A stretch of DNA of 34,945 nucleotides from Candidatus Woesearchaeota archaeon (lineage in GTDB: Archaea; Nanobdellota; Nanobdellia; Pacearchaeales; GW2011-AR1): positions 1 through 34,945 of the forward strand of contig CAZRJS010000007.1 of assembly GCA_964600565.1 (NCBI GenBank). The letters run 5' to 3'. A program made the translations under genes and the position numbers. How positions within the stretch are numbered: position 1 is the first letter of the stretch; each line of letters starts with the position of its first letter. The notes under the pieces are model-generated. The model saw only the letters and a list, made by a program, of their open reading frames with translations, did not search any database and was not told the DNA's origin. Of the stretch, positions 1 through 34,945 are shown piece by piece.

Positions 1-979
1 CAGAACAAATTTTTAAAATTCTTATGGGAATTTCTAATCCATTAAATATATCAACCGTTATCTCTTGTAATATTTTATAAAATTTTTCAGATTCTTTTGG
101 CAAACATATAACAATCATCTCGATTTTATTAAATTGGTGAGTTCTAAAAAGACCTTTTTCATCAATTCCATGCGAGCCGATTTCTTTTCTGAAACACATA
201 GAATAACTTGTTTGTTTTATTGGAAGTTCTTTCTCAGGAATTTCTTGTTTTGCATATCTGCCAATTAAAGAATGTTCAGAAGTTCCTATTAAAGCCATTT
301 TTGGTTTGTCCTCTGTAAGATAAATCTGCTCTTGTTTATCTTTAAGGTCTGTAACCTGATCAATAAGCTCTTCACGTAATAAAAGTGGAGTTTCAACATA
401 TTTAAAATTCTTTGAAGTCATTTTATCAATTCCATATCTAATTAAAGCCTGATTTAGCAGTGCTAAATCTCCTTCAAGGTAATAAAAACCTGTTCCAGAA
501 ACTTTTGCAGAAGAATCAAAATCAACAAGCTTTAATTTTTCTAAAATTTCTACATGGCTTTTAACAGGAAAATCAAATTTTCTTGTTTTTCCAGTGTATT
601 TTTCAGGGATATTTTCAGAATCATCTTTTCCAATAGGAACATTTTTAGAGATTATGTTGGGAATTTTTATTTGCAACTCTCTTATTTCTAATTCAAGTTT
701 ATTCCTCTTTTTTTTCTGCTGGATAATTTTTTCAGGAATAGTTTTTGCCTCTTTTATTATTTTAGAAATGTTCTCTTTTCTTTTTTTTGCAGAATTAATT
801 TTTTCAGAAATTTTATTTCTTTGAGCCCTTAATTTTTCTTCTTCAAATTTTGTTTTTTTCCATTGTTCATCAAGTTTTTTTAATTTATCAATTAAAGGAA
901 TTTTTTCATCTTGAAATTTTTTCTTTATATTATCTTTCACAAGTTCTGGATTTTCTCTTATTAATTTTATATTAATCAT
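1..979 (-). CDS. serS: Seryl-tRNA synthetase, N-terminal ~326 codons (gene runs off the window edge)
   Basis: Not in the ORF track because it is open at the window edge. ATG is the complement of 977-979. My translation starts MINIKLIRENPELVKDNIKKKF, has a long Lys/Glu coiled-coil arm, then GTSEHSLIGRY and CFRKEIGSHGIDEKGLFRTHQFNKIEM. That is the SerRS N-terminal arm plus class II motif 2. Confidence 0.9.
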   Translation of the reverse strand, partial: MINIKLIRENPELVKDNIKKKFQDEKIPLIDKLKKLDEQWKKTKFEEEKLRAQRNKISEKINSAKKRKENISKIIKEAKTIPEKIIQQKKKRNKLELEIRELQIKIPNIISKNVPIGKDDSENIPEKYTGKTRKFDFPVKSHVEILEKLKLVDFDSSAKVSGTGFYYLEGDLALLNQALIRYGIDKMTSKNFKYVETPLLLREELIDQVTDLKDKQEQIYLTEDKPKMALIGTSEHSLIGRYAKQEIPEKELPIKQTSYSMCFRKEIGSHGIDEKGLFRTHQFNKIEMIVICLPKESEKFYKILQEITVDIFNGLEIPIRILKICS

Positions 980-1178
980 TAGAGATTAAATGAAAAACTC
1001 TATTTAAATTTATTGAAATGTCAAATTTATTATTTTAAATAAAGAACTTTTTAAAATTTGTTCACGTCTTTTGTTTATTTAACATAAGAGTTGATAAGAT
1101 ATAAGAAAATATCGGAAATTTTATAGTCTAATTTTTTATTGAAATAAAGTTTAAAAACAAGAAATACTATATATTTTA

Positions 1179-1862
1179 ATGACAGGGGCATTAACAGGGT
1201 TTATTAAAACTATGTTAGATTATTATACATCATTAATGGGCATTTTTCCTGAAGGGATTAAACTTTTTATAAACTTTCTTTTTTTAGTAATTCTTGTTGT
1301 AATATATTCTATTTTTGTTTGGAATTTTTATAAATTTATTTCAAAGAAAAATCCTCTTGGATTAAATCTTAATCAATATAATACCTTTCAGCATTCTTTT
1401 ATTTCAAAGTTGGTAACAGGTATTTTTTATTTTGTCGAGTATATTTTAATATTACCTTTTTTAATATTTTTTATATTTGCAATATTCACTTTTTTTCTAA
1501 TAAGTCTTTCACAAACTAATGAGGTTCCACAGATATTAATTATTTCTGCAACAGTTATAGCTGCAATAAGAATTACTTCTTACTATAAAGAATCTCTTTC
1601 TCAAGAAATAGCTAAAATGCTTCCATTTATGTTGTTGGCTGTTTCAGTTCTTAATCCAGATTCATTTATTAAAGCACAATATATTGAAAAGGTTATAAAT
1701 TCTTTAAGTCAGATTCCTTTATTTTTAAACGAAATAAAATCTTATCTTATTTTTATTATAATTATTGAAATTATTTTAGTTTTTTTTAACTTTATTTTTT
1801 CTTTATTTAAAACTAAGCCGGATATTGAAGAAATAGGGGAAAATGAAAAAGATAAGAATTAA
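1179..1862 (+). CDS. Multi-pass membrane protein, unknown function
   Basis: 227-aa ORF with several long hydrophobic segments and an acidic C-terminal tail. No motif recognised. Confidence 0.5.
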   Translation: MTGALTGFIKTMLDYYTSLMGIFPEGIKLFINFLFLVILVVIYSIFVWNFYKFISKKNPLGLNLNQYNTFQHSFISKLVTGIFYFVEYILILPFLIFFIFAIFTFFLISLSQTNEVPQILIISATVIAAIRITSYYKESLSQEIAKMLPFMLLAVSVLNPDSFIKAQYIEKVINSLSQIPLFLNEIKSYLIFIIIIEIILVFFNFIFSLFKTKPDIEEIGENEKDKN

Positions 1863-1886
1863 GAGAAAACAAAAAAAATAAATTAA

Positions 1887-3608
1887 TTAATTCTTTTCTA
1901 CCTCAGGATGTTTGTATCCTCTTTCTTCTATTTCTTTTAACATTTTGATATGTTTATTTCTTTCTTCTTCATAATTATTTGTTTTAAGTTTAAATTTTTT
2001 TATCATATCAGAAACATATTCTCCTCCAAGAAAATGAGGGGTAAGAACATAACTTGCACCTTTTTGATATAAATCAAGAGCATCCTCAATCTGATGCGCT
2101 CTTGTAATTATTATTGCTTCAGAATTTAAAGCTCTTATATTTTTAACTAACAAAAGGTTTGTTTCATAATCTGGTATTGTGGAAACAGCCAATTTTATTT
2201 TGTCAAGGGGCAAATCCCTTAAAAGTTCAGGATCATCAATATCTCCATATACACACGGAATTCTTAATTTTGTTAAAGAGGAAATTGTATCTGGATTATA
2301 GTCAATTATTAAATACCTTTTCTTTATTTTTTTAAGTGACCTCAAAATACTAAAACCTATTCTATTATAACCAAATAAAATTGCATCATATTTGATGTTT
2401 ATTTTTTTATCTTTTTTGTGTTTTTTCTTTTCAAATATAGAAATAAATCCATACATTTTCCGATAAAAATCTTTTGAGTAAGTAATCAGATAAGTAGAGA
2501 AAACAATTGTTATTGCCAGGGTAAGAGTTAAGGTATTAAGTATTTCTGGTTTTATTTGTCCTAGTGCAATCCCAAGTCCAGCAATAATTAATGAGAACTC
2601 CGATATTTGAGATAAAGTTGTTCCAACAAGAAAGTTTGTTCTTTTTGTATAACCTGCTATAGCCATTAAAACCATTATTATTAATGGTTTAATTACCAAG
2701 GCAATTAAGGATAATATAAGCGCATTTATAATTATTGAATCAAGATTAGAGATATTTATCCCTAAACCAAGAATTATAAAGAATATTATTAAGAAAAAAT
2801 CTCTTAAAGGTCTTATTTTAGCGCTTATCTCTGTGCTGTATTTTGAAGTAGATAATATAACTCCTGCAACCAAGGCACCTATTTCAATTGAAAAACCAAG
2901 ATAATTAAATAATGCTGCTAGAACAAAACACCAACATATTGAAAATAAAAATAATAACTCTTGGGATCTAGCAATTTTTCTTGTTAAAGGAGGAAGTATA
3001 AAAAAGCCTATAAGGAATAAAAAAACCATTAAACTAGCCCCTCCAATTAATCCATGAATTGCAAAACCTGCTAGAGTTCCTTTTTCAGACATTGAAGATA
3101 TAAATAATAGGATAAGTATTGCAACAAGGTCTTGTATAATTAATATTCCAATAGAAATTTTTCCGTATAGAGAATCAAGTTGTCTTTTATCTGATAAAAG
3201 TTTCATTGTTATAATTGTGCTACTAAATGCAAGGGCAATTCCAATATATAAAGAACTTATTGTTCCAAAACCAAGAAGAGTGGAGGATATAAAAAAGGTA
3301 ATACCAAAAGTCAAAATAATTTGTCCTAAACCAATAAATAATGAAAAAAATCCGATTTCTTTTATTACCTTTGGATTAAGATGCAAACCTACAATAAAAA
3401 GCAAAAAGGTTATTCCTAATTTAGAAAAAAGATGAATAATTTCTGTATCTGCACTCATATTAATAAAACCAGAACTAATTATAAATGCAGTAATAATTCC
3501 AGCGATAATATAGCCTATAATAACTGGTTGATTAAATAATCTGATAATATACGAAATAATAAATGCCGTAGATAAAATAATTGCTAGTTGTAAAAAAATC
3601 TGTTCCAT
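1887..3608 (-). CDS. Kef-type (CPA2) cation:proton antiporter with C-terminal TrkA-N/RCK domain
   Basis: 573 aa. About 380 aa of polytopic membrane domain typical of Na+/H+ or K+/H+ exchangers, then a Rossmann-like ILFGYNRIGFSIL (GxGxxG-like) regulatory domain. Confidence 0.8.
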   Translation of the reverse strand: MEQIFLQLAIILSTAFIISYIIRLFNQPVIIGYIIAGIITAFIISSGFINMSADTEIIHLFSKLGITFLLFIVGLHLNPKVIKEIGFFSLFIGLGQIILTFGITFFISSTLLGFGTISSLYIGIALAFSSTIITMKLLSDKRQLDSLYGKISIGILIIQDLVAILILLFISSMSEKGTLAGFAIHGLIGGASLMVFLFLIGFFILPPLTRKIARSQELLFLFSICWCFVLAALFNYLGFSIEIGALVAGVILSTSKYSTEISAKIRPLRDFFLIIFFIILGLGINISNLDSIIINALILSLIALVIKPLIIMVLMAIAGYTKRTNFLVGTTLSQISEFSLIIAGLGIALGQIKPEILNTLTLTLAITIVFSTYLITYSKDFYRKMYGFISIFEKKKHKKDKKINIKYDAILFGYNRIGFSILRSLKKIKKRYLIIDYNPDTISSLTKLRIPCVYGDIDDPELLRDLPLDKIKLAVSTIPDYETNLLLVKNIRALNSEAIIITRAHQIEDALDLYQKGASYVLTPHFLGGEYVSDMIKKFKLKTNNYEEERNKHIKMLKEIEERGYKHPEVEKN

Positions 3609-3656
3609 ATAATATCACCTTTTTTAAAGAAAAATATTCTTAGTATAAAAATCTTA

Positions 3657-4007
3657 TTAATAATCTGGAAGTTCTTCTTTTTTTTCACTTTCCTGATTTT
3701 CACCAGGTTTTTCAACTTTAATATTATTTTCTTCAGAGGATTCAGCAAGAGTCTCTTGATTTTTTAATGTTTCTTCTTCTGTGTCTTCAGGTTGAGTCAT
3801 ATCTTCTTTAGATATAGAATCTATCATTTCCTTAAATTTTGGAAAATTTTCCACAGAAATTCTTGTCCCTGCTTTTGTGAATCCAGTATATCTTTCCCCT
3901 GTAACAAATTCCCTTATTGTTAAACCTCTTTTCCCTCCAAAGTCATCAATTCTTATGACTACTTCAGTATTATCATTTTTTTCTAATTTTCCAATTTCTT
4001 TTTCCAT
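3657..4007 (-). CDS. PC4/p15-like ssDNA-binding protein with acidic C-terminal tail
   Basis: N-terminal VVIRIDDFGGKRGLTIREFVTGERYTGFTKAGTRISVENFPKFKEMI resembles the PC4/YdbC fold signature. The C-terminal 45 aa are Glu-rich. Confidence 0.5.
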   Translation of the reverse strand: MEKEIGKLEKNDNTEVVIRIDDFGGKRGLTIREFVTGERYTGFTKAGTRISVENFPKFKEMIDSISKEDMTQPEDTEEETLKNQETLAESSEENNIKVEKPGENQESEKKEELPDY

Positions 4008-4047
4008 AAAATATAAAAGAAAAAGGGTTTTATAAATTTTATTGTTT

Positions 4048-4356
4048 TTAATCCTTTATTTCAATTTTAATACTGACATTTTTTGGAATTTGCATCCTCA
4101 TCATATTATGCAAAACTTTTTCATTTGCAGGAAAATCAATTAATCTTTTGTGCATTCTTATTTCATATCTATCAAAAGTTGCAGTTCCATCACCACAAGG
4201 AGATTTTCTTGTAGTTATTTTAAGTCTTTTTGTTGGCAGAGGCACTGGTCCGCTTATAACAATCCCTGCTTTTTTTACAATTTCTTTAATTTTTTCGCAA
4301 GTGTTATTAAGCATTTCAATATTAGTGCTATTCATTTTTATTCTTACTTTTGGCAT
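4048..4356 (-). CDS. rps10: 30S ribosomal protein uS10 (archaeal/eukaryotic S20e type)
   Basis: 102 aa. GPVPLPTKRLKITTRKSPCGDGTATFDRYEIRMHKRLIDF is the classic archaeal S10 core. Confidence 0.9.
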   Translation of the reverse strand: MPKVRIKMNSTNIEMLNNTCEKIKEIVKKAGIVISGPVPLPTKRLKITTRKSPCGDGTATFDRYEIRMHKRLIDFPANEKVLHNMMRMQIPKNVSIKIEIKD

Positions 4357-4523
4357 TTTATTTAATGTATTTGTTTAATATAATACTCGTAATAATTGCT
4401 TTAAAAAGTTTGTGTGTTTTAAAAAAAAAGAAAAAATATATTTTTTGTTTAATATGTTTGATTATAGAAGAATTTAAAAAGGTAATGTCTTATTAATATT
4501 AAAATAAAAAAGGAGGGTTAAAG

Positions 4524-4631
4524 ATGAGTGATGATTCATTTCCTGATGAAATAGCTAAGGATTTGCGAGAAACTCCAGAGAACTTGGAAGAAGGATTTTC
4601 ATTTGATCCTGAAGATTTTCTGGATGATTAA
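4524..4631 (+). CDS. Candidate 35-aa highly acidic micro-protein
   Basis: Below the ORF-track size cutoff. ATG at 4524 is preceded by GGAGG (4512-4516) with a 7-nt spacer. Translation: MSDDSFPDEIAKDLRETPENLEEGFSFDPEDFLDD, stop at 4629-4631. Confidence 0.35.
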   Translation: MSDDSFPDEIAKDLRETPENLEEGFSFDPEDFLDD

Positions 4632-4636
4632 TTTTT

Positions 4637-5569
4637 TCATTTATTTTCTAAACTTATTTTATTGTTTTTTTTATTTAATTCTTTTTCTTTTAAATCAATT
4701 AAAATTCCCAATTTTTTTAAGTTTCTTTTATTAACCAAGATGTTTTTTAAGATAATTGTCCTTTCATAACCTACCTCTAAAGTTTCAATATCAAAATCTT
4801 TTACAAATTCTTCATCTGCATAAATTGATAATTTTCCAGGTTTTGATTTTTTCAAACCATTATTTTTGATTGTTGTGTTTATATCAAGGTATCTTGAATG
4901 GATAAATGCTGTAGCATTTTTAATTGATAAATCTGGAAGACTTTCATAAGAATAAAGTTCATTTATTAAATCAGGGATATCTTTTCCGATATTTTGACTG
5001 CATTTAGTTATACTATACATTATGCTTTCTGAATTTTCTGAATGTTTAAAACCAAGAGCATGAAGTAGCTCGTGAATTGCAACATTAGGATTAGGGCATC
5101 TTGAGTTTTCTATTAAAAGAACTTTTCCTCTTATTATAACATTAAAGTTGTCTGTTTGAGTTATATTAACTGGTCCTCCTTCTCCTGCAATAAAAAGATC
5201 TCCTTCAATTTTCATCTTTTCATCACAGCTAATTTCTATTTCAGCATTGTTTTCAACTGGGTAAAAATTTAGTATAGTTTTTTCTTCTATTATCTCAAAA
5301 GCTTTTTTCATATCTTTTTGTTTTTTAAGAGTGCAATCTAAAATTTTATATGATATACTTGAATCAGGATATCTCATTTTTTCATAAAATTGCATATCTT
5401 TAAGTTCTGTATTATTAAGACTAAAATTATTATTTATTTCTCCAGTTTTAAATTCAAAGGTTCTAAATGGAATTAGCCAGTAGACTCCAAGTAAAAATAA
5501 AACTAAGAGAAAAAATAAAAAACTTAAAATAATCCTTAAAATTTTTCTTTTTTCTTCTTGTTCTTCCAT
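4637..5569 (-). CDS. Membrane-anchored metzincin-type zinc metalloprotease
   Basis: 310 aa with an N-terminal TM anchor (ILRIILSFLFFLLVLFLLGVYWLI). Full HEXXHXXGXXH signature (HELLHALGFKH) followed by a Met-turn candidate (SIMY). Confidence 0.7.
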   Translation of the reverse strand: MEEQEEKRKILRIILSFLFFLLVLFLLGVYWLIPFRTFEFKTGEINNNFSLNNTELKDMQFYEKMRYPDSSISYKILDCTLKKQKDMKKAFEIIEEKTILNFYPVENNAEIEISCDEKMKIEGDLFIAGEGGPVNITQTDNFNVIIRGKVLLIENSRCPNPNVAIHELLHALGFKHSENSESIMYSITKCSQNIGKDIPDLINELYSYESLPDLSIKNATAFIHSRYLDINTTIKNNGLKKSKPGKLSIYADEEFVKDFDIETLEVGYERTIILKNILVNKRNLKKLGILIDLKEKELNKKNNKISLENK

Positions 5570-5609
5570 AAAATTATTAGATTTTTGATTTAATAAATTC
5601 TTTTGTTGC

Positions 5610-5852
5610 TTAAATTTTCACAGGAAGAAAGCCATTTATTGAAGCTAAGTCTGATACAATATCTCTTGCTTTTCGAGCAGAATATTTTTGTTCTTTTATT
5701 AAATACATCATTTCTTCTTTATACCTATGCAATTCATTATTTTCATGAGATTTTTGGACTTTAGGAGATTCATAAATTAAATCCATAAGATTTGTTGAAA
5801 ACTGTTTTTCTTTTTCAGTCCTGAAAAAATTGTATTCTTCCCTCTTATTCAT
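5610..5852 (-). CDS. Hypothetical protein (80 aa)
   Basis: ORF only; no recognisable motif. Confidence 0.35.
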   Translation of the reverse strand: MNKREEYNFFRTEKEKQFSTNLMDLIYESPKVQKSHENNELHRYKEEMMYLIKEQKYSARKARDIVSDLASINGFLPVKI

Positions 5853-5954
5853 CTTTTAAAAAAATTAATCTCTTTTAAGGGATGTTATCCTTTTAAAGTT
5901 TATTATAACAAAGCAGTCATTTCATGGAAAAAATTACTAACATTATAAAAAAAG

Positions 5955-5989
5955 ATTAATAAAGAATTTCTTATTAATAAAAATTTCAA
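5955..5989 (+). repeat. 35-nt direct repeat, copy 1 (33/35 identical to 13767..13801)
   Basis: attaataaaGaatttcttattaataaaaattTcaa versus attaataaaAaatttcttattaataaaaattCcaa. Contains an imperfect palindrome, ttaataa..ttattaa. Weaker similarity continues ~100 nt to the right in both copies. Confidence 0.7.
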
Positions 5990-6126
5990 TGGGGCAATGA
6001 GATAAGATTCTTTTTTAAACACATAAAGAAATCTAAAAAGAGGGGTTTTTAGAAAAGATTATTAAAATAAAGGGAATTCAATAAAACTTTATAACAAATC
6101 ATTCATCTCCTGAAAAAAACACAATC

Positions 6127-6137
6127 TTTAAAAATAA
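6127..6137 (+). promoter_or_regulatory. TATA-like box for tRNA-Asp
   Basis: tttaaaaataa is centred ~26 nt upstream of tRNA position 1 (6158), the expected archaeal spacing. Confidence 0.4.
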
Positions 6138-6157
6138 TCTAATTTAATTCTAATTAT

Positions 6158-6229
6158 GCCTCGGTAGTATAATGGCCAGTACACAAGCCTGTCGCGCTTG
6201 AGACCCGGGTTCGATTCCCGGTCGAGGCG
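6158..6229 (+). tRNA. tRNA-Asp (anticodon GTC), 72 nt, no encoded CCA, no intron
   Basis: Hand-folded. Acceptor gcctcgg/tcgaggc (7 bp, terminal G-U). D-arm gtat-aatggcca-gtac. Anticodon arm caagc-ctGTCgc-gcttg. Variable loop agac. T-arm ccggg-ttcgatt-cccgg. Discriminator g, followed by tttt. Confidence 0.9.
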
Positions 6230-6322
6230 TTTTGAGCATGCTTGCCCGTGTATTCGGACAAATCATTTTAAGTAAAAGGGGAAAATAGAAAACCGAGAAA
6301 ATTAAATAAAAAAATTTTCTGT

Positions 6323-6448
6323 GCCCCGAAAATCTTCGATTTTCGTTGAAACCGCGAGGTTGTTTTCAGGTTCGATTCACTTCAATCTCGTTAGAGTTGA
6401 AGTTCCCAAAAATTTCTATAAAATTTTTTAGGACTGGTCGAGGCGTTT
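6323..6448 (+). ncRNA. Candidate tRNA-derived structured RNA, or degenerate interrupted copy of the tRNA-Asp 3' half
   Basis: GC-richer than surrounding spacers. Three hairpins: cgaaaat-cttcg-attttcg (6327-6345), aacc-GCGA-ggtt (6350-6361, GNRA loop) and acttcaatct-cgtt-aga(g)ttgaagt (6379-6403). A T-arm-like tcagg-ttcgatt-c sits at 6366-6378. The 3' end ctggtcgaggcgttt repeats the tRNA-Asp terminus. Confidence 0.3.
6436..6448 (+). repeat. 13-nt exact direct repeat of the tRNA-Asp 3' end (ggtcgaggcgttt; first copy 6220..6232)
   Basis: Identical 13-mer 216 nt downstream of the copy inside the tRNA. This resembles an att-type duplication. Confidence 0.75.
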
Positions 6449-6494
6449 ATTTATTTAGAAATTTATTAACTTTTTAAAAAATTAATTCTTATAC

Positions 6495-7349
6495 TTATTT
6501 ATTACTAAGATTTCTATTTGTTTTAAAAATTTTTTTCTTAGCTTTTTTATTTGATAAACATTCATATAATCGCATGAAATCTGGGTTTACAAGCTCAGTT
6601 CCTCTTCTTCCAGATAATTCTTTTGGTAGATTGAATAAATCTAATATTCTTTCCTTTCCTAAATAACAAATTTCTCCTCCAATAGAAAGGTAATTTATTA
6701 CACTGTTGGTTAAAGAATCTCCTAATGGTCTCTTCCTTTGTTCCCAGATACTCCTAAAGATATAATCTTCAAATCTTGCTGTTGATTTTTTTCGGGGTTT
6801 TATAGAAATTAATGCTCCATTTACAGAAGGTTCAGGATTAAAACTATTTGAGGGAATTTTCATAAGGTATTCTGTATCAAAAAATGCATTTGTAAGGATA
6901 GCTAATCTGCTAATGGGGGTTGTATCTGGAAGAATTCTTTCTTGATATGATTCAATATTATTAGCCTGTTTTTCTCCAACAAGGAGTGTAGCTGATTTAA
7001 ATCGTTCAGAATAAAGTCTATTAAATAAAGGTTCTGTAATATTAAAAGGGATATTTGATACTATTTTATCAATACCTTTTGGCCATTTTGAAGATAAAGC
7101 ATTTCCCATTACAATCTCTATATTTGAAAATTTATTTTTAATTTCCTGAAGATCATCTTTTAAATGGGAATCTTTTTCTATTACAGTAACTTTTTTTGCA
7201 AATTCAGCTAAATATTTTGTTAAAAAACCTTTTCCAGGACCAATTTCTAATATATGATCTTTAGATTCAACTTCTGCAAAAAAAACCATGTCTTTAGCTA
7301 TATCAGGATTAATTAAAAAATGTTGATTTTTATATATCTTATCTGGCAT
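6495..7349 (-). CDS. rRNA adenine dimethyltransferase family protein (KsgA/Dim1/Erm-like), paralog 1
   Basis: 284 aa. NQHFLINPDI, SAM motif ILEIGPGKGFLT, VTVIEKD, and catalytic IVSNIPFNITEPL (N-[LI]-P-[YF]). Confidence 0.75.
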   Translation of the reverse strand: MPDKIYKNQHFLINPDIAKDMVFFAEVESKDHILEIGPGKGFLTKYLAEFAKKVTVIEKDSHLKDDLQEIKNKFSNIEIVMGNALSSKWPKGIDKIVSNIPFNITEPLFNRLYSERFKSATLLVGEKQANNIESYQERILPDTTPISRLAILTNAFFDTEYLMKIPSNSFNPEPSVNGALISIKPRKKSTARFEDYIFRSIWEQRKRPLGDSLTNSVINYLSIGGEICYLGKERILDLFNLPKELSGRRGTELVNPDFMRLYECLSNKKAKKKIFKTNRNLSNK

Positions 7350-7432
7350 AAAAAAACAAATTTCCCCCCATTTATAAAAGTTACTATTTAATAATAATTA
7401 CATTTAAGTAATTAATTCTTCTTTTAGAAATG

Positions 7433-7444
7433 TTTTTATATAAA
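7433..7444 (+). promoter_or_regulatory. TATA-like box upstream of queD block
   Basis: tttttatataaa lies ~20-28 nt upstream of the queD ATG (7462). This suggests a leaderless or near-leaderless transcript. Confidence 0.3.
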
Positions 7445-7461
7445 TGTTAATTTGAAATTAT

Positions 7462-7806
7462 ATGATAGTGGCAAAAGAGTTTGTATTTGATTCTGCACAT
7501 AAATTAAAATGGCATAAGGGGAAGTGTAAAAATCTTCATGGTCATACATACAAATTACAAATTTTAGTTGAAGGTAAATTAAACAAACAGGGGATAGTTA
7601 TAGATTTTGGAGATATGAAAAAAATAATTAAGAGAGAAGTTATTGAAAAATTAGATCATAGATATCTAAATGAAATTATAAAAAATCCTACTGCAGAAAA
7701 CATATCTATATGGATTTGGGAAGAATTAAAAGATAAGATTAAAGATCTTAAAGAGATAAGATTGTGGGAAACTCCAACTTCATTTGCAATATATAATGGA
7801 AAATAA
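7462..7806 (+). CDS. queD: 6-carboxy-5,6,7,8-tetrahydropterin synthase (PTPS family)
   Basis: 114 aa. FDSAHKL...KCKNLHGHTYKL is the Cys-x3-HGH catalytic/zinc signature of QueD. Confidence 0.9.
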   Translation: MIVAKEFVFDSAHKLKWHKGKCKNLHGHTYKLQILVEGKLNKQGIVIDFGDMKKIIKREVIEKLDHRYLNEIIKNPTAENISIWIWEELKDKIKDLKEIRLWETPTSFAIYNGK

Positions 7807-8443
7807 AACTCTAAAAATAAATGAAATTTTCACAAGCATACAAGGAGAAGGAATTCAATCAGGATTGCCCACAATTTTTATTAGATTAACTGGATGCAAT
7901 CTTCGATGTAATTGGTGTGATACTAAATATGCTTATAATAAAGGGAGAGATAAAAATCTTATAAATATTTTAAAAGAGATTAAAAAATTTAAAATTAAAA
8001 ATATTTGTATTACCGGAGGAGAACCTTTACTTCAAAAAAATTTATTGTTATTCATTAGATTATTAATTGAAGAAAAATACAAGATTTTAATAGAAACAAA
8101 TGGCTCTTTGGATGTGTCTTTGATTCCAAAAGAGGTTTTAATTTCTTTAGATATAAAATGTCCTTCTTCAAATGAGAGCAAAAAAAATTTGTTATCAAAT
8201 TTAAAATTTTTAAAAAAGAAAGATCAATGCAAATTTGTAATAAATGATTATAAAGATTATTTATATGCAAAAAGGATAATAAAAAAATATAATCTTATTA
8301 AAAAAATAAATATTTTTTTTACCCCTGTTGGGGGAAAAAACGCTAGAAATTTAGTTGAATGGATTTTAAAAGATAAACTTAATATAAGAATCGGATTACA
8401 AATCCATAAGATAATTTGGGGCGATAAAAAAAGGGGTGTATGA
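7784..8443 (+). CDS. queE: 7-carboxy-7-deazaguanine synthase (radical SAM)
   Basis: EIFTSIQGEGIQSGLPTIFIRLTGCNLRCNWCDTKY is the QueE-type CX3CX2C cluster with a SIQGEG motif. The start may be Met5 (7796). It overlaps the queD stop. Confidence 0.9.
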   Translation: MQYIMENKTLKINEIFTSIQGEGIQSGLPTIFIRLTGCNLRCNWCDTKYAYNKGRDKNLINILKEIKKFKIKNICITGGEPLLQKNLLLFIRLLIEEKYKILIETNGSLDVSLIPKEVLISLDIKCPSSNESKKNLLSNLKFLKKKDQCKFVINDYKDYLYAKRIIKKYNLIKKINIFFTPVGGKNARNLVEWILKDKLNIRIGLQIHKIIWGDKKRGV

Positions 8444-9216
8444 TGAAAGATATTCAAAATCAAAAAGAATTTAGGGGGATTAGACTAAATGAAGTTGGGA
8501 TTAAACATATAAAGTTGCCTGTAAGAATTTTAGATAAAGGTAAAAAAGTTCAACATACTATTGCAGAATTTCATCTTGTTGTTTCATTAGATAAAAATAA
8601 AAGAGGAACTCATATGAGTAGATTTGTTGAAATTTTAGATGAATATATTAAAAAAGATTTAAATTTAAAAGTATTAGGAGAAATTGTTTCTGAAATGAAA
8701 AAAAGATTAGAAGCAATTGATTCTAAAATTATTATGAAATTCCCCTATTTTAAACGAAAAATGTCTCCCATATCAAGGAAAGAATCGATTTTAAATTACG
8801 AATGTTGTTTCACTTGTACTGGAAAAAATTTTGAAGATAAGATTATTGAGGTAAATGTTCCAATAACTACTTTATGTCCTTGTAGTAAAGAAATAAGTAG
8901 ATTTGGAGCCCATAATCAGAGAGGTTTTGCTAGGGTGAGAATTATTTCTTCAAAAAATATTTGGATAGAAGATATAATTAATCTTGTAGAAAAAGAAGCA
9001 AGTTGTGAGATATTTCCTTTATTGAAGAGGGTTGATGAAAAATATGTGACAGAAAAAGCGTATATGAATCCAAAATTTGTTGAAGATGTTGTAAGAGATG
9101 TTGTAAAGAAGTTGAAAAAAAATAAATCGATAATAAGTTATGAAATTGGATTATTAAACAACGAAAGTATTCACCTCCATGATGCTTATGCTTCAGTTTC
9201 AGGAGAAGTAAAATGA
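8440..9216 (+). CDS. folE2: GTP cyclohydrolase IB (FolE2/MptA family)
   Basis: 258 aa. GTHMSRF, TLCPCSKEIS and GAHNQRG motifs are typical of FolE2/MptA. 4-nt ATGA overlap with queE. Confidence 0.85.
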   Translation: MMKDIQNQKEFRGIRLNEVGIKHIKLPVRILDKGKKVQHTIAEFHLVVSLDKNKRGTHMSRFVEILDEYIKKDLNLKVLGEIVSEMKKRLEAIDSKIIMKFPYFKRKMSPISRKESILNYECCFTCTGKNFEDKIIEVNVPITTLCPCSKEISRFGAHNQRGFARVRIISSKNIWIEDIINLVEKEASCEIFPLLKRVDEKYVTEKAYMNPKFVEDVVRDVVKKLKKNKSIISYEIGLLNNESIHLHDAYASVSGEVK

Positions 9217-10892
9217 AGTATGTTTTAGGTGTAAATGCAGGATTAGAAAGAACCCATGATTCTTCAGCATGTTTATTCAGAAAGGGTAAGTTAATTGCAT
9301 TTGCTGAGGAAGAAAGATTTATAAGAAAAAAACATGCTTATAATCTTCTGCCTCATAATGCAATCAGATTTTGTTTGAATGAAGGAAAAATTGATGTTAA
9401 TGAAATAGAAAAGATAGCAGTTTCATGGGATTTTCCTAAATTTTATAGTCAGATTGGTAAAAAATTTCCTTCAAAAAATAATTTTAAAAAAAAATTATTC
9501 CCAAAAAAATATTATAAAAAGGTTAGTGCAGAAATTGTTTATGTGAATCATCACTTAGCACATGCTTCAAGTGCTTTTAGGTGTTCTGGATTTAATAAAT
9601 CTGCTGTTTTGATAATAGATGGTCAGGGAGAAGATTTTTCTACTAGTATTTGGGTTGGAGAAGGAAAGAAAATAAAATTTGTAAAAGGTTTCGATATATT
9701 TCATTCAATAGGCTATTTATATGAAGCTGCTAGTAAATATCTTGGTTTTAGATTAGACCAATCTGGAAAAACAATGGGTCTTTCTGCATATGGAAAGAAA
9801 AAATATGATTTTGAAGATTTGATCAAATTTATTCCTGAAGGTTATATATTGAATATTAAAGAAAAACTTTATCAAGAAATTGACTTTCAAAAGATTGTAT
9901 CTGATTCTTTTATTAAATACTTTGAAAAAAAAATTGGCCCAAAAAATAAAAGAATTTATCTATGGGATGAAAGAGATAGTATTATAGATAATAAAGTTTA
10001 TCTTAATAGAGAAGATGAAAATTTTGCTGCTTCTATTCAAGAGATAATTAATAGATTATTTATTCATCTTTCAAAAATTGCATTAAAATTAACAGGCACG
10101 TCAAAATTGTGTATTGCTGGAGGAGTTGGTTTGAATTGTGTAGGAAATGGCAAAATATTAGAAGAAAATATTTGTGATGAACTTTATGTACAACCTATAG
10201 CAAATGATGCTGGGACAAGTATTGGGGCAGCAATGGAGATTTTATCTAATGAAGGAGAAGATATTAATTTTAAAATGGATGACGTATACTATGGTCCAAA
10301 TTTCTCAAATAAAGAAATAGAAAAAATAATTGAAAAGAATAAATTAAATTATGAATACCTTAATAATCCTTCAAAGACTGTGGCCAAAATGATTTATGAG
10401 GGAAAAATTATAGGTTGGTTTCAGGGAAAAATGGAAGGTGGTCCTCGAGCATTAGGTAATCGGAGTATTCTAGCTGATCCAACTAACCCTAAAATAAAGG
10501 ATTTTGTTAATGAAGTAAAATTTAGAGAAAAATGGAGGCCACTTTGTCCAAGCATAATTGAAGAAGTAAAAGAAAAGTATCTTGAATTTCCTTATGATTC
10601 CCCGTTTATGACAATTAATTTTAAGATAAAAAAAGATAAGATAGAAAAAATTCCTTCAGCAGTTCATATTGATGGTACCGCAAGGGTACAGACAGTTAGT
10701 AAAAAAACCAATGCCCTCTATTGGGATTTAATAAGTGAGTTTGGAAAATTATCTGGAGAACAAGTTATCCTAAATACTTCAATGAATTCTAAAGGAGAAC
10801 CAATTGTATGTAGTCCTAATGATGCTATAAAGAATTTTTATACTTCTCAAATGGATGCATTGGTAATGGGTAATTATCTTATTGAAAAATGA
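9213..10892 (+). CDS. NodU/CmcH/TobZ-family carbamoyltransferase
   Basis: 559 aa. N-terminal LGVNAGLERTHDSSACLF and VNHHLAHASSAF (ASKHA/Kae1-like metal site), plus a C-terminal GPRALGNRSILADP motif. 4-nt overlap with folE2. Confidence 0.85.
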   Translation: MKYVLGVNAGLERTHDSSACLFRKGKLIAFAEEERFIRKKHAYNLLPHNAIRFCLNEGKIDVNEIEKIAVSWDFPKFYSQIGKKFPSKNNFKKKLFPKKYYKKVSAEIVYVNHHLAHASSAFRCSGFNKSAVLIIDGQGEDFSTSIWVGEGKKIKFVKGFDIFHSIGYLYEAASKYLGFRLDQSGKTMGLSAYGKKKYDFEDLIKFIPEGYILNIKEKLYQEIDFQKIVSDSFIKYFEKKIGPKNKRIYLWDERDSIIDNKVYLNREDENFAASIQEIINRLFIHLSKIALKLTGTSKLCIAGGVGLNCVGNGKILEENICDELYVQPIANDAGTSIGAAMEILSNEGEDINFKMDDVYYGPNFSNKEIEKIIEKNKLNYEYLNNPSKTVAKMIYEGKIIGWFQGKMEGGPRALGNRSILADPTNPKIKDFVNEVKFREKWRPLCPSIIEEVKEKYLEFPYDSPFMTINFKIKKDKIEKIPSAVHIDGTARVQTVSKKTNALYWDLISEFGKLSGEQVILNTSMNSKGEPIVCSPNDAIKNFYTSQMDALVMGNYLIEK

Positions 10893-11674
10893 AATTAACA
10901 ATATTAATTCCAGTATCAGATGATATAAGAATAAAAAGATGTATTGAAAGCATTGACGAAGATGTAGAAATTATTATTATTTTTAATTTTCCTTCAAAAG
11001 AAGTAAAAACAATAATAAAAAATTTATCAGAAAAATATAATCTTTTAACTACAGAAATAAATGAAAGAAATCTTGCAAAAGCATATAATCTTGGAACAGT
11101 TATGGCATTAAATAATAATATTCTGCTTATGGATTCTGACTGTATTTTTGAAAAAAATACAATTAAGAAATTACAAAAAGGTATGGATAAAAATTTTTTA
11201 TCAAAAGGGAGAGTTATTTATCAAACTTCTGGATTTATTAGTAGAATAATTGCGGGACTAAGAAATTACATTACTGTTGATAGAATTTCTGCGTTTAGTC
11301 CTCCTTTAATATTCAGCAAAAAAATTAAAAAGAAAATAAAAGGATATTATTTTTATGAAAAGTTATGCTGGATAGAAGATGCTGAATTTAATGAACGTGT
11401 TCAAAATGCCAAAGTTAAAATTTCTTATGATTCTTCTGCAGTTATTTATCATGATAAACTTACATTAAAAGAAGATTTAAGGAGTTCATATAGATATGGT
11501 ACTGGAAGAGCAATTGCAGATAAAGAAAAATTATTTAAAAATGAAATAAGGAGGGGTAATTCTAAGGACTTCCTTAATATTTTTAAAAAGAAGGGTTTTC
11601 TAATAGCTAGTTATTCTTTAGTTTGGAATATATTCTTTAGATTTGGATATAAAAAAGAAATGAAAAATAATTAA
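10889..11674 (+). CDS. Family 2 glycosyltransferase (GT-A fold)
   Basis: 261 aa. LTILIPVSDD start, NLAKAYNLGTVMALNNNILLMDSDC (DxD-type). 4-nt overlap with the carbamoyltransferase gene. Its stop shares TTAA with the stop of the convergent queC. Confidence 0.7.
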   Translation: MKLTILIPVSDDIRIKRCIESIDEDVEIIIIFNFPSKEVKTIIKNLSEKYNLLTTEINERNLAKAYNLGTVMALNNNILLMDSDCIFEKNTIKKLQKGMDKNFLSKGRVIYQTSGFISRIIAGLRNYITVDRISAFSPPLIFSKKIKKKIKGYYFYEKLCWIEDAEFNERVQNAKVKISYDSSAVIYHDKLTLKEDLRSSYRYGTGRAIADKEKLFKNEIRRGNSKDFLNIFKKKGFLIASYSLVWNIFFRFGYKKEMKNN

Positions 11675-12315
11675 TTTAAATATTCTGTTCTGTCAATCTT
11701 TCCCGCTTTTTTAAATGCCGCTTTACGTTCTTTACAACTTCTGCATTTACCACATTGTTTTTTAAAATTTTTATAGCAACTCCAAGAATGATATAAAGGG
11801 AATTCCGAATTAATTTTAATCATTTGGTATTTATTTTTATTTACAAATGGTTGTTTTAATTTTATTTTGTCATAAGAACTGTATTTTAATACTTTGTTAA
11901 AAAGATTTCCAAATTTAAAATTATTATCTGGAAAAGAGTCTTCTTTAGTACTACCTAACCAGACTTCACTAATCTTATAATTTACTCCAAATGAAGAAGC
12001 TAAGCTTAGAAATAGAAGATTTCTTAATGGAACCCATTCTTTTTTCTTATTTTTTGATTTTCCTTGCATAAAAGAATTAGTGAATCCTAGATTAATTTTT
12101 CTATTTATTAAAGTTATTCTTATATCCTTAGATTTTTTCTTATTTTCTTTGATGAATTTTTTAAGTGCTTCTAATTCTTTTTTAAAATTTTTTTGACCAT
12201 AATTAAAAAAAATAAGAACGGGTTCTCTCTTTTTTAATATAGCTTTAGATATTAAACATACTGAATCTAATCCCCCTGAAGTTAAAATTAATACTTTCTC
12301 AGGCTTTCTTTTCAT
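11671..12315 (-). CDS. queC: 7-cyano-7-deazaguanine synthase-like PP-loop ATPase (QueC paralog 1)
   Basis: 214 aa. PP-loop LILTSGGLDS, NYGQKN, VPLRNLLFLSLA, and the C-terminal four-Cys zinc cluster SCYKNFKKQCGKCRSCKERK. Confidence 0.8.
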   Translation of the reverse strand: MKRKPEKVLILTSGGLDSVCLISKAILKKREPVLIFFNYGQKNFKKELEALKKFIKENKKKSKDIRITLINRKINLGFTNSFMQGKSKNKKKEWVPLRNLLFLSLASSFGVNYKISEVWLGSTKEDSFPDNNFKFGNLFNKVLKYSSYDKIKLKQPFVNKNKYQMIKINSEFPLYHSWSCYKNFKKQCGKCRSCKERKAAFKKAGKIDRTEYLN

Positions 12316-13045
12316 ATTTTGTGTCTTTTAGGTTTAATCTTTTGAATATTAGCCTTCTTCTAACGCAATGTTGGCATTCTCCACATTGGGGAGAGGTTCC
12401 TTTAAGGCAGTTATAAGTTAGATGTAAGGGAACTTTCAATTTAACTCCTAGTTTAATAACGTCTTCTTTTGTCATTTTTTTATCTTGGAATGGGAACTCT
12501 ACTGAAATCCCATTAATATTGCTAAATTTTGAAATTTCTTTTGCTCCATTACACCAAAAAGAGGTTTCATCTGGAAAAGAAAGATTTTCTTTTAATATTG
12601 GGTCTTTTATAGAATAATGAATTATTGAGAAAGCAACTTTATTGTATCCTTCAGCTTCTGCTCCTGCCATTAATTCAGCTAAAAAATATAGATTTCTTGC
12701 AGGAGTCCATAAAAATTCTGCTAGTTTTCTTTCTCTTTCTAAATCATTAAGATCTTCCGGAGTTGTTTTTGGAAATTTACTTTGTTTTCCAACAATCGTT
12801 CCACTTCGATATACTTTTCCGAATTTTTTCAGTCTTTTCAAGTCTATAATTTCATATGAAAAATTTTTATAATTTTTCTGGATAAATGAAGCAATTCTTT
12901 TAATAGCTTTTAATTCCTGAAACTTAATCTTTTGCCCATAATCAAAGTAAATACCTTTTACAGTATATCCTTTTTTCAAATAATCAACAGCTAGAACTGT
13001 GCTATCAATACCGCCTGTAAAAGTCATTCTTACTTTTTTATCCAT
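12299..13045 (-). CDS. QueC-like PP-loop ATPase, divergent paralog 2
   Basis: 248 aa. MTFTGGIDS, FDYGQK, TPARNLYFL, and C-terminal YNCLKGTSPQCGECQHCVRRR. It carries an extra ~20-aa acidic/basic insert (TTPEDLNDLERERKLAEF) relative to paralog 1. Overlaps both neighbours. Confidence 0.7.
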   Translation of the reverse strand: MDKKVRMTFTGGIDSTVLAVDYLKKGYTVKGIYFDYGQKIKFQELKAIKRIASFIQKNYKNFSYEIIDLKRLKKFGKVYRSGTIVGKQSKFPKTTPEDLNDLERERKLAEFLWTPARNLYFLAELMAGAEAEGYNKVAFSIIHYSIKDPILKENLSFPDETSFWCNGAKEISKFSNINGISVEFPFQDKKMTKEDVIKLGVKLKVPLHLTYNCLKGTSPQCGECQHCVRRRLIFKRLNLKDTKYEKKA

Positions 13046-13656
13046 TTTATGTTAAATACTTCTGCATATCCTCCTGGAATCTCGTTTAAAATACCATAAT
13101 ATTCATTTAAGCCTTTAACAGCTCGATCATATCTAATCTTTTTTATTTGGGACTTATATTCATTTATGAGCTTTAGTTTTTTGTCTAAATATTTGCTAAT
13201 ATTTTGTATAAAATTGTATTTAACTAAGGGGGTCCATATACAATATTCAAAAATTTCTTTTGTTCTTTTACAGGGTTTTCCTAATTTTAAAAAGATTGGT
13301 GTTGAAGACATCCAAATAGCTTCTTTTAGAAGTTCGTTGCAAACCTTGTGATCGTGATCTCTTTCAAGTTCATGAGGGATATAAATTGTTTCAGGATTAA
13401 TTTTTCTTATATGTTTTATTAAATTTCCTAAATTTTTTTTGTTATATTGAAAAGGTTCATTTATTTTGAGAAAAGTATAGCTCTTAATTCTTGCTTTTTT
13501 CTGAACTTTTTTTGATTCTTTTTCTCTTATTTTAGAACCAATGTAACCCATGATTATCACATGCACATCATGACCTTCTTCTATCTTTTTTAGAATTGTT
13601 CCACCACAACCGATAATTTCATCATCTGGATGAGGGGCTATTATTAGGATTTTCAT
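13030..13656 (-). CDS. PIG-L/LmbE-family N-acetylglucosaminyl deacetylase
   Basis: 208 aa. N-terminal ILIIAPHPDDEIIGCGGT is the family signature. A downstream HDHKV fits the zinc site. Confidence 0.8.
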   Translation of the reverse strand: MKILIIAPHPDDEIIGCGGTILKKIEEGHDVHVIIMGYIGSKIREKESKKVQKKARIKSYTFLKINEPFQYNKKNLGNLIKHIRKINPETIYIPHELERDHDHKVCNELLKEAIWMSSTPIFLKLGKPCKRTKEIFEYCIWTPLVKYNFIQNISKYLDKKLKLINEYKSQIKKIRYDRAVKGLNEYYGILNEIPGGYAEVFNIKWIKK

Positions 13657-13766
13657 ATACTTGTAAAAAATAAGATATTAATAAAGATATCTTTTATTAT
13701 CTTTAATGAGTTCATTAAGAAAATATTTATTTCATAAAAAGTTATTTATCCATTAAAATAAGGATA

Positions 13767-13801
13767 ATTAATAAAAAATTTCTTATTAATAAAAATTCCA
13801 A
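13767..13801 (+). repeat. 35-nt direct repeat, copy 2
   Basis: See 5955..5989. It lies 111 nt upstream of the PIG-L start; copy 1 lies 103 nt upstream of the 5852 start. Confidence 0.7.
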
Positions 13802-13901
13802 GAGGAAAATTAAATCATATTCATTTTTTAAGTTTGTGAGTATAAAAAGAGAAATATAAAAAGCAAGTTTAATAAAAGATTAGATTTATTTGCCAAAAAT
13901 C

Positions 13902-14708
13902 TTATTTTTTAATAATTAATTTAATCTTATCATAAATTATTAAAATCATCTTTCCAGAAATATTGCTGACTTTTTTTTCAAGAGTTTTATCATTGAGATG
14001 AAATTCTTTTAATAAGGTTTTTGCCTCATTTTTTGTATAACCTTCATTAACAAAAAAAGAGATAATTGCATTTTTTATTTTTCCTTTTCTTTTGAGAATA
14101 AATTTTATAGATTCATTATATTTATCTCCTGTTTTCATTGTTAATTTTAATAACCAGGAATTTACTCTTGGGGGTGGTGAAAAAGAAGATTTTTTCACTT
14201 TTTCTATAATTTTTATATCATAAAAGAGATTAGCAATTATGCCAGATTTAGTTGAATTATCAATTAACAGATTTTTAAAATTTTCTCCAATAATAAAAAC
14301 AATAAAAGGAATATCTGTTATAACTGCCTTAGCAATGATTTTTTCTCCAAGATAATAAGGGATATTTGAAACAATTTTATCATATCCTTCCCAAGAGTAT
14401 TTTGTAGCATCACCATAAATAATCTCTAAATTTTTATATTTATTTTTGATTAATTCCAACTTTTTTTTATATTGTATATCAATCTCAAAACTAAGAACTT
14501 TTTTTGCTTTTTTTGCTAGTTCATTTGTAAGCATACCCTCTCCAGCCCCAATTTCAATAATCTTATCTTTTTTAGACAGGGATGAATTTTCTATTTCCTT
14601 CTTTAAAACCAGTTTATCAACTAAAAAATGTTGCCCTTTTTCTAAATTATTTTTTGAATTTGTTTTGTTCCAAAGAAATATCTTTTTCATATTAATTAAT
14701 ACCCTCAA
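13902..14708 (-). CDS. rRNA adenine dimethyltransferase family protein (KsgA/Erm-like), divergent paralog 2
   Basis: 268 aa. GQHFLVD, IIEIGAGEGMLT, SFEIDIQY, YGDATKY, IVSNIPYYLGEKI. Only distantly similar to paralog 1, judged by eye. Confidence 0.75.
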   Translation of the reverse strand: MRVLINMKKIFLWNKTNSKNNLEKGQHFLVDKLVLKKEIENSSLSKKDKIIEIGAGEGMLTNELAKKAKKVLSFEIDIQYKKKLELIKNKYKNLEIIYGDATKYSWEGYDKIVSNIPYYLGEKIIAKAVITDIPFIVFIIGENFKNLLIDNSTKSGIIANLFYDIKIIEKVKKSSFSPPPRVNSWLLKLTMKTGDKYNESIKFILKRKGKIKNAIISFFVNEGYTKNEAKTLLKEFHLNDKTLEKKVSNISGKMILIIYDKIKLIIKK

Positions 14709-14728
14709 TAGTTTTTAATTTTATCATT

Positions 14729-14793
14729 ATCAGAAACTCGGGGTAATTGTCTGCTGTCTTTAGACAGCAGTTTATCCTTATTTTCTGTATTAA
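14729..14793 (-). repeat. Conserved hairpin element, copy A (candidate ncRNA or operator)
   Basis: The reverse complement matches 33359..33409 at 48/51 nt, and 33459..33470 at 12/12 nt. Contains the perfect palindrome ctgctgtc-ttta-gacagcag (14751-14770). Confidence 0.6.
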
Positions 14794-14881
14794 TTTGCAA
14801 TATTTTAATGTGTGATAAGTTTTAAGCTTGATTAGAATAATATTTATCCTTCTTTCATAGTTAAAGGTTTTGAACAAAAGG

Positions 14882-14891
14882 TTTTTTATAT
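14882..14891 (+). promoter_or_regulatory. TATA-like box upstream of ABC ATPase gene
   Basis: ttttttatat is centred ~25 nt upstream of the likely start at 14912. Confidence 0.3.
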
Positions 14892-14911
14892 CTAATTTAT
14901 GTTATTATAAA

Positions 14912-15619
14912 ATGAAAAAGAGTGAAATTTTGATAAAGCTAAAAGATGTTGAGAAACATTATCGCATAGGAGAAAAGAATATTGTCAAAGCTGTTGATGG
15001 TATAAGTATATCAATAAAAAAAGGGGATTTTGTCGCTGTAATGGGTCCAAGTGGTTCTGGAAAAAGCACATGCATGAATCTTATTGGAAGTTTAGATGTT
15101 CCAACAAAAGGGACTATACATCTTGGAGGAGAAAATATCTCTTATCTTAGCGAGTCTGATTTAGCAGAATTGAGAGGAATGCAAATTGGTTTTATTTTCC
15201 AGCAGTTTAACCTTATACCTAATTTAACTGTTAAAGAAAATGTAATGTTGCCAATGGATTTTCAAAGAATTTCTGGTAGAGAAAAAGAAGAAATTGCAGA
15301 AGAAATTTTAGAGAAAATAGGATTGGAAGAAAGAATGGATTTTTATCCTAATCAACTTTCTGGAGGTCAACAACAAAGAGTTGCAATTGCAAGAGCTCTG
15401 GCAAATAATCCAGAGGTTATTTTAGCAGATGAACCAACAGGAAATCTTGATACAAAAACAGGGCAAAAAGTTATGGATTTTTTAGAAGAATTAAACAAAG
15501 AAGGAAAAACAATAATTATGGTTACTCATGACCCTAATTTAGCAAATGAACATGCAGATATTGTTTATTGGCTTATAGATGGAAAAGTGCAAAAAATAAC
15601 TGGAAAAAAGAGTAAGTAG
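14912..15619 (+). CDS. MacB/LolD-type ABC transporter ATP-binding protein
   Basis: Walker A GPSGSGKST, signature LSGGQQQRVAIARAL, Walker B ILADEPTGNLD. The ORF opens at 14870, but MKKSEILIKLKDV at 14912 fits family N-termini and the TATA spacing. Confidence 0.85.
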   Translation: MKKSEILIKLKDVEKHYRIGEKNIVKAVDGISISIKKGDFVAVMGPSGSGKSTCMNLIGSLDVPTKGTIHLGGENISYLSESDLAELRGMQIGFIFQQFNLIPNLTVKENVMLPMDFQRISGREKEEIAEEILEKIGLEERMDFYPNQLSGGQQQRVAIARALANNPEVILADEPTGNLDTKTGQKVMDFLEELNKEGKTIIMVTHDPNLANEHADIVYWLIDGKVQKITGKKSK

Positions 15620-15733
15620 GGTGAAATAAATTTCTGGGTTTTTAATCTTAGAATGAGAATAAAACTTGTTGATAAATTGTTGAATGTAATTTTTATTTAA
15701 TTATTTTCCCAAGAGGAGATTAAGTAATAGGGT

Positions 15734-15922
15734 TTACTCATTAAATAATCTATTATACATAACATATTTATTAACATAATCTAGTCCAAATTGCAAAAGT
15801 GCATCTCCATTTGCTCTGGTAAATTGTTGATATTGTTTAGCTGAATTAAAATTAAATAAAGTTAAATCTGAAGGCAAGACTCTAGATGAAGTTTGATTCA
15901 TTCCATTAACAATTTCAGACAT
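15734..15922 (-). CDS. Hypothetical (62 aa), in frame with the upstream 82-aa ORF
   Basis: ORF only. Separated from 15929..16177 by TAA plus two codons in the same frame. Confidence 0.25.
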   Translation of the reverse strand: MSEIVNGMNQTSSRVLPSDLTLFNFNSAKQYQQFTRANGDALLQFGLDYVNKYVMYNRLFNE

Positions 15923-15928
15923 AGATGA

Positions 15929-16177
15929 TTATAATCCAAGACCAATAATTTTACCCCTAATTAATCCACTTCTGTAGGCAAATTCTGATATTTCTTCAGA
16001 AGTAACTAACTGAAATTCTAGGCTATCTTTTAATCCAGAATTTTTTATTCTTGATAGTTCATTTAATCTTTCATTAAAGATTTCCCTTTGACTAAGTAAT
16101 GTATCCTCCATACAAAAAAGTTTTGAAAGATATTTATAAAGATTTGTGTAATGTATTTCTTTTAGAGAAATAGACAA
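15929..16177 (-). CDS. Hypothetical (82 aa)
   Basis: ORF only; no motif recognised. Confidence 0.3.
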   Translation of the reverse strand: MSISLKEIHYTNLYKYLSKLFCMEDTLLSQREIFNERLNELSRIKNSGLKDSLEFQLVTSEEISEFAYRSGLIRGKIIGLGL

Positions 16178-16207
16178 TTCTTTTTCACATGATTTGTTTT
16201 TATTTAA

Positions 16208-17722
16208 TTATTTGTTTAGTAAGTCTCTTATATTTAGAAGATTCTTTTCTTTTGCATAATTATTTATTATTTCCAAAAATAAATTCCCAAAATCATTTAA
16301 TTTTTTTTGCCCAACACCATTAATTTCTAAAAATTCCTCTTTATTTCTCGGGAGATAAGTTGCCATTTCTCTAAGAGAAACATCTCCAAAAATTATAAAT
16401 GGCGGTATATTTTTTTCATTAGCAATTTTTTTTCTTAAAATTCGTAATTTTTCAAATAGAATTTTTTCAAAAGGGATATTTTCCACAGCTTTTTTAATAA
16501 TTAGTTTTCTATCTGTAATTTCCTCTTCTATATCTGGAATATTTAAACATATATCACAACCTCTGCAATTATCTTCTAAAAATGATTCTCCAAGATAATT
16601 AAGTATGTTCTTTCTCCTACAAGAATTATTTTCACAATAAATCATCATTTTATTTAATTTATCTACTGCATTAGCTTTTGCAATATTGTCTTGAATTTGG
16701 TCAATGAAAAATTCATGTTTTTTTCTATCTCCTCTTGAATAAAATAAAACACAATCACTTTGCATACCATCACGTCCTGCCCGCCCAATTTCTTGATAAT
16801 ATCCTTCAATAGACTTTGAAAAGGTGTGGTGAATTACTAACCGAATATCTGGCTTGTCTATTCCCATACCAAAAGCAATTGTGGCAACAATAATATTTAC
16901 TTTATCTTTTAAGAATAACTCCTGATTTTCTTTTCTTATTTGGCTAGGAAGTCCTGCATGATATGGGAGAGCTTTGAATCCTTTCTCTCTCAAATTATTT
17001 GTAATTCTTTCAGAGTCTTTGCGTGAAAAACAATAAATAATCACAGACTCATTATTATATTTTTTAATTAGATTTATAATTTTATTAATAGTATTCTTTT
17101 TTTTCATAACAATTAAATTAAGATTTTTTCTATCAAAACTTGAAACAAAAATTTTTGAATTTGTTAGGGATAATTGCTTTAAAATATCTTCTCTTACTTT
17201 TAATGTAGCAGTTGCTGTCAAGGCAATTATTGGAACACCTGGAAAAAGAATTTTTAAAAATTTTAAGTTAAGGTATTCCTTTCGAAAATCATGCCCCCAT
17301 TCAGAAATACAATGTGCTTCATCTATTACAATTAAACTTATTTGAGATATCATTAAAAATATCCTGAAATTTTCAATTGCCAATCTTTCAGGAGAGATAT
17401 AAAGCATTTTAATTTTTTTATTTTGGATTTTTTCTTTTATCTCTTCAATTTTATTAAATGAAAGAGAAGAATTAATATATTCTGCAGCAACTCCGTTTGA
17501 TTTTAGGTTATCAACTTGGTCTTTCATAAGAGAAATTAAAGGAGAAATTACAATTGTAAGCCCTTCTAATTTAAGTGCAGGAATTTGATAACAAATAGAC
17601 TTTCCTCCTCCTGTAGGCATAAGAACAAAAGTGTCTTTTTTTTGAAGAACATTTTCAATAATTTCTTGTTGCATTGGTCTGAATTTATCATAACCAAAAT
17701 ATTTTTTTAATAGTGATTCCAT
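16208..17722 (-). CDS. recQ: ATP-dependent DNA helicase RecQ (short form with RQC Zn site and HRDC)
   Basis: 504 aa. FGYDKFRPMQQEII, Walker A MPTGGGKS, DEAH box VIDEAHCISEWGHDFR, Cys cluster CRRK...CRGCDIC, and a C-terminal HRDC-like segment. Confidence 0.9.
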   Translation of the reverse strand: MESLLKKYFGYDKFRPMQQEIIENVLQKKDTFVLMPTGGGKSICYQIPALKLEGLTIVISPLISLMKDQVDNLKSNGVAAEYINSSLSFNKIEEIKEKIQNKKIKMLYISPERLAIENFRIFLMISQISLIVIDEAHCISEWGHDFRKEYLNLKFLKILFPGVPIIALTATATLKVREDILKQLSLTNSKIFVSSFDRKNLNLIVMKKKNTINKIINLIKKYNNESVIIYCFSRKDSERITNNLREKGFKALPYHAGLPSQIRKENQELFLKDKVNIIVATIAFGMGIDKPDIRLVIHHTFSKSIEGYYQEIGRAGRDGMQSDCVLFYSRGDRKKHEFFIDQIQDNIAKANAVDKLNKMMIYCENNSCRRKNILNYLGESFLEDNCRGCDICLNIPDIEEEITDRKLIIKKAVENIPFEKILFEKLRILRKKIANEKNIPPFIIFGDVSLREMATYLPRNKEEFLEINGVGQKKLNDFGNLFLEIINNYAKEKNLLNIRDLLNK

Positions 17723-17976
17723 TTTTTCAATTCTCCTTTTTATTTTTCTAGATAATTATAGTTTAATTGTTTTTAATACAAATAAAAAATAAATAGGGTT
17801 ATAAACATTTTTAGAGGTTTTTTTAGGTATATTTAAAAAATAATTTATCACGAAAAGAAAATTATTTCTTTAAAATGAAGTAAAAACCTAAAATAAACTC
17901 GCCCTTTATTTTTTCATTATTTTTCATAAAAATGAATTTTAGTTAAGTTAATAATGTGTTTTAATCTTTTCATTAT

Positions 17977-18849
17977 ATGTTTAGACACATTCCAGTTTTA
18001 CCAGAAGAAGTTTTAGAAAATTTTAGAAGTTTAAAAAAAGGAGAAATAATAATAGATGGAACAATTGGGAAAGGGGGGCATTCTAAACTTCTTTTAGAGG
18101 AAGGTTTTGAAGTTATTGGTATAGATAGAGATAAAGAATCAATAGAAGAGGCAGAAAAGAATTTACAAAATTTTAATATAAAAATTGTAAATGATAATTT
18201 TTCACAAATTAAGCAGGTTTTATCAAAATTAGGAATAAAAAAGGTTGGGGGGATTTTATTAGATTTGGGGGTTTCAACATATCAATTAGAAAAAGCAGAA
18301 AGAGGATTTGGTTTTGTAGGGGAATTGGATATGAGAATGAACCAGGACCAAAAATTAACAGCCAAAGAAGTTGTTAATGAATATTCAGAAAAGAAACTTG
18401 CAGATGTTTTGTATAAAAATGGAGAGAGGGTTAATGCAAGAAAAATTGCAAAAAGAATTGTAGATTATAGACAGAAAAGAAAGATTGAAACTGGTGGACA
18501 GCTTCTTAAATTAATAAAATACAGCCTTGATGAAAAATATAGAAAATCTAGAAAACATCACTGGGCAACTCCCACTTTTAGAGCATTAAGGATAGAAGTA
18601 AATAAAGATTATGAAAATTTAGAAAAATTTTTTGGGGTTTTTAGTAATTGTTTGAAAAAAAAGGGAATTTTGCAAATTATAACTTTTCATTCAATCGAAG
18701 AAAAAATTGTAAGGAAAAAATTAAGAGAATTAAAACAAAAGAAGGTTATAAAATTAATAACGAAAAGACCTTTTGAAGCAACTTTAAAAGAAATAGCAAA
18801 GAATCCAAAATCAAAAAGAGCAAAACTATGGGTTGCTGAACTGAGATAA
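17977..18849 (+). CDS. rsmH: 16S rRNA (cytosine-N4) methyltransferase RsmH/MraW
   Basis: 290 aa. HIPVLPEEVLE, DGTIGKGGHS, LLDLGVSTYQLEKAERGFGF, LDMRMNQ, FRALRIEVNKDYENL, ITFHSIEEKIV. Confidence 0.85.
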   Translation: MFRHIPVLPEEVLENFRSLKKGEIIIDGTIGKGGHSKLLLEEGFEVIGIDRDKESIEEAEKNLQNFNIKIVNDNFSQIKQVLSKLGIKKVGGILLDLGVSTYQLEKAERGFGFVGELDMRMNQDQKLTAKEVVNEYSEKKLADVLYKNGERVNARKIAKRIVDYRQKRKIETGGQLLKLIKYSLDEKYRKSRKHHWATPTFRALRIEVNKDYENLEKFFGVFSNCLKKKGILQIITFHSIEEKIVRKKLRELKQKKVIKLITKRPFEATLKEIAKNPKSKRAKLWVAELR

Positions 18850-18952
18850 CCCTAAAAAGTTAATTTTTAAAGATTTGCAAATAATTATTGTATTAATTAT
18901 AAAGGAGTAAATAATAGAAAGGTTTATAAATATTTTATATATTTAATAATTT

Positions 18953-19336
18953 ATGATTAATCGAACAATAATTGAAAGAATTAAAAATGCAAGAAAGTTT
19001 TTAGGAGTAAGCCCACAAGAATTAGTGGAGCAAATGATAGACTTCTATAAAGCTGGAGATAGTGCTGGAATTCAGGAAATGTTTGAAGAATATAAAAATT
19101 GGGAAATTAGATCTAGAAATGTGAAAAAATCTGTTAGCAATGTAATTAAAAGTAAGATAGTTAAAAATACCAAAGAAAGTATGGATTACCTAGCAAGAAT
19201 AGCTGATGGATATTTTGATAATGGTGTAATAGAAATTATTAATGCTAAACCATTACCAGAAAGTACTTCTGAATCCATTAGTCAATTTTATAGAGGGGCG
19301 ATAGGTTATCAACCATTTGATTCAAGTATGAATTAA
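18953..19336 (+). CDS. Hypothetical protein (127 aa)
   Basis: ORF only, with a TATA-like aaaggtttataaata ~25 nt upstream. Confidence 0.4.
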   Translation: MINRTIIERIKNARKFLGVSPQELVEQMIDFYKAGDSAGIQEMFEEYKNWEIRSRNVKKSVSNVIKSKIVKNTKESMDYLARIADGYFDNGVIEIINAKPLPESTSESISQFYRGAIGYQPFDSSMN

Positions 19337-19425
19337 ATCAATTATATATTTTATTTTCCCCCTTAATTTAGTTAATATCAAATTTAAAAAAAGTTTTATA
19401 TATAAGATGTTATTAATATAAAAAG

Positions 19426-20637
19426 ATGGTAAATTATTTTTCATTTGCATTTAAAAACTTGAAAAAAAGAGGAATTAGGAGTTGGCTAACTCTTCTAGGA
19501 ATTTTTATTGGGATTGTTGCAGTTATTTCTTTAATCACACTTGGAAATGGACTAAAAGAGGCTGTTAATTCTCAGTTTGGTGTTGAATCAACACAAATTA
19601 TAAATATTCAAGCAGGGGGTTTAAATTATGGTGCTCCAGGTTCAACAGTTGTAAATCCTTTAACAAAAGAGGATACAAAAGCTATTCAGAGATTAAGCAC
19701 TATAGAATATGCAGTCCCGAGAAATATTAGATTTGGGTCAATGGAATACAATGATAAAATTGAATTTGGATATGCAGTTAGTATTATTGAGGGTTATGAA
19801 AAAGAAAGTTATGAAATGATGGATTTAAAAGCTGAAAAAGGCAGATTGCTAAGTTCAGGAGATTTAGGAAAAGTTATTTTGGGAAATACTCTCTCAAATG
19901 GAAATAAAAATGGTTTTGATAAGGATATTGATGTTGGAAAAAAGATTCTTATAGAGGGTGAGAAATTTACAGTTGTAGGGATTATGGAAAAAAAAGGCAG
20001 TTTTATGATAGATGGAATTGTTTTAATGTATGACCAAGATTTAGAAGATTTAATCGGTTATGGCGATGATGTTGATATAATTGGAGCCAAAGTCAAAGAC
20101 AGTAATTTAATGGATAGGGCAAAAGAAGATATTGAAAAATTATTAAGAAATAGAAGAGGTGTTAAAAAAGGTGAAGAAGATTTTAAAGTATCAACTCCAG
20201 ATTCTTTGTTAAGTCAGGTTAATAGTGTGTTAAATGCTATCCAGATATTTATTGTGCTTATTGCATCTATAGCAATTTTTGTTGGAGCTATTGGAATTGT
20301 TAATACAATGGCAACTTCTGTTGTTGAGAGAAAAAAAGAAATTGGAATTATGAAAGCTATTGGAGCAAAAAACAAACATATATTTATGCAATTTTTTGTT
20401 GAGTCTGGATTGATGGGACTTATTGGAGGTGCTCTTGGAATTATTTTTGGTTTATTAATTGGATTTCTTGGAACATTAGCAATTAATAATTTTGTTGGGG
20501 CAGAAACAACTCCAGATATAAATATCCCTTTAATCTTCTTTGCCTTGCTTGGAAGTTTTATAGTTGGCTCTGTTGCAGGAATTATTCCGGCAATGAAAGC
20601 AGCAAAACAAAATCCCGTGGAGGCATTAAGAGGATGA
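19426..20637 (+). CDS. MacB-like ABC transporter permease (FtsX domain with large extracytoplasmic loop)
   Basis: 403 aa. N-terminal FAFKNLKKRGIRSWLTLLGIFIGI, a ~230-aa periplasmic-type domain, then a C-terminal three-TM FtsX module ending NPVEALR. Confidence 0.85.
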   Translation: MVNYFSFAFKNLKKRGIRSWLTLLGIFIGIVAVISLITLGNGLKEAVNSQFGVESTQIINIQAGGLNYGAPGSTVVNPLTKEDTKAIQRLSTIEYAVPRNIRFGSMEYNDKIEFGYAVSIIEGYEKESYEMMDLKAEKGRLLSSGDLGKVILGNTLSNGNKNGFDKDIDVGKKILIEGEKFTVVGIMEKKGSFMIDGIVLMYDQDLEDLIGYGDDVDIIGAKVKDSNLMDRAKEDIEKLLRNRRGVKKGEEDFKVSTPDSLLSQVNSVLNAIQIFIVLIASIAIFVGAIGIVNTMATSVVERKKEIGIMKAIGAKNKHIFMQFFVESGLMGLIGGALGIIFGLLIGFLGTLAINNFVGAETTPDINIPLIFFALLGSFIVGSVAGIIPAMKAAKQNPVEALRG

Positions 20638-21839
20638 TAACTCCACAAACAATAAAATATTCTCTAAGGAATATGAAACACAAAAAAACAAGAAATTTTT
20701 TCACGATTTTATCAATTTTTATTGGGATAACAACAATTTTTATTTTTATTAGTTTTGGACTTGGCCTTTATACTTATATAGGGGATCTTACTGAGGGTTC
20801 TTCAGCAGATAAGGTGATAATCCAACCTAAAGGAGGAACTTTAGCCATGTTTGAAAATCATGTGGAGTTTACTAATGATGACTTAAAAGCTATTGAAAGA
20901 GTTCCCGGGGTTTATGAAGTTTCTGGATCGTATTTTAAAACAGTTGAGATTAAGATGCAGGATAAAATACTTTATACTTTATTAATGTCTTACGACCCTG
21001 AAAAGCCAATTGTGCTGGAATCTTCAAATGTTAAATTAGAAAAAGGAAGGGAGTTGAGCGATAATAAAAGAGAAATTGTTTTAGGATATAATTATATGAT
21101 TGATGATAGAATATTTCCAAAAGCCATAAGATTAAATCAAAATATAGAAATGAATGGAGAAGACATAAAAGTCGTTGGATTTTTTAATGAAGTTGGAAGT
21201 AAACAAGATGATGCTCAAGTATATGTTTCAAATGATTATATGGATAAACTTTTTCCTGATGAAAATCTTTCTTATGGTTGGATTGTAGCTAAAGTTGATA
21301 TAAAGAATATTGATGGTGTTGTAGAAAAAATAGAAAAATCATTAAGAAGAGAAAGAAATCTTGATGAAGGTAAAGAAGATTTTCATGTACAATCTTTTAA
21401 TGATTTGATTGAAGGATTTTCCAGTGCACTTAATATTGTGATAGGATTTATTATTTTGATTGCATTAATTTCAGTTTTGGTTTCTGCAGTAAATACAGCG
21501 AATACAATGATTACTTCTGTTCTTGAAAGAATTAAAGAGATAGGGGTGATAAAAAGTATTGGTGCAAGAAATTCAGATATACTTGGAATATTTTTATTTG
21601 AATCCGGTTTCATAGGGTTTGTTGCAGGAGTTGTGGGTGTTTTAATTGGTTGGGCATTAAGTGCATTAGGAGGAGCAATATTAACTAATATGGGATATGG
21701 ATTTTTGCAACCAGATTTTCCCATAATTCTTTTTGTTAGTCTTATAATCTTTGCAACACTTACAGGGGCAGTCTCAGGAGTTTACCCTGCAATTAAAGCA
21801 TCTAAGATAAATCCTGTTGAAGCACTTAGATATGAATGA
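20634..21839 (+). CDS. MacB-like ABC transporter permease, second paralog
   Basis: 401 aa with the same architecture, ending NPVEALRYE. 4-nt overlap with the first permease. Confidence 0.85.
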   Translation: MITPQTIKYSLRNMKHKKTRNFFTILSIFIGITTIFIFISFGLGLYTYIGDLTEGSSADKVIIQPKGGTLAMFENHVEFTNDDLKAIERVPGVYEVSGSYFKTVEIKMQDKILYTLLMSYDPEKPIVLESSNVKLEKGRELSDNKREIVLGYNYMIDDRIFPKAIRLNQNIEMNGEDIKVVGFFNEVGSKQDDAQVYVSNDYMDKLFPDENLSYGWIVAKVDIKNIDGVVEKIEKSLRRERNLDEGKEDFHVQSFNDLIEGFSSALNIVIGFIILIALISVLVSAVNTANTMITSVLERIKEIGVIKSIGARNSDILGIFLFESGFIGFVAGVVGVLIGWALSALGGAILTNMGYGFLQPDFPIILFVSLIIFATLTGAVSGVYPAIKASKINPVEALRYE

Positions 21840-21994
21840 GACTTTTACGATGAATAAGAATTTATGATTTTTAATAATCGGAAGAGATTGCAATATGATT
21901 AAAGTGTTAGCGAAAAAATTTAGGGGCAAAACAACTATTTAAAAAATAATTTTTTTAGCATATAATTAGGCATAACCAAATTTATCAGATTAAT

Positions 21995-22864
21995 TTAATG
22001 GCGTTCCTTTCTATGGGCTCTTTCTTTCTTCTTTCTTCTTTTTCTTAAAAATCCCCAAACAATTAATCCAATTAAGGCAATTACAATAAAAATAGTTGTC
22101 CAGGAAATTCCATTTTTTTCTTGAGTGTTAATAAAATAAGATGAGTCAAAATTTATTGTTTTCATCAATTCTCTTCTTGCTCCTGTTTGATCTGTATAAA
22201 AAAGTTTAATTTCAATATTCTTGCCTTTTATTATTCCCTTAAAATCTGCTGTTGTGTATTCATTAGAATCCAAATCTCCAACAATAACTCTATTAGTTCC
22301 GCTAATCTGGATATTCTCTTGTTTTGGAATTTCTAAAGTTAAAGCTTCAACATCAACATCAACGATATTTAAAACCTCAATTGTTAATTCTTTAGTTGCA
22401 TAAGAATAATCATCTATATGAAGTTCAAAATCTGCATGAGTATCTTCAACTTCAAGATAAAATGTTTTTAGATTTGCAGAGGCATTTAAATCTCCAGTAC
22501 CATATTTCATATCTATTGGGTTTTCTCCATTTAATGCATTTTTATCAAGTCTTACTTTATAAGGAATAATCAAATATGAATTATAATCCTTAGTATATGT
22601 TCCCCCAAGAAATTTTTTTATTAATGTTTCATTTGGATCAAATGAGATAGGGTATTGTTCTATTAATTCAAAAGATAATTCACCACAATTAGGATTTTCT
22701 ATCCCTGTAATTTGAAAAACAATTTTGACATAATCACCAGGTACAGCAGGATAAGGATCTTGATTTATCATTGTTACACCAAGAGTGCAAGTTTCAGAGG
22801 CAGAAACTAGATTAAAAATAAAAATACAAGCAATTATACTTGTTATTAATACATTTTTTTCCAT
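21995..22864 (-). CDS. Secreted, C-terminally anchored S-layer-like/CARDB-like surface protein
   Basis: 289 aa. Signal peptide, beta-rich repeats (NQDPYPAVPGDYVKIVFQI), a C-terminal TM helix and a KRRKKKERAHRKERH tail. Such proteins commonly sit next to MacB-type transporters in archaea. Confidence 0.5.
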   Translation of the reverse strand: MEKNVLITSIIACIFIFNLVSASETCTLGVTMINQDPYPAVPGDYVKIVFQITGIENPNCGELSFELIEQYPISFDPNETLIKKFLGGTYTKDYNSYLIIPYKVRLDKNALNGENPIDMKYGTGDLNASANLKTFYLEVEDTHADFELHIDDYSYATKELTIEVLNIVDVDVEALTLEIPKQENIQISGTNRVIVGDLDSNEYTTADFKGIIKGKNIEIKLFYTDQTGARRELMKTINFDSSYFINTQEKNGISWTTIFIVIALIGLIVWGFLRKRRKKKERAHRKERH

Positions 22865-23046
22865 ATTTTATTAAAATAATCTTTATTTATAAACTTTTTT
22901 AGTAAATATAAAATTTTTATAAAATTAATATAGTGTTTAAATAATCTATAAGGCAATAAATTATAATATTATTCTTATAAAAAATATTGTTACTAAAAAG
23001 TTAGTACAAAAGAAAGATTTATAAATTATTTAAATTTTTATTTTTT

Positions 23047-23730
23047 ATGACAACAGTTTTTGGTATAAAACATCCCCAGATTAATTTAGGAATTTTGGTT
23101 GCAGATAGGCAAACCACTAAATTAGATGATGAAACAGGAATACCTAATGGAAAATATTTAGTTAGAAAATTATGGAAAAGTAAAAATGAAAATTATTGTT
23201 TTGGGCACTCTGGAAATAGAGATAATGAAACAGAAGAATTTGTTAAAAAATTATCTGGAGGAAAATTTGATGTTAGAAAAATTACAAAAAAAGGTTATTT
23301 TCCTGAATTAAGAAAACTGAATATTAAAAGAATGGGAAAAAGGCTCCCGGATTTAAAGAAGATAAGTGGAATTATTCTTATGACTAGGTTTAATAAAAAT
23401 CCCGAATTATATACTTGTTTCCCTTTTGGAAGTGTTGAAAAAAGAGGATGGACTTGCACAGGAAGCGGAGATCAAAAAATAATAGAATATATGAACGCAT
23501 TACAAGTTATCTATGAAGCAGGAGATTATAAAGGGAATGTTTCTGAACCAGGTGTATCTGATGTTATTCGTATTGGGCTTGAAGCTGTTAGAAGATCACA
23601 AAACCAGGATTTATATTCTCAGGGATTAGATATGCTGGTTTGCAAACCAGAAGGAATTATAGACCACTATACAGATTTAGGGGATGATTTTGGAAAAAAA
23701 TTAAAGAAAATCCAAAATCAGTATAAATAA
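23047..23730 (+). CDS. Ntn-hydrolase, proteasome-beta/HslV-like, without propeptide
   Basis: 227 aa starting MTTVFGIK (Thr directly after Met). Has VADRQTT (Asp ~17-20), a Lys ~33-40 and GSGDQ (the GSG loop). Confidence 0.5.
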   Translation: MTTVFGIKHPQINLGILVADRQTTKLDDETGIPNGKYLVRKLWKSKNENYCFGHSGNRDNETEEFVKKLSGGKFDVRKITKKGYFPELRKLNIKRMGKRLPDLKKISGIILMTRFNKNPELYTCFPFGSVEKRGWTCTGSGDQKIIEYMNALQVIYEAGDYKGNVSEPGVSDVIRIGLEAVRRSQNQDLYSQGLDMLVCKPEGIIDHYTDLGDDFGKKLKKIQNQYK

Positions 23731-23809
23731 AATCCCTATCAAAAATTCTAAAAACAAAGATTTATATAGTAATATCAATTGATATAATCGTGAATTAAGA
23801 GTAGATAAA

Positions 23810-24088
23810 ATGCAATTGTTAAAAAGAAAAAATTCTAATGCAAGATCACCAACCTTGCAAACAGTATTAATGGTTGAAAAGTTTATTGAGGAAAATAGTG
23901 GAGAATATAAAAAAACAGAATTATTCAAAAAACTTCCTAAAAAAGTAATGTGGCAAACCTTTCAGGTAATTATGGAGTATTTAGAAGAAACATATAGAAT
24001 TCTTATTGAGAAAGATGGAATAATAACATATATCTGGAATCCAAAATTTTATGAGAAAATTAAGAACAGCCCAGAGGTTAAATTATGA
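23810..24088 (+). CDS. Hypothetical small protein, possible antitoxin partner
   Basis: 92 aa with a 4-nt ATGA overlap with the downstream toxin-like gene. No motif recognised. Confidence 0.35.
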   Translation: MQLLKRKNSNARSPTLQTVLMVEKFIEENSGEYKKTELFKKLPKKVMWQTFQVIMEYLEETYRILIEKDGIITYIWNPKFYEKIKNSPEVKL

Positions 24089-24403
24089 AATCTAAGATTA
24101 AATTTATTGATTATGAATTAGAAAATGTTTTTAATTCCTTGAATAATGAAGATCCGATAAAAAAAGCATTAAAGAGAGCAATTGAAAATATAAAACAAGA
24201 TCCTTTAGCAGGAAGAAATGTAATAAAAAAACTGATTCCCAATAAATTAATAAAAAGATATGGGAATAAACAATCTTAGGATTTACAATCTGCCTTCTGT
24301 TTGGAGAATGTTATATACAGTAACATCTAATGGGATAGAGATTGTCTCAGTTATTTTAGATTGGATGAATCATAAAGATTATGAACGGTTATTTAAGTTT
24401 TAA
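24085..24403 (+). pseudogene. RelE/ParE-superfamily toxin, interrupted by a +1 frameshift
   Basis: Frame 1 gives ...DPLAGRNVIKKLIPNKLIKRYGNKQS*, stop at 24277-24279. The +1 frame continues INNLRIYNLPSVWRMLYTVTSNGIEIVSVILDWMNHKDYERLFKF*, stop at 24401-24403. Removing one A in gggAataaac (~24265) restores ...KRYGINNLRIY..., a typical toxin core. Confidence 0.6.
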
Positions 24404-24450
24404 TAAAAAATTATTTAATTATTTTTTTAAAAATATGTGTTTTCTAGTTA

Positions 24451-24699
24451 TTAAAAACAACCCCAAATTTGCATTGCTCTAAAAAGAACATAGAACCAAC
24501 TAAATATTCCATGGAGAATTGCCCAAAGAATTGATGTGTTTTGAGTATAAGATAAAACAATTGCAAGAGCTGAACCAAAAATCCAGAAATGCCCTCCATG
24601 GCAAGTATAATTTTTCTTTCTCTTTTGTTCAGCACGAATTACTTTATCAAGATTTCTAACTTTAATATCAATATCAGGCCTCTTTTTTTCCCTCACCAT
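24451..24699 (-). CDS. Small two-TM membrane protein
   Basis: 82 aa. Basic N-terminus, then two hydrophobic helices (FWIFGSALAIVLSY and ILWAILHGIFSWFYVLF). Confidence 0.4.
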   Translation of the reverse strand: MVREKKRPDIDIKVRNLDKVIRAEQKRKKNYTCHGGHFWIFGSALAIVLSYTQNTSILWAILHGIFSWFYVLFRAMQIWGCF

Positions 24700-24734
24700 T
24701 TTTTAATTTAATGAGAAAGACTATAAAAAGTTAT

Positions 24735-24995
24735 TTAATCATCTTCTTTATCAAATTTCATAATTTTTATATTTTTCATTAAATTTTTATTTGGAGCAAT
24801 TCCCCTATATATCTTTTCAAATTCTTTCGAATCTAATTCAATAATCCCTGAGCTGTTTTTTCCTCTAAAACAAACAGCAATAGAAGCATCTTTAGGAGAT
24901 AATAAATCTTCATTTATCAAAATTTCTTTTACCTGTCCAGAAGTTTCAAGTTTCACAATCCCATCAGGATTTTGTTTTTTTATCTTGATTTCCAT
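24735..24995 (-). CDS. Hypothetical protein (86 aa)
   Basis: ORF only. Confidence 0.35.
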   Translation of the reverse strand: MEIKIKKQNPDGIVKLETSGQVKEILINEDLLSPKDASIAVCFRGKNSSGIIELDSKEFEKIYRGIAPNKNLMKNIKIMKFDKEDD

Positions 24996-25120
24996 ATAAA
25001 ATTAAGCCAGAGATTACTTATAAGAATTTGTTGTGTTGAAAGTAGTCTTAGAATTATAATCATTTATTGAATTCTGATTTATTAAATTAAAAATATGAGA
25101 TTCTTCTATGTTCATGAACT

Positions 25121-25447
25121 TTATGTTCCATCTTTATCCTCTTGATAGATTATATAAGCTATTGCCCCTCCTTGTTTTCCAATTCTTATTGTTGGAGTCT
25201 TAAATAAAATGTAATAATCATTTTTTTTTGCAAAATCTTCTAGTGCTGAAAATCCTCTTTCAGAGGTTTCAATTTCTTTTGGGACTAAAACTCCATTATC
25301 ATAAAATTCTTGACGCATCCATCCAGCACAAAAAGGATTATTAAGATAAATTTTATTAATCCTCACAGTTTTCCCTTCTTCAATTTTGCCTAATGAAGTT
25401 TTGTGTCCTTGATGTGAAAAATTACTTACATATTCTAATAAAGGCAT
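25121..25447 (-). CDS. Hypothetical protein (108 aa)
   Basis: ORF only. Confidence 0.35.
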   Translation of the reverse strand: MPLLEYVSNFSHQGHKTSLGKIEEGKTVRINKIYLNNPFCAGWMRQEFYDNGVLVPKEIETSERGFSALEDFAKKNDYYILFKTPTIRIGKQGGAIAYIIYQEDKDGT

Positions 25448-25507
25448 ATTTAATTGAATTTTTATAGTTTTTAAGAATTGTTAATGTCTAAAGATTATCT
25501 TAGAATT

Positions 25508-26314
25508 TTATTTAACAGGTTTCATATCTTTCCATGCAAGTTCAAACATATGTTCAAGGGCTTGAGCAAAAAATTCAGTATTAATCCAAACCCCCACATC
25601 ATAATTTGGATGGAATTTCTGGTCATCAAGAAGCATAAACATTATTTGTTTAGAATCAATAATAATAAATCTTGCTCTTAGATTTCCTAAGTTCTTAACT
25701 TCTGCAACTTTTTTAAAATCTTTAGCAATTTTAATATTGTTTTTATCAATAGGAGCAGCAACTCTTACTTTTACCCCTCTTTTTTTGCATTTTTCTAAAG
25801 AAGGCATTAATGCTTCAATTTTTCTATTTAAACCTTCAGTTGTTGTAACAATTGTTATTGTGGATTCAGCATTTCTTACCATCATATCAAGCTGATTATA
25901 AAGATTTTGTCTTCCTTTTAAACTTCCAGATAAATCAGAAGGTTCGACAAATTTAATTCCTTTATCAAATAAAGTATTAAGTTCTTCAAGGACATCATCT
26001 CCTTTTAAATTTTCTAATCTTTCAGTTTTTTCTTTAGCATGTCTCATTAAGTTTTTCTTAACTCTCTCAACAACTTCTCCTGGTTTAAGTGCAACAAATT
26101 TTATTGGCTTTCCAAGTTTCATAATAATAAATCCTTTTTTTTCAAGACTCTCGAGAATATCATATGTTCTACTTCTTGGAACATCAGAAATACTACTTAA
26201 TTCTCCAGCAGTACTTGTTCCCCTTGAAAGCAGAGCAGCCCAAACCTTTACTTCATATAAGTTAAGGTCAAATATTTTTCTTAATCTACTTAAAAATTCA
26301 TCTTTAACTATCAT
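25508..26314 (-). CDS. TrmB-family transcriptional regulator
   Basis: 268 aa. N-terminal LNLYEVKVWAALLSRGTSTAGELSSISDVPRSRTYDILESLEKKGFI (TrmB wHTH), plus a C-terminal TrmB-type effector domain. Confidence 0.8.
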   Translation of the reverse strand: MIVKDEFLSRLRKIFDLNLYEVKVWAALLSRGTSTAGELSSISDVPRSRTYDILESLEKKGFIIMKLGKPIKFVALKPGEVVERVKKNLMRHAKEKTERLENLKGDDVLEELNTLFDKGIKFVEPSDLSGSLKGRQNLYNQLDMMVRNAESTITIVTTTEGLNRKIEALMPSLEKCKKRGVKVRVAAPIDKNNIKIAKDFKKVAEVKNLGNLRARFIIIDSKQIMFMLLDDQKFHPNYDVGVWINTEFFAQALEHMFELAWKDMKPVK

Positions 26315-26393
26315 TTTTCTATTTTATGTATCCTCTTCTTTATTTTTAAATATTGTTATGATGGAAGGGTAAATTAGGAGGATTACTACATAG

Positions 26394-29195
26394 TCAGTAA
26401 ATAACACCTATTTGCCCTTTTTTATCTTTAATTTTAAATTCAGTATTGTTTTTAAATCTTTCTTTATCAGTTAGAACACTTTTTGAAATGAATAATTTTT
26501 TGGCATTGGTTCTTTCTTTTATAAAATTTTTTTGTTTGTCAATTATCTCATTGAATTCTATGTCCTCGGTAAAGAAACTAATTTCAATTTTATCTTTTTT
26601 ATTTAAACCAAGTTTTTTCCTAAATGCCTGGATTTGCCTTGATAATTCTCTTGAATAACCTTCTTCTTCAAGTTGTTTAGTTATAGTTTTATTAAGTTCT
26701 ACAGAGATAATTTCATTTTTTTTATAGATTATTTTTTTAATATTAAGTTGTTCTTTTATTATGTCTCCCATTCCTTTTTCAATTTTAAAATTAGAATTAA
26801 TTATAGCAGATAATAATGGCCATTTTAATCCAATTTTTAATTGGTCTCTTTCTTTTAAGCCAAGTTCTATTATTTTTAGAAGATTTTCAAAATCTTCTTC
26901 AAGCTTTTTGTTAATTATTTTTTTATCACTTTTTGGCCAAGCAGATAAGTGAACTGATTGTTTTGAAAAATTATCATAAATATATTCTGTGATATAAGGG
27001 GCAAATGGGGCAAGCAATAAAGATATTTTTTCTAAAATATCTCCCACTATTTTTTTAGTGTCATTTCTTTCTCTTGTAATTCTAATATAACCTCTTGAAA
27101 AATCATTTATAACAAAGTCCATTATTTTTAAAAAAGGAGTGTGTAGGTGATATTGATTTAGTTCATTAGTCACTTCGGTAATTAAACTATTTATTTTACT
27201 AATAATCCATTTATCTTCTATTTTATTTTTAGATATTTTTTTATTTTCAAGTTGATTATGATAATTGTTAAGATTATAAAGAACGGTTAAAAAAGGCATT
27301 ATTGATTTTTTTACAAGATTATAGGAAAATGGTTTAAAATTCCCTGCATCTGAAGTGCAAAATTGTAGCCTTACTGCATCAATTCCAGTTTTATCTATCA
27401 TCTCTTTTGGATTAATAATGTTCCCTTTGCTTTTACTCATTTTTTTCCCTTCATCATCAACAACATGCCCAGCGCAAATTACATTTTTATATGCTGGTTT
27501 CTCAAATAAAATTGTGGCTAAAACATGCATGGTATAAAACCATCCTCTTGTCTGGTCTATTGCTTCAGAAACAAAATCATAGGGAAATCTTTTTTCAAAA
27601 TATTCTTTATTTTCAAAAGGATAATGAAACTGTGCAAATATAGCTGCTCCTGAATCATACCAACAATCTATTACCTCAGGAATTCTTTTCATTTCTTTTC
27701 CACAAGAACATTTAAGTTTTATTTCATCAATCCAGGGTTTATGCAAATCAATTTCTCCAGAAATTTTTTTTATTGAATTCTTTTTTAATTCATCAATACT
27801 TCCAATTGCTTTTTCTTCTCCGCAACTTTCACATCTCCAGATAGGTATTGGTGTTCCCCAAAATTTAGACCTTGATAATGACCAATCTTTTGCATTTTCA
27901 ATCCAATTGCCAAATCTTCCTTCTTTAATGTGTTTTGGTTCCCAATTTATTTTCTTATTTAATTCAGTCATTTTTTCTTTTACAGAACTGACTTTAATAA
28001 ACCAAGAATTTATTGCATAGTATAATAGAGGGGTGTCACATCTCCAGCAATGAGGATAACTATGAGTTATTTTCTCTTTTTTAAATAAAAGTTTTCTTGA
28101 TTTTAAATCTGAAATTATATCTTTTTCAGCTGTTTTCACAAATTTGCCTTTAAATTTAGGAACAATATCTAAAAATTTTCCATCTTGTCCAACAGTATGA
28201 ACCTCTGGCAAACCAATTTCTTTCCCAACATTATAATCATCTTCTCCATACATAACAGCTATATGGACAACACCTGTCCCATCTTCAGTATTTACAAAAT
28301 CAGCAGGGATTATTTTGTATGATTTTGAATTTTTTAGTTCTTTAATTTCATATAATGGTTCATATTCTATCCAAACTAAATTCTTGCCCTTAAATTTTTC
28401 AAGAATTTTATAATCTTTTACCAAATTTAATTTTTCTTCTCCAATAATAATTTTATCTCCATCTTGAAGTTGGATTTTGACATAATCTATATTAGGATTT
28501 ATAGCAAGTGCAACATTTCCTGGAAGAGTCCAGGGGGTGGTGGTCCATGCCAAAACATATTCATTATTTTTATTTTTTAATTTAAATGCAACATATACAG
28601 AATCTTCAGTTATATCTTTATATCCCTGAGCAACTTCATGACTTGAAAGAGGTGTTCCACAACGAGGACAAAATGGCACAACTTTATTTCCCTCATAAAG
28701 CATTTTTTTATTATATAATTCTTTTAAGCTCCACCAAACACTTTCCATATATTTATTTTCAAGAGTAATATAAGGTTTTTTCAAATCAACCCAGTAATTT
28801 AACTCTTTAGTTGCTGTATCCCACTCATTAATATAGGAGAAAACACTTTTTTTGCATTTATCTATAAATTTTTCAGTCCCATAATTTAAAACATCTTTTT
28901 TTTCTTTAAGATGTAATTCTTTTTCTATCTGAACTTCAACAGGCAGACCATGACAATCCCATCCCCCTTTTCTTGGAACAGAATAACCTTTCATATACCA
29001 AAATTTACATATAATATCCTTAAAAGTTCGAACCTCAAGATGGTGTAATGCAGGGGGGGCATTTGCAGTTGGAGGCCCTTCTATAAAACTAAAAAGTTCT
29101 TTTTTAGAATCATAATGAATTGCTTTTTCAATTTCTTTCTGATTCTCCTTCAATTTTTTCTTTGCTTTTTCTTCAACTTTTTTGAAATCATACAT
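26394..29195 (-). CDS. ileS: Isoleucyl-tRNA synthetase
   Basis: 933 aa. GPPTAN, GWDCHGLPVE, editing-domain WTTTPWTLPGN, EAIDQTRGWFYT, KMSKSKGN. The HIGH position reads ALHH (see findings). Confidence 0.9.
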   Translation of the reverse strand: MYDFKKVEEKAKKKLKENQKEIEKAIHYDSKKELFSFIEGPPTANAPPALHHLEVRTFKDIICKFWYMKGYSVPRKGGWDCHGLPVEVQIEKELHLKEKKDVLNYGTEKFIDKCKKSVFSYINEWDTATKELNYWVDLKKPYITLENKYMESVWWSLKELYNKKMLYEGNKVVPFCPRCGTPLSSHEVAQGYKDITEDSVYVAFKLKNKNNEYVLAWTTTPWTLPGNVALAINPNIDYVKIQLQDGDKIIIGEEKLNLVKDYKILEKFKGKNLVWIEYEPLYEIKELKNSKSYKIIPADFVNTEDGTGVVHIAVMYGEDDYNVGKEIGLPEVHTVGQDGKFLDIVPKFKGKFVKTAEKDIISDLKSRKLLFKKEKITHSYPHCWRCDTPLLYYAINSWFIKVSSVKEKMTELNKKINWEPKHIKEGRFGNWIENAKDWSLSRSKFWGTPIPIWRCESCGEEKAIGSIDELKKNSIKKISGEIDLHKPWIDEIKLKCSCGKEMKRIPEVIDCWYDSGAAIFAQFHYPFENKEYFEKRFPYDFVSEAIDQTRGWFYTMHVLATILFEKPAYKNVICAGHVVDDEGKKMSKSKGNIINPKEMIDKTGIDAVRLQFCTSDAGNFKPFSYNLVKKSIMPFLTVLYNLNNYHNQLENKKISKNKIEDKWIISKINSLITEVTNELNQYHLHTPFLKIMDFVINDFSRGYIRITRERNDTKKIVGDILEKISLLLAPFAPYITEYIYDNFSKQSVHLSAWPKSDKKIINKKLEEDFENLLKIIELGLKERDQLKIGLKWPLLSAIINSNFKIEKGMGDIIKEQLNIKKIIYKKNEIISVELNKTITKQLEEEGYSRELSRQIQAFRKKLGLNKKDKIEISFFTEDIEFNEIIDKQKNFIKERTNAKKLFISKSVLTDKERFKNNTEFKIKDKKGQIGVIY

Positions 29196-29463
29196 TTTAT
29201 TACCAGGATTTTCTGTTTTTTAAATGTTTAAGATTTTTTAAATTAATCTTATAGATAGGCACCCAAAATTAATGCAGGATTTATTTAAAATAGGATTATT
29301 AAGATTTATTATCTAGTATTTATACAAAATTCTTTTTTGCTTTACTATTAGATTTTAATTAATAATTTATTTTATTATTTAAATTAATTATATATTTTTC
29401 CTTAGATTATTATGATTTTTTAGCACCAAAATCTATAAGAATTAACAACTCGAACTATTTTTA

Positions 29464-29769
29464 ATGACACCCGGATTAATGATTGTTAAAACAGTAGGGA
29501 AATATTATCCTTTAACAATTGTTAATGAAACTGATTATAATGGAATTCTGGAGCATATCTCTGATAATAAATGTAGTGTGAGGTTTATTTATGGAAAGAA
29601 TAATCTTTCTCTTGAAGAAATATTTTCTATTAATAGTGATGTGGGAAATTTATTAGAAGCATTTAATGATAGCAGGGTATTAAGACTGGTTAATAAAAAA
29701 AAGGATTTAAGAAGAATTAATAATATAGATTATTCTAAAATAGAAAAAGAGCTTGAAAAAATATTTTAA
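29464..29769 (+). CDS. Hypothetical protein (101 aa)
   Basis: ORF only. Its 3' end overlaps the convergent dph5 stop by 4 nt. Confidence 0.35.
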   Translation: MTPGLMIVKTVGKYYPLTIVNETDYNGILEHISDNKCSVRFIYGKNNLSLEEIFSINSDVGNLLEAFNDSRVLRLVNKKKDLRRINNIDYSKIEKELEKIF

Positions 29770-30485
29770 AATCTTTCTAAAAATTCCTTTTCATTATCAT
29801 TAAGTTTTCCAGGAATTATAATGCAAAAAGGTTTTCTCATACCTCTTATACCATTTAATGTATTAATTTTATCGTAAAAAATTTTGCTTTTTTTAGTTCC
29901 AAGTGCCTGACAAATAATTAAATAATCTAAAATTAGATTATTTTTTTCTGCAGTTTCTTTAAGTTGCTCTAATGCTTCATTAAAAAACATATCAATATCA
30001 ACAAGTAATAAACTATGTGCCTGTATTTTTTGATTATCTTTGATAATTTCAATAAAACTTTCTGGTTTAAAATGTTTTTCCAAATTCCATTTAGGTAAAG
30101 ATGCTGTTTTTCCAAACTTATATAGCTGTAGTCCAGTTTCAGCAATAGCATCAAAAATAGAACTTGCTTGAATAACCTTGCATTTAACCCTGCTTTTTTT
30201 AGCTTCTTCTAATAAACTTATATGTGTTGTAGCATTTAAAGGACTTCCATAAATAAGAAGGGCAACATCTTTTTTTGAAGCTTCATCAACAATTTTGCAG
30301 GATTCAACAAAATTTCTATCAGCAGGAAGTATTTTTTTATTTAAAATTCCAGCAATTTCAGATAAGGGATAAGGGTATTCAATAGTATAGTTTTCAATAT
30401 AAATCTTTTTGCATTTTTTAGCATATTCTTTCCCTTCAATTGAAATTCCTTTTCTATTAAGTCCAAGTCCGATTAAATATAACAT
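29766..30485 (-). CDS. dph5: Diphthine synthase
   Basis: 239 aa. MLYLIGLGL, LIYGSPLNATTH, GLQLYKFGKTASLP, HSLLLVDI. This is the tetrapyrrole-methylase fold of Dph5. Confidence 0.85.
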   Translation of the reverse strand: MLYLIGLGLNRKGISIEGKEYAKKCKKIYIENYTIEYPYPLSEIAGILNKKILPADRNFVESCKIVDEASKKDVALLIYGSPLNATTHISLLEEAKKSRVKCKVIQASSIFDAIAETGLQLYKFGKTASLPKWNLEKHFKPESFIEIIKDNQKIQAHSLLLVDIDMFFNEALEQLKETAEKNNLILDYLIICQALGTKKSKIFYDKINTLNGIRGMRKPFCIIIPGKLNDNEKEFLERF

Positions 30486-30690
30486 AAAAAAATTAGATAT
30501 TTTTAGTTTATTAAATTACCCCTTTAAACTTTTATTATTAAAAATAAACTAAAAATAATAGAATTTAATCTATAATAGGATAAATCAGTTAAAATTATAA
30601 TTAATTTAAGCAATTTGAGAAGTTCCTAAATTTTATAATAATAAATTTTCCCTCTTTAGTTATTTAAAAAAAAGTTACATAAAAAAATAA

Positions 30691-31341
30691 TTATTCTTCT
30701 GTAGGTTCACTTGCTAAAAAAGCCCACCAGGGTTTTTTTACATTTATGACCTCGCCAGTTTCAGCATCTATATGTACCTGAACTTGCATTTTTGTTTTAA
30801 ACAATCCAAAGACTTTTGATTGTCTTTGTGTTTTTATTTCATAAGCAAGTTTTGCTTGCTCTTTTTGTCCAACTTCTTTTAATTCAATAGAGCAATTATT
30901 TGATTCATTACAATTTTTTAATCTTAATTTCTGTAGTGCTGTTTCAGAAGCGGTATCCGGCATAACTTTAATCTCTGCATTTTTTCCATTACTCAATATG
31001 GCTTTTAATCTTGTTTTATTCTGAAATTGTTCTTGAGTTATATTACAATCGCAATTTACTTTCACACTGCCAACTTCTAATTGAATTTTATTATTTGATT
31101 GTTTTTTAATTTTTATTTGCTGTCCATTTTCTCCAATATAGTTTCCATCTCTAATTTTAAATTGATTTTGTAGATTAGTTTCTTCTCCCTGATTTTGAGT
31201 ATTTGTTTCTAATCCCTGCCCTGCTTCATTAATTTCAGGATCAATTATTCCTGTTCCAGGTTCATGAATCCCTTGTCCTTGAGCAATTACAAAACTCATA
31301 AGAGATATTCCAATCAATAAAGATAACACCAAATTTTTCAT
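30691..31341 (-). CDS. Secreted protein, unknown function
   Basis: 216 aa. Signal peptide, a Q/N/G-rich linker, then a C-terminal domain ending DAETGEVINVKKPWWAFLA. Confidence 0.45.
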   Translation of the reverse strand: MKNLVLSLLIGISLMSFVIAQGQGIHEPGTGIIDPEINEAGQGLETNTQNQGEETNLQNQFKIRDGNYIGENGQQIKIKKQSNNKIQLEVGSVKVNCDCNITQEQFQNKTRLKAILSNGKNAEIKVMPDTASETALQKLRLKNCNESNNCSIELKEVGQKEQAKLAYEIKTQRQSKVFGLFKTKMQVQVHIDAETGEVINVKKPWWAFLASEPTEE

Positions 31342-31579
31342 AAGATTATTAAAAATTTAGACTATTTAAATCCTTATGGATTTCATATAAAAAGTTAACA
31401 AATAAAATTTAGAATTTAATCCCCGGCAAATTATCTAAACTTAAAAAGAAGAGCTTGATATTAGATTAATTGAATATAAACATTGATATAAAGAGAATGT
31501 TATATTTAGAAATTATAAGGATTCACAAAGCATAAAAAAGAAGTTTATTTAAACAAACAATCTTAATAATATTATTAAT

Positions 31580-32935
31580 ATGAACAAAACAGATATCTTA
31601 ATTATCGGGGGTGGTCCAGCAGGAGTTGTTGCTGCAGTTACTGCTAGAAAAAATAATCCTGAAAAAAAAATTATGTTAGTTAGGGAAGAAGAAAAAGAGG
31701 TAATACCTTGTGGTATTCCTTATATATTTAATCGCTTAAATTCTGTTGAAAAAGATTTAATGTCAGATAAATCATTAAATAAAAATAATATTCTCTTATT
31801 ATTTGATAGGGTGACAAAGTTCAATCCTACAAAAAAGAAAGTTTTTTTTAAAAAAAATAAAGAATTGAATTATGAAAAATTAATTTTAGCTACAGGTTCG
31901 AAGTCCAGTTTAATTCCTATTAAAGGTATTGATAAAAAAGGGGTATGGTATATTAAAAAAGATTTAGAATATTTAAAAAAACTTAGAAAACAAGCATTAA
32001 AATCAAAAAATATTGTGATTATTGGGGGTGGTTTTATTGGTGTTGAGCTAGCAGAAGAATTAAGCAGAATTAAAAAATTAAAGATTAGTATTGTAGAAAA
32101 ATTAGAGCATTGTTTGATAACAACTTTTGATAAGAAATTTGCTGTTGCAATTGAAGAAAAATTAAAAGAAAAAGGTGTAAAAATTTATACTAATAAAAAT
32201 ATAGATGAGATTATAGGAAGAAATAAAGCGGAATCAGTAAAATTAAAAGACAAAAAAATTCCCGCTGATTTAATTATATTATCTATAGGGGCAAAGCCTA
32301 ATACAATTTTAGCCAAGGAAGCAGGAATTAAAATAGGAAAATATAATGGAATCAAAGTTAATAAATATCTGGAGACAAATATCAAAGATGTTTTTGCAGT
32401 TGGAGATTGTGCTGAAACAAGATGCTTATTAACAAAGAAATATATCCCAGTAATGCTTGCTTCAACAGCCTGTCATGAAGCAAGAATAGCTGCTGCTAAT
32501 TTATATAAAAAAGAAAATTTAATCAAAAATACTGGAACATTAGCTGTTTTTTCCACATCTATTAATGGCTTGTCAGTAGGTATAGCAGGTTTAAGTGAAA
32601 GAAAACTTAAAGATGAAAAAATTGATATCCTAATAGGTGAAAGTCAGGCCATGAATCATCATCCAGAATCATTGCCAAACACACAAAACATAAAGGTTAA
32701 GCTTATTTTTTCTAAAACTTCAAGAAAATTATTAGGCGGCCAGGTTATTGGACCAGAAACAATAGGAGAGACAGTGAATATACTTGCATTAGCTATTCAA
32801 AAACAAACAACCATTTATGATTTTGACACCTTGCAAATTGCTACTCATCCACTTTTAACTTCTGCTCCAACTGTTTATCCTTTAATTATTGCTGCCCAGT
32901 CTGCATTATCTAAAATGATAAGAGAAACTAAATAA
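31580..32935 (+). CDS. FAD-dependent pyridine nucleotide-disulfide oxidoreductase (NADH oxidase / CoA-disulfide reductase type)
   Basis: 451 aa. ILIIGGGPAGVVAA (FAD), a single redox Cys in VIPCGIPY, VIIGGGFIGVELAE (NAD(P)H), and GDCAE. Confidence 0.8.
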   Translation: MNKTDILIIGGGPAGVVAAVTARKNNPEKKIMLVREEEKEVIPCGIPYIFNRLNSVEKDLMSDKSLNKNNILLLFDRVTKFNPTKKKVFFKKNKELNYEKLILATGSKSSLIPIKGIDKKGVWYIKKDLEYLKKLRKQALKSKNIVIIGGGFIGVELAEELSRIKKLKISIVEKLEHCLITTFDKKFAVAIEEKLKEKGVKIYTNKNIDEIIGRNKAESVKLKDKKIPADLIILSIGAKPNTILAKEAGIKIGKYNGIKVNKYLETNIKDVFAVGDCAETRCLLTKKYIPVMLASTACHEARIAAANLYKKENLIKNTGTLAVFSTSINGLSVGIAGLSERKLKDEKIDILIGESQAMNHHPESLPNTQNIKVKLIFSKTSRKLLGGQVIGPETIGETVNILALAIQKQTTIYDFDTLQIATHPLLTSAPTVYPLIIAAQSALSKMIRETK

Positions 32936-32951
32936 AATTAGAGTTTTTATT

Positions 32952-33296
32952 TTACAATTCTTCAATAGCTCTTTCAATTCCCTTGTACCAGGTATAAACC
33001 ATTTTTTTTATTCTTTTTTTAATCTGATTTTTGTTGTTAATTTCATATAAAAAAGTATATCCTCCTTTAGAAATATTTCTTTGAGTTCTTCTTATTAAAT
33101 TTTTAATAACAAGAATTTTTATTGCTTTTTGAATTGTTGTTCTATCAAGTTCCATATTTTTAGAAATTTGAAATACTGTATATTTTTTATTTTTCCCAAA
33201 TAAAAAAAGTAATAAATTATATTCAGTTTTATTTAAATCAAATGTGCATTTAATCAAATCTTTTTTAGATATTTTTTTACATGAAAAAGTTATCAT
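32952..33296 (-). CDS. Small winged-helix transcriptional regulator (TrmB/MarR-like)
   Basis: 114 aa. LNKTEYNLLLFLFGKNKKYTVFQISKNMELDRTTIQKAIKILVIKNLIRR. Two N-terminal Cys (C6, C17). Confidence 0.5.
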   Translation of the reverse strand: MITFSCKKISKKDLIKCTFDLNKTEYNLLLFLFGKNKKYTVFQISKNMELDRTTIQKAIKILVIKNLIRRTQRNISKGGYTFLYEINNKNQIKKRIKKMVYTWYKGIERAIEEL

Positions 33297-33358
33297 TTTA
33301 GCACAAATTTTATTTTAATTATAAATTACTTCTTGCTTTTTTAGTAATTAATATTCTC

Positions 33359-33470
33359 TTAATACAGAAAACAAGGATAAACTGTTGTCTAAAGACAACA
33401 GACAATTACTACATAATTGCCCCTTATTTTCTGATTCAGAAACTCTAAATAAATACCACGAGTTTCTGAT
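33359..33470 (+). repeat. Conserved hairpin element, copy B (expanded by a 47-nt insertion)
   Basis: 51-nt core at 33359-33409 with palindrome ctgttgtc-taaa-gacaacag (33382-33401), and a 12-nt 3' block at 33459-33470. Extra helices: 33365-33376/33422-33433 (11 of 12 bp) and 33436-33445/33460-33469 (10 bp). Confidence 0.6.
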
Positions 33471-33512
33471 GGCAATAATATAAGAGGCTTCATAAGTTTT
33501 CCCTATTAACAT

Positions 33513-34499
33513 TTATTCTTGTTTTTTAATTTGTTCGTAAGCAGAAGTAGATGCAATTGCCCCTTCTGCACATGCTGTTATAGCTTGTTTTAAAGGGTTA
33601 TTTGTAATATCTCCTGCTGCGAAAATTCCGGATATTGAAGTTTCCTGAATTTTATTTACTACAATGTAATTATTTTCAAGATTTAAATTAAGTTGTTTAG
33701 CAATTTTTGTGTCAGGAATTGAACCTATTTCAACAAAAATTCCATCTAAAGAAAGTTCTTTTCCAGAATCTAATAAAATTCCTTCTACTTTTTCTGAGCC
33801 TTTTATTTCTTTTATTTCTGAATTAAAAATCAATTCAATTTTTTTATCTTTTTCAACTTGTTTAACCCATGTAGGTTCTGCTCTGAAAAATTTTTCTTGT
33901 CTGTAAATAATATAAACCTTTTTTGCATATCTAGATAACAAAAGAGCTGCAGTTAAGGCAGCATTACTTCCCCCAATTACTGAAACAATTTTTTCTTTGA
34001 AGAAAGTTGCATCACAAGTTGCACAATAACTAATACCTCTTCCTAAAAGTTTATTTTCATTTTCCAAATTTAATTTTACTTTTTCTCTTCCAATAGCTAT
34101 AATAATTTTTTTAGCACTATAAATAGAATTATCTGTTTTAATCTCAAATTCTTCATTTTTTTTAATTTTTCTTTTGGATAACTCTCTTGGTTTTTCATGT
34201 TCAAAAGAAAAGTTAGAGAAATTCAATTTTGAGGAATTTATCTTTATTTCTTCAACTTTATCTGAATTAATTTTTATCCCTAGATTTTTTACTTGTTCAA
34301 TTAGTTTTTTTGTTAATTCCATTCCAGTAATTGAATTATGAGAAGGAAAATTGCATATTTCAGCAGCTTCAGATATTGCACCTCCGTTTAATTCTCCAAT
34401 AATTAATGTATTTAATAAATATCTTCCAGCATAAATAGCTGCAGTTAAACCTGCAGGACCTGCTCCAATAATAATTAAATCATATTTTTTTTCTTCCAT
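33513..34499 (-). CDS. trxB: Thioredoxin reductase
   Basis: 328 aa. LIIIGAGPAGLTAAIYA, redox-active CATCD, GGSNAALTAALLL, AAGDITN. Confidence 0.85.
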   Translation of the reverse strand: MEEKKYDLIIIGAGPAGLTAAIYAGRYLLNTLIIGELNGGAISEAAEICNFPSHNSITGMELTKKLIEQVKNLGIKINSDKVEEIKINSSKLNFSNFSFEHEKPRELSKRKIKKNEEFEIKTDNSIYSAKKIIIAIGREKVKLNLENENKLLGRGISYCATCDATFFKEKIVSVIGGSNAALTAALLLSRYAKKVYIIYRQEKFFRAEPTWVKQVEKDKKIELIFNSEIKEIKGSEKVEGILLDSGKELSLDGIFVEIGSIPDTKIAKQLNLNLENNYIVVNKIQETSISGIFAAGDITNNPLKQAITACAEGAIASTSAYEQIKKQE

Positions 34500-34544
34500 T
34501 TTTTCTTCTTTTATTTTCCTAATGATTTTTAAGTTTATTTATAT

Positions 34545-34907
34545 TTATCTCCGCCCTATTCCTCTTCCTTGACCAGTTCCCCTACCTCTTCCTCCACCCA
34601 TACCTCTTCCCTGACCATTTCCCATCCCTCTTCCCTGACCATTTCCCATTCCCCTTCCATTTCCCATTCCTTTTCCCTGACCATTTTCCATACCTTTTTC
34701 TTGATTTTCTATAATATTTTCTCTTCCTGAATCTTTTTCATTTAAAATAATCGCGTTTCTAGGACAGGCATCTGCAGCTTTTTGTAAACATTCTGCATTT
34801 TCATTTTTTATTTCTGCAATATTGTTTTTCATTTCTATTCCATCTGGACAAATGCCTTCGCAAATTCCACAACCAATGCAGTTTGCTTTGTCTATTTTAG
34901 CTTCCAT
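34545..34907 (-). CDS. 4Fe-4S ferredoxin-domain protein with C-terminal Gly/Arg-rich repeat tail
   Basis: 120 aa. CIGCGICEGICP plus distal ACP (single-cluster type), then GMENGQGKGMGNGRGMGNGQGRGMGNGQGRGMGGGRGRGTGQGRGIGRR. Confidence 0.7.
   Translation of the reverse strand: MEAKIDKANCIGCGICEGICPDGIEMKNNIAEIKNENAECLQKAADACPRNAIILNEKDSGRENIIENQEKGMENGQGKGMGNGRGMGNGQGRGMGNGQGRGMGGGRGRGTGQGRGIGRR
34561..34692 (-). repeat. In-frame ~24-nt tandem repeats encoding GMGNGQGR units
   Basis: The plus strand shows repeated cctcttccctgaccatttcccat-type units inside the ferredoxin-tail coding region. Confidence 0.7.
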
Positions 34908-34945
34908 TTTTTATATAGGGACATTTATTTTCATCTGTTCTTTTA

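What the first reader, a model, noticed from the sequence alone, without database searches (positions are those of the whole stretch)
7462..13656. Complete preQ0 (7-deazaguanine) pathway translationally coupled to sugar-tailoring enzymes: candidate route to an undescribed glycosylated/carbamoylated 7-deazaguanine
Seen in sequence: eight genes form two convergent blocks with essentially no spacers. On the plus strand, queD, queE, folE2, carbamoyltransferase and GT2 overlap at 7784-7806, 8440-8443, 9213-9216 and 10889-10892. On the minus strand, PIG-L deacetylase, QueC paralog 2 and QueC paralog 1 overlap at 13030-13045 and 12299-12315. The two blocks meet stop-on-stop in a shared TTAA (11671-11674). 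Established knowledge: FolE2, QueD, QueE and QueC are sufficient for GTP -> preQ0. In Archaea preQ0 normally goes onto tRNA G15 (archaeosine). The same four-step route feeds toyocamycin/sangivamycin-type antibiotics and 7-deazaguanine DNA modification (Dpd systems, phages). NodU/CmcH/TobZ enzymes O-carbamoylate sugars or hydroxyls via carbamoyl-AMP. PIG-L/LmbE enzymes de-N-acetylate GlcNAc conjugates (MshB, BshB, GlcNAc-PI). Glycosylated deazaguanines exist elsewhere, for example mannosyl- and galactosyl-queuosine in animal tRNA and glycosylated preQ0 natural products such as dapiramicin and huimycin. Inference: the tight coupling suggests one pathway. GT2 would attach a HexNAc to a 7-deazaguanine (free base, nucleoside, or already in tRNA or DNA), PIG-L would deacetylate it, and the carbamoyltransferase would cap it. 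I know of no described archaeal system with this gene combination. No TGT/ArcTGT, DpdA, ArcS or QueF is in the window, so the acceptor is open.
Basis: partly seen in the sequence, partly recalled or inferred. Interest (0 to 1): 0.85.

Follow-up and report, generated by a model that had tools for sequence, protein, structure and literature searches.

The report
Conserved 7-deazaguanine aminosugar gene cluster

Summary
All eight ORFs, family assignments and overlap coordinates are as described.

The central inference, one pathway joining 7-deazaguanine synthesis to sugar tailoring, is strongly supported. A dedicated carbamoyltransferase/GT2/PIG-L set sits beside a QueC-family gene in 19 of 22 informative related loci. 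These span DPANN archaea, Patescibacteria/CPR and two cultured Firmicutes. None of 150 control loci with generic carbamoyltransferases shows this.

Three corrections:
- **Not archaea-specific or unique.** The dedicated GT2 subfamily has about 200 clusters at 50% identity.
- **"Complete preQ0 pathway" is not established.** Both window QueC paralogs, and every DPANN/CPR cluster QueC, lack the canonical QueC signature and carry the Cap9-type motif. Firmicutes versions pair a textbook QueC with a standalone ArcS-core (DUF5591) protein.
- **The flanking KsgA/Erm-family genes (6495-7349, 13902-14708) belong to the system.** Metagenome homologues of the left one lie next to cluster genes in 14 of 14 informative loci, and inside the operon in eight.

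Firmicutes versions have an ABC exporter instead of the methyltransferase. The best reading is therefore a small-molecule, streptothricin/huimycin-like product with rRNA-methylation self-protection. That part is inferred. I found no prior description.

The parts
6495..7349 (-).
   Evidence: Pfam RrnaAD 132 bits. It scores below the NCBIfam ksgA cut-off (147.8 against 171) and 131 bits on Erm-broad. The SAM motif (LEIGPGKG) and NIPF motif are conserved. Orthologues occur in L001, L005 and L007 (37-46% identity). A metagenome scan anchored on it found cluster genes adjacent in 14 of 14 informative loci, with the gene embedded between CarbT and PIG-L in 8.
7350..7461 (.). 112-nt AT-rich divergent intergenic region between RrnaAD-L and queD; presumed promoter region for both (inferred)
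   Evidence: It is the only spacer at the left edge of the cluster. No promoter test was made, because the available promoter scan does not cover archaeal promoters.
7462..7806 (+). QueD (6-carboxytetrahydropterin synthase)
   Evidence: PF01242 129 bits; TIGR03367 106.9, above the 89.25 cut-off; 68% identical to the L001 orthologue.
7784..8443 (+). QueE (radical-SAM 7-carboxy-7-deazaguanine synthase)
   Evidence: Radical_SAM plus Fer4_12. The best NCBIfam hits are all QueE models (249.6 bits, below the 300 cut-off). 66% identical to the L001 orthologue.
8440..9216 (+). FolE2 (GTP cyclohydrolase IB)
   Evidence: PF02649 291 bits; NF010200 263.8, above the 215 cut-off. Replaced by FolE type I in the CPR and Firmicutes versions.
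9213..10892 (+). TobZ/NodU-family O-carbamoyltransferase, dedicated subfamily
   Evidence: Carbam_trans_N plus Carbam_trans_C. The profile matches TobZ end to end, E = 8e-177. Subfamily members co-occur with GT2, PIG-L, QueC and RrnaAD; generic members never do.
10889..11674 (+). Dedicated GT2 (GT-A) glycosyltransferase; acceptor unknown
   Evidence: PF00535. AF2 model pLDDT 95.7, GT-A fold. Invariant DSDC and ED motifs. The subfamily is small and sharp: 209 representatives at E <= 1e-30 out of 1.84 billion. The C-terminal helix is not a convincing membrane anchor.
11671..12315 (-). QueC1: short non-canonical QueC-family ATP-dependent enzyme
   Evidence: PF06508 136 bits; TIGR00364 119.7, below the 150.3 cut-off. 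PDB hits are canonical QueC only. Motifs: SGGLDS, YGQ(x)5E with no His, VPLRN, FPDN in place of YPDC, Zn cysteines and the CY Tyr kept. 46% identical to the L002/L193 orthologue.
12299..13045 (-). QueC2: divergent, rare QueC paralog (Cap9-like), translationally coupled to PIG-L and QueC1
   Evidence: PF06508 99 bits. Its only PDB sequence hit is Cap9 9nto_B, E = 8.5e-11. Motifs: TGGIDS, YGQ(x)5E, TPARN, FPDE, and Tyr189 replaced by Leu. Only one close relative exists among 5.8 billion cluster representatives (P0183, 57%), in the same PIG-L-QueC2-QueC1 arrangement (L193). The AF2 model shows a QueC fold with two lineage-specific insertions.
13030..13656 (-). PIG-L/LmbE-family GlcNAc-conjugate de-N-acetylase
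   Evidence: PF02585 69.6 bits; BshB1 89.9 bits. PDB matches: LmbE-related 2ixd, diacetylchitobiose deacetylase, BshB1. AHPDDE and DxDH motifs are conserved across loci.
13902..14708 (-). RrnaAD 'R-type': second KsgA/Erm-family methyltransferase; either the housekeeping Dim1/KsgA or a second cluster-associated paralog
   Evidence: Pfam RrnaAD 123 bits, full length; ksgA 134.1, below the 171 cut-off. Orthologues flank the cluster in L001 (50%) and lie directly upstream of CarbT in L002, L003 and L193 (44-49%).

Best explanation
The window carries a ten-gene version (6495-14708) of a conserved biosynthetic cluster that builds a small-molecule conjugate of a 7-deazaguanine base with a carbamoylated, de-N-acetylated hexosamine.

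Shown: the genes are real and tightly coupled, and the ensemble recurs across DPANN archaea, CPR bacteria and Firmicutes. That ensemble is a 7-deazaguanine supply, a QueC-family enzyme, a dedicated GT2, PIG-L and a TobZ-like carbamoyltransferase.

Follows from family knowledge: FolE2, QueD and QueE convert GTP to 7-carboxy-7-deazaguanine (CDG). The GT2 transfers a nucleotide-activated sugar, probably a HexNAc because a PIG-L de-N-acetylase is always present. PIG-L exposes the sugar 2-amine. The TobZ-like enzyme O-carbamoylates a sugar hydroxyl via carbamoyl-AMP.

Inferred:
(a) The non-canonical QueC enzymes turn the C7 carboxylate into an amide (7-amido-7-deazaguanine or an N-substituted amide) rather than, or as well as, the nitrile. 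QueC2 may ligate CDG to an amine such as the one PIG-L frees. In Firmicutes the equivalent step is a canonical QueC plus an ArcS-core protein, giving an amidine.
(b) The sugar is N-linked to the guanidine-like part of the base, as in huimycin and streptothricin.
(c) Lineage-specific enzymes decorate the freed amine: BpsA/AdoMet decarboxylase aminopropylation, methyltransferases, kinases.
(d) The KsgA/Erm-family methyltransferases protect the producer's own ribosome by adenine methylation. The Firmicutes versions use an ABC exporter instead.

The confidence given is for the whole statement. The core claim, one conserved pathway joining 7-deazaguanine to an amino-sugar tailoring module, I hold at about 0.9. 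A small-molecule product I hold at about 0.6. The self-resistance role of RrnaAD I hold at about 0.4.
For: Conservation: L001 is syntenic gene for gene, including both RrnaADs. Relatives at 44-48% CarbT identity in Aenigmarchaeota (L005, L007), CPR (L004, L009, L012, L090, L091) and Firmicutes (L093 C. disporicum, L094 M. idriensis) carry the same ensemble.

Counts: QueC is adjacent in 19 of 22 informative subfamily loci, and in 0 of 150 generic CarbT loci totalling 2.5 Mb.

The link is to 7-deazaguanine itself, not to a particular supply route. L004 lacks folE, queD and queE but has a Vut_1/YhhQ-family gene, the preQ0/preQ1 importer family (PMC5372724). FolE2 and FolE type I are interchangeable between versions.

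QueC dichotomy: Firmicutes QueCs are canonical (51% identical to E. coli QueC, with YxQRHxxE and GYPDC) and come with DUF5591. All DPANN/CPR QueCs are non-canonical (22-29% identity, Cap9-type Y/FxQ(x)5E, no YPDC Cys) and have no DUF5591.

Precedents: QueC homologues ligate CDG to amines in roseomycin A and in Cap9/QatC. DUF5591 is the ArcS catalytic core.

Small-molecule character: TobZ is the best structural relative, E = 8e-177. PIG-L relatives act on GlcNAc conjugates. Tailoring genes vary between versions. The Firmicutes loci carry ABC_tran plus two ABC2_membrane_6 genes and an RNPP regulator, and L196 carries an MFS transporter. L090 has two APH-fold kinase genes beside RrnaAD. No TGT or DpdA gene is annotated in any of the nine annotated loci.

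RrnaAD is integral and is mutually exclusive with the ABC2 exporter.

Streptothricin analogy: a carbamoylated 2-amino sugar N-linked to a guanidine aglycone, made with an N-glycosyltransferase and a deacetylase. It inhibits translation, and its carbamate contacts 16S A1196.
Against: No product has been observed. The GT2 acceptor is unresolved, because the fold search returns generic GT-A enzymes. The DPANN/CPR QueCs may be non-canonical simply through lineage divergence, and they could still make preQ0. QueC1's PDB hits are canonical QueC, and the fold does not separate Cap9 from QueC. A self-resistance role for RrnaAD is inferred only from its family and from complementarity with exporters. 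Both window copies resemble archaeal KsgA about equally, and one may be the housekeeping enzyme. DPANN/CPR loci show no conserved exporter. L196 and L010 show that the trio, or the CarbT-RrnaAD pair, can occur without que genes within about 9-10 kb. From general knowledge, specialised-metabolite clusters are unusual in such reduced genomes.
Confidence: 0.55

Rival explanations
1. The same small-molecule pathway, but the KsgA/Erm-like enzymes are biosynthetic. They N-methylate an exocyclic amine of the metabolite (the deazaguanine 2-amine, the amide or amidine, or the sugar amine) rather than rRNA.
For: RrnaAD is translationally embedded between CarbT and PIG-L in eight loci. The (N)IPF/Y motif is typical of methyltransferases acting on exocyclic amines of bases (family knowledge). 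The Pfam match of the L-type and CPR type stops before the KsgA C-terminal domain. Firmicutes L094 and Woesearchaeota L196 carry a NodS-like methyltransferase instead.
Against: L093 (C. disporicum) has neither RrnaAD nor another SAM methyltransferase, so N-methylation is not a core step. L005 and L007 have both a separate methyltransferase and RrnaAD. The TIGR00755 alignment of the L-type covers nearly the full length, and the protein ends in a basic tail suggestive of RNA binding. I know of no RrnaAD-family enzyme reported to act on a small molecule.
Confidence: 0.2
2. An RNA hypermodification pathway. The enzymes build a glycosylated, carbamoylated 7-deazaguanine-containing modification on rRNA or tRNA, with the KsgA-like protein supplying RNA recognition or a companion methylation.
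For: A KsgA/Erm-family RNA methyltransferase is an integral member in DPANN/CPR. The carbamoyltransferase N-domain is Kae1/TsaD-like. Glycosylated queuosines exist in eukaryotic tRNA (established knowledge). Many neighbours are translation genes.
Against: No TGT-, ArcTGT- or DpdA-type base-exchange enzyme occurs in any annotated locus. No tRNA gene recurs near the clusters. The Firmicutes versions carry an ABC exporter and a quorum-type regulator and lack RrnaAD. The closest structural relatives all act on small molecules or glycoconjugates. Tailoring content varies widely, which is unlike housekeeping RNA modification.
Confidence: 0.13
3. A lipid-linked or cell-surface glycoconjugate. The GT2 makes a polyprenyl-phosphate- or lipid-linked HexNAc, PIG-L deacetylates it as in GPI or GlcN-archaetidylinositol synthesis, and a QueC-like ligase amidates it with CDG.
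For: GT2 followed by PIG-L mirrors GlcNAc-PI de-N-acetylation logic. A conserved C-terminal helix exists in the GT2. ABC-2 type transporters also export surface glycans (family knowledge).
Against: The C-terminal helix is weakly hydrophobic: peak KD 1.05 in the window protein, with only 7 of 46 homologues reaching 1.6, and the C. disporicum protein has no hydrophobic segment. There is no flippase, oligosaccharyltransferase or polymerase in the clusters. DPMS is only a weak match, E = 1e-4.
Confidence: 0.07
4. An anti-phage defence system of the Cap9/QatC type, in which the QueC-like enzymes attach carboxy-deazaguanine to a protein N-terminus.
For: QueC2 and the long QueCs match Cap9 best in the PDB and match the PADLOC Cap9-type QueC model at 77-95 bits. 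Long forms of about 400 aa with N- and C-terminal extensions recall the QatC architecture. Small P-loop proteins lie next to them.
Against: There is no CD-NTase, Cap10/TGT, or QatA, QatB or QatD. CarbT, GT2 and PIG-L have no PADLOC hits. QatC-specific motifs were not seen and QatC model scores are weak. The clusters supply their own CDG and contain sugar-tailoring enzymes that have no role in known deazaguanylation systems.
Confidence: 0.04
5. Coincidental adjacency: ordinary archaeosine preQ0 genes lying next to an unrelated surface-glycan locus in a compact genome.
For: Gene overlaps are common in compact genomes. One related locus (L196) has the trio without que genes.
Against: Co-occurrence holds across two domains of life despite extensive rearrangement, replacement of FolE2 by FolE type I, and replacement of synthesis by a YhhQ-family importer. 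It is absent from 150 control loci. The QueCs are not canonical.
Confidence: 0.02

Closest known systems
Huimycin / dapiramicin-type glycosylated preQ0 biosynthetic clusters (actinomycetes)
   Same: A dedicated GTP-to-7-deazaguanine gene set sits beside a glycosyltransferase that uses UDP-GlcNAc, with methyltransferases. There is no TGT or DpdA, which is the criterion the 2026 genome-mining preprint uses to call secondary-metabolism 7-deazapurine pathways.
   Different: The huimycin GT belongs to the PF13439 GT4-type family, not GT2. Huimycin clusters have no PIG-L deacetylase, carbamoyltransferase or RrnaAD, and use a canonical QueC. Their hosts are actinomycetes, not DPANN, CPR or Firmicutes. 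That survey mentions no carbamoyl, deacetylase or Patescibacteria.
Streptothricin amino-sugar module (guanidino-N-glycosyltransferase, N-acetyl-gulosamine deacetylase, carbamoyltransferase)
   Same: The enzyme logic is the same: N-glycosylation of a guanidine-type aglycone with a HexNAc, de-N-acetylation, O-carbamoylation, and then decoration of the freed 2-amine with a cationic tail. The product is a translation inhibitor whose carbamate contacts a 16S adenine.
   Different: The aglycone is streptolidine lactam, not a 7-deazaguanine. The tail is NRPS-made beta-lysine rather than the aminopropyl, methyl or QueC-type decoration suggested here.
QueC-family amide ligases: roseomycin A / peptidyl-7-deazapurine enzymes, Cap9 and QatC
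   Same: These QueC-fold, ATP-dependent enzymes join the CDG carboxylate to an amine instead of making the nitrile. All cluster QueCs share Cap9's Y/FxQ(x)5E variant. QueC2 and the long QueCs hit Cap9 best.
   Different: There is no CD-NTase, Cap10 or Qat partner, and no ATP-grasp or TauD set as in roseomycin clusters. The amine acceptor here is unknown. Activity is inferred, not shown.
TobZ (tobramycin/kanamycin 6''-O-carbamoyltransferase)
   Same: Full-length match, E = 8e-177, with both the YrdC-like and Kae1-like domains. TobZ carbamoylates a hydroxyl of an aminoglycoside sugar (family knowledge).
   Different: It is a distinct subfamily defined by its gene neighbourhood. The substrate is unknown.
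Archaeosine pathway (ArcTGT, ArcS/RaSEA)
   Same: It uses the same FolE2/QueD/QueE/QueC-type genes. The Firmicutes versions contain a standalone ArcS catalytic core, DUF5591.
   Different: No ArcTGT, full-length ArcS or PUA domain occurs in any locus. The QueCs are non-canonical. The genes are embedded with sugar-tailoring genes. Bacterial members cannot be making archaeosine tRNA.
Nod-factor tailoring logic (NodC GT2, NodB deacetylase, NodS N-methyltransferase, NodU carbamoyltransferase, NodA N-acylation); comparison from general knowledge
   Same: A GT2, de-N-acetylation of a GlcNAc, modification of the freed amine, and NodU-type O-carbamoylation. NodU is an NCBIfam hit at 181 bits. NodS-like methyltransferases occur in L094 and L196.
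   Different: NodB is a CE4 deacetylase, not PIG-L. There is no chitin-oligomer synthase architecture and no NodA. The acyl group would be a deazaguanine carboxylate rather than a fatty acid.

Membership tests
Canonical QueC (preQ0 synthase, PF06508 cluster 1) | SGGxDS ATP-binding loop | tested here: met
   QueC1 has SGGLDS. QueC2 has TGGIDS, a conservative S-to-T change at the first position. Signature taken from PMC13329287.
Canonical QueC (preQ0 synthase, PF06508 cluster 1) | YxQxHxxE motif | tested here: not met
   Both paralogs, and all DPANN/CPR cluster QueCs, have Y/F/W-x-Q-(x)5-E with a one-residue insertion and no His. This is the Cap9 variant. The Firmicutes cluster QueCs keep the canonical form.
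Canonical QueC (preQ0 synthase, PF06508 cluster 1) | VPxRN motif (R99 essential) | tested here: met
   QueC1 has VPLRN and QueC2 has TPARN, so the RN pair is kept.
Canonical QueC (preQ0 synthase, PF06508 cluster 1) | YPDC motif (an aromatic residue at Y131 is required) | tested here: not met
   QueC1 has FPDN and QueC2 has FPDE. The aromatic residue is kept as Phe (Y131F is partially active in E. coli), but the Cys is absent.
Canonical QueC (preQ0 synthase, PF06508 cluster 1) | Zn-binding C(x)nCxxCxxC motif with the essential Tyr189 | tested here: inconclusive
   All four cysteines are present in both paralogs. Tyr189 is kept in QueC1 (SCYK) but replaced by Leu in QueC2 (NCLK); Y189A is inactive in E. 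coli.
Canonical QueC (preQ0 synthase, PF06508 cluster 1) | Score above the NCBIfam equivalog cut-off (TIGR00364, 150.3 bits) | tested here: not met
   QueC1 scores 119.7 bits and QueC2 92.5 bits.
Type IV CBASS (Cap9) / QatABCD protein deazaguanylation systems | QueC-like ligase together with its partner proteins (CD-NTase plus Cap10 TGT-like, or QatA/QatB/QatD) | tested here: not met
   The PADLOC Cap9-type QueC model hits at 77-95 bits, but no partner family is found in the window or in L001 and L004. None is annotated in any locus.
QueD (6-carboxytetrahydropterin synthase) | PTPS fold and a score above the TIGR03367 equivalog cut-off | tested here: met
   106.9 bits, above 89.25.
QueE (CDG synthase) | Radical-SAM Cx3Cx2C cluster motif and best matches to QueE models | tested here: inconclusive
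   CNLRCNWC is present and the top five NCBIfam hits are QueE models, but the best score, 249.6, is below the 300 cut-off. The gene is conserved next to queD in 15 or more loci.
FolE2 (GTP cyclohydrolase IB) | Score above the NF010200 equivalog cut-off | tested here: met
   263.8 bits, above 215. The MptA model scores only 149.7, below its 220 cut-off.
TobZ/NodU/CmcH O-carbamoyltransferases | Two-domain architecture (Kae1-like N domain plus YrdC-like C domain), full length | tested here: met
   Carbam_trans_N 165 bits and Carbam_trans_C 222 bits. The profile aligns to TobZ over positions 1-562, E = 8e-177.
PIG-L / LmbE de-N-acetylases | AHPDDE motif and His/Asp metal-binding motif | tested here: met
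   APHPDDEIIGCGG and H..DxDH are conserved in all seven aligned cluster PIG-Ls. PF02585 scores 69.6, above 28.2.
GT2 (GT-A) glycosyltransferases | GT-A fold with a DxD-type metal/nucleotide-sugar motif | tested here: met
   AF2 pLDDT 95.7. Foldseek probability 1.00 to TarS, TarP, HAS, WrtF and AvpGT. D82-S83-D84 are invariant.
KsgA/RsmA/Dim1 (16S A1518/A1519 dimethyltransferase) | Score above the TIGR00755 equivalog cut-off (171 bits) | tested here: not met
   The L-type scores 147.8 and the R-type 134.1. Both also score 121-131 bits on the Erm-broad model, below its 212 cut-off. The SAM and N-I-P-F/Y motifs are present. Target specificity cannot be tested with these tools.
Huimycin-type BGC | preQ0 core with canonical QueC, a PF13439 (GT4-type) glycosyltransferase, an O-methyltransferase and a LuxR regulator | tested here: not met
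   The GT here is PF00535 GT2, the QueCs are non-canonical, and there is no LuxR regulator.
7-deazaguanine nucleic-acid modification systems (Dpd, phage DpdA, tRNA TGT/ArcTGT) | A TGT-superfamily base-exchange enzyme in the cluster or the genome | tested here: inconclusive
   None in the 35 kb window, and none annotated in L001, L004, L005, L007, L090, L091, L093, L094 or L196. The rest of each genome could not be searched.
Streptothricin-type amino-sugar module | Homology of the GT and deacetylase to the streptothricin guanidino-N-glycosyltransferase and N-acetyl-gulosamine deacetylase | not testable with these tools
Only the functional parallel is documented.

The most novel reading that the evidence does not exclude
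Ultra-small episymbiotic archaea (DPANN) and bacteria (CPR/Patescibacteria) widely retain a dedicated pathway for a ribosome-targeting, streptothricin-like '7-deazaguanine aminoglycoside', together with a KsgA-derived rRNA adenine methyltransferase that immunises their own ribosomes. This would be a chemical weapon or host-manipulation factor of reduced-genome symbionts. Its linkage chemistry, a QueC-type amide versus an ArcS-type amidine, was invented twice.
Probability: 0.3. Interest if true: 0.92.

Novelty: new variant of a known kind. Interest (0 to 1): 0.8.

Why it matters
Known 7-deazapurine natural-product clusters are almost all actinomycete, and the latest large surveys of such pathways and of the QueC family do not mention this ensemble. 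A conserved version in DPANN and CPR would be one of very few specialised pathways retained by these reduced genomes, so it is probably important for their symbiotic lifestyle.

It would also add a new class of QueC-family chemistry. It would give a first function to a KsgA/Erm-family paralog embedded in a biosynthetic operon. It predicts a new scaffold that mimics guanine and carries a carbamoylated amino sugar, possibly a translation inhibitor.

The same ensemble exists in cultured Metabacillus idriensis and Clostridium disporicum, so the chemistry is directly testable without cultivating DPANN or CPR organisms.

Tried and rejected
- **tRNA link.** The window has tRNA-Asp(GUC), a queuosine-type anticodon, beside the cluster. 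Seven related loci show no recurrent tRNA type, so I treat it as coincidence.
- **Viral origin.** IMG/VR holds only 28-34% identical carbamoyltransferases, and 0 of 80 loci have partner genes.
- **Defence system.** PADLOC finds only the Cap9-type QueC model.
- **GT2 acceptor from structure.** A high-confidence model gave only generic GT-A neighbours. The AvpGT-Ara-A nucleoside complex scores no better than TarS, TarP or HAS. The profile-versus-PDB search was equally uninformative.
- **Membrane anchoring of the GT2.** Hydropathy does not support it.
- **QueC2 fold.** Cap9 and B. subtilis QueC are near-equal top hits, so the fold does not decide function.
- **Recent horizontal transfer into this genome.** GC and GC3 are the same as in the flanks.
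- **CarbT score as a subfamily marker.** It is not clean: L097-L105 score 490-540, overlapping generic members. GT2 is the sharper marker.
- **Literature.** Ten full-text searches found no description of the ensemble.

Full report
**1. The observation**

The eight ORFs are at the stated coordinates. There are three ATGA start/stop overlaps (8440-8443, 9213-9216, 10889-10892). QueD and QueE overlap at 7784-7806, or at 7796-7806 if the ATG at 7796 is the true start. The convergent GT2 and QueC1 stop codons share TTAA at 11671-11674. The minus-strand overlaps are 17 nt and 16 nt. Seven consecutive junctions overlap, whereas only 2 of the other 29 junctions in the window do.

Pfam and NCBIfam confirm QueD, QueE, FolE2, a two-domain NodU/TobZ-type carbamoyltransferase, a GT2, two QueC-family proteins and a PIG-L deacetylase. 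The window is archaeal: euk/arch-type uS10, diphthine synthase and TrmB. It has about 26% GC, and the cluster's GC and GC3 are indistinguishable from its flanks.

**2. The cluster is larger than reported**

Two RrnaAD (KsgA/Erm-family) genes flank it, at 6495-7349 and 13902-14708. In L001, a 154 kb archaeal contig whose carbamoyltransferase is 58% identical, the whole arrangement is syntenic and includes both RrnaADs. Left matches left at 47% identity and right matches right at 50%. L001 also has a radical-SAM/SPASM protein, a methyltransferase and a P-loop protein, and it has one 402-aa QueC-like gene in place of the window's two.

**3. Is the association with 7-deazaguanine genes real?**

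Carbamoyltransferase relatives at 44-48% identity all sit in the same ensemble:
- L005 and L007 (Aenigmarchaeota): FolE2-QueD-QueE, a methyltransferase, CarbT, PIG-L, GT2, QueC and RrnaAD.
- L004 (a bacterium, since it has SmpB): CarbT-GT2-QueC(407 aa)-PIG-L-BpsA_C-Vut_1-RrnaAD with an AdoMet decarboxylase gene. It has no folE, queD or queE. Vut_1 (PF02592) is the YhhQ preQ0/preQ1 importer family (PMC5372724).
- L090 (Woesebacteria) and L091 (a complete 802 kb genome): FolE type I-QueD-QueE-QueC-CarbT-GT2(-PIG-L)...RrnaAD, plus BpsA_C and AdoMet_dc.

As a control I used profiles built from the cluster proteins. None of 150 loci carrying generic carbamoyltransferases has a QueC, PIG-L, RrnaAD, QueD, QueE or FolE gene within 10 kb. 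These were 70 genomic and 80 viral loci totalling 2.5 Mb.

Among 23 distinct subfamily loci, 22 are informative, and 19 of those have a QueC-family gene adjacent. The exceptions are:
- L196 (Woesearchaeota): the trio with two radical-SAM genes, DUF3419 and an MFS transporter.
- L010: an ATP-grasp-RrnaAD-CarbT arrangement.
- Streptomyces L092: the GT2 and a CarbT with an NRPS, a nucleoside-deoxyribosyltransferase-family gene and a xanthine-dehydrogenase-like gene.

The link is to 7-deazaguanine itself, because synthesis by FolE2, synthesis by FolE type I and import by a YhhQ-family protein are interchangeable.

**4. The RrnaAD paralog is an integral part**

A metagenome scan anchored only on the L-type RrnaAD returned 18 loci. 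Four are 1.6 kb or shorter. All 14 others have cluster genes adjacent. In eight, RrnaAD lies inside the operon (BpsA-CarbT-RrnaAD-PIG-L-GT2-QueC) and overlaps both neighbours. In L002, L003, L193 and L010, RrnaAD lies directly upstream of CarbT.

Both window copies score below NCBIfam's KsgA equivalog cut-off (148 and 134 bits against 171) and have substantial Erm-model scores. Both resemble archaeal KsgA structures about equally. The SAM and N-I-P-F/Y motifs are intact.

**5. The QueC proteins are not canonical**

I used the experimentally defined signature from PMC13329287 and an alignment to E. coli QueC. QueC1 and QueC2, like every DPANN/CPR cluster QueC (at least four classes, including two different long forms of about 400 aa), show:
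- the Cap9-type Y/F-x-Q-(x)5-E in place of YxQxHxxE;
- no Cys in the YPDC motif;
- only 22-29% identity to E. coli QueC.

QueC2 also has Leu in place of the essential Tyr189. Its only PDB sequence match is Cap9. It has a single close relative among 5.8 billion cluster representatives, and that relative sits in the same PIG-L-QueC2-QueC1 arrangement.

The Firmicutes clusters are different. Their QueC is textbook canonical (51% identical to E. coli QueC, with all motifs), and they additionally encode a standalone DUF5591 protein. DUF5591 is the catalytic core of archaeosine synthase ArcS, which adds an amine to the preQ0 nitrile.

QueC homologues that ligate CDG to amines are established: the roseomycin A enzymes and Cap9 and QatC. 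The complementary distribution suggests two routes to an amide- or amidine-type C7 substituent. This is an inference. Lineage divergence alone could explain the motif differences, and the QueC2 fold does not discriminate Cap9 from QueC.

**6. The tailoring enzymes**

- **Carbamoyltransferase:** the profile aligns end to end with TobZ, the aminoglycoside sugar O-carbamoyltransferase (E = 8e-177).
- **PIG-L:** resembles LmbE/BshB-type enzymes and archaeal diacetylchitobiose deacetylases, and keeps the catalytic motifs.
- **GT2:** belongs to a small, sharp subfamily of 209 representatives at E <= 1e-30 out of 1.84 billion. Only 61 word-indexed hits were found, including C. disporicum, M. idriensis and Streptomyces. 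It folds as a GT-A enzyme (pLDDT 95.7), but structural neighbours do not reveal the acceptor. Its C-terminal helix is not a convincing membrane anchor.

**7. Mechanism proposed**

GTP is converted to CDG by FolE2, QueD and QueE. A QueC-family enzyme then makes an amide or nitrile at C7. The GT2 adds a HexNAc, most plausibly N-linked to the guanidine-like face of the base, as in huimycin and streptothricin. PIG-L de-N-acetylates the sugar and the TobZ-like enzyme O-carbamoylates it. Lineage-specific decoration follows: aminopropylation by BpsA with dcSAM in CPR and Firmicutes, methylation, phosphorylation, and QueC2 in the window's lineage.

The architecture parallels streptothricin. That antibiotic has a guanidine aglycone on the anomeric carbon of a carbamoylated 2-amino sugar whose amine carries a cationic tail. 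It inhibits translation, and its carbamate contacts 16S A1196.

RrnaAD occurs only in DPANN/CPR versions, and the ABC_tran plus two ABC2_membrane_6 exporter only in Firmicutes and Streptomyces versions. L090 adds two APH-fold kinase genes beside RrnaAD. I therefore favour the RrnaAD paralogs as self-protection by rRNA adenine methylation. I hold this part at roughly 40%. The main alternative is that they methylate the metabolite.

**8. Rivals**

- **RNA hypermodification:** disfavoured by the absence of any TGT-type enzyme in the nine annotated loci, by the absence of a recurrent tRNA, and by the exporter-bearing Firmicutes versions that lack RrnaAD.
- **Lipid or surface conjugate:** weakened by the hydropathy result.
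- **Defence system:** not supported by PADLOC.
- **Chance adjacency:** refuted.

**9. Novelty**

Two 2026 surveys from the field's leading group mention neither carbamoyltransferases, deacetylases, Patescibacteria nor this ensemble. One covers 7-deazapurine BGCs across about 2 million bacterial genomes and the other is the PF06508 family analysis. Other searches found nothing either.

I classify this as a new variant of a known kind. It is a 7-deazapurine specialised-metabolite cluster, with a new enzyme set, a new taxonomic range and an embedded KsgA-family gene. The product itself is unobserved.

Noticed in passing
window 17977-18849 (+): A bacterial-type 16S rRNA m4C1402 methyltransferase, RsmH (TIGR00006 280.7 bits, above the 154.3 cut-off), is encoded in an otherwise archaeal window. 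With the two KsgA-family genes, that makes three small-subunit-rRNA-type methyltransferase genes within 12 kb.
   Followed up: partly
window 6157-6230 (+): tRNA-Asp(GUC) lies just upstream of the left RrnaAD gene. GUN-anticodon tRNAs carry queuosine in bacteria and eukaryotes. No tRNA type recurs near the cluster in seven related loci, so this is probably coincidental.
   Followed up: yes
window 16208-17722 (-): A full RecQ helicase (DEAD, Helicase_C, RecQ_Zn_bind, HRDC) lies between an ABC ATPase gene (14870-15619) and MacB-type permease genes (19426-21839). The transporter genes are thus split by RecQ and RsmH. The transporter is not conserved next to the cluster in L001.
   Followed up: no
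window 4637-5569 (-): A predicted secreted or membrane-anchored metallopeptidase (matrixin/astacin-like HExxH domain plus a CARDB domain).
   Followed up: no
L092 1-20993 (Streptomyces, GCA_042802155.1): A GT2 of the same subfamily (35% identity) sits in an uncharacterised-looking cluster. Its neighbours are an NRPS (A-PCP-C), an acyl-CoA dehydrogenase, an SDR, a carbamoyltransferase, a nucleoside 2-deoxyribosyltransferase-family gene, a xanthine-dehydrogenase-like gene, two more GT2 genes and the same ABC_tran plus two ABC2_membrane_6 exporter. There are no que genes. It may be a purine-base analogue of the same chemistry.
   Followed up: partly
L196 8232-16979 (Woesearchaeota, GCA_016930415.1): A variant with the trio but no que genes or RrnaAD. 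Gene order: NodS-like methyltransferase, GT2, PIG-L, radical SAM, DUF3419, CarbT, radical SAM, MFS transporter. From memory, DUF3419 is BtaA-like, a SAM 3-amino-3-carboxypropyl transferase.
   Followed up: partly
L090 12208-13981: Two adjacent APH-fold (aminoglycoside phosphotransferase/choline-kinase-like) genes lie between PIG-L and RrnaAD in a Woesebacteria cluster. They could be resistance-type or biosynthetic kinases.
   Followed up: no
L001 14623-15195; L004 10508-11131; L101 5063-5752: A small P-loop (AAA_18-like) protein recurs immediately next to the long (about 400 aa) QueC-family gene. In L004 it is split into two ORFs of 87 and 97 aa. Its function is unknown.
   Followed up: partly
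L093 43-2530: In C. disporicum a YcaO-ThiF-nitroreductase set with a 56-aa ORF (a thiazole/oxazole-modified peptide-type cluster) lies just upstream of the 7-deazaguanine cluster.
   Followed up: no
L009 (CAYNMC010000016.1, labelled Pseudomonadales MAG): Its RrnaAD is 82% identical to that of the CPR genome in L091, and its cluster has the same layout. The contig is probably mis-binned and comes from a CPR bacterium.
   Followed up: partly

What the first reader, a model, noticed from the sequence alone, without database searches (positions are those of the whole stretch)
7462..13656. Complete preQ0 (7-deazaguanine) pathway translationally coupled to sugar-tailoring enzymes: candidate route to an undescribed glycosylated/carbamoylated 7-deazaguanine
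Seen in sequence: eight genes form two convergent blocks with essentially no spacers. On the plus strand, queD, queE, folE2, carbamoyltransferase and GT2 overlap at 7784-7806, 8440-8443, 9213-9216 and 10889-10892. On the minus strand, PIG-L deacetylase, QueC paralog 2 and QueC paralog 1 overlap at 13030-13045 and 12299-12315. The two blocks meet stop-on-stop in a shared TTAA (11671-11674). Established knowledge: FolE2, QueD, QueE and QueC are sufficient for GTP -> preQ0. In Archaea preQ0 normally goes onto tRNA G15 (archaeosine). The same four-step route feeds toyocamycin/sangivamycin-type antibiotics and 7-deazaguanine DNA modification (Dpd systems, phages). NodU/CmcH/TobZ enzymes O-carbamoylate sugars or hydroxyls via carbamoyl-AMP. 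PIG-L/LmbE enzymes de-N-acetylate GlcNAc conjugates (MshB, BshB, GlcNAc-PI). Glycosylated deazaguanines exist elsewhere, for example mannosyl- and galactosyl-queuosine in animal tRNA and glycosylated preQ0 natural products such as dapiramicin and huimycin. Inference: the tight coupling suggests one pathway. GT2 would attach a HexNAc to a 7-deazaguanine (free base, nucleoside, or already in tRNA or DNA), PIG-L would deacetylate it, and the carbamoyltransferase would cap it. I know of no described archaeal system with this gene combination. No TGT/ArcTGT, DpdA, ArcS or QueF is in the window, so the acceptor is open.
Basis: partly seen in the sequence, partly recalled or inferred. Interest (0 to 1): 0.85.

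Follow-up and report, generated by a model that had tools for sequence, protein, structure and literature searches.

The report
Deazaguanine aminosugar gene cluster, cross-domain
A tiny symbiotic-type archaeon carries a compact gene set that makes a 7-deazaguanine base and, most likely, hangs a de-acetylated, carbamoylated amino sugar on it; the same gene set recurs in many bacteria and archaea, has no described product, and looks like an undiscovered family of small bioactive molecules.

Summary
All eight ORFs, every overlap and all eight family assignments hold, and the catalytic motifs are intact. The interpretation that they form one pathway is supported by conservation, not by the overlaps alone. 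Among 31 species-representative genomes with a close ortholog of this GT2, 25 carry que genes within 10 kb, 29 carry the carbamoyltransferase and 23 carry PIG-L. Gene order is shuffled across Bacillota, Patescibacteria, Actinomycetota, Nanoarchaeota/Woesearchaeota and Aenigmatarchaeota. None of 13 loci with distant GT2 homologs carries que genes or the carbamoyltransferase. The host genome (87% complete) has no TGT/DpdA, ArcS-core or QueF. Four Bacillota genomes that have the cluster also keep a second QueC and a TGT elsewhere. Both facts point to a dedicated small-molecule (secondary-metabolite-type) pathway.

A cluster-specific KsgA/Dim1-like methyltransferase paralog (6495-7349) belongs to the system. 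The system is not specific to archaea. QueC2 is a rare, fast-evolving paralog that may ligate rather than make a nitrile. The product, the glycosyl acceptor and the role of the methyltransferase (self-resistance or tailoring) remain inferred. I found no description of this cluster in the searchable literature. Huimycin is the closest characterised relative.

The parts
6495..7349 (-). RrnaAD_L: a KsgA/Dim1-like SAM methyltransferase and cluster-specific paralog. It is transcribed divergently from queD.
   Evidence: Pfam RrnaAD 132 bits, but only profile positions 9-225 of 263 are covered, so the C-terminal domain is divergent. It scores below the ksgA and Erm equivalog cut-offs. In the tree it sits in a 100/100-supported clade of 8 proteins, all next to this cluster in other archaea. 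The NIPF and GxGxG motifs are present.
7350..7461 (.). 112-nt AT-rich divergent intergenic region between RrnaAD_L and queD. It contains TATA-like TTTATATA and TTTATAAAA boxes.
   Evidence: Read directly from the sequence. Promoter function is inferred.
7462..7806 (+). QueD (6-carboxytetrahydropterin synthase)
   Evidence: PF01242 129 bits. TIGR03367 106.9 bits, above its 89.25 cut-off. CKNLHGH motif present. 68% identical to the L039 ortholog.
7784..8443 (+). QueE (radical-SAM 7-carboxy-7-deazaguanine synthase). The start is TTG 7784 or ATG 7796.
   Evidence: All the best NCBIfam hits are QueE models (249.6 bits to TIGR04349, below its 300-bit cut-off). CNLRCNWC cluster motif present.
8440..9216 (+). 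FolE2 (GTP cyclohydrolase IB)
   Evidence: PF02649 291 bits. NF010200 263.8 bits, above its 215 cut-off. The family occurs in only 3 of 400 other genomes sampled from the phylum.
9213..10892 (+). NodU/CmcH/TobZ-family carbamoyltransferase
   Evidence: Carbam_trans_N 165 bits plus Carbam_trans_C 222 bits. HHLAH, GGVGLN and NDAG motifs present. Orthologs at 54-58% identity lie in the same cluster elsewhere.
10889..11674 (+). Small GT-A glycosyltransferase (GT2 subfamily with an invariant MDSDC motif)
   Evidence: PF00535 42 bits. The 12-ortholog alignment has D82xD84 and D164 invariant and conserves the E163-D164 'ED' pair. AF2 model pLDDT 93, GT-A fold; best matches are WrtF, AvpGT, TarP/TarS and hyaluronan synthase. 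This subfamily is the marker that finds the cluster in other genomes.
11671..12315 (-). QueC1, the more canonical QueC paralog
   Evidence: PF06508 136 bits. TIGR00364 119.7 bits, below its 150.3 cut-off. PP-loop SGGLDS and the Cys4 zinc site are present. It groups with the cluster QueCs of L070 and L073 and is 46-48% identical to L040/L041.
12299..13045 (-). QueC2, a divergent QueC paralog with two insertions
   Evidence: PF06508 99 bits. TIGR00364 92.5 bits, below cut-off. It has TGGIDS and the Cys4 site. It sits on a long orphan branch. Only one relative above 30% identity was found among 5.8 billion proteins: P0185, 57% identical, in an identical PIG-L-QueC2-QueC1 arrangement. The insertions are visible in the alignment.
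13030..13656 (-). PIG-L/LmbE-family de-N-acetylase
   Evidence: PF02585 70 bits. Its best NCBIfam hit is BshB1 at 89.9 bits, below cut-off. HPDDE motif present. 50% identical to the L039 ortholog.
13902..14708 (-). RrnaAD_R: a full-length KsgA/Dim1-type methyltransferase, probably the lineage's ordinary 16S dimethylase. It lies next to the cluster here and in L039, L040 and L101.
   Evidence: Pfam RrnaAD 123 bits covering profile 2-253 of 263. Its clade (100/100) also holds the non-cluster copies of two genomes of the same family, G018 and G432. RrnaAD was found in only 3 of 40 close relatives.

Best explanation
The region 6495-13656 (perhaps to 14708) is one biosynthetic gene cluster for a free, small 7-deazaguanine glycoconjugate. 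It is not a nucleic-acid modification system.

Shown: the enzymes of the GTP to CPH4 to CDG route (FolE2, QueD, QueE) and two QueC-type ATP-dependent amidating enzymes are encoded together with a GT-A glycosyltransferase, a PIG-L de-N-acetylase and a TobZ/NodU-type carbamoyltransferase. This combination is conserved across domains.

Inferred mechanism:
1. FolE2, QueD and QueE make CDG.
2. QueC1 converts CDG to the amide/nitrile (ADG/preQ0).
3. The GT2 transfers an N-acetylhexosamine from a nucleotide sugar directly to the free base. No phosphoribosyltransferase is present. By analogy with huimycin, the likely site is the guanidine-like N2.
4. PIG-L removes the acetyl group and frees the sugar 2-amine.
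5. The carbamoyltransferase carbamoylates a sugar hydroxyl, or the new amine, via carbamoyl-AMP.
6. QueC2 (in most other clusters, a long QueC with an N-terminal extension) either stops at the amide or ligates the CDG carboxylate to an amine, as the roseomycin QueC homologs do.
7. The cluster-specific KsgA-like paralog either N-methylates the product or methylates the producer's own small-subunit rRNA as immunity.

Other lineages add aminopropylation (BpsA_C plus SAM decarboxylase), a NodS-like methyltransferase, an ArcS-core (DUF5591) protein and an ABC exporter. This is the pattern of a diversifying natural-product family.
For: Family assignments and motifs.

The same cluster occurs in independent genomes:
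- L039, archaeal, 154-kb contig: orthologs at 35-68% identity in a different gene order, with extra radical-SAM, methyltransferase and P-loop genes.
- L040, L041, L101, L102.
- L048, from another family of the same class: CarbT-RrnaAD_L-GT2-QueC-...-QueD-FolE2, with 4-nt overlaps.
- Clostridium disporicum and Metabacillus idriensis, with ABC exporters.

Survey of species-representative genomes: of 31 loci with a close GT2 ortholog, 25 have at least one que gene, 29 have CarbT, 23 have PIG-L and 19 have all three. Of 13 loci with distant GT2 homologs, none has que genes or CarbT.

There is no route into nucleic acids in this genome: no TGT/DpdA, DUF5591 or QueF. These are the genome's only que genes.

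In the four Bacillota genomes tested, the cluster's QueC is a second copy beside a housekeeping QueC and a TGT.

FolE2 is present in only 3 of 400 other genomes sampled from the phylum, and the cluster is absent from 40 close relatives. It is therefore an accessory trait.

Precedents:
- Huimycin is O6-methyl-preQ0 N-glycosylated with GlcNAc, and its cluster lies next to a carbamoyltransferase (PMC7439116).
- QueC homologs form a CDG-lysine amide in roseomycin (bioRxiv 10.64898/2026.04.15.718813).
- The same preprint uses 'full pathway without any nucleic-acid insertion enzyme' as its rule for secondary metabolism.
Against: - No product, transcript or enzymatic data exist. No RNA run was listed.
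- The GT2 acceptor is unknown. Structural neighbours are only 12-17% identical and act on polymers, glycans or a nucleoside.
- Five or six loci with close GT2 orthologs have CarbT and/or PIG-L but no que gene within 10 kb (L059/L055, L060, L066; L062, L065 and L079 lie at contig edges). The sugar module can therefore also work with another aglycone or with distant que genes.
- The window version has no obvious exporter inside the cluster.
- In the 87%-complete genome I found no carbamoyl-phosphate synthetase, carbamate kinase, SAM synthetase or full GlmU. The co-substrates would have to come from a host or from unrecognised enzymes.
- QueE and both QueCs score below NCBI equivalog cut-offs.
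Confidence: 0.6

Rival explanations
1. The cluster is the same dedicated cluster, but the connectivity differs. The sugar is not N-glycosidically bound to the base. GT2 and PIG-L build a glucosamine-type conjugate on some other small acceptor. A QueC-like enzyme (QueC2 here, the long QueC elsewhere) then adenylates the CDG carboxylate and ligates it to the freed sugar amine, giving a 7-carboxamide-linked deazaguanine-aminosugar. This follows MshA/MshB/MshC or BshA/BshB/BshC logic.
For: The window has two QueC paralogs, and a second lineage conserves the pair. Most CPR and archaeal clusters carry a divergent long QueC scoring 81-98 bits with an uncharacterised N-terminal extension of 100-185 aa. 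Roseomycin-type QueC homologs make CDG-amine amides. The PIG-L's best NCBIfam hit is the bacillithiol deacetylase BshB1. PIG-L, QueC2 and QueC1 form one overlapping operon.
Against: The Bacillota versions have a single short QueC scoring 280 bits, which looks like a normal nitrile synthase, plus an ArcS-core protein that acts on nitriles. No acceptor-forming enzyme for the GT2 is evident. QueC2 keeps every motif of ordinary QueC.
Confidence: 0.2
2. The cluster makes a sugar-decorated 7-deazaguanine that ends up in a nucleic acid (tRNA, rRNA or DNA). An insertion enzyme is missing from the assembly or is not TGT-like. The KsgA-like paralog marks the RNA target.
For: The genome is only 87% complete. 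KsgA/Dim1-like enzymes act on rRNA, and one paralog is strictly cluster-linked. Bacillota variants encode the ArcS catalytic core, DUF5591. Glycosylated queuosines exist in animal tRNA (general knowledge).
Against: No PF01702 candidate was found at all in the genome, whereas the control rang in 14 of 14 genomes. Only 10 of 41 related genomes (40 relatives plus this one) have a TGT, and five of the seven QueC-bearing genomes among them lack one. Bacterial versions carry ABC exporters and duplicate que genes beside a normal Q pathway. PADLOC finds no defence-system model. No base-exchange enzyme other than TGT/DpdA is known.
Confidence: 0.1
3. The sugar genes decorate a cell-envelope glycoconjugate or lipid (GPI-like GlcN-lipid, S-layer or wall glycan), and the deazaguanine is attached to it or is unrelated. 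In other words, this is a surface-glycan locus.
For: GT2, PIG-L and NodU-type enzymes are typical of envelope glycan and lipid pathways. The GT2's structural neighbours include the wall teichoic acid GlcNAc transferases TarP and TarS. ABC-2-type transporters also export glycans. Relatives have carbamoyltransferase homologs at 36-45% identity with no que genes nearby.
Against: Que linkage is specific to this GT2 subfamily across phyla with very different envelopes (25 of 31 loci against 0 of 13). No flippase, polyprenyl-phosphate transferase or oligosaccharyltransferase lies in the cluster. The AF2 model has no transmembrane segment.
Confidence: 0.07
4. The adjacency is fortuitous. The que genes serve ordinary archaeosine synthesis, and the three tailoring genes are an unrelated neighbouring operon in a gene-dense genome.
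For: 22% of same-strand neighbours overlap in this genome anyway. Close relatives have stand-alone QueC genes and stand-alone carbamoyltransferases.
Against: The linkage recurs in at least 25 species-level genomes of at least 6 phyla with shuffled order. There is no TGT. The que genes are interleaved with the tailoring genes on both strands.
Confidence: 0.02

Closest known systems
Huimycin (Kutzneria albida hui cluster) and dapiramicin-type N-glycosylated preQ0 natural products
   Same: A dedicated FolE/QueD/QueE/QueC set sits beside a glycosyltransferase that puts GlcNAc directly on the free 7-deazaguanine base, with no phosphoribosyltransferase. A carbamoyltransferase gene (KALB_4074) lies next to huiG (PMC7439116).
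   Different: HuiG is reported as a PF13439 (GT4-type) enzyme, not GT2. Huimycin keeps the N-acetyl group; no PIG-L is described. The neighbouring carbamoyltransferase was dispensable for huimycin. The O6-methyltransferase HuiC has no counterpart in the window. The hosts are actinomycetes, not DPANN, CPR or Bacillota.
Roseomycin A / peptidyl-7-deazapurine clusters (QueC-like amide-bond synthetases)
   Same: A QueC homolog is used to couple the CDG carboxylate to an amine rather than to make a nitrile. This is a precedent for a second, divergent QueC in a deazapurine cluster.
   Different: The partner is lysine or a peptide. There are no sugar genes and no carbamoyltransferase. I could not compare sequence relatedness to QueC2 because no reference sequence was on hand.
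Streptothricin carbamoyl-gulosamine module (StnG guanidino-N-glycosyltransferase, StnI de-N-acetylase, StnQ carbamoyltransferase), recalled from memory and not checked here
   Same: It uses the same three-enzyme logic: a HexNAc is transferred to a guanidine-type nitrogen, de-N-acetylated and O-carbamoylated. The product binds the small ribosomal subunit.
   Different: The aglycone is streptolidine lactam, not a 7-deazaguanine. The freed amine is acylated with beta-lysine by NRPS enzymes. Resistance is by acetyltransferase. Homology of the enzymes to those here was not tested.
Nod-factor tailoring set NodC (GT2) / NodB / NodS / NodU
   Same: A GT2 handles GlcNAc, followed by de-N-acetylation, N-methylation of the freed amine and 6-O-carbamoylation by a NodU-family enzyme. 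The methyltransferases in the bacterial and some archaeal versions of the cluster hit Pfam NodS.
   Different: NodB belongs to the polysaccharide-deacetylase family, not PIG-L. The substrate is a chito-oligosaccharide. The carbamoyltransferase here scores 181 bits against a NodU equivalog cut-off of 1000.
Toyocamycin / sangivamycin / tubercidin nucleoside clusters
   Same: They carry a dedicated preQ0/CDG pathway for a secreted metabolite in a genome context without a nucleic-acid insertion enzyme.
   Different: Those clusters use a PRPP phosphoribosyltransferase, GMP-reductase-like and adenylosuccinate enzymes to make 7-deaza-adenosine nucleosides. None of these is in the window. A cluster of that nucleoside type does exist in a related archaeon (L049).
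Archaeosine/queuosine tRNA modification and Dpd-type 7-deazaguanine DNA modification
   Same: They share the upstream route GTP to preQ0.
   Different: They require ArcTGT, TGT or DpdA, and ArcS, QueF or Gat-QueC. None was found in this genome.

Membership tests
preQ0 (7-cyano-7-deazaguanine) biosynthetic pathway | A GTP cyclohydrolase I (FolE or FolE2) is present and passes a curated equivalog model | tested here: met
   NF010200 FolE2 263.8 bits against a 215 cut-off; PF02649 291 bits
preQ0 (7-cyano-7-deazaguanine) biosynthetic pathway | QueD with the Cys-x3-His-Gly-His motif, passing the equivalog model | tested here: met
   TIGR03367 106.9 bits against 89.25; CKNLHGH at residue 22
preQ0 (7-cyano-7-deazaguanine) biosynthetic pathway | QueE radical-SAM enzyme passing a QueE equivalog model | tested here: inconclusive
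   The five best NCBIfam hits include four QueE models, but all fall below cut-off (249.6 against 300; 206.9 against 260.1). The CxxxCxxC motif is present.
preQ0 (7-cyano-7-deazaguanine) biosynthetic pathway | QueC passing the QueC equivalog model (nitrile synthase) | tested here: not met
   TIGR00364: QueC1 119.7 bits and QueC2 92.5 bits against a 150.3 cut-off. Both pass Pfam PF06508 and keep the PP-loop and Zn-Cys4 site. Nitrile formation as opposed to amide or ligation chemistry cannot be read from the sequence.
Archaeosine / queuosine tRNA modification | A tRNA-guanine transglycosylase (PF01702) in the genome | tested here: not met
   0 candidates in the 87%-complete genome; the control rang in 14 of 14 genomes
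Archaeosine / queuosine tRNA modification | A downstream enzyme: ArcS core (PF17884) or QueF (PF14489) | tested here: not met
   No match for either
Dpd-type 7-deazaguanine DNA modification / known defence systems | DpdA (TGT superfamily) or any PADLOC system model beyond generic QueC | tested here: not met
   No PF01702 match. PADLOC gives only generic QueC, a weak QatC tail, viperin-like radical-SAM and a methyltransferase domain.
Huimycin-type glycosylated preQ0 cluster | A dedicated que set plus a glycosyltransferase in one cluster, without a phosphoribosyltransferase | tested here: met
   no PRTase in the window; GT2 lies between CarbT and QueC1
Huimycin-type glycosylated preQ0 cluster | HuiG-type GT (PF13439) and HuiC-type O-methyltransferase (PF08241) | tested here: not met
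   The GT is PF00535 (GT2). The window has no class-I small-molecule methyltransferase other than the two RrnaAD genes. The hui family features are as stated.
NodU/CmcH/TobZ carbamoyltransferases | Both Carbam_trans_N (Kae1-like) and Carbam_trans_C (YrdC-like) domains above cut-off, with metal-binding HHxxH | tested here: met
   165 and 222 bits; HHLAH at residue 113
NodU/CmcH/TobZ carbamoyltransferases | Equivalog of a characterised member (NodU) | tested here: not met
   NF041651 181 bits against a 1000 cut-off
PIG-L / LmbE de-N-acetylases | Pfam domain above cut-off with the (A/P)HPDDE zinc motif | tested here: met
   PF02585 69.6 bits against 28.2; HPDDE at residue 9
PIG-L / LmbE de-N-acetylases | Equivalog of BshB or MshB | tested here: not met
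   BshB1 89.9 bits against 182.5; MshB 17.6 bits against 224
GT2 (GT-A fold, inverting) glycosyltransferases | Pfam GT2 domain, DxD motif and predicted GT-A fold | tested here: met
   PF00535 42.4 bits against 23.3. D82-S-D84 is invariant in 12 orthologs. AF2 pLDDT 93 with Foldseek probability 1.0 to GT2 structures.
GT2 (GT-A fold, inverting) glycosyltransferases | Donor (UDP-HexNAc) and acceptor (7-deazaguanine) specificity | not testable with these tools
   Structural neighbours are only 12-17% identical
KsgA/Dim1 16S rRNA adenine dimethyltransferases | RrnaAD domain with SAM motif and N-I/L-P-Y/F, and best structural relatives being KsgA/Dim1 | tested here: met
   PF00398 132 and 123 bits. 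NIPF and NIPY present. Top PDB hits are archaeal KsgA/Dim1.
KsgA/Dim1 16S rRNA adenine dimethyltransferases | Passes the ksgA equivalog cut-off and has the full-length C-terminal RNA-binding domain | tested here: not met
   TIGR00755 147.8 bits (L) and 134.1 bits (R) against 171. RrnaAD_L aligns only to profile positions 9-225 of 263 and to residues 8-217 of its 284 in PDB hits. RrnaAD_R covers 2-253 of 263.

The most novel reading that the evidence does not exclude
This is the archaeal member of a previously unrecognised, cross-domain family of ribosome-directed 'deazaguanine aminoglycoside-like' compounds (7-deazaguanine plus a de-acetylated, carbamoylated, N-alkylated hexosamine). In archaea and CPR bacteria a dedicated KsgA-like paralog would provide self-immunity by methylating the producer's own small-subunit rRNA. 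Ultra-small DPANN/CPR episymbionts would use host-supplied SAM, carbamoyl phosphate and nucleotide sugar to make the compound and act on their host or on competitors.
Probability: 0.15. Interest if true: 0.9.

Novelty: new variant of a known kind. Interest (0 to 1): 0.72.

Why it matters
Characterised 7-deazapurine natural products come almost entirely from actinomycetes and form a handful of families: toyocamycin/sangivamycin, tubercidin, huimycin/dapiramicin and roseomycin. This cluster defines another family with a different tailoring set: GT2, PIG-L and carbamoyltransferase, variably with aminopropyl transfer, methylation, an ArcS core and an exporter. It occurs in culturable Bacillus, Paenibacillus and Clostridium as well as in unculturable CPR bacteria and DPANN archaea.

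This makes three things testable.
1. A new chemotype can be isolated from tractable Bacillota and then looked for in DPANN/CPR enrichments.
2. It can be asked why genome-reduced, host-dependent archaea that lack TGT, SAM synthetase and carbamoyl-phosphate synthesis keep about 7 kb for this pathway. It is a candidate effector of symbiont-host or competitor interaction.
3. It can be determined what a KsgA/Dim1 paralog with a replaced C-terminal domain does. In a lineage that has mostly lost KsgA, it occurs only next to this cluster.

The recent large-scale mining of deazapurine clusters covered bacteria only and excluded genomes with a TGT, which would have hidden the Bacillota members of this family.

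Tried and rejected
1. Close relatives. 40 genomes of the same family or order have carbamoyltransferase homologs (36-45% identity) and stand-alone QueCs, but none has the cluster. This looked at first like refutation. It turned out to reflect the cluster's patchy, accessory distribution.
2. Genomic-island boundaries. A 65-nt direct repeat at 5955-6019 and 13767-13831 brackets tRNA-Asp through PIG-L, but its 31-nt palindromic core recurs at 9 or more other intergenic sites in the genome. I rejected it as an att pair. Composition gives no island signal.
3. Sigma-70 promoter and terminator scans are at shuffle level and are not appropriate for an archaeon.
4. Expression: no RNA holder was listed for the stretch.
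5. PADLOC: no defence-system membership.
6. Foldseek of the GT2 model gives the generic GT-A family only and no acceptor clue.
7. Streptomyces and other actinomycete loci with GT2 at 27-38% identity are different clusters without que genes. I used them as a negative control.
8. Seven literature searches found no paper describing que genes together with a carbamoyltransferase and a PIG-L deacetylase. Subscription journals are not covered, so a prior description cannot be excluded.
9. I did not run complex prediction (for example a QueC1-QueC2 heterodimer), a second structure prediction or the search of protein representatives, because no claim in this report depends on them.
10. The N-terminal extension of the long QueC forms has no Pfam match, and I did not pursue it structurally.

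Full report
**1. Observation.**
The junctions read as described: ATGA start/stop overlaps at 8440, 9213 and 10889; 16-23-nt overlaps at the other same-strand junctions; and a shared TTAA where the two convergent blocks meet at 11671-11674. Pfam assigns PTPS/QueD, radical-SAM, FolE2 (GCHY-1), Carbam_trans_N plus Carbam_trans_C, Glycos_transf_2, QueC twice and PIG-L, all above gathering cut-offs.

NCBIfam equivalog models are passed by FolE2 and QueD. QueE, both QueCs, the carbamoyltransferase (against NodU) and PIG-L (against BshB1) hit the expected models but below cut-off. All diagnostic motifs are present.

In this genome 22% of same-strand neighbour pairs and 19% of convergent pairs overlap. 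An unbroken run of seven overlapping junctions therefore indicates two operons, but it does not prove a common pathway.

**2. Organism and context.**
The contig is archaeal. uS10 is of the archaeal/eukaryal type and diphthine synthase is present. GC is about 26%. The assembly is 1.4 Mb and 87% complete, and its GTDB relatives are 0.4-1.0-Mb genomes, which fits a DPANN archaeon of the Nanoarchaeota/Woesearchaeota group; related loci carry those names. The sequence is held by marine and salt-lake metagenomes.

The que genes in the window are the only ones in the assembly. No TGT/ArcTGT/DpdA (PF01702), ArcS core (PF17884) or QueF was found anywhere in it.

**3. The decisive evidence: conservation of the gene combination.**
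The 40 nearest genomes do not have the cluster, and FolE2 occurs in only 3 of 400 other genomes sampled from the phylum. The cluster is therefore an accessory trait. The closest homologs of the carbamoyltransferase and the GT2 in public assemblies, however, sit in the same combination.

- **L039**, a 154-kb archaeal contig, has RrnaAD, HTH, QueD, QueE, FolE2, CarbT and a radical-SAM/SPASM gene on one strand. On the other strand it has a methyltransferase, a 402-aa QueC, a P-loop protein, GT2, PIG-L and RrnaAD. Orthologs are 35-68% identical to the window's.
- **L040, L041, L101 and L102** repeat the window's architecture: PIG-L-QueC2-QueC1 converging on RrnaAD-CarbT-GT2.
- **L048**, from another family of the class, has CarbT-RrnaAD-GT2-QueC-(MT)-QueD-FolE2 with 4-nt overlaps.
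- **Clostridium disporicum and Metabacillus idriensis** carry GT2, PIG-L, CarbT, QueC, QueD, QueE and FolE. They also carry an ArcS-core (DUF5591) protein, a BpsA_C aminopropyltransferase-like gene, a three-gene ABC exporter, and in each case one further tailoring gene: a NodS-like methyltransferase in M. idriensis and a B12-radical-SAM enzyme in C. disporicum.

I then scanned one genome per species for the GT2 subfamily, using its invariant MDSDC motif. This gave 44 loci, which I annotated locally.

| Loci | n | at least one que gene within 10 kb | CarbT | PIG-L | all three |
|---|---|---|---|---|---|
| GT2 at least 36% identical | 31 | 25 | 29 | 23 | 19 |
| GT2 27-38% identical (mostly actinomycetes) | 13 | 0 | 0 | not tabulated | 0 |

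Three of the six close-ortholog loci without que genes lie at contig edges. Carriers include Bacillus, Paenibacillus, Thermoactinomycetaceae, Defluviitaleaceae, a Micrococcus MAG, Patescibacteria, Chloroflexota and Pseudomonadota MAGs, Woesearchaeota/Nanoarchaeota, Aenigmatarchaeota and a Methanosarcinales-labelled MAG. Gene order differs between lineages, so selection keeps the genes together.

It is met in a minority (L055/L059, L060, L066). The sugar module can therefore also operate in other contexts.

**4. Small molecule or nucleic acid?**
Four lines favour a free metabolite.
- This genome has the full pathway but no insertion enzyme. A recent mining study uses exactly this rule to flag secondary metabolism.
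- Four Bacillota carriers each have two QueC copies and one TGT, so the cluster brings its own duplicate que set beside the housekeeping queuosine pathway.
- Bacterial versions include ABC exporters.
- The accessory genes vary between lineages (aminopropyl transfer with its own SAM decarboxylase, methyltransferases, radical-SAM enzymes, ArcS core), as in diversifying natural-product families.

No phosphoribosyltransferase is present, unlike toyocamycin- and tubercidin-type clusters. The sugar is therefore probably transferred directly to the free base, as in huimycin.

**5.
Two RrnaAD genes flank the eight ORFs, at 6495-7349 and 13902-14708. Both resemble archaeal KsgA/Dim1 more than Erm, and both fall below the ksgA equivalog cut-off. 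RrnaAD is rare in this lineage: I found it in 3 of 40 close relatives and in 83 of 400 genomes sampled from the phylum.

All three genomes of that phylum sample that have the GT2 subfamily also have RrnaAD, two of them within 6 kb on the same contig. RrnaAD lies next to the cluster in 15 of the 31 close-ortholog loci, including CPR bacteria and a Nocardia.

A maximum-likelihood tree separates two clades.
- **RrnaAD_L** is a clade with 100/100 support containing eight proteins. All are cluster-linked (window, L039, L048, L070, L082-L085), and some sit inside the operon between CarbT and PIG-L.
- **RrnaAD_R** is a clade that also holds the non-cluster copies of two genomes of the same family. 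It is therefore probably the lineage's ordinary 16S dimethylase.

RrnaAD_L aligns to KsgA only over its catalytic domain. Its last 65 or so residues are unrelated. I therefore count RrnaAD_L as a component of the system. Whether it gives self-resistance by rRNA methylation or N-methylates the product cannot be decided from sequence.

**6. The two QueCs.**
QueC1 groups with cluster QueCs of an Aenigmatarchaeote and an uncultured bacterium. QueC2 sits on a long orphan branch. Only one relative above 30% identity was found among 5.8 billion proteins, in the same arrangement in a second lineage. It carries two insertions but keeps the PP-loop and the zinc site.

Most CPR and archaeal clusters instead have a single long QueC (378-438 aa) with an unannotated N-terminal extension. 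QueC homologs that ligate CDG to an amine are documented for roseomycin, and a QueC variant proposed to stop at the amide has been described in phages. A ligase or amide-forming role for QueC2 is therefore plausible. It forms rival 1.

**7. Mechanism proposed.**
Shown: the gene content, its conservation, and the lack of an insertion enzyme.

Inferred:
1. GTP goes to CDG via FolE2, QueD and QueE.
2. CDG goes to ADG/preQ0 via QueC1.
3. The inverting GT-A enzyme N-glycosylates the free base with a HexNAc.
4. PIG-L removes the acetyl group.
5. The TobZ/NodU-type enzyme carbamoylates the sugar.
6. QueC2 and RrnaAD_L carry out further modification or immunity.

The GT/deacetylase/carbamoyltransferase logic parallels Nod-factor tailoring and, from memory, the carbamoyl-gulosamine branch of streptothricin biosynthesis.

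Caveats:
- The GT2 fold matches are generic.
- No exporter lies inside the window cluster.
- I found no carbamoyl-phosphate synthetase, carbamate kinase, SAM synthetase or complete GlmU in the assembly. The archaeon would have to obtain these co-substrates from a partner. That is itself notable for a host-dependent organism that retains this pathway.

**8. Novelty and score.**
Seven full-text searches found no description of this gene combination. The 2026 survey of deazapurine clusters covered bacteria only, excluded genomes with TGT, and does not mention carbamoyl groups.

The kind is known: a dedicated preQ0/CDG pathway feeding a tailored metabolite. The tailoring set, the KsgA-like paralog and the DPANN/CPR hosts are new. 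I rate it a new variant of a known kind, with interest 0.72. Confidence is 0.6 that the product is a free glycosylated, de-acetylated, carbamoylated 7-deazaguanine.

Noticed in passing
L049 (G219:C133, positions 2057-12385 of the locus): A related archaeon of the same class carries a different 7-deazapurine cluster of nucleoside or nucleotide type: HTH, QueD, QueE, FolE2, phosphoribosyltransferase, a 558-aa radical-SAM enzyme, DUF5591 (ArcS core), Ham1/ITPase, an FAD oxidoreductase, a methyltransferase, a thymidylate/deoxynucleoside-kinase-like protein, canonical QueC and pyruvoyl arginine decarboxylase. It may make a toyocamycin-like nucleoside or a modified (d)NTP.
   Followed up: partly
window 5955-5985 and 13767-13797; also G000 contigs C2, C3, C6 (two sites), C10, C25, C32, C63, C69: A roughly 31-nt AT-rich palindromic motif (core TTAATAAAGAATTTCTTATTAA) recurs at 88-97% identity in at least 11 intergenic places. 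One copy lies 110-140 nt upstream of the PIG-L-QueC2-QueC1 operon. It is a candidate operator or terminator element.
   Followed up: partly
whole genome G000 and 40 relatives: TGT is patchy in this lineage: it was found in 10 of the 41 genomes searched (40 relatives plus this genome), with open frames of about 335-415 aa where whole. Stand-alone QueC occurs in six relatives, four of which have no TGT. preQ0 metabolism in these DPANN archaea may often be uncoupled from tRNA.
   Followed up: no
G018:C11 (L042 8699-9451 and 12326-13528): In one relative without the cluster, the RrnaAD_R-type KsgA gene lies about 3 kb from the genome's TGT gene.
   Followed up: no
window 17977-18849: A bacterial-type 16S rRNA m4C1402 methyltransferase, RsmH/MraW (281 bits, above cut-off), is encoded in this archaeon. 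Together with the two KsgA-like genes, this gives three small-subunit rRNA methyltransferase-type genes within 12 kb.
   Followed up: no
whole genome G000: No match was found for the carbamoyl-phosphate synthetase large subunit, carbamate kinase, archaeal or bacterial SAM synthetase, or a complete GlmU in the 87%-complete assembly. Yet the cluster needs SAM, carbamoyl phosphate and a nucleotide sugar.
   Followed up: partly
L039 13422-14630; L048 8794-10044; L057, L058, L061, L063, L067, L080, L083-L085: Cluster QueCs in most CPR and archaeal versions are 378-438 aa long, with an N-terminal extension of 100-185 aa that has no Pfam match. They fall into two separate clades.
   Followed up: partly
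window 14870-15619 and 19426-21839: An ABC ATPase lies directly beyond RrnaAD_R, and two MacB/FtsX-type permeases lie 5 kb further on. They are not conserved next to the cluster in L039, so I did not count them as parts, but they could export the product.
   Followed up: no
L055/L059 (Woesearchaeota GCA_016930415.1): A variant of the sugar module lacks que genes within 10 kb: MT, GT2, PIG-L, radical-SAM, DUF3419 (BtaA-like), CarbT, radical-SAM and an MFS transporter. The module may serve another aglycone there.
   Followed up: no
genome G000 compared with relatives: At 1.4 Mb (87% complete, 3.2% contamination) the assembly is larger than nearly all of its 40 relatives, which are 0.4-1.0 Mb. 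This reflects either a genuinely larger accessory gene content or some mixed binning.
   Followed up: no

What the first reader, a model, noticed from the sequence alone, without database searches (positions are those of the whole stretch)
7462..13656. Complete preQ0 (7-deazaguanine) pathway translationally coupled to sugar-tailoring enzymes: candidate route to an undescribed glycosylated/carbamoylated 7-deazaguanine
Seen in sequence: eight genes form two convergent blocks with essentially no spacers. On the plus strand, queD, queE, folE2, carbamoyltransferase and GT2 overlap at 7784-7806, 8440-8443, 9213-9216 and 10889-10892. On the minus strand, PIG-L deacetylase, QueC paralog 2 and QueC paralog 1 overlap at 13030-13045 and 12299-12315. 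The two blocks meet stop-on-stop in a shared TTAA (11671-11674). Established knowledge: FolE2, QueD, QueE and QueC are sufficient for GTP -> preQ0. In Archaea preQ0 normally goes onto tRNA G15 (archaeosine). The same four-step route feeds toyocamycin/sangivamycin-type antibiotics and 7-deazaguanine DNA modification (Dpd systems, phages). NodU/CmcH/TobZ enzymes O-carbamoylate sugars or hydroxyls via carbamoyl-AMP. PIG-L/LmbE enzymes de-N-acetylate GlcNAc conjugates (MshB, BshB, GlcNAc-PI). Glycosylated deazaguanines exist elsewhere, for example mannosyl- and galactosyl-queuosine in animal tRNA and glycosylated preQ0 natural products such as dapiramicin and huimycin. Inference: the tight coupling suggests one pathway. 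GT2 would attach a HexNAc to a 7-deazaguanine (free base, nucleoside, or already in tRNA or DNA), PIG-L would deacetylate it, and the carbamoyltransferase would cap it. I know of no described archaeal system with this gene combination. No TGT/ArcTGT, DpdA, ArcS or QueF is in the window, so the acceptor is open.
Basis: partly seen in the sequence, partly recalled or inferred. Interest (0 to 1): 0.85.

Follow-up and report, generated by a model that had tools for sequence, protein, structure and literature searches.

The report
Mobile cluster for a sugar-decorated deazaguanine
In a tiny symbiotic archaeon, the four genes that build the guanine look-alike preQ0 sit in one operon with three sugar-handling genes. 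The same set turns up in other archaea, in a candidate-phyla bacterium and in Firmicutes, where it also carries an export pump. The best reading is that it makes a small glycosylated, carbamoylated deazaguanine, a natural product of a kind not yet described from archaea.

Summary
At 7462-13656 there are eight tightly packed genes. On the + strand: queD (PTPS), queE (radical SAM), folE2, a full-length TobZ-type carbamoyltransferase and a soluble GT2 glycosyltransferase, joined by ATGA overlaps. On the − strand: two QueC paralogs and a PIG-L deacetylase. The two blocks end on overlapping stop codons (TTAA 11671-11674). The genome is a DPANN archaeon (S24e present, S6 absent). It has no TGT of any kind and no QueF, so its preQ0 is not headed for tRNA. 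Comparison with relatives is the main new evidence. The GT2–PIG-L–carbamoyltransferase trio sits in one operon with preQ0 genes in a Pacearchaeota MAG, in another DPANN genome, in a Saccharibacteria (CPR) contig and in Firmicutes (Clostridium disporicum, Metabacillus idriensis, a Defluviitaleaceae). The Firmicute copies add an ABC-2 exporter. More distant carbamoyltransferase homologs never sit next to que genes. However, three Woesearchaeota loci carry the trio without any preQ0 pathway, so the cassette can travel alone. Best reading (about 0.5): a horizontally mobile gene cluster for a small molecule made by glycosylating preQ0, with an N-acetylhexosamine that is then de-N-acetylated and carbamoylated. 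Huimycin is the nearest analogue, but the cluster is not a member of that family. The product has not been shown.

The parts
7462..7806 (+). queD, 6-carboxytetrahydropterin synthase (PTPS family)
   Evidence: Pfam PTPS E=1e-37; NCBIfam QueD equivalog above cut-off
7784..8443 (+). queE, 7-carboxy-7-deazaguanine synthase (radical SAM; start TTG 7784 or ATG 7796)
   Evidence: Pfam Radical_SAM; NCBIfam rSAM_QueE; CxxxCxxC motif; junctions
8440..9216 (+). folE2, GTP cyclohydrolase (type IB)
   Evidence: Pfam GCHY-1 E=1e-86; NCBIfam FolE2 above cut-off, MptA lower
9213..10892 (+). TobZ/NodU-type O-carbamoyltransferase (Kae1-like N domain + YrdC-like C domain), translationally coupled to folE2
   Evidence: Pfam Carbam_trans_N+C; PDB best hit TobZ over the full length, E=8e-111; ATGA coupling
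10889..11674 (+). soluble GT2 (GT-A) glycosyltransferase
   Evidence: Pfam Glycos_transf_2; no TM segment; homologs sit in preQ0 clusters in Firmicutes
11671..12315 (-). QueC, 7-cyano-7-deazaguanine synthase
   Evidence: Pfam QueC E=1.6e-39; TIGR00364; PADLOC QueC
12299..13045 (-). second QueC paralog (PP-loop, C-terminal Zn motif)
   Evidence: Pfam QueC E=3.8e-28; only 26-28% identity to QueC1
13030..13656 (-). PIG-L/LmbE-family de-N-acetylase (BshB/Dac-like)
   Evidence: Pfam PIG-L; NCBIfam BshB1; PDB best hits diacetylchitobiose deacetylase and LmbE-like
6495..7349 (-). RrnaAD (KsgA/Dim1/Erm-like) paralog flanking the cluster; role uncertain
   Evidence: Pfam RrnaAD; PDB RsmA/Dim1; an RrnaAD sits next to the module in all archaeal/CPR relatives
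13902..14708 (-). second RrnaAD paralog flanking the cluster; role uncertain
   Evidence: Pfam RrnaAD; PDB RsmA; orthologous flank in L007

Best explanation
The cluster is a horizontally mobile gene cluster for a small specialised molecule built on preQ0 (7-cyano-7-deazaguanine), not a tRNA or DNA modification system. The chain runs GTP → FolE2 → QueD → QueE (CDG) → QueC (preQ0); the second QueC may be a partner subunit or may do a second ATP-dependent amidation. The GT2 then attaches an N-acetylhexosamine, most likely GlcNAc from UDP-GlcNAc, to the deazaguanine. In huimycin that sugar sits on N2; here the attachment point is open. The PIG-L enzyme removes the N-acetyl group to give a glucosamine conjugate, as BshB/MshB/Dac-type enzymes do for their GlcNAc conjugates. 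The TobZ-type carbamoyltransferase makes carbamoyl-AMP from carbamoyl phosphate and ATP and O-carbamoylates a sugar hydroxyl, as TobZ and NodU do on 6-OH groups. The likely product is a glucosaminyl-preQ0 carrying a carbamoyl group, which is probably exported (the Firmicute versions carry an ABC-2 exporter). What is shown: gene identities, the coupling and operon structure, the absence of TGT and QueF from the genome, and conserved co-clustering across domains. What is inferred: the acceptor, the sugar, the order of steps and export from this archaeon.
For: The preQ0 core and intact motifs are present. There is no TGT/arcTGT/DpdA-family enzyme and no QueF in the 87%-complete genome, so the preQ0 has no nucleic-acid destination. 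The carbamoyltransferase is translationally coupled to folE2 both here and in the Pacearchaeota MAG L007. The trio sits in one operon or cluster with preQ0 genes in four archaeal/CPR loci: the window, L007, L126/G261 (which also lacks TGT) and L008 (Saccharibacteria). The same holds in three Firmicute loci: Clostridium disporicum L205-L207, Metabacillus idriensis L211 and Defluviitaleaceae L214. Those carry FolE, QueD, QueE, QueC, the carbamoyltransferase, GT2, PIG-L, a class-I MTase or B12-radical SAM, and an ABC-2 exporter, all on one strand. Identities between the window and the Firmicute proteins are 37-48% for carbamoyltransferase, GT2 and PIG-L. Carbamoyltransferase homologs at 42% identity or less (about 90 loci) never sit next to que genes. 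QueC loci elsewhere in the phylum lack the trio. The carbamoyltransferase's closest solved structure is TobZ over its full length; the PIG-L's are GlcNAc-conjugate deacetylases. Huimycin proves that a glycosyltransferase can attach GlcNAc to a preQ0-derived base and that preQ0 cores are tailored by glycosyltransferases and methyltransferases (PMC7439116). Full preQ0 pathways without insertion enzymes are the accepted signature of secondary metabolism (preprint 10.64898/2026.04.15.718813). All eight proteins are soluble.
Against: Three Woesearchaeota loci carry GT2–PIG-L–carbamoyltransferase (with radical SAMs, DUF3419 and MTases) but have no QueC anywhere in genomes that are 90-100% complete (L123/G125, L124/G369, L212). 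So the trio can work without preQ0 there, and its natural acceptor may be something else. No product has been detected. The genome has no carbamoyl-phosphate synthetase, so the carbamoyltransferase substrate would have to come from the host or from another route. The window cluster has no adjacent exporter or regulator. The window GT2 is closer to Firmicute GT2s (48%) than to the Pacearchaeota one (35%), so the cassette is a mosaic.
Confidence: 0.5

Rival explanations
1. Two separate functions share a locus. The preQ0 genes supply preQ0 for tRNA modification (through a TGT missing from the assembly, or in the host if preQ0 is exchanged). The GT2–PIG-L–carbamoyltransferase trio is an independent sugar-tailoring cassette for a glycolipid, glycan or other glycoconjugate (carbamoylated glucosamine, like NodU on Nod factors), which happens to lie next to the que genes.
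For: The trio occurs without any preQ0 pathway in three Woesearchaeota loci. Those genomes carry a TGT, and the trio there sits with radical SAM and DUF3419 genes instead. In NCBIfam the carbamoyltransferase matches NodU best. PIG-L enzymes act on GlcNAc lipids and thiols.
Against: Carbamoyltransferase–folE2 translational coupling recurs in two archaeal genomes. The same que+trio combination recurs across domains, in Firmicutes with an exporter, on one strand. Neither G000 nor G261 has any TGT or QueF. Distant carbamoyltransferase homologs never sit by que genes.
Confidence: 0.22
2. A nucleic-acid modification system (a Dpd-like DNA or RNA modification) in which a glycosylated or carbamoylated 7-deazaguanine is put into DNA or tRNA.
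For: DPANN and phage 7-deazaguanine modification systems exist (background knowledge). QueC1 weakly matches the PADLOC QueC and QatC models.
Against: There is no TGT/DpdA-family inserting enzyme in the genome. There are no DpdB/C or Qat components. The relatives in Firmicutes carry an exporter, not restriction or modification genes.
Confidence: 0.07
3. preQ0, or a simple derivative, is made as a metabolite traded with the symbiotic host (DPANN cells depend on hosts), and the tailoring enzymes mark or protect it.
For: This is a DPANN-type reduced genome lacking many pathways, carbamoyl-phosphate synthesis among them. Trio-only relatives carry a TGT, which could use a salvaged deazaguanine.
Against: There is no transporter in the window cluster. 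The Firmicute versions of the same cluster are free-living bacteria, so host exchange cannot be the general role.
Confidence: 0.08

Closest known systems
Huimycin gene cluster (huiA-G, Kutzneria albida; PMC7439116)
   Same: A preQ0 core (QueC/QueD/QueE/GTP cyclohydrolase) plus a glycosyltransferase that attaches GlcNAc to the preQ0-derived base. A neighbouring carbamoyltransferase (KALB_4074) lies next to the cluster but was shown not to be needed.
   Different: Huimycin's glycosyltransferase is reported as a GT-B (PF13439) type and its cluster has a HuiC MTase and a regulator. This cluster has a GT-A/GT2, a PIG-L deacetylase, a required-looking TobZ-type carbamoyltransferase coupled into the operon, a second QueC, no MTase in the window, and an archaeal host.
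Toyocamycin/sangivamycin cluster (ToyB/C/D/M)
   Same: The same four core enzymes turn GTP into preQ0 for a specialised metabolite.
   Different: Toyocamycin is a ribosylated 7-deazaadenine nitrile made by PRPP-dependent steps. There is no GT2, deacetylase or carbamoyltransferase tailoring, and the producers are Streptomyces.
TobZ (tobramycin 6''-O-carbamoyltransferase) and NodU (Nod-factor 6-O-carbamoyltransferase)
   Same: The window enzyme matches TobZ over its full length (PDB 3VEN family, E=8e-111). This implies the same carbamoyl-AMP-forming YrdC-like plus Kae1-like two-domain chemistry on a sugar hydroxyl.
   Different: The acceptor here is unknown, probably a glucosamine attached to a deazapurine rather than an aminoglycoside or chito-oligosaccharide.
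Bacillithiol/mycothiol GlcNAc-conjugate pathways (BshA GT + BshB PIG-L; MshA + MshB)
   Same: A glycosyltransferase attaches GlcNAc to an acceptor and a PIG-L enzyme then de-N-acetylates it. NCBIfam's best PIG-L match is BshB1.
   Different: Here the acceptor is probably a deazapurine and the next step is carbamoylation, not cysteine addition.
Archaeosine (arcTGT/ArcS) and bacterial queuosine (TGT/QueF) tRNA pathways; Dpd DNA modification
   Same: They share the preQ0 biosynthetic core.
   Different: All of them need a TGT-family inserting enzyme, which is absent from this genome. Queuosine also needs QueF, which is absent too.

Membership tests
7-deazapurine specialised-metabolite cluster (preQ0-core BGC) | Complete GTP→preQ0 core (GTP cyclohydrolase, QueD, QueE, QueC) | tested here: met
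   Pfam/NCBIfam
7-deazapurine specialised-metabolite cluster (preQ0-core BGC) | No nucleic-acid inserting enzyme (TGT/DpdA) in the genome | tested here: met
   PF01702 absent in G000, 87% complete; also absent in G261
7-deazapurine specialised-metabolite cluster (preQ0-core BGC) | Tailoring enzymes co-clustered with the core | tested here: met
   GT2, PIG-L, carbamoyltransferase; conserved in relatives
7-deazapurine specialised-metabolite cluster (preQ0-core BGC) | Transporter/regulator in the cluster (antiSMASH-style criterion in the 2026 preprint) | tested here: inconclusive
   No exporter or regulator inside 7462-13656. A generic ABC ATPase lies at 14870-15619. The Firmicute relatives carry an ABC-2 exporter and the Clostridium one an RNPP regulator.
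7-deazapurine specialised-metabolite cluster (preQ0-core BGC) | Product detected | not testable with these tools
   Needs LC-MS
Huimycin-type BGC | HuiG-type glycosyltransferase (reported as PF13439, GT-B) | tested here: not met
   The window GT is Glycos_transf_2/GT-A; the preprint's huimycin family uses PF13439
Huimycin-type BGC | SAM-dependent O-methyltransferase (HuiC) in the cluster | tested here: not met
   None in the window cluster. Class-I MTases are present in relatives L007, L211, L214.
Dpd 7-deazaguanine DNA modification system | DpdA (TGT paralog) plus DpdB/DpdC | tested here: not met
   No PF01702; PADLOC finds only QueC
Archaeosine tRNA pathway | arcTGT | tested here: not met
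Bacterial queuosine pathway | QueF and TGT | tested here: not met
Qat anti-phage system | QatA/B/C/D set | tested here: not met
   Only a weak QatC match below the cut-off to QueC1; no other components
TobZ/NodU O-carbamoyltransferase family (for the 9213-10892 protein) | Kae1-like plus YrdC-like two-domain architecture | tested here: met
   Carbam_trans_N+C; full-length TobZ match

The most novel reading that the evidence does not exclude
DPANN archaea and CPR bacteria make and export a glycosylated (glucosamine) and carbamoylated 7-deazapurine natural product that acts in their interactions with hosts or competitors. The RrnaAD (KsgA/Erm-like) paralog that travels with the cassette in DPANN and CPR may protect the producer's own ribosome.
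Probability: 0.15. Interest if true: 0.9.

Novelty: new variant of a known kind. Interest (0 to 1): 0.65.

Why it matters
Gene clusters for specialised molecules are almost unknown in DPANN archaea, and only bacterial 7-deazapurine natural-product clusters (mostly Streptomyces) are described. The searches here found no paper describing this cluster. A preQ0 core joined to a GT2, a PIG-L de-N-acetylase and a TobZ-type carbamoyltransferase, shared by archaea, CPR and Firmicutes, would point to a new family of deazapurine–aminosugar hybrid molecules. It would also show such clusters moving between domains. Because cultivable Firmicutes (Metabacillus idriensis, Clostridium disporicum) carry the same cluster, the product can be looked for directly by knockouts and metabolomics.

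Tried and rejected
Metagenome scan with the PIG-L query found nothing. Rfam found no preQ1 riboswitch or other regulatory RNA upstream of queD. IMG/VR carbamoyltransferase homologs are distant (30-37%) and carry no que genes, so there is no sign of phage origin. Mobile-element signatures: no att-like long direct repeat around the cluster; only a conserved 65-nt element downstream of both RrnaAD genes. No tRNA sits next to the module in the relatives. Expression: no RNA holder listed. Public DNA contigs from salt-lake metagenomes cover all parts of the cluster at 90-100% identity but are too short to bridge genes. PDB search for the GT2 found no solved homolog. I considered and rejected a Dpd or Qat defence system: no DpdA/B/C or QatA/B/D. 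I also rejected an Erm-based self-resistance claim: both RrnaADs look like KsgA/Dim1, and the adjacent RrnaAD is the only copy in three genomes, so it is probably the housekeeping dim1 locus. I did not use structure prediction or complex prediction: neither could identify the acceptor.

Full report
Observation. The window is 34.9 kb of a 1.4-Mb, 170-contig, 87%-complete genome (G000). The genome is archaeal: it has ribosomal protein S24e and lacks bacterial S6. Its small size, low GC (~26%) and closest relatives (Pacearchaeota, Woesearchaeota, Nanoarchaeota) place it among the DPANN archaea. PTPS/QueD at 7462-7806+ (QueD equivalog above its cut-off). Radical-SAM QueE at 7784-8443+ (TTG start; another ATG at 7796). 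FolE2 at 8440-9216+ (FolE2 above cut-off, MptA lower). A carbamoyltransferase with both Carbam_trans_N and _C at 9213-10892+, whose closest solved structure is the full-length tobramycin O-carbamoyltransferase TobZ (E=8e-111). A soluble GT2 at 10889-11674+ (no TM segment). QueC at 11671-12315−, a second QueC paralog at 12299-13045− (only ~27% identical to the first), and a PIG-L at 13030-13656−. The PIG-L's closest solved structures are diacetylchitobiose deacetylase and LmbE-like proteins, and its best NCBIfam model is BshB1. I checked the junctions in the sequence: ATGA couplings at folE2, the carbamoyltransferase and GT2, and the convergent shared TTAA at 11671-11674. Catalytic motifs are intact. 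They are the genome's only two strong RrnaAD genes.

Where the preQ0 could go. The genome has no TGT-family enzyme (bacterial TGT, arcTGT or DpdA) and no QueF, so preQ0 cannot be put into tRNA or DNA by known routes. The genome is 87% complete, so a missing TGT cannot be fully excluded. PADLOC finds no Dpd or Qat defence components apart from the QueC itself. The genome also lacks a carbamoyl-phosphate synthetase, as expected for a host-dependent DPANN cell. The carbamoyltransferase's substrate must therefore be imported or made another way; this is a caveat for the mechanism.

Comparative evidence. The closest carbamoyltransferase relative in a survey of one genome per species is a Pacearchaeota MAG (L007, 58% identity). 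L007 has the same operon with the same couplings: queD-queE-folE2-carbamoyltransferase, followed there by a radical SAM-SPASM gene. It also has a class-I MTase, a long QueC-domain protein, GT2 and PIG-L, and is bracketed by two RrnaAD genes orthologous to those in the window. A Saccharibacteria (CPR) contig (L008) carries queD, RrnaAD, carbamoyltransferase, QueC, an APH-type kinase and GT2. A second DPANN genome (G261, L126) carries carbamoyltransferase, RrnaAD, GT2, a QueC with an N-terminal extension, an MTase, queD and folE2, and also lacks TGT. By contrast, about 90 carbamoyltransferase homologs at 42% identity or less, from bacteria, archaea and viruses, never sit next to que genes. Of the 20 of 401 phylum genomes that have QueC, none outside the module-bearing ones has the trio nearby. 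The GT2 search led to Firmicute relatives with the same cluster, and these are decisive for co-clustering across domains. Clostridium disporicum (L205-L207) has FolE, QueD, QueE, QueC, carbamoyltransferase, GT2, PIG-L, a B12-radical SAM, DUF5591, an ABC-2 exporter and an RNPP-type regulator. Metabacillus idriensis (L211) and a Defluviitaleaceae (L214) have BpsA_C-carbamoyltransferase-DUF5591-GT2-MTase-PIG-L-ABC-ABC2-ABC2-QueC-QueD-QueE-FolE, all on one strand. Identities to the window proteins are 37-48% for carbamoyltransferase, GT2 and PIG-L and 25-40% for the que enzymes. The window GT2 is closer to the Firmicute one (48%) than to the Pacearchaeota one (35%), so the cassette is a mosaic.

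Counter-evidence. Three Woesearchaeota loci carry GT2–PIG-L–carbamoyltransferase (with radical SAM, DUF3419 and MTase genes) but no QueC anywhere in their 90-100%-complete genomes (L123/G125, L124/G369, L212). These genomes have a ~400-aa bacterial-type TGT. The sugar-tailoring trio is therefore a cassette that can work with another aglycone, or with a salvaged deazapurine. Huimycin (PMC7439116) shows that preQ0 cores are glycosylated with GlcNAc in natural products. The 2026 genome-mining preprint (10.64898/2026.04.15.718813) uses the same rule (full core, no inserting enzyme) to-deazapurine clusters secondary-metabolic. Its survey was of bacteria and mostly Streptomyces, and it does not mention carbamoyltransferases or PIG-L. 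I found no paper describing this combination.

Mechanism (best reading, about 0.5). FolE2, QueD, QueE and QueC make preQ0; this part is shown by family and motif. The GT2 attaches GlcNAc (inferred), the PIG-L removes the acetyl group (inferred from the substrates of its family), and the TobZ-like carbamoyltransferase O-carbamoylates the sugar (inferred from the TobZ match). The result would be a carbamoylated glucosaminyl-deazaguanine; the Firmicute versions would export it through the ABC-2 transporter. The second QueC may be a heterodimer partner or may do an extra amidation; this is open. The RrnaAD gene next to the module is the only RrnaAD in three genomes, so the cluster most likely sits at the dim1 locus. 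A role in self-protection is speculative. Other features: a 65-nt element recurs downstream of both RrnaAD genes. Salt-lake metagenome contigs cover the whole region at 90-100% identity.

Verdict. This is a new variant of the known 7-deazapurine natural-product cluster type, in an unexpected host group.

Noticed in passing
window 6495-7349 (-) and 13902-14708 (-): Two KsgA/Dim1/Erm-type RrnaAD paralogs bracket the cluster; an RrnaAD sits next to the module in every archaeal and CPR relative, and it is the only RrnaAD in G125, G261 and G369. The cluster probably sits at the dim1 locus, or the RrnaAD is part of the cassette.
   Followed up: partly
window 5955-6018 and 13767-13831: A 65-nt AT-rich element (83% identical) recurs downstream of both RrnaAD genes; its function is unknown (possibly a terminator or an old attachment site).
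   Followed up: partly
G000 genome: No carbamoyl-phosphate synthetase large subunit, so the TobZ-type carbamoyltransferase's substrate must be imported or made another way.
   Followed up: partly
window 4637-5569 (-): A matrixin-like M10 metalloprotease with a CARDB domain in an archaeal genome.
   Followed up: no
window 17977-18849 (+): A bacterial-type MraW/RsmH 16S rRNA m4C methyltransferase in a DPANN archaeon, likely from horizontal transfer.
   Followed up: no
L008 6149-7237 (-): The Saccharibacteria version of the cluster carries an APH-family (aminoglycoside phosphotransferase-like) kinase.
   Followed up: no
L173, L175-L188: Many genomes in this phylum carry a QueC with no queD/queE/folE2 nearby (orphan QueC); its role is unclear.
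   Followed up: no
L126 8767-10041 and L007 11422-12630: Cluster-associated QueC proteins in other DPANN genomes have 110-180-aa N-terminal extensions of unknown function.
   Followed up: no
Read laying X3/X4/X5, window 7639-11320: Salt-lake metagenome contigs show a possible 3.7-kb skip (queE–carbamoyltransferase), supported by only a 22-letter side; unreliable.
   Followed up: no

What the first reader, a model, noticed from the sequence alone, without database searches (positions are those of the whole stretch)
14729..14793. ~65-nt conserved element with a covarying perfect hairpin, present twice in inverted orientation 18.6 kb apart (copy A)
Seen: the reverse complement of 14743-14793 matches 33359-33409 at 48/51 positions. 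Copy A reads ttaatacagaaaaTaaggataaactgCtgtctaaagacaGcagacaattac; copy B has C, T and A at the capitalised positions. Two of the three differences are a compensatory pair inside a perfect 8-bp hairpin: ctgCtgtc-taaa-gacaGcag versus ctgTtgtc-taaa-gacaAcag. A second block, cgagtttctgat, is identical (14729-14740 reverse-complemented; 33459-33470). In copy A the ends cagaaa and tttctg can close the element into a ~60-nt stem-loop. Copy A lies in the divergent spacer between KsgA paralog 2 and the ABC ATPase gene, and the 61-aa ORF 14692..14877 over it is not credible. Inference: a base-pair-preserving substitution argues for selection on a helix, that is a small structured RNA. The alternative is a symmetric operator for a dimeric regulator whose half-sites changed in concert. 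It matches no RNA family I recognise.
Basis: seen in the sequence. Interest (0 to 1): 0.65.

Follow-up and report, generated by a model that had tools for sequence, protein, structure and literature searches.

The report
Mobile double-hairpin repeat of DPANN archaea
The two matching hairpin elements are real, but they are decayed copies of a many-copy, transposase-less mobile repeat found in tiny DPANN archaeal genomes, whose ends look like those of single-strand "peel-and-paste" (IS200/IS605-type) transposons; they are not a private small-RNA gene or a regulator's binding site.

Summary
In detail: 14743-14793 and the reverse complement of 33359-33409 match at 48/51. The C-G versus T-A swap in the 8-bp hairpin and the shared 12-nt block are also there.

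The element is not confined to these two loci. In the source metagenomes its depth is 6-8 times that of its flanks. An allele lacking exactly the 107 nt of copy B coexists in one run. The same hairpin occurs in 34 loci of DPANN archaeal MAGs (five Aenigmatarchaeota, one Pacearchaeota).

There it is the left hairpin of a roughly 120-nt unit made of two long stem-loops with sharp boundaries. 18 of 37 base pairs covary. Copies are intergenic in every gene orientation, and one orthologous site is filled in one species and empty in another. No transposase gene lies nearby.

The unit has no terminal inverted repeats and no target duplication. It has a conserved 5' flanking tetranucleotide (TTAT; TAAT in the window) and hairpin-adjacent "guide" tetranucleotides. 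These pair with the flank and with the 3' end (TSAT) as in IS608.

Best reading: a non-autonomous IS200/IS605-type (PATE-like) element. Window copies A and B are deletion derivatives. The operator and 5'-UTR readings are rejected. An RNA role is untested.

The parts
14729..14788 (-). Copy A: 60-nt deletion derivative of the family unit. The proposed top strand is the window - strand. It keeps the left-end domain and only the last 11 nt (GAGTTTCTGAT) of the right end.
   Evidence: The covariance model built from Aenigmatarchaeota copies hits 14689-14792 (+), 32.7 bits, E = 4.7e-4. Logan contigs break inside it and depth rises from 20-24 to 138-190.
14789..14792 (-). Conserved 5' flanking tetranucleotide of copy A (TAAT on the - strand, ATTA on +). 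This is the proposed target / left cleavage site, which is not part of the element.
   Evidence: The same TAAT precedes copy B and the Pacearchaeota copy L020. It pairs with the guide TAAA by the IS608 rule (PMC3201880).
14751..14770 (.). Perfect 8-bp hairpin with 4-nt loop of copy A (CTGCTGTC-TTTA-GACAGCAG on +). This is the proposed left-end subterminal hairpin (IPL). The guide tetranucleotide TAAA (- strand) is at + 14771-14774.
   Evidence: The identical 20-mer occurs in 34 DPANN loci.
33364..33470 (+). Copy B: 107-nt element, with the proposed top strand being the window + strand. Left-end domain: lower stem 33365-33376 / 33422-33433, small hairpin 33403-33419, IPL 33382-33401. This is followed by a 9-bp hairpin 33437-33445 / 33460-33468 that replaces the usual right-end hairpin, and the element ends in TGAT (33467-33470).
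   Evidence: Model hit 33360-33470 (-), 27.4 bits. In run X2 a contig joins 33361 to 33469, skipping 107 nt with a 2-nt ambiguity. This is an allele without the element, at depth 5.4 versus about 17.
33360..33363 (+). TAAT, the conserved 5' flanking tetranucleotide of copy B. It is retained in the empty allele if the joint is placed at 33363|33471.
33382..33401 (.). Hairpin of copy B (CTGTTGTC-TAAA-GACAACAG on +). The guide TAAA is at 33378-33381.
33348..33512 (-). 54-aa ORF that gene callers place over copy B. It is judged spurious.
   Evidence: It was called on 4 public contigs. In copy A the same frame is open only back to a stop at 14709-14711 and has no ATG/GTG/TTG start (read). The sequence is a repeat that is absent from an allele.

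Best explanation
Copies A and B are two degenerate members of a family of short, gene-less mobile DNA elements of DPANN archaea. The intact unit is about 120 nt. Read on its proposed active (top) strand it is: TTAT | CC-lower stem-AAAA-[8-bp hairpin, loop TTTA or TAAA]-internal loop-lower stem | lower stem-SAAA-[second 8-9-bp hairpin]-15 nt-TSAT |.

It has no terminal inverted repeats, makes no target duplication, and carries a hairpin near each end. That is the anatomy of IS200/IS605 'peel-and-paste' single-strand transposons and of their transposase-less derivatives, the PATEs.

Inferred mechanism: a Y1 HUH transposase supplied in trans binds the two subterminal hairpins on single-stranded DNA. 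The four bases 5' of each hairpin foot act as guides that pair with the cleavage sites. AAAA (or TAAA) pairs with the flanking TTAT (or TAAT). SAAA pairs with the terminal T-S'-A-T. The strand is then excised as a circle and reinserted 3' of another TTAT/TAAT.

Shown: multi-copy status, sharp boundaries, a conserved 5' flank with a variable 3' flank, covarying stems, an empty allele and an empty/filled orthologous site, and no linked gene. Inferred: the single-strand mechanism, the choice of top strand, and the existence of the transposase.

In the window, copy B has lost the right-end hairpin and copy A most of the right half. The compensatory C-G/T-A swap is ordinary stem maintenance within such a family. 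Their position next to the ABC ATPase and wHTH genes is incidental.
For: - **Multi-copy.** Depth is 138-190 over 14751-14777 versus 20-24 in the flanks, and 125-190 over 33406-33465. Several different flanks join at the element edges, and Logan contigs L006/L007 start at 14764.
- **Mobility.** Run X2 has an allele lacking exactly 107 nt of copy B. L044 (JACPDL01) carries a 121-nt unit where L017 (JAGVVX01) has none, with flanks 93-96% identical.
- **Family.** 34 of 42 exact matches to the 20-nt hairpin lie in six DPANN MAGs; the other 8 are scattered bacterial chance hits. A covariance model finds 9 further copies with other hairpin sequences in the same loci, up to 3 copies in 2.2 kb.
- **Boundaries.** Over 38 copies, information jumps from 0.05 to 1.7-2.0 bits at TTAT and falls from 1.7 to 0.19 bits after TSAT.
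- **Structure.** 18 of 37 pairs have double-sided changes. z = -11 to -12.6 as RNA and about -10 as DNA, with both DNA strands equal.
- **IS608 format.** In IS608, G1 pairs with C2, G2 with C1, G4 with C4, and position 3 is an unpaired A in both guide and cleavage site. CL lies 19 nt 5' of the hairpin foot and outside the IS (PMC3201880). In this family, GL AAAA / CL TTAT lie 17-18 nt from the foot (16 in one divergent copy). Taking the right hairpin's foot as its 8-bp core, read by eye from the, 30 sequences (the script used extended stems), GR CAAA pairs with CR TGAT and GR GAAA with CR TCAT. The window and Pacearchaeota copies have GL TAAA with flank TAAT.
- **PATE definition** (no inverted terminal repeats, palindromes near the termini, no target duplication, too short for a transposase; PMC3119063) is met.
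- **Context.** Copies are intergenic in convergent (9), tandem (10 sense, 7 antisense) and divergent (5) settings. No gene recurs beside them.
Against: - No Y1/HUH transposase gene was seen in the window or, by a crude motif, in about 320 kb of held DPANN loci. Whole genomes could not be scanned.
- The guide/cleavage covariation rests on few independent switches. The right-end C/G switch is confounded with the lower stem that also pairs that base.
- Several copies with deviant guides (L017, L027, L047) or a deviant flank (L030:1519), or both (L039:2120), do not covary. At least two other copies in the window's metagenome have TTAT flanks, while no variant at the TAAA guide positions was reported.
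- The left and right hairpins differ in sequence, unlike IS608's near-identical pair.
- The loop occurs as TTTA or TAAA on the same strand.
- The right cleavage site is 19 nt from the hairpin, against 10 in IS608.
- The window copies lack the right hairpin, so the right-end rule cannot be checked on them.
- With RNA parameters the strand opposite to the proposed top strand always folds better (19/19). This is mainly due to one conserved wobble, which on the top strand is an A.C mismatch just 5' of TSAT.
Confidence: 0.6

Rival explanations
1. A REP/REPIN-like system: the hairpin units are propagated and kept at low-to-moderate copy number by a single domesticated RAYT-type Y1 transposase. They persist vertically rather than behaving as a classical insertion-sequence derivative.
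For: Copies are intergenic, structured, high in density and gene-less, with subfamilies inside one genome. Units lie in the same rpoB-rpoA1 spacer in two genomes whose flanking genes are only 70-73% identical. Stems are maintained by compensation, as reported for REPINs (PMC3116915, listed).
Against: There is no GT[AG]G tetranucleotide at the hairpin foot, which defines canonical REPs (PMC6006769). The two hairpins are arranged head-to-tail and each has its own lower stem; they are not an inverted REP doublet. No RAYT was seen. REP/RAYT systems are described as bacterial. Immediate flanks in the rpoB-rpoA1 case are not alignable, so shared ancestry is unproven.
Confidence: 0.15
2. A family of structured non-coding RNAs, transcribed in the orientation of the reader's copy A. 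Multiple genomic copies would act as sRNA genes or as cis-acting RNA modules that stabilise, process or terminate transcripts.
For: There is strong covariation and very low folding energies (z to -12.6). A G-U wobble is conserved in the first stem (13/15). Internal loops are conserved in sequence.
Against: Orientation relative to flanking genes is near random: 10 sense and 7 antisense in tandem contexts, with many convergent contexts. No promoter is conserved outside the sharp boundaries. Sporadic one-sided changes are G-U 12 versus A-C 6, which is not significant. As ssDNA the two strands are equal. Presence/absence alleles, truncated copies, tandem partial duplications and nested insertions are behaviour of mobile DNA. 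There is no Rfam match even at E <= 1. No RNA data exist.
Confidence: 0.15
3. A symmetric operator for a dimeric regulator, such as the adjacent 114-aa wHTH protein, controlling the wHTH gene and the ABC ATPase gene.
For: It is a perfect 20-bp palindrome lying upstream of both genes in the same orientation.
Against: The palindrome is embedded in covarying outer stems, which a duplex binding site would not need. Copies lie between convergent genes and inside the rpoB-rpoA1 operon spacer. No regulator or target family recurs nearby. An allele without copy B exists. In the wider family the hairpin sequence itself varies.
Confidence: 0.02
4. A classical MITE mobilised by a DDE transposase through terminal inverted repeats, with a 2-bp (AT) target duplication.
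For: A 2-nt AT ambiguity exists at the empty-site joint of copy B. The window copies begin with CAGAAA and end with TTTCTG.
Against: The intact family unit has no terminal inverted repeat across its two ends and no recurring flanking direct repeat. The AT is equally explained by the retained TAAT target plus the terminal TGAT. The conserved motif lies on one flank only.
Confidence: 0.05

Closest known systems
PATEs (palindrome-associated transposable elements), the transposase-less derivatives of IS200/IS605-family insertion sequences (Haloquadratum walsbyi, PMC3119063; PATE-like elements in Geobacillus stearothermophilus, PMC10055086)
   Same: Too short to encode a transposase. No terminal inverted repeats, no target duplication, and a palindrome close to each terminus. 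Many copies per genome, and nested small mobile repeats inside the elements.
   Different: No parent IS or TnpA/TnpB has been identified. The units are shorter (about 120 nt) and consist almost entirely of two long stem-loops. The hosts are DPANN archaea. The left and right hairpins differ in sequence.
IS608 / ISDra2 (IS200/IS605 family) transposon ends
   Same: A conserved tetranucleotide 5' of the left end, lying outside the element and 17-18 nt (16 in one copy) from the hairpin foot (19 nt in IS608). The guide is the 4 nt 5' of each hairpin. The pairing format matches: guide N-A-A-N4 with cleavage site T-N'-A-N4'. Excision that keeps the target is compatible with the empty allele.
   Different: The right cleavage site is 19 nt from the hairpin rather than 10. 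Extra lower stems enclose each hairpin and sequester the cleavage site. Loop orientation is variable. No transposase is known.
REP / REPIN-RAYT systems of bacteria
   Same: Short intergenic hairpin repeats with compensatory stem evolution and in-genome subfamilies. They are presumably moved by a Y1 HUH enzyme acting on ssDNA.
   Different: No GT[AG]G foot motif (tested, not met). The architecture is a head-to-tail double hairpin rather than an inverted doublet. The hosts are archaeal. No RAYT was found.
Double-hairpin elements and other hairpin repeats of organelle genomes (titles found)
   Same: Small mobile units made of two adjacent hairpins in AT-rich, compact genomes.
   Different: Unrelated hosts, sequences and (unknown) mechanisms. 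This is a resemblance only.

Membership tests
IS200/IS605-type non-autonomous element (PATE) | Too short to encode a transposase; no ORF of its own | tested here: met
   Units are 56-235 nt. The only ORFs over them are spurious.
IS200/IS605-type non-autonomous element (PATE) | No terminal inverted repeats | tested here: met
   The left end TTATCC... and the reverse complement of the right end ATSATAT... do not match beyond a weak TAT-C.
IS200/IS605-type non-autonomous element (PATE) | No target-site duplication; excision or absence restores the target precisely | tested here: inconclusive
   No recurrent flanking direct repeat in 38 copies. The empty allele of copy B is exact to within a 2-nt AT ambiguity, which fits TAAT|GGCAA. 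The L017/L044 empty site lies in a diverged AT-rich spacer and is not base-exact.
IS200/IS605-type non-autonomous element (PATE) | Subterminal hairpin at each end | tested here: met
   8-9-bp hairpins lie 17-18 nt (16 in one copy) from the left boundary and 16-20 nt from the right boundary in intact units. The window copies keep only the left one.
IS200/IS605-type non-autonomous element (PATE) | Conserved tetra/pentanucleotide target flanking the left end only | tested here: met
   TTAT in 36/38 copies, with 0.05 bit just outside it. The 3' flank is uninformative. TAAT occurs in both window copies and in L020.
IS200/IS605-type non-autonomous element (PATE) | Guide tetranucleotide 5' of each hairpin foot complementary to the cleavage site (IS608 rule) | tested here: inconclusive
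   The consensus fits at both ends, and two lineage switches covary: AAAA/TTAT to TAAA/TAAT, and CAAA/TGAT to GAAA/TCAT. However, the independent events are few, the right-end switch is confounded with a stem, the right-end fit depends on taking the hairpin foot as its 8-bp core, and several deviant copies do not covary.
IS200/IS605-type non-autonomous element (PATE) | A Y1 HUH transposase (TnpA) available in the same cell | not testable with these tools
   None in the window and none by motif in the held loci.
IS200/IS605-type non-autonomous element (PATE) | Insertion orientation tied to the direction of replication (lagging-strand template) | not tested
   Contig coordinates of the loci are not available.
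REP / REPIN | GT[AG]G (or CGTC) tetranucleotide at the foot of the palindrome | tested here: not met
   The bases 5' of the hairpins are AAAA/TAAA and SAAA on one strand, and TTCAT/ATATA on the other. Definition taken from PMC6006769 and PMC3733652.
REP / REPIN | Two REPs in inverted orientation forming one long hairpin; a cognate single-copy RAYT flanked by REPs | tested here: not met
   The two hairpin domains are head-to-tail and each is closed by its own stem. RAYT presence is not testable.
Classical MITE | Terminal inverted repeats matching a parent IS, plus target duplication | tested here: not met
Structured non-coding RNA family | Conserved secondary structure supported by covariation | tested here: met
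   18 of 37 pairs have compensatory changes. A DNA hairpin element predicts the same.
Structured non-coding RNA family | A discrete transcript of defined strand and ends | not testable with these tools
   No RNA run holds this organism. No Rfam family matches.
Operator of a wHTH regulator | Sites confined to promoter regions of a regulon and linked to the regulator gene | tested here: not met
   Copies lie between convergent genes, in an operon spacer, and in all orientations. No regulator recurs nearby.

The most novel reading that the evidence does not exclude
This could be an orphan single-strand replicator of DPANN archaea. It would be a PATE/REPIN-like double-hairpin element shared, with the same left hairpin, by two DPANN lineages (Aenigmatarchaeota and Pacearchaeota). 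It persists at dozens of copies in roughly 1-Mb genomes that may encode no cognate transposase. If so, it would be mobilised by an enzyme of the host archaeon or of a virus, or by a so far unrecognised HUH-type protein. Its conserved wobble and internal loops could additionally reflect an RNA-level role.
Probability: 0.12. Interest if true: 0.6.

Novelty: new member of a known kind. Interest (0 to 1): 0.35.

Why it matters
For annotation, these elements break assemblies (Logan contigs end inside them). They also generate spurious small ORFs and can be mistaken for sRNA genes or operators in DPANN genomes.

For biology, DPANN genomes are tiny and densely coded. A gene-less hairpin element present at several copies per 8 kb in some regions, and even inside the rpoB-rpoA1 spacer, is therefore a notable load. 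It also provides a handle on single-strand transposition in archaea. The guide/target logic makes testable predictions about target choice, and the family provides markers for strain-level variation. It does not point to a new regulatory RNA.

Tried and rejected
- **Rfam.** At gathering thresholds on the window, and at E <= 1 on four family loci, there was only a tRNA (6158-6229) and a sub-threshold SRP RNA in L031. Nothing matched the element.
- **Small protein.** The 54-aa ORF called over copy B has no start codon in the matching frame of copy A, and the sequence is absent from an allele. Rejected.
- **Inversion between the two inverted copies.** I suspected this because contigs break at copy A. 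No strand-changing joints were seen, and the gene order on other contigs equals the window. Extra copies explain the breaks.
- **Paralogy of the two 114-aa proteins** (7462-7806 and 32952-33296). None: one is a PTPS/QueD, the other a wHTH.
- **Viral contigs.** No match to the hairpin.
- **Metagenome-contig scan** with a window-lineage pattern. It returned only one new locus, L050.
- **RNA-seq runs.** None available.
- **Linked genes.** Clustering 269 ORFs from 35 loci gave no recurrent family. The largest cluster (4) is a set of MNT-type nucleotidyltransferases, mostly in one locus.
- **Crude HUH...Y motif scan** of the held loci. No hit; weak evidence.
- **Strand choice from G-U pairs.** The RNA-energy asymmetry is not backed by sporadic substitutions (12 versus 6) and disappears with DNA parameters.
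- **Apparent invariance of the 20-nt hairpin.** This was an ascertainment effect of searching with it. Model-based hits carry other, covarying hairpins.
- **Orthologous retention in L025/L038.** Same spacer and orientation, but the flanks are not alignable, so it is left open.
- **Literature.** No description of this family was found.

Full report
**1.

The longest inverted repeat in the window is 14743-14793 against 33359-33409, at 51 nt and 94%. A 29-nt pattern over the hairpin occurs only at these two places, with none expected by chance.

The three differences include the compensatory pair inside the perfect 8-bp hairpin: CTGCTGTC/GACAGCAG in A and CTGTTGTC/GACAACAG in B. The second block ATCAGAAACTCG is shared.

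Both copies fold far better than shuffles: copy A -23.5 kcal/mol (z = -5.2) and copy B -41.7 kcal/mol (z = -6.7). Pfam confirms the neighbours:
- KsgA-type methyltransferase, 13902-14693 (-)
- ABC ATPase, 14912-15619 (+)
- thioredoxin-reductase-like gene, 33513-34499 (-)
- TrmB/MarR-like wHTH, 32952-33296 (-)

**2. The element is not private to these two loci**

Public contigs carrying the ABC ATPase gene start inside the copy A hairpin, at window position 14764. I laid the contigs of four metagenome runs on copy A. Word depth was 138-190 over 14751-14777 against 20-24 in the flanks, and several different sequences join at 14743 and at 14790-14796.

Copy B shows the same: 125-190 against 15-20. 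In run X2 a contig joins 33361 to 33469 and skips 107 nt, at depth 5.4 against about 17. That is an allele without copy B. Loose ends show that other copies in the same population continue into a second hairpin (CCACTCAC-TTTA-GTGTGTGG) that copies A and B lack.

**3. The family**

A scan of one genome per species for CTGNTGTCTTTAGACANCAG gave 42 loci. Of these, 34 lie in six DPANN archaeal MAGs: five Aenigmatarchaeota (13, 13, 4, 2 and 1 loci) and one Pacearchaeota (1 locus). The remaining 8 are scattered bacterial hits, as expected by chance.

In these genomes the hairpin is the apex of one of two abutting long stem-loops in a unit of about 120 nt. The lower stems and the second hairpin differ between subfamilies, with full compensation. 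In an alignment of 15 distinct copies, 18 of 37 consensus pairs have double-sided changes.

A covariance model built from that alignment finds both window copies: A at 32.7 bits and B at 27.4 bits. It also finds nine further copies in the held loci whose first hairpin has other, covarying sequences. So the apparent invariance of the 20-mer came from searching with it.

Variants include:
- units expanded by nested small palindromic insertions
- tandem partial duplications
- a truncated copy
- a 56-nt minimal form without the apical hairpins

No Rfam family matches.

**4. Context**

The copies are intergenic. They lie between convergent (9), tandem (17: 10 sense, 7 antisense) and divergent (5) gene pairs. 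One lies in the rpoB-rpoA1 spacer of two genomes. No gene family recurs next to them.

An orthologous spacer with 93-96% identical flanks is filled in JACPDL01 (L044) and empty in JAGVVX01 (L017). This excludes an operator, a promoter element or a 5'-UTR device tied to particular genes. Together with the empty allele of copy B, it shows presence/absence behaviour.

**5. Anatomy of the ends**

Over 38 copies the boundaries are sharp. Information content jumps from 0.05 to 1.7-2.0 bits at a TTAT on one side. On the other side it drops from 1.7 to 0.19 bits after A-T-A-T-S-A-T. There is no terminal inverted repeat and no recurrent flanking direct repeat.

This is the published definition of PATEs, the gene-less relatives of IS200/IS605 elements: no inverted terminal repeats, palindromes close to the termini, no target duplication, and too short for a transposase (PMC3119063).

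The facts for IS608 (PMC3201880) are:
- The left cleavage/target site TTAC lies 19 nt 5' of the left hairpin and is not part of the element.
- The right site TCAA lies 3' of the right hairpin.
- Each site is read by the four bases 5' of the hairpin foot.
- Guide base 1 pairs with site base 2, guide 2 with site 1, and guide 4 with site 4. Position 3 is an unpaired A in both.

I read the present family on the strand that begins with TTAT. The results are:

| End | Guide (4 nt 5' of hairpin) | Cleavage site | Distance to hairpin foot |
|---|---|---|---|
| Left, Aenigmatarchaeota | AAAA | TTAT (5' flank) | 17-18 nt (16 in one copy) |
| Right, subfamily 2 | CAAA | TGAT (element end) | about 19 nt |
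| Right, subfamily 1 | GAAA | TCAT (element end) | about 19 nt |
| Left, window A and B, Pacearchaeota L020 | TAAA | TAAT (5' flank) | 18 nt (window), 14 nt (L020) |

Every pair follows the IS608 format: guide N-A-A-N4 with site T-N'-A-N4'. The right-end guides were read by eye from the sequences, taking the hairpin foot as its 8-bp core; the script extended some stems and so reported shifted tetranucleotides.

If the ambiguous 2 nt are placed accordingly, the empty allele of copy B reads TAAT|GGCAA. This is what precise excision that keeps the target would leave.

**6. Cautions**

- The number of independent guide/site switches is small.
- The right-end C/G switch also sits in a stem.
- Several copies with deviant guides or flanks do not covary.
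- Other copies in the window's metagenome have TTAT flanks.
- The two hairpins are not alike in sequence.
- The loop occurs as TTTA or TAAA.
- No Y1 HUH transposase was found in the window or by a crude motif in the held loci. Whole genomes could not be searched.

This comes mainly from one conserved wobble, and sporadic substitutions are not significantly biased (12 versus 6). With DNA parameters the strands are equal. No RNA data exist. An RNA-level role therefore remains possible, but it is not needed to explain the data.

**7. The window copies under this model**

*Copy B* (top strand = +):
- TAAT 33360-33363
- element 33364-33470
- guide TAAA 33378-33381
- hairpin 33382-33401
- lower stem 33365-33376 / 33422-33433
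- a 9-bp hairpin 33437-33445 / 33460-33468 where the right-end hairpin has been lost
- terminal TGAT 33467-33470

*Copy A* (top strand = -):
- element 14729-14788
- TAAT at + 14789-14792
- hairpin 14751-14770

Copy A looks like a further internal deletion of a B-like unit: ACAATTAC|...|GAGTTTCTGAT. Because both lack the right hairpin, they may no longer be mobile. The empty allele may be the ancestral state or an excision product.

**8. Verdict**

The sequence observation is confirmed. The claim that a helix is under selection is supported. The proposed nature is not: this is neither a unique small-RNA gene nor a wHTH operator.

It is a new member of a known kind, a PATE-like non-autonomous element of the IS200/IS605 type in DPANN archaea. 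The mechanism is inferred from end anatomy and the transposase is still missing. I found no description of this family in the searchable literature.

Noticed in passing
window 5955-6019 and 13767-13831; also 7032-7262 vs 14343-14570: The two ksgA paralogs (6495-7349 and 13902-14693, both -) belong to a segmental duplication. It also includes a 65-nt non-coding block downstream of each gene (82% identical) containing a near-palindrome, ATTAATAAAGAATTTCTTATTAAT. In the first copy a tRNA gene (6158-6229) lies between the block and ksgA.
   Followed up: no
window 7462-9216 and 11671-13045: A 7-deazaguanine (queuosine/archaeosine precursor) gene set: PTPS/QueD 7462-7806, radical-SAM QueE-like 7784-8443, FolE2 8440-9216, and two adjacent QueC paralogs 11671-12315 and 12299-13045. 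A carbamoyltransferase (9213-10892) and a glycosyltransferase lie between them.
   Followed up: no
window 34545-34907 (-), repeats 34555-34710: A 120-aa ferredoxin-like protein has a C-terminal tail encoded by degenerate 12/24-nt tandem repeats (Gly-rich low complexity).
   Followed up: no
window 14912-15619 vs 19426-21839: The ABC ATPase next to copy A stands alone. Two paralogous MacB/FtsX-type permease genes lie 4 kb away, beyond a RecQ helicase and an RsmH-like methyltransferase.
   Followed up: no
L010, L012, L038, L040 (inside the family units): A second kind of mini-element is nested in the internal loops of the units. It is about 50 nt with its own terminal inverted repeats (CAGCAAAG...CTTTGCTG, CAAGAAGGA...TCCTTCTTG), and each folds into two hairpins. 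It always sits 3' of the left hairpin or just 5' of the right guide. It is reminiscent of the 'small mobile repeats' that insert into PATEs in Haloquadratum.
   Followed up: partly
L026:7154-7206 and L036:7108-7257: Tandem partial duplications inside single units: the hairpin plus adjacent loop is duplicated in L026, and the right hairpin segment is duplicated in L036.
   Followed up: no
L008, L010, L041, window copies; window 33391-33392 variants: The 4-nt loop of the conserved hairpin occurs as TTTA or TAAA on the same strand, even among copies in one population. This suggests loop inversion by intrastrand template switching at a hairpin that really forms in vivo.
   Followed up: no
L025:1794-1913 and L038:4560-4785: In two Aenigmatarchaeota genomes a unit lies in the spacer between the RNA polymerase genes rpoB and rpoA1, in the same orientation. 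The flanking genes are only 70-73% identical. Each unit resembles the other copies of its own genome, and the immediate flanks are not alignable.
   Followed up: partly
L050:4023-4131 and window copy B: In two unrelated contigs the element lies beside thioredoxin-system genes: upstream of a thioredoxin gene in L050, and downstream of the thioredoxin-reductase-like gene in the window. This is probably coincidence.
   Followed up: no
L031:4722-5079: An archaeal SRP RNA match scores below Rfam's gathering score (75.8 versus 96.5 bits, E = 1.9e-15). It is presumably a divergent DPANN SRP RNA.
   Followed up: no
L026:1088-7118 and L037:2245-3965: Several paralogous wHTH-nucleotidyltransferase (MNT-like) genes, each followed by a small unknown gene, are clustered in loci that also hold units of the repeat. 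They may be toxin-antitoxin-type cassettes.
   Followed up: no
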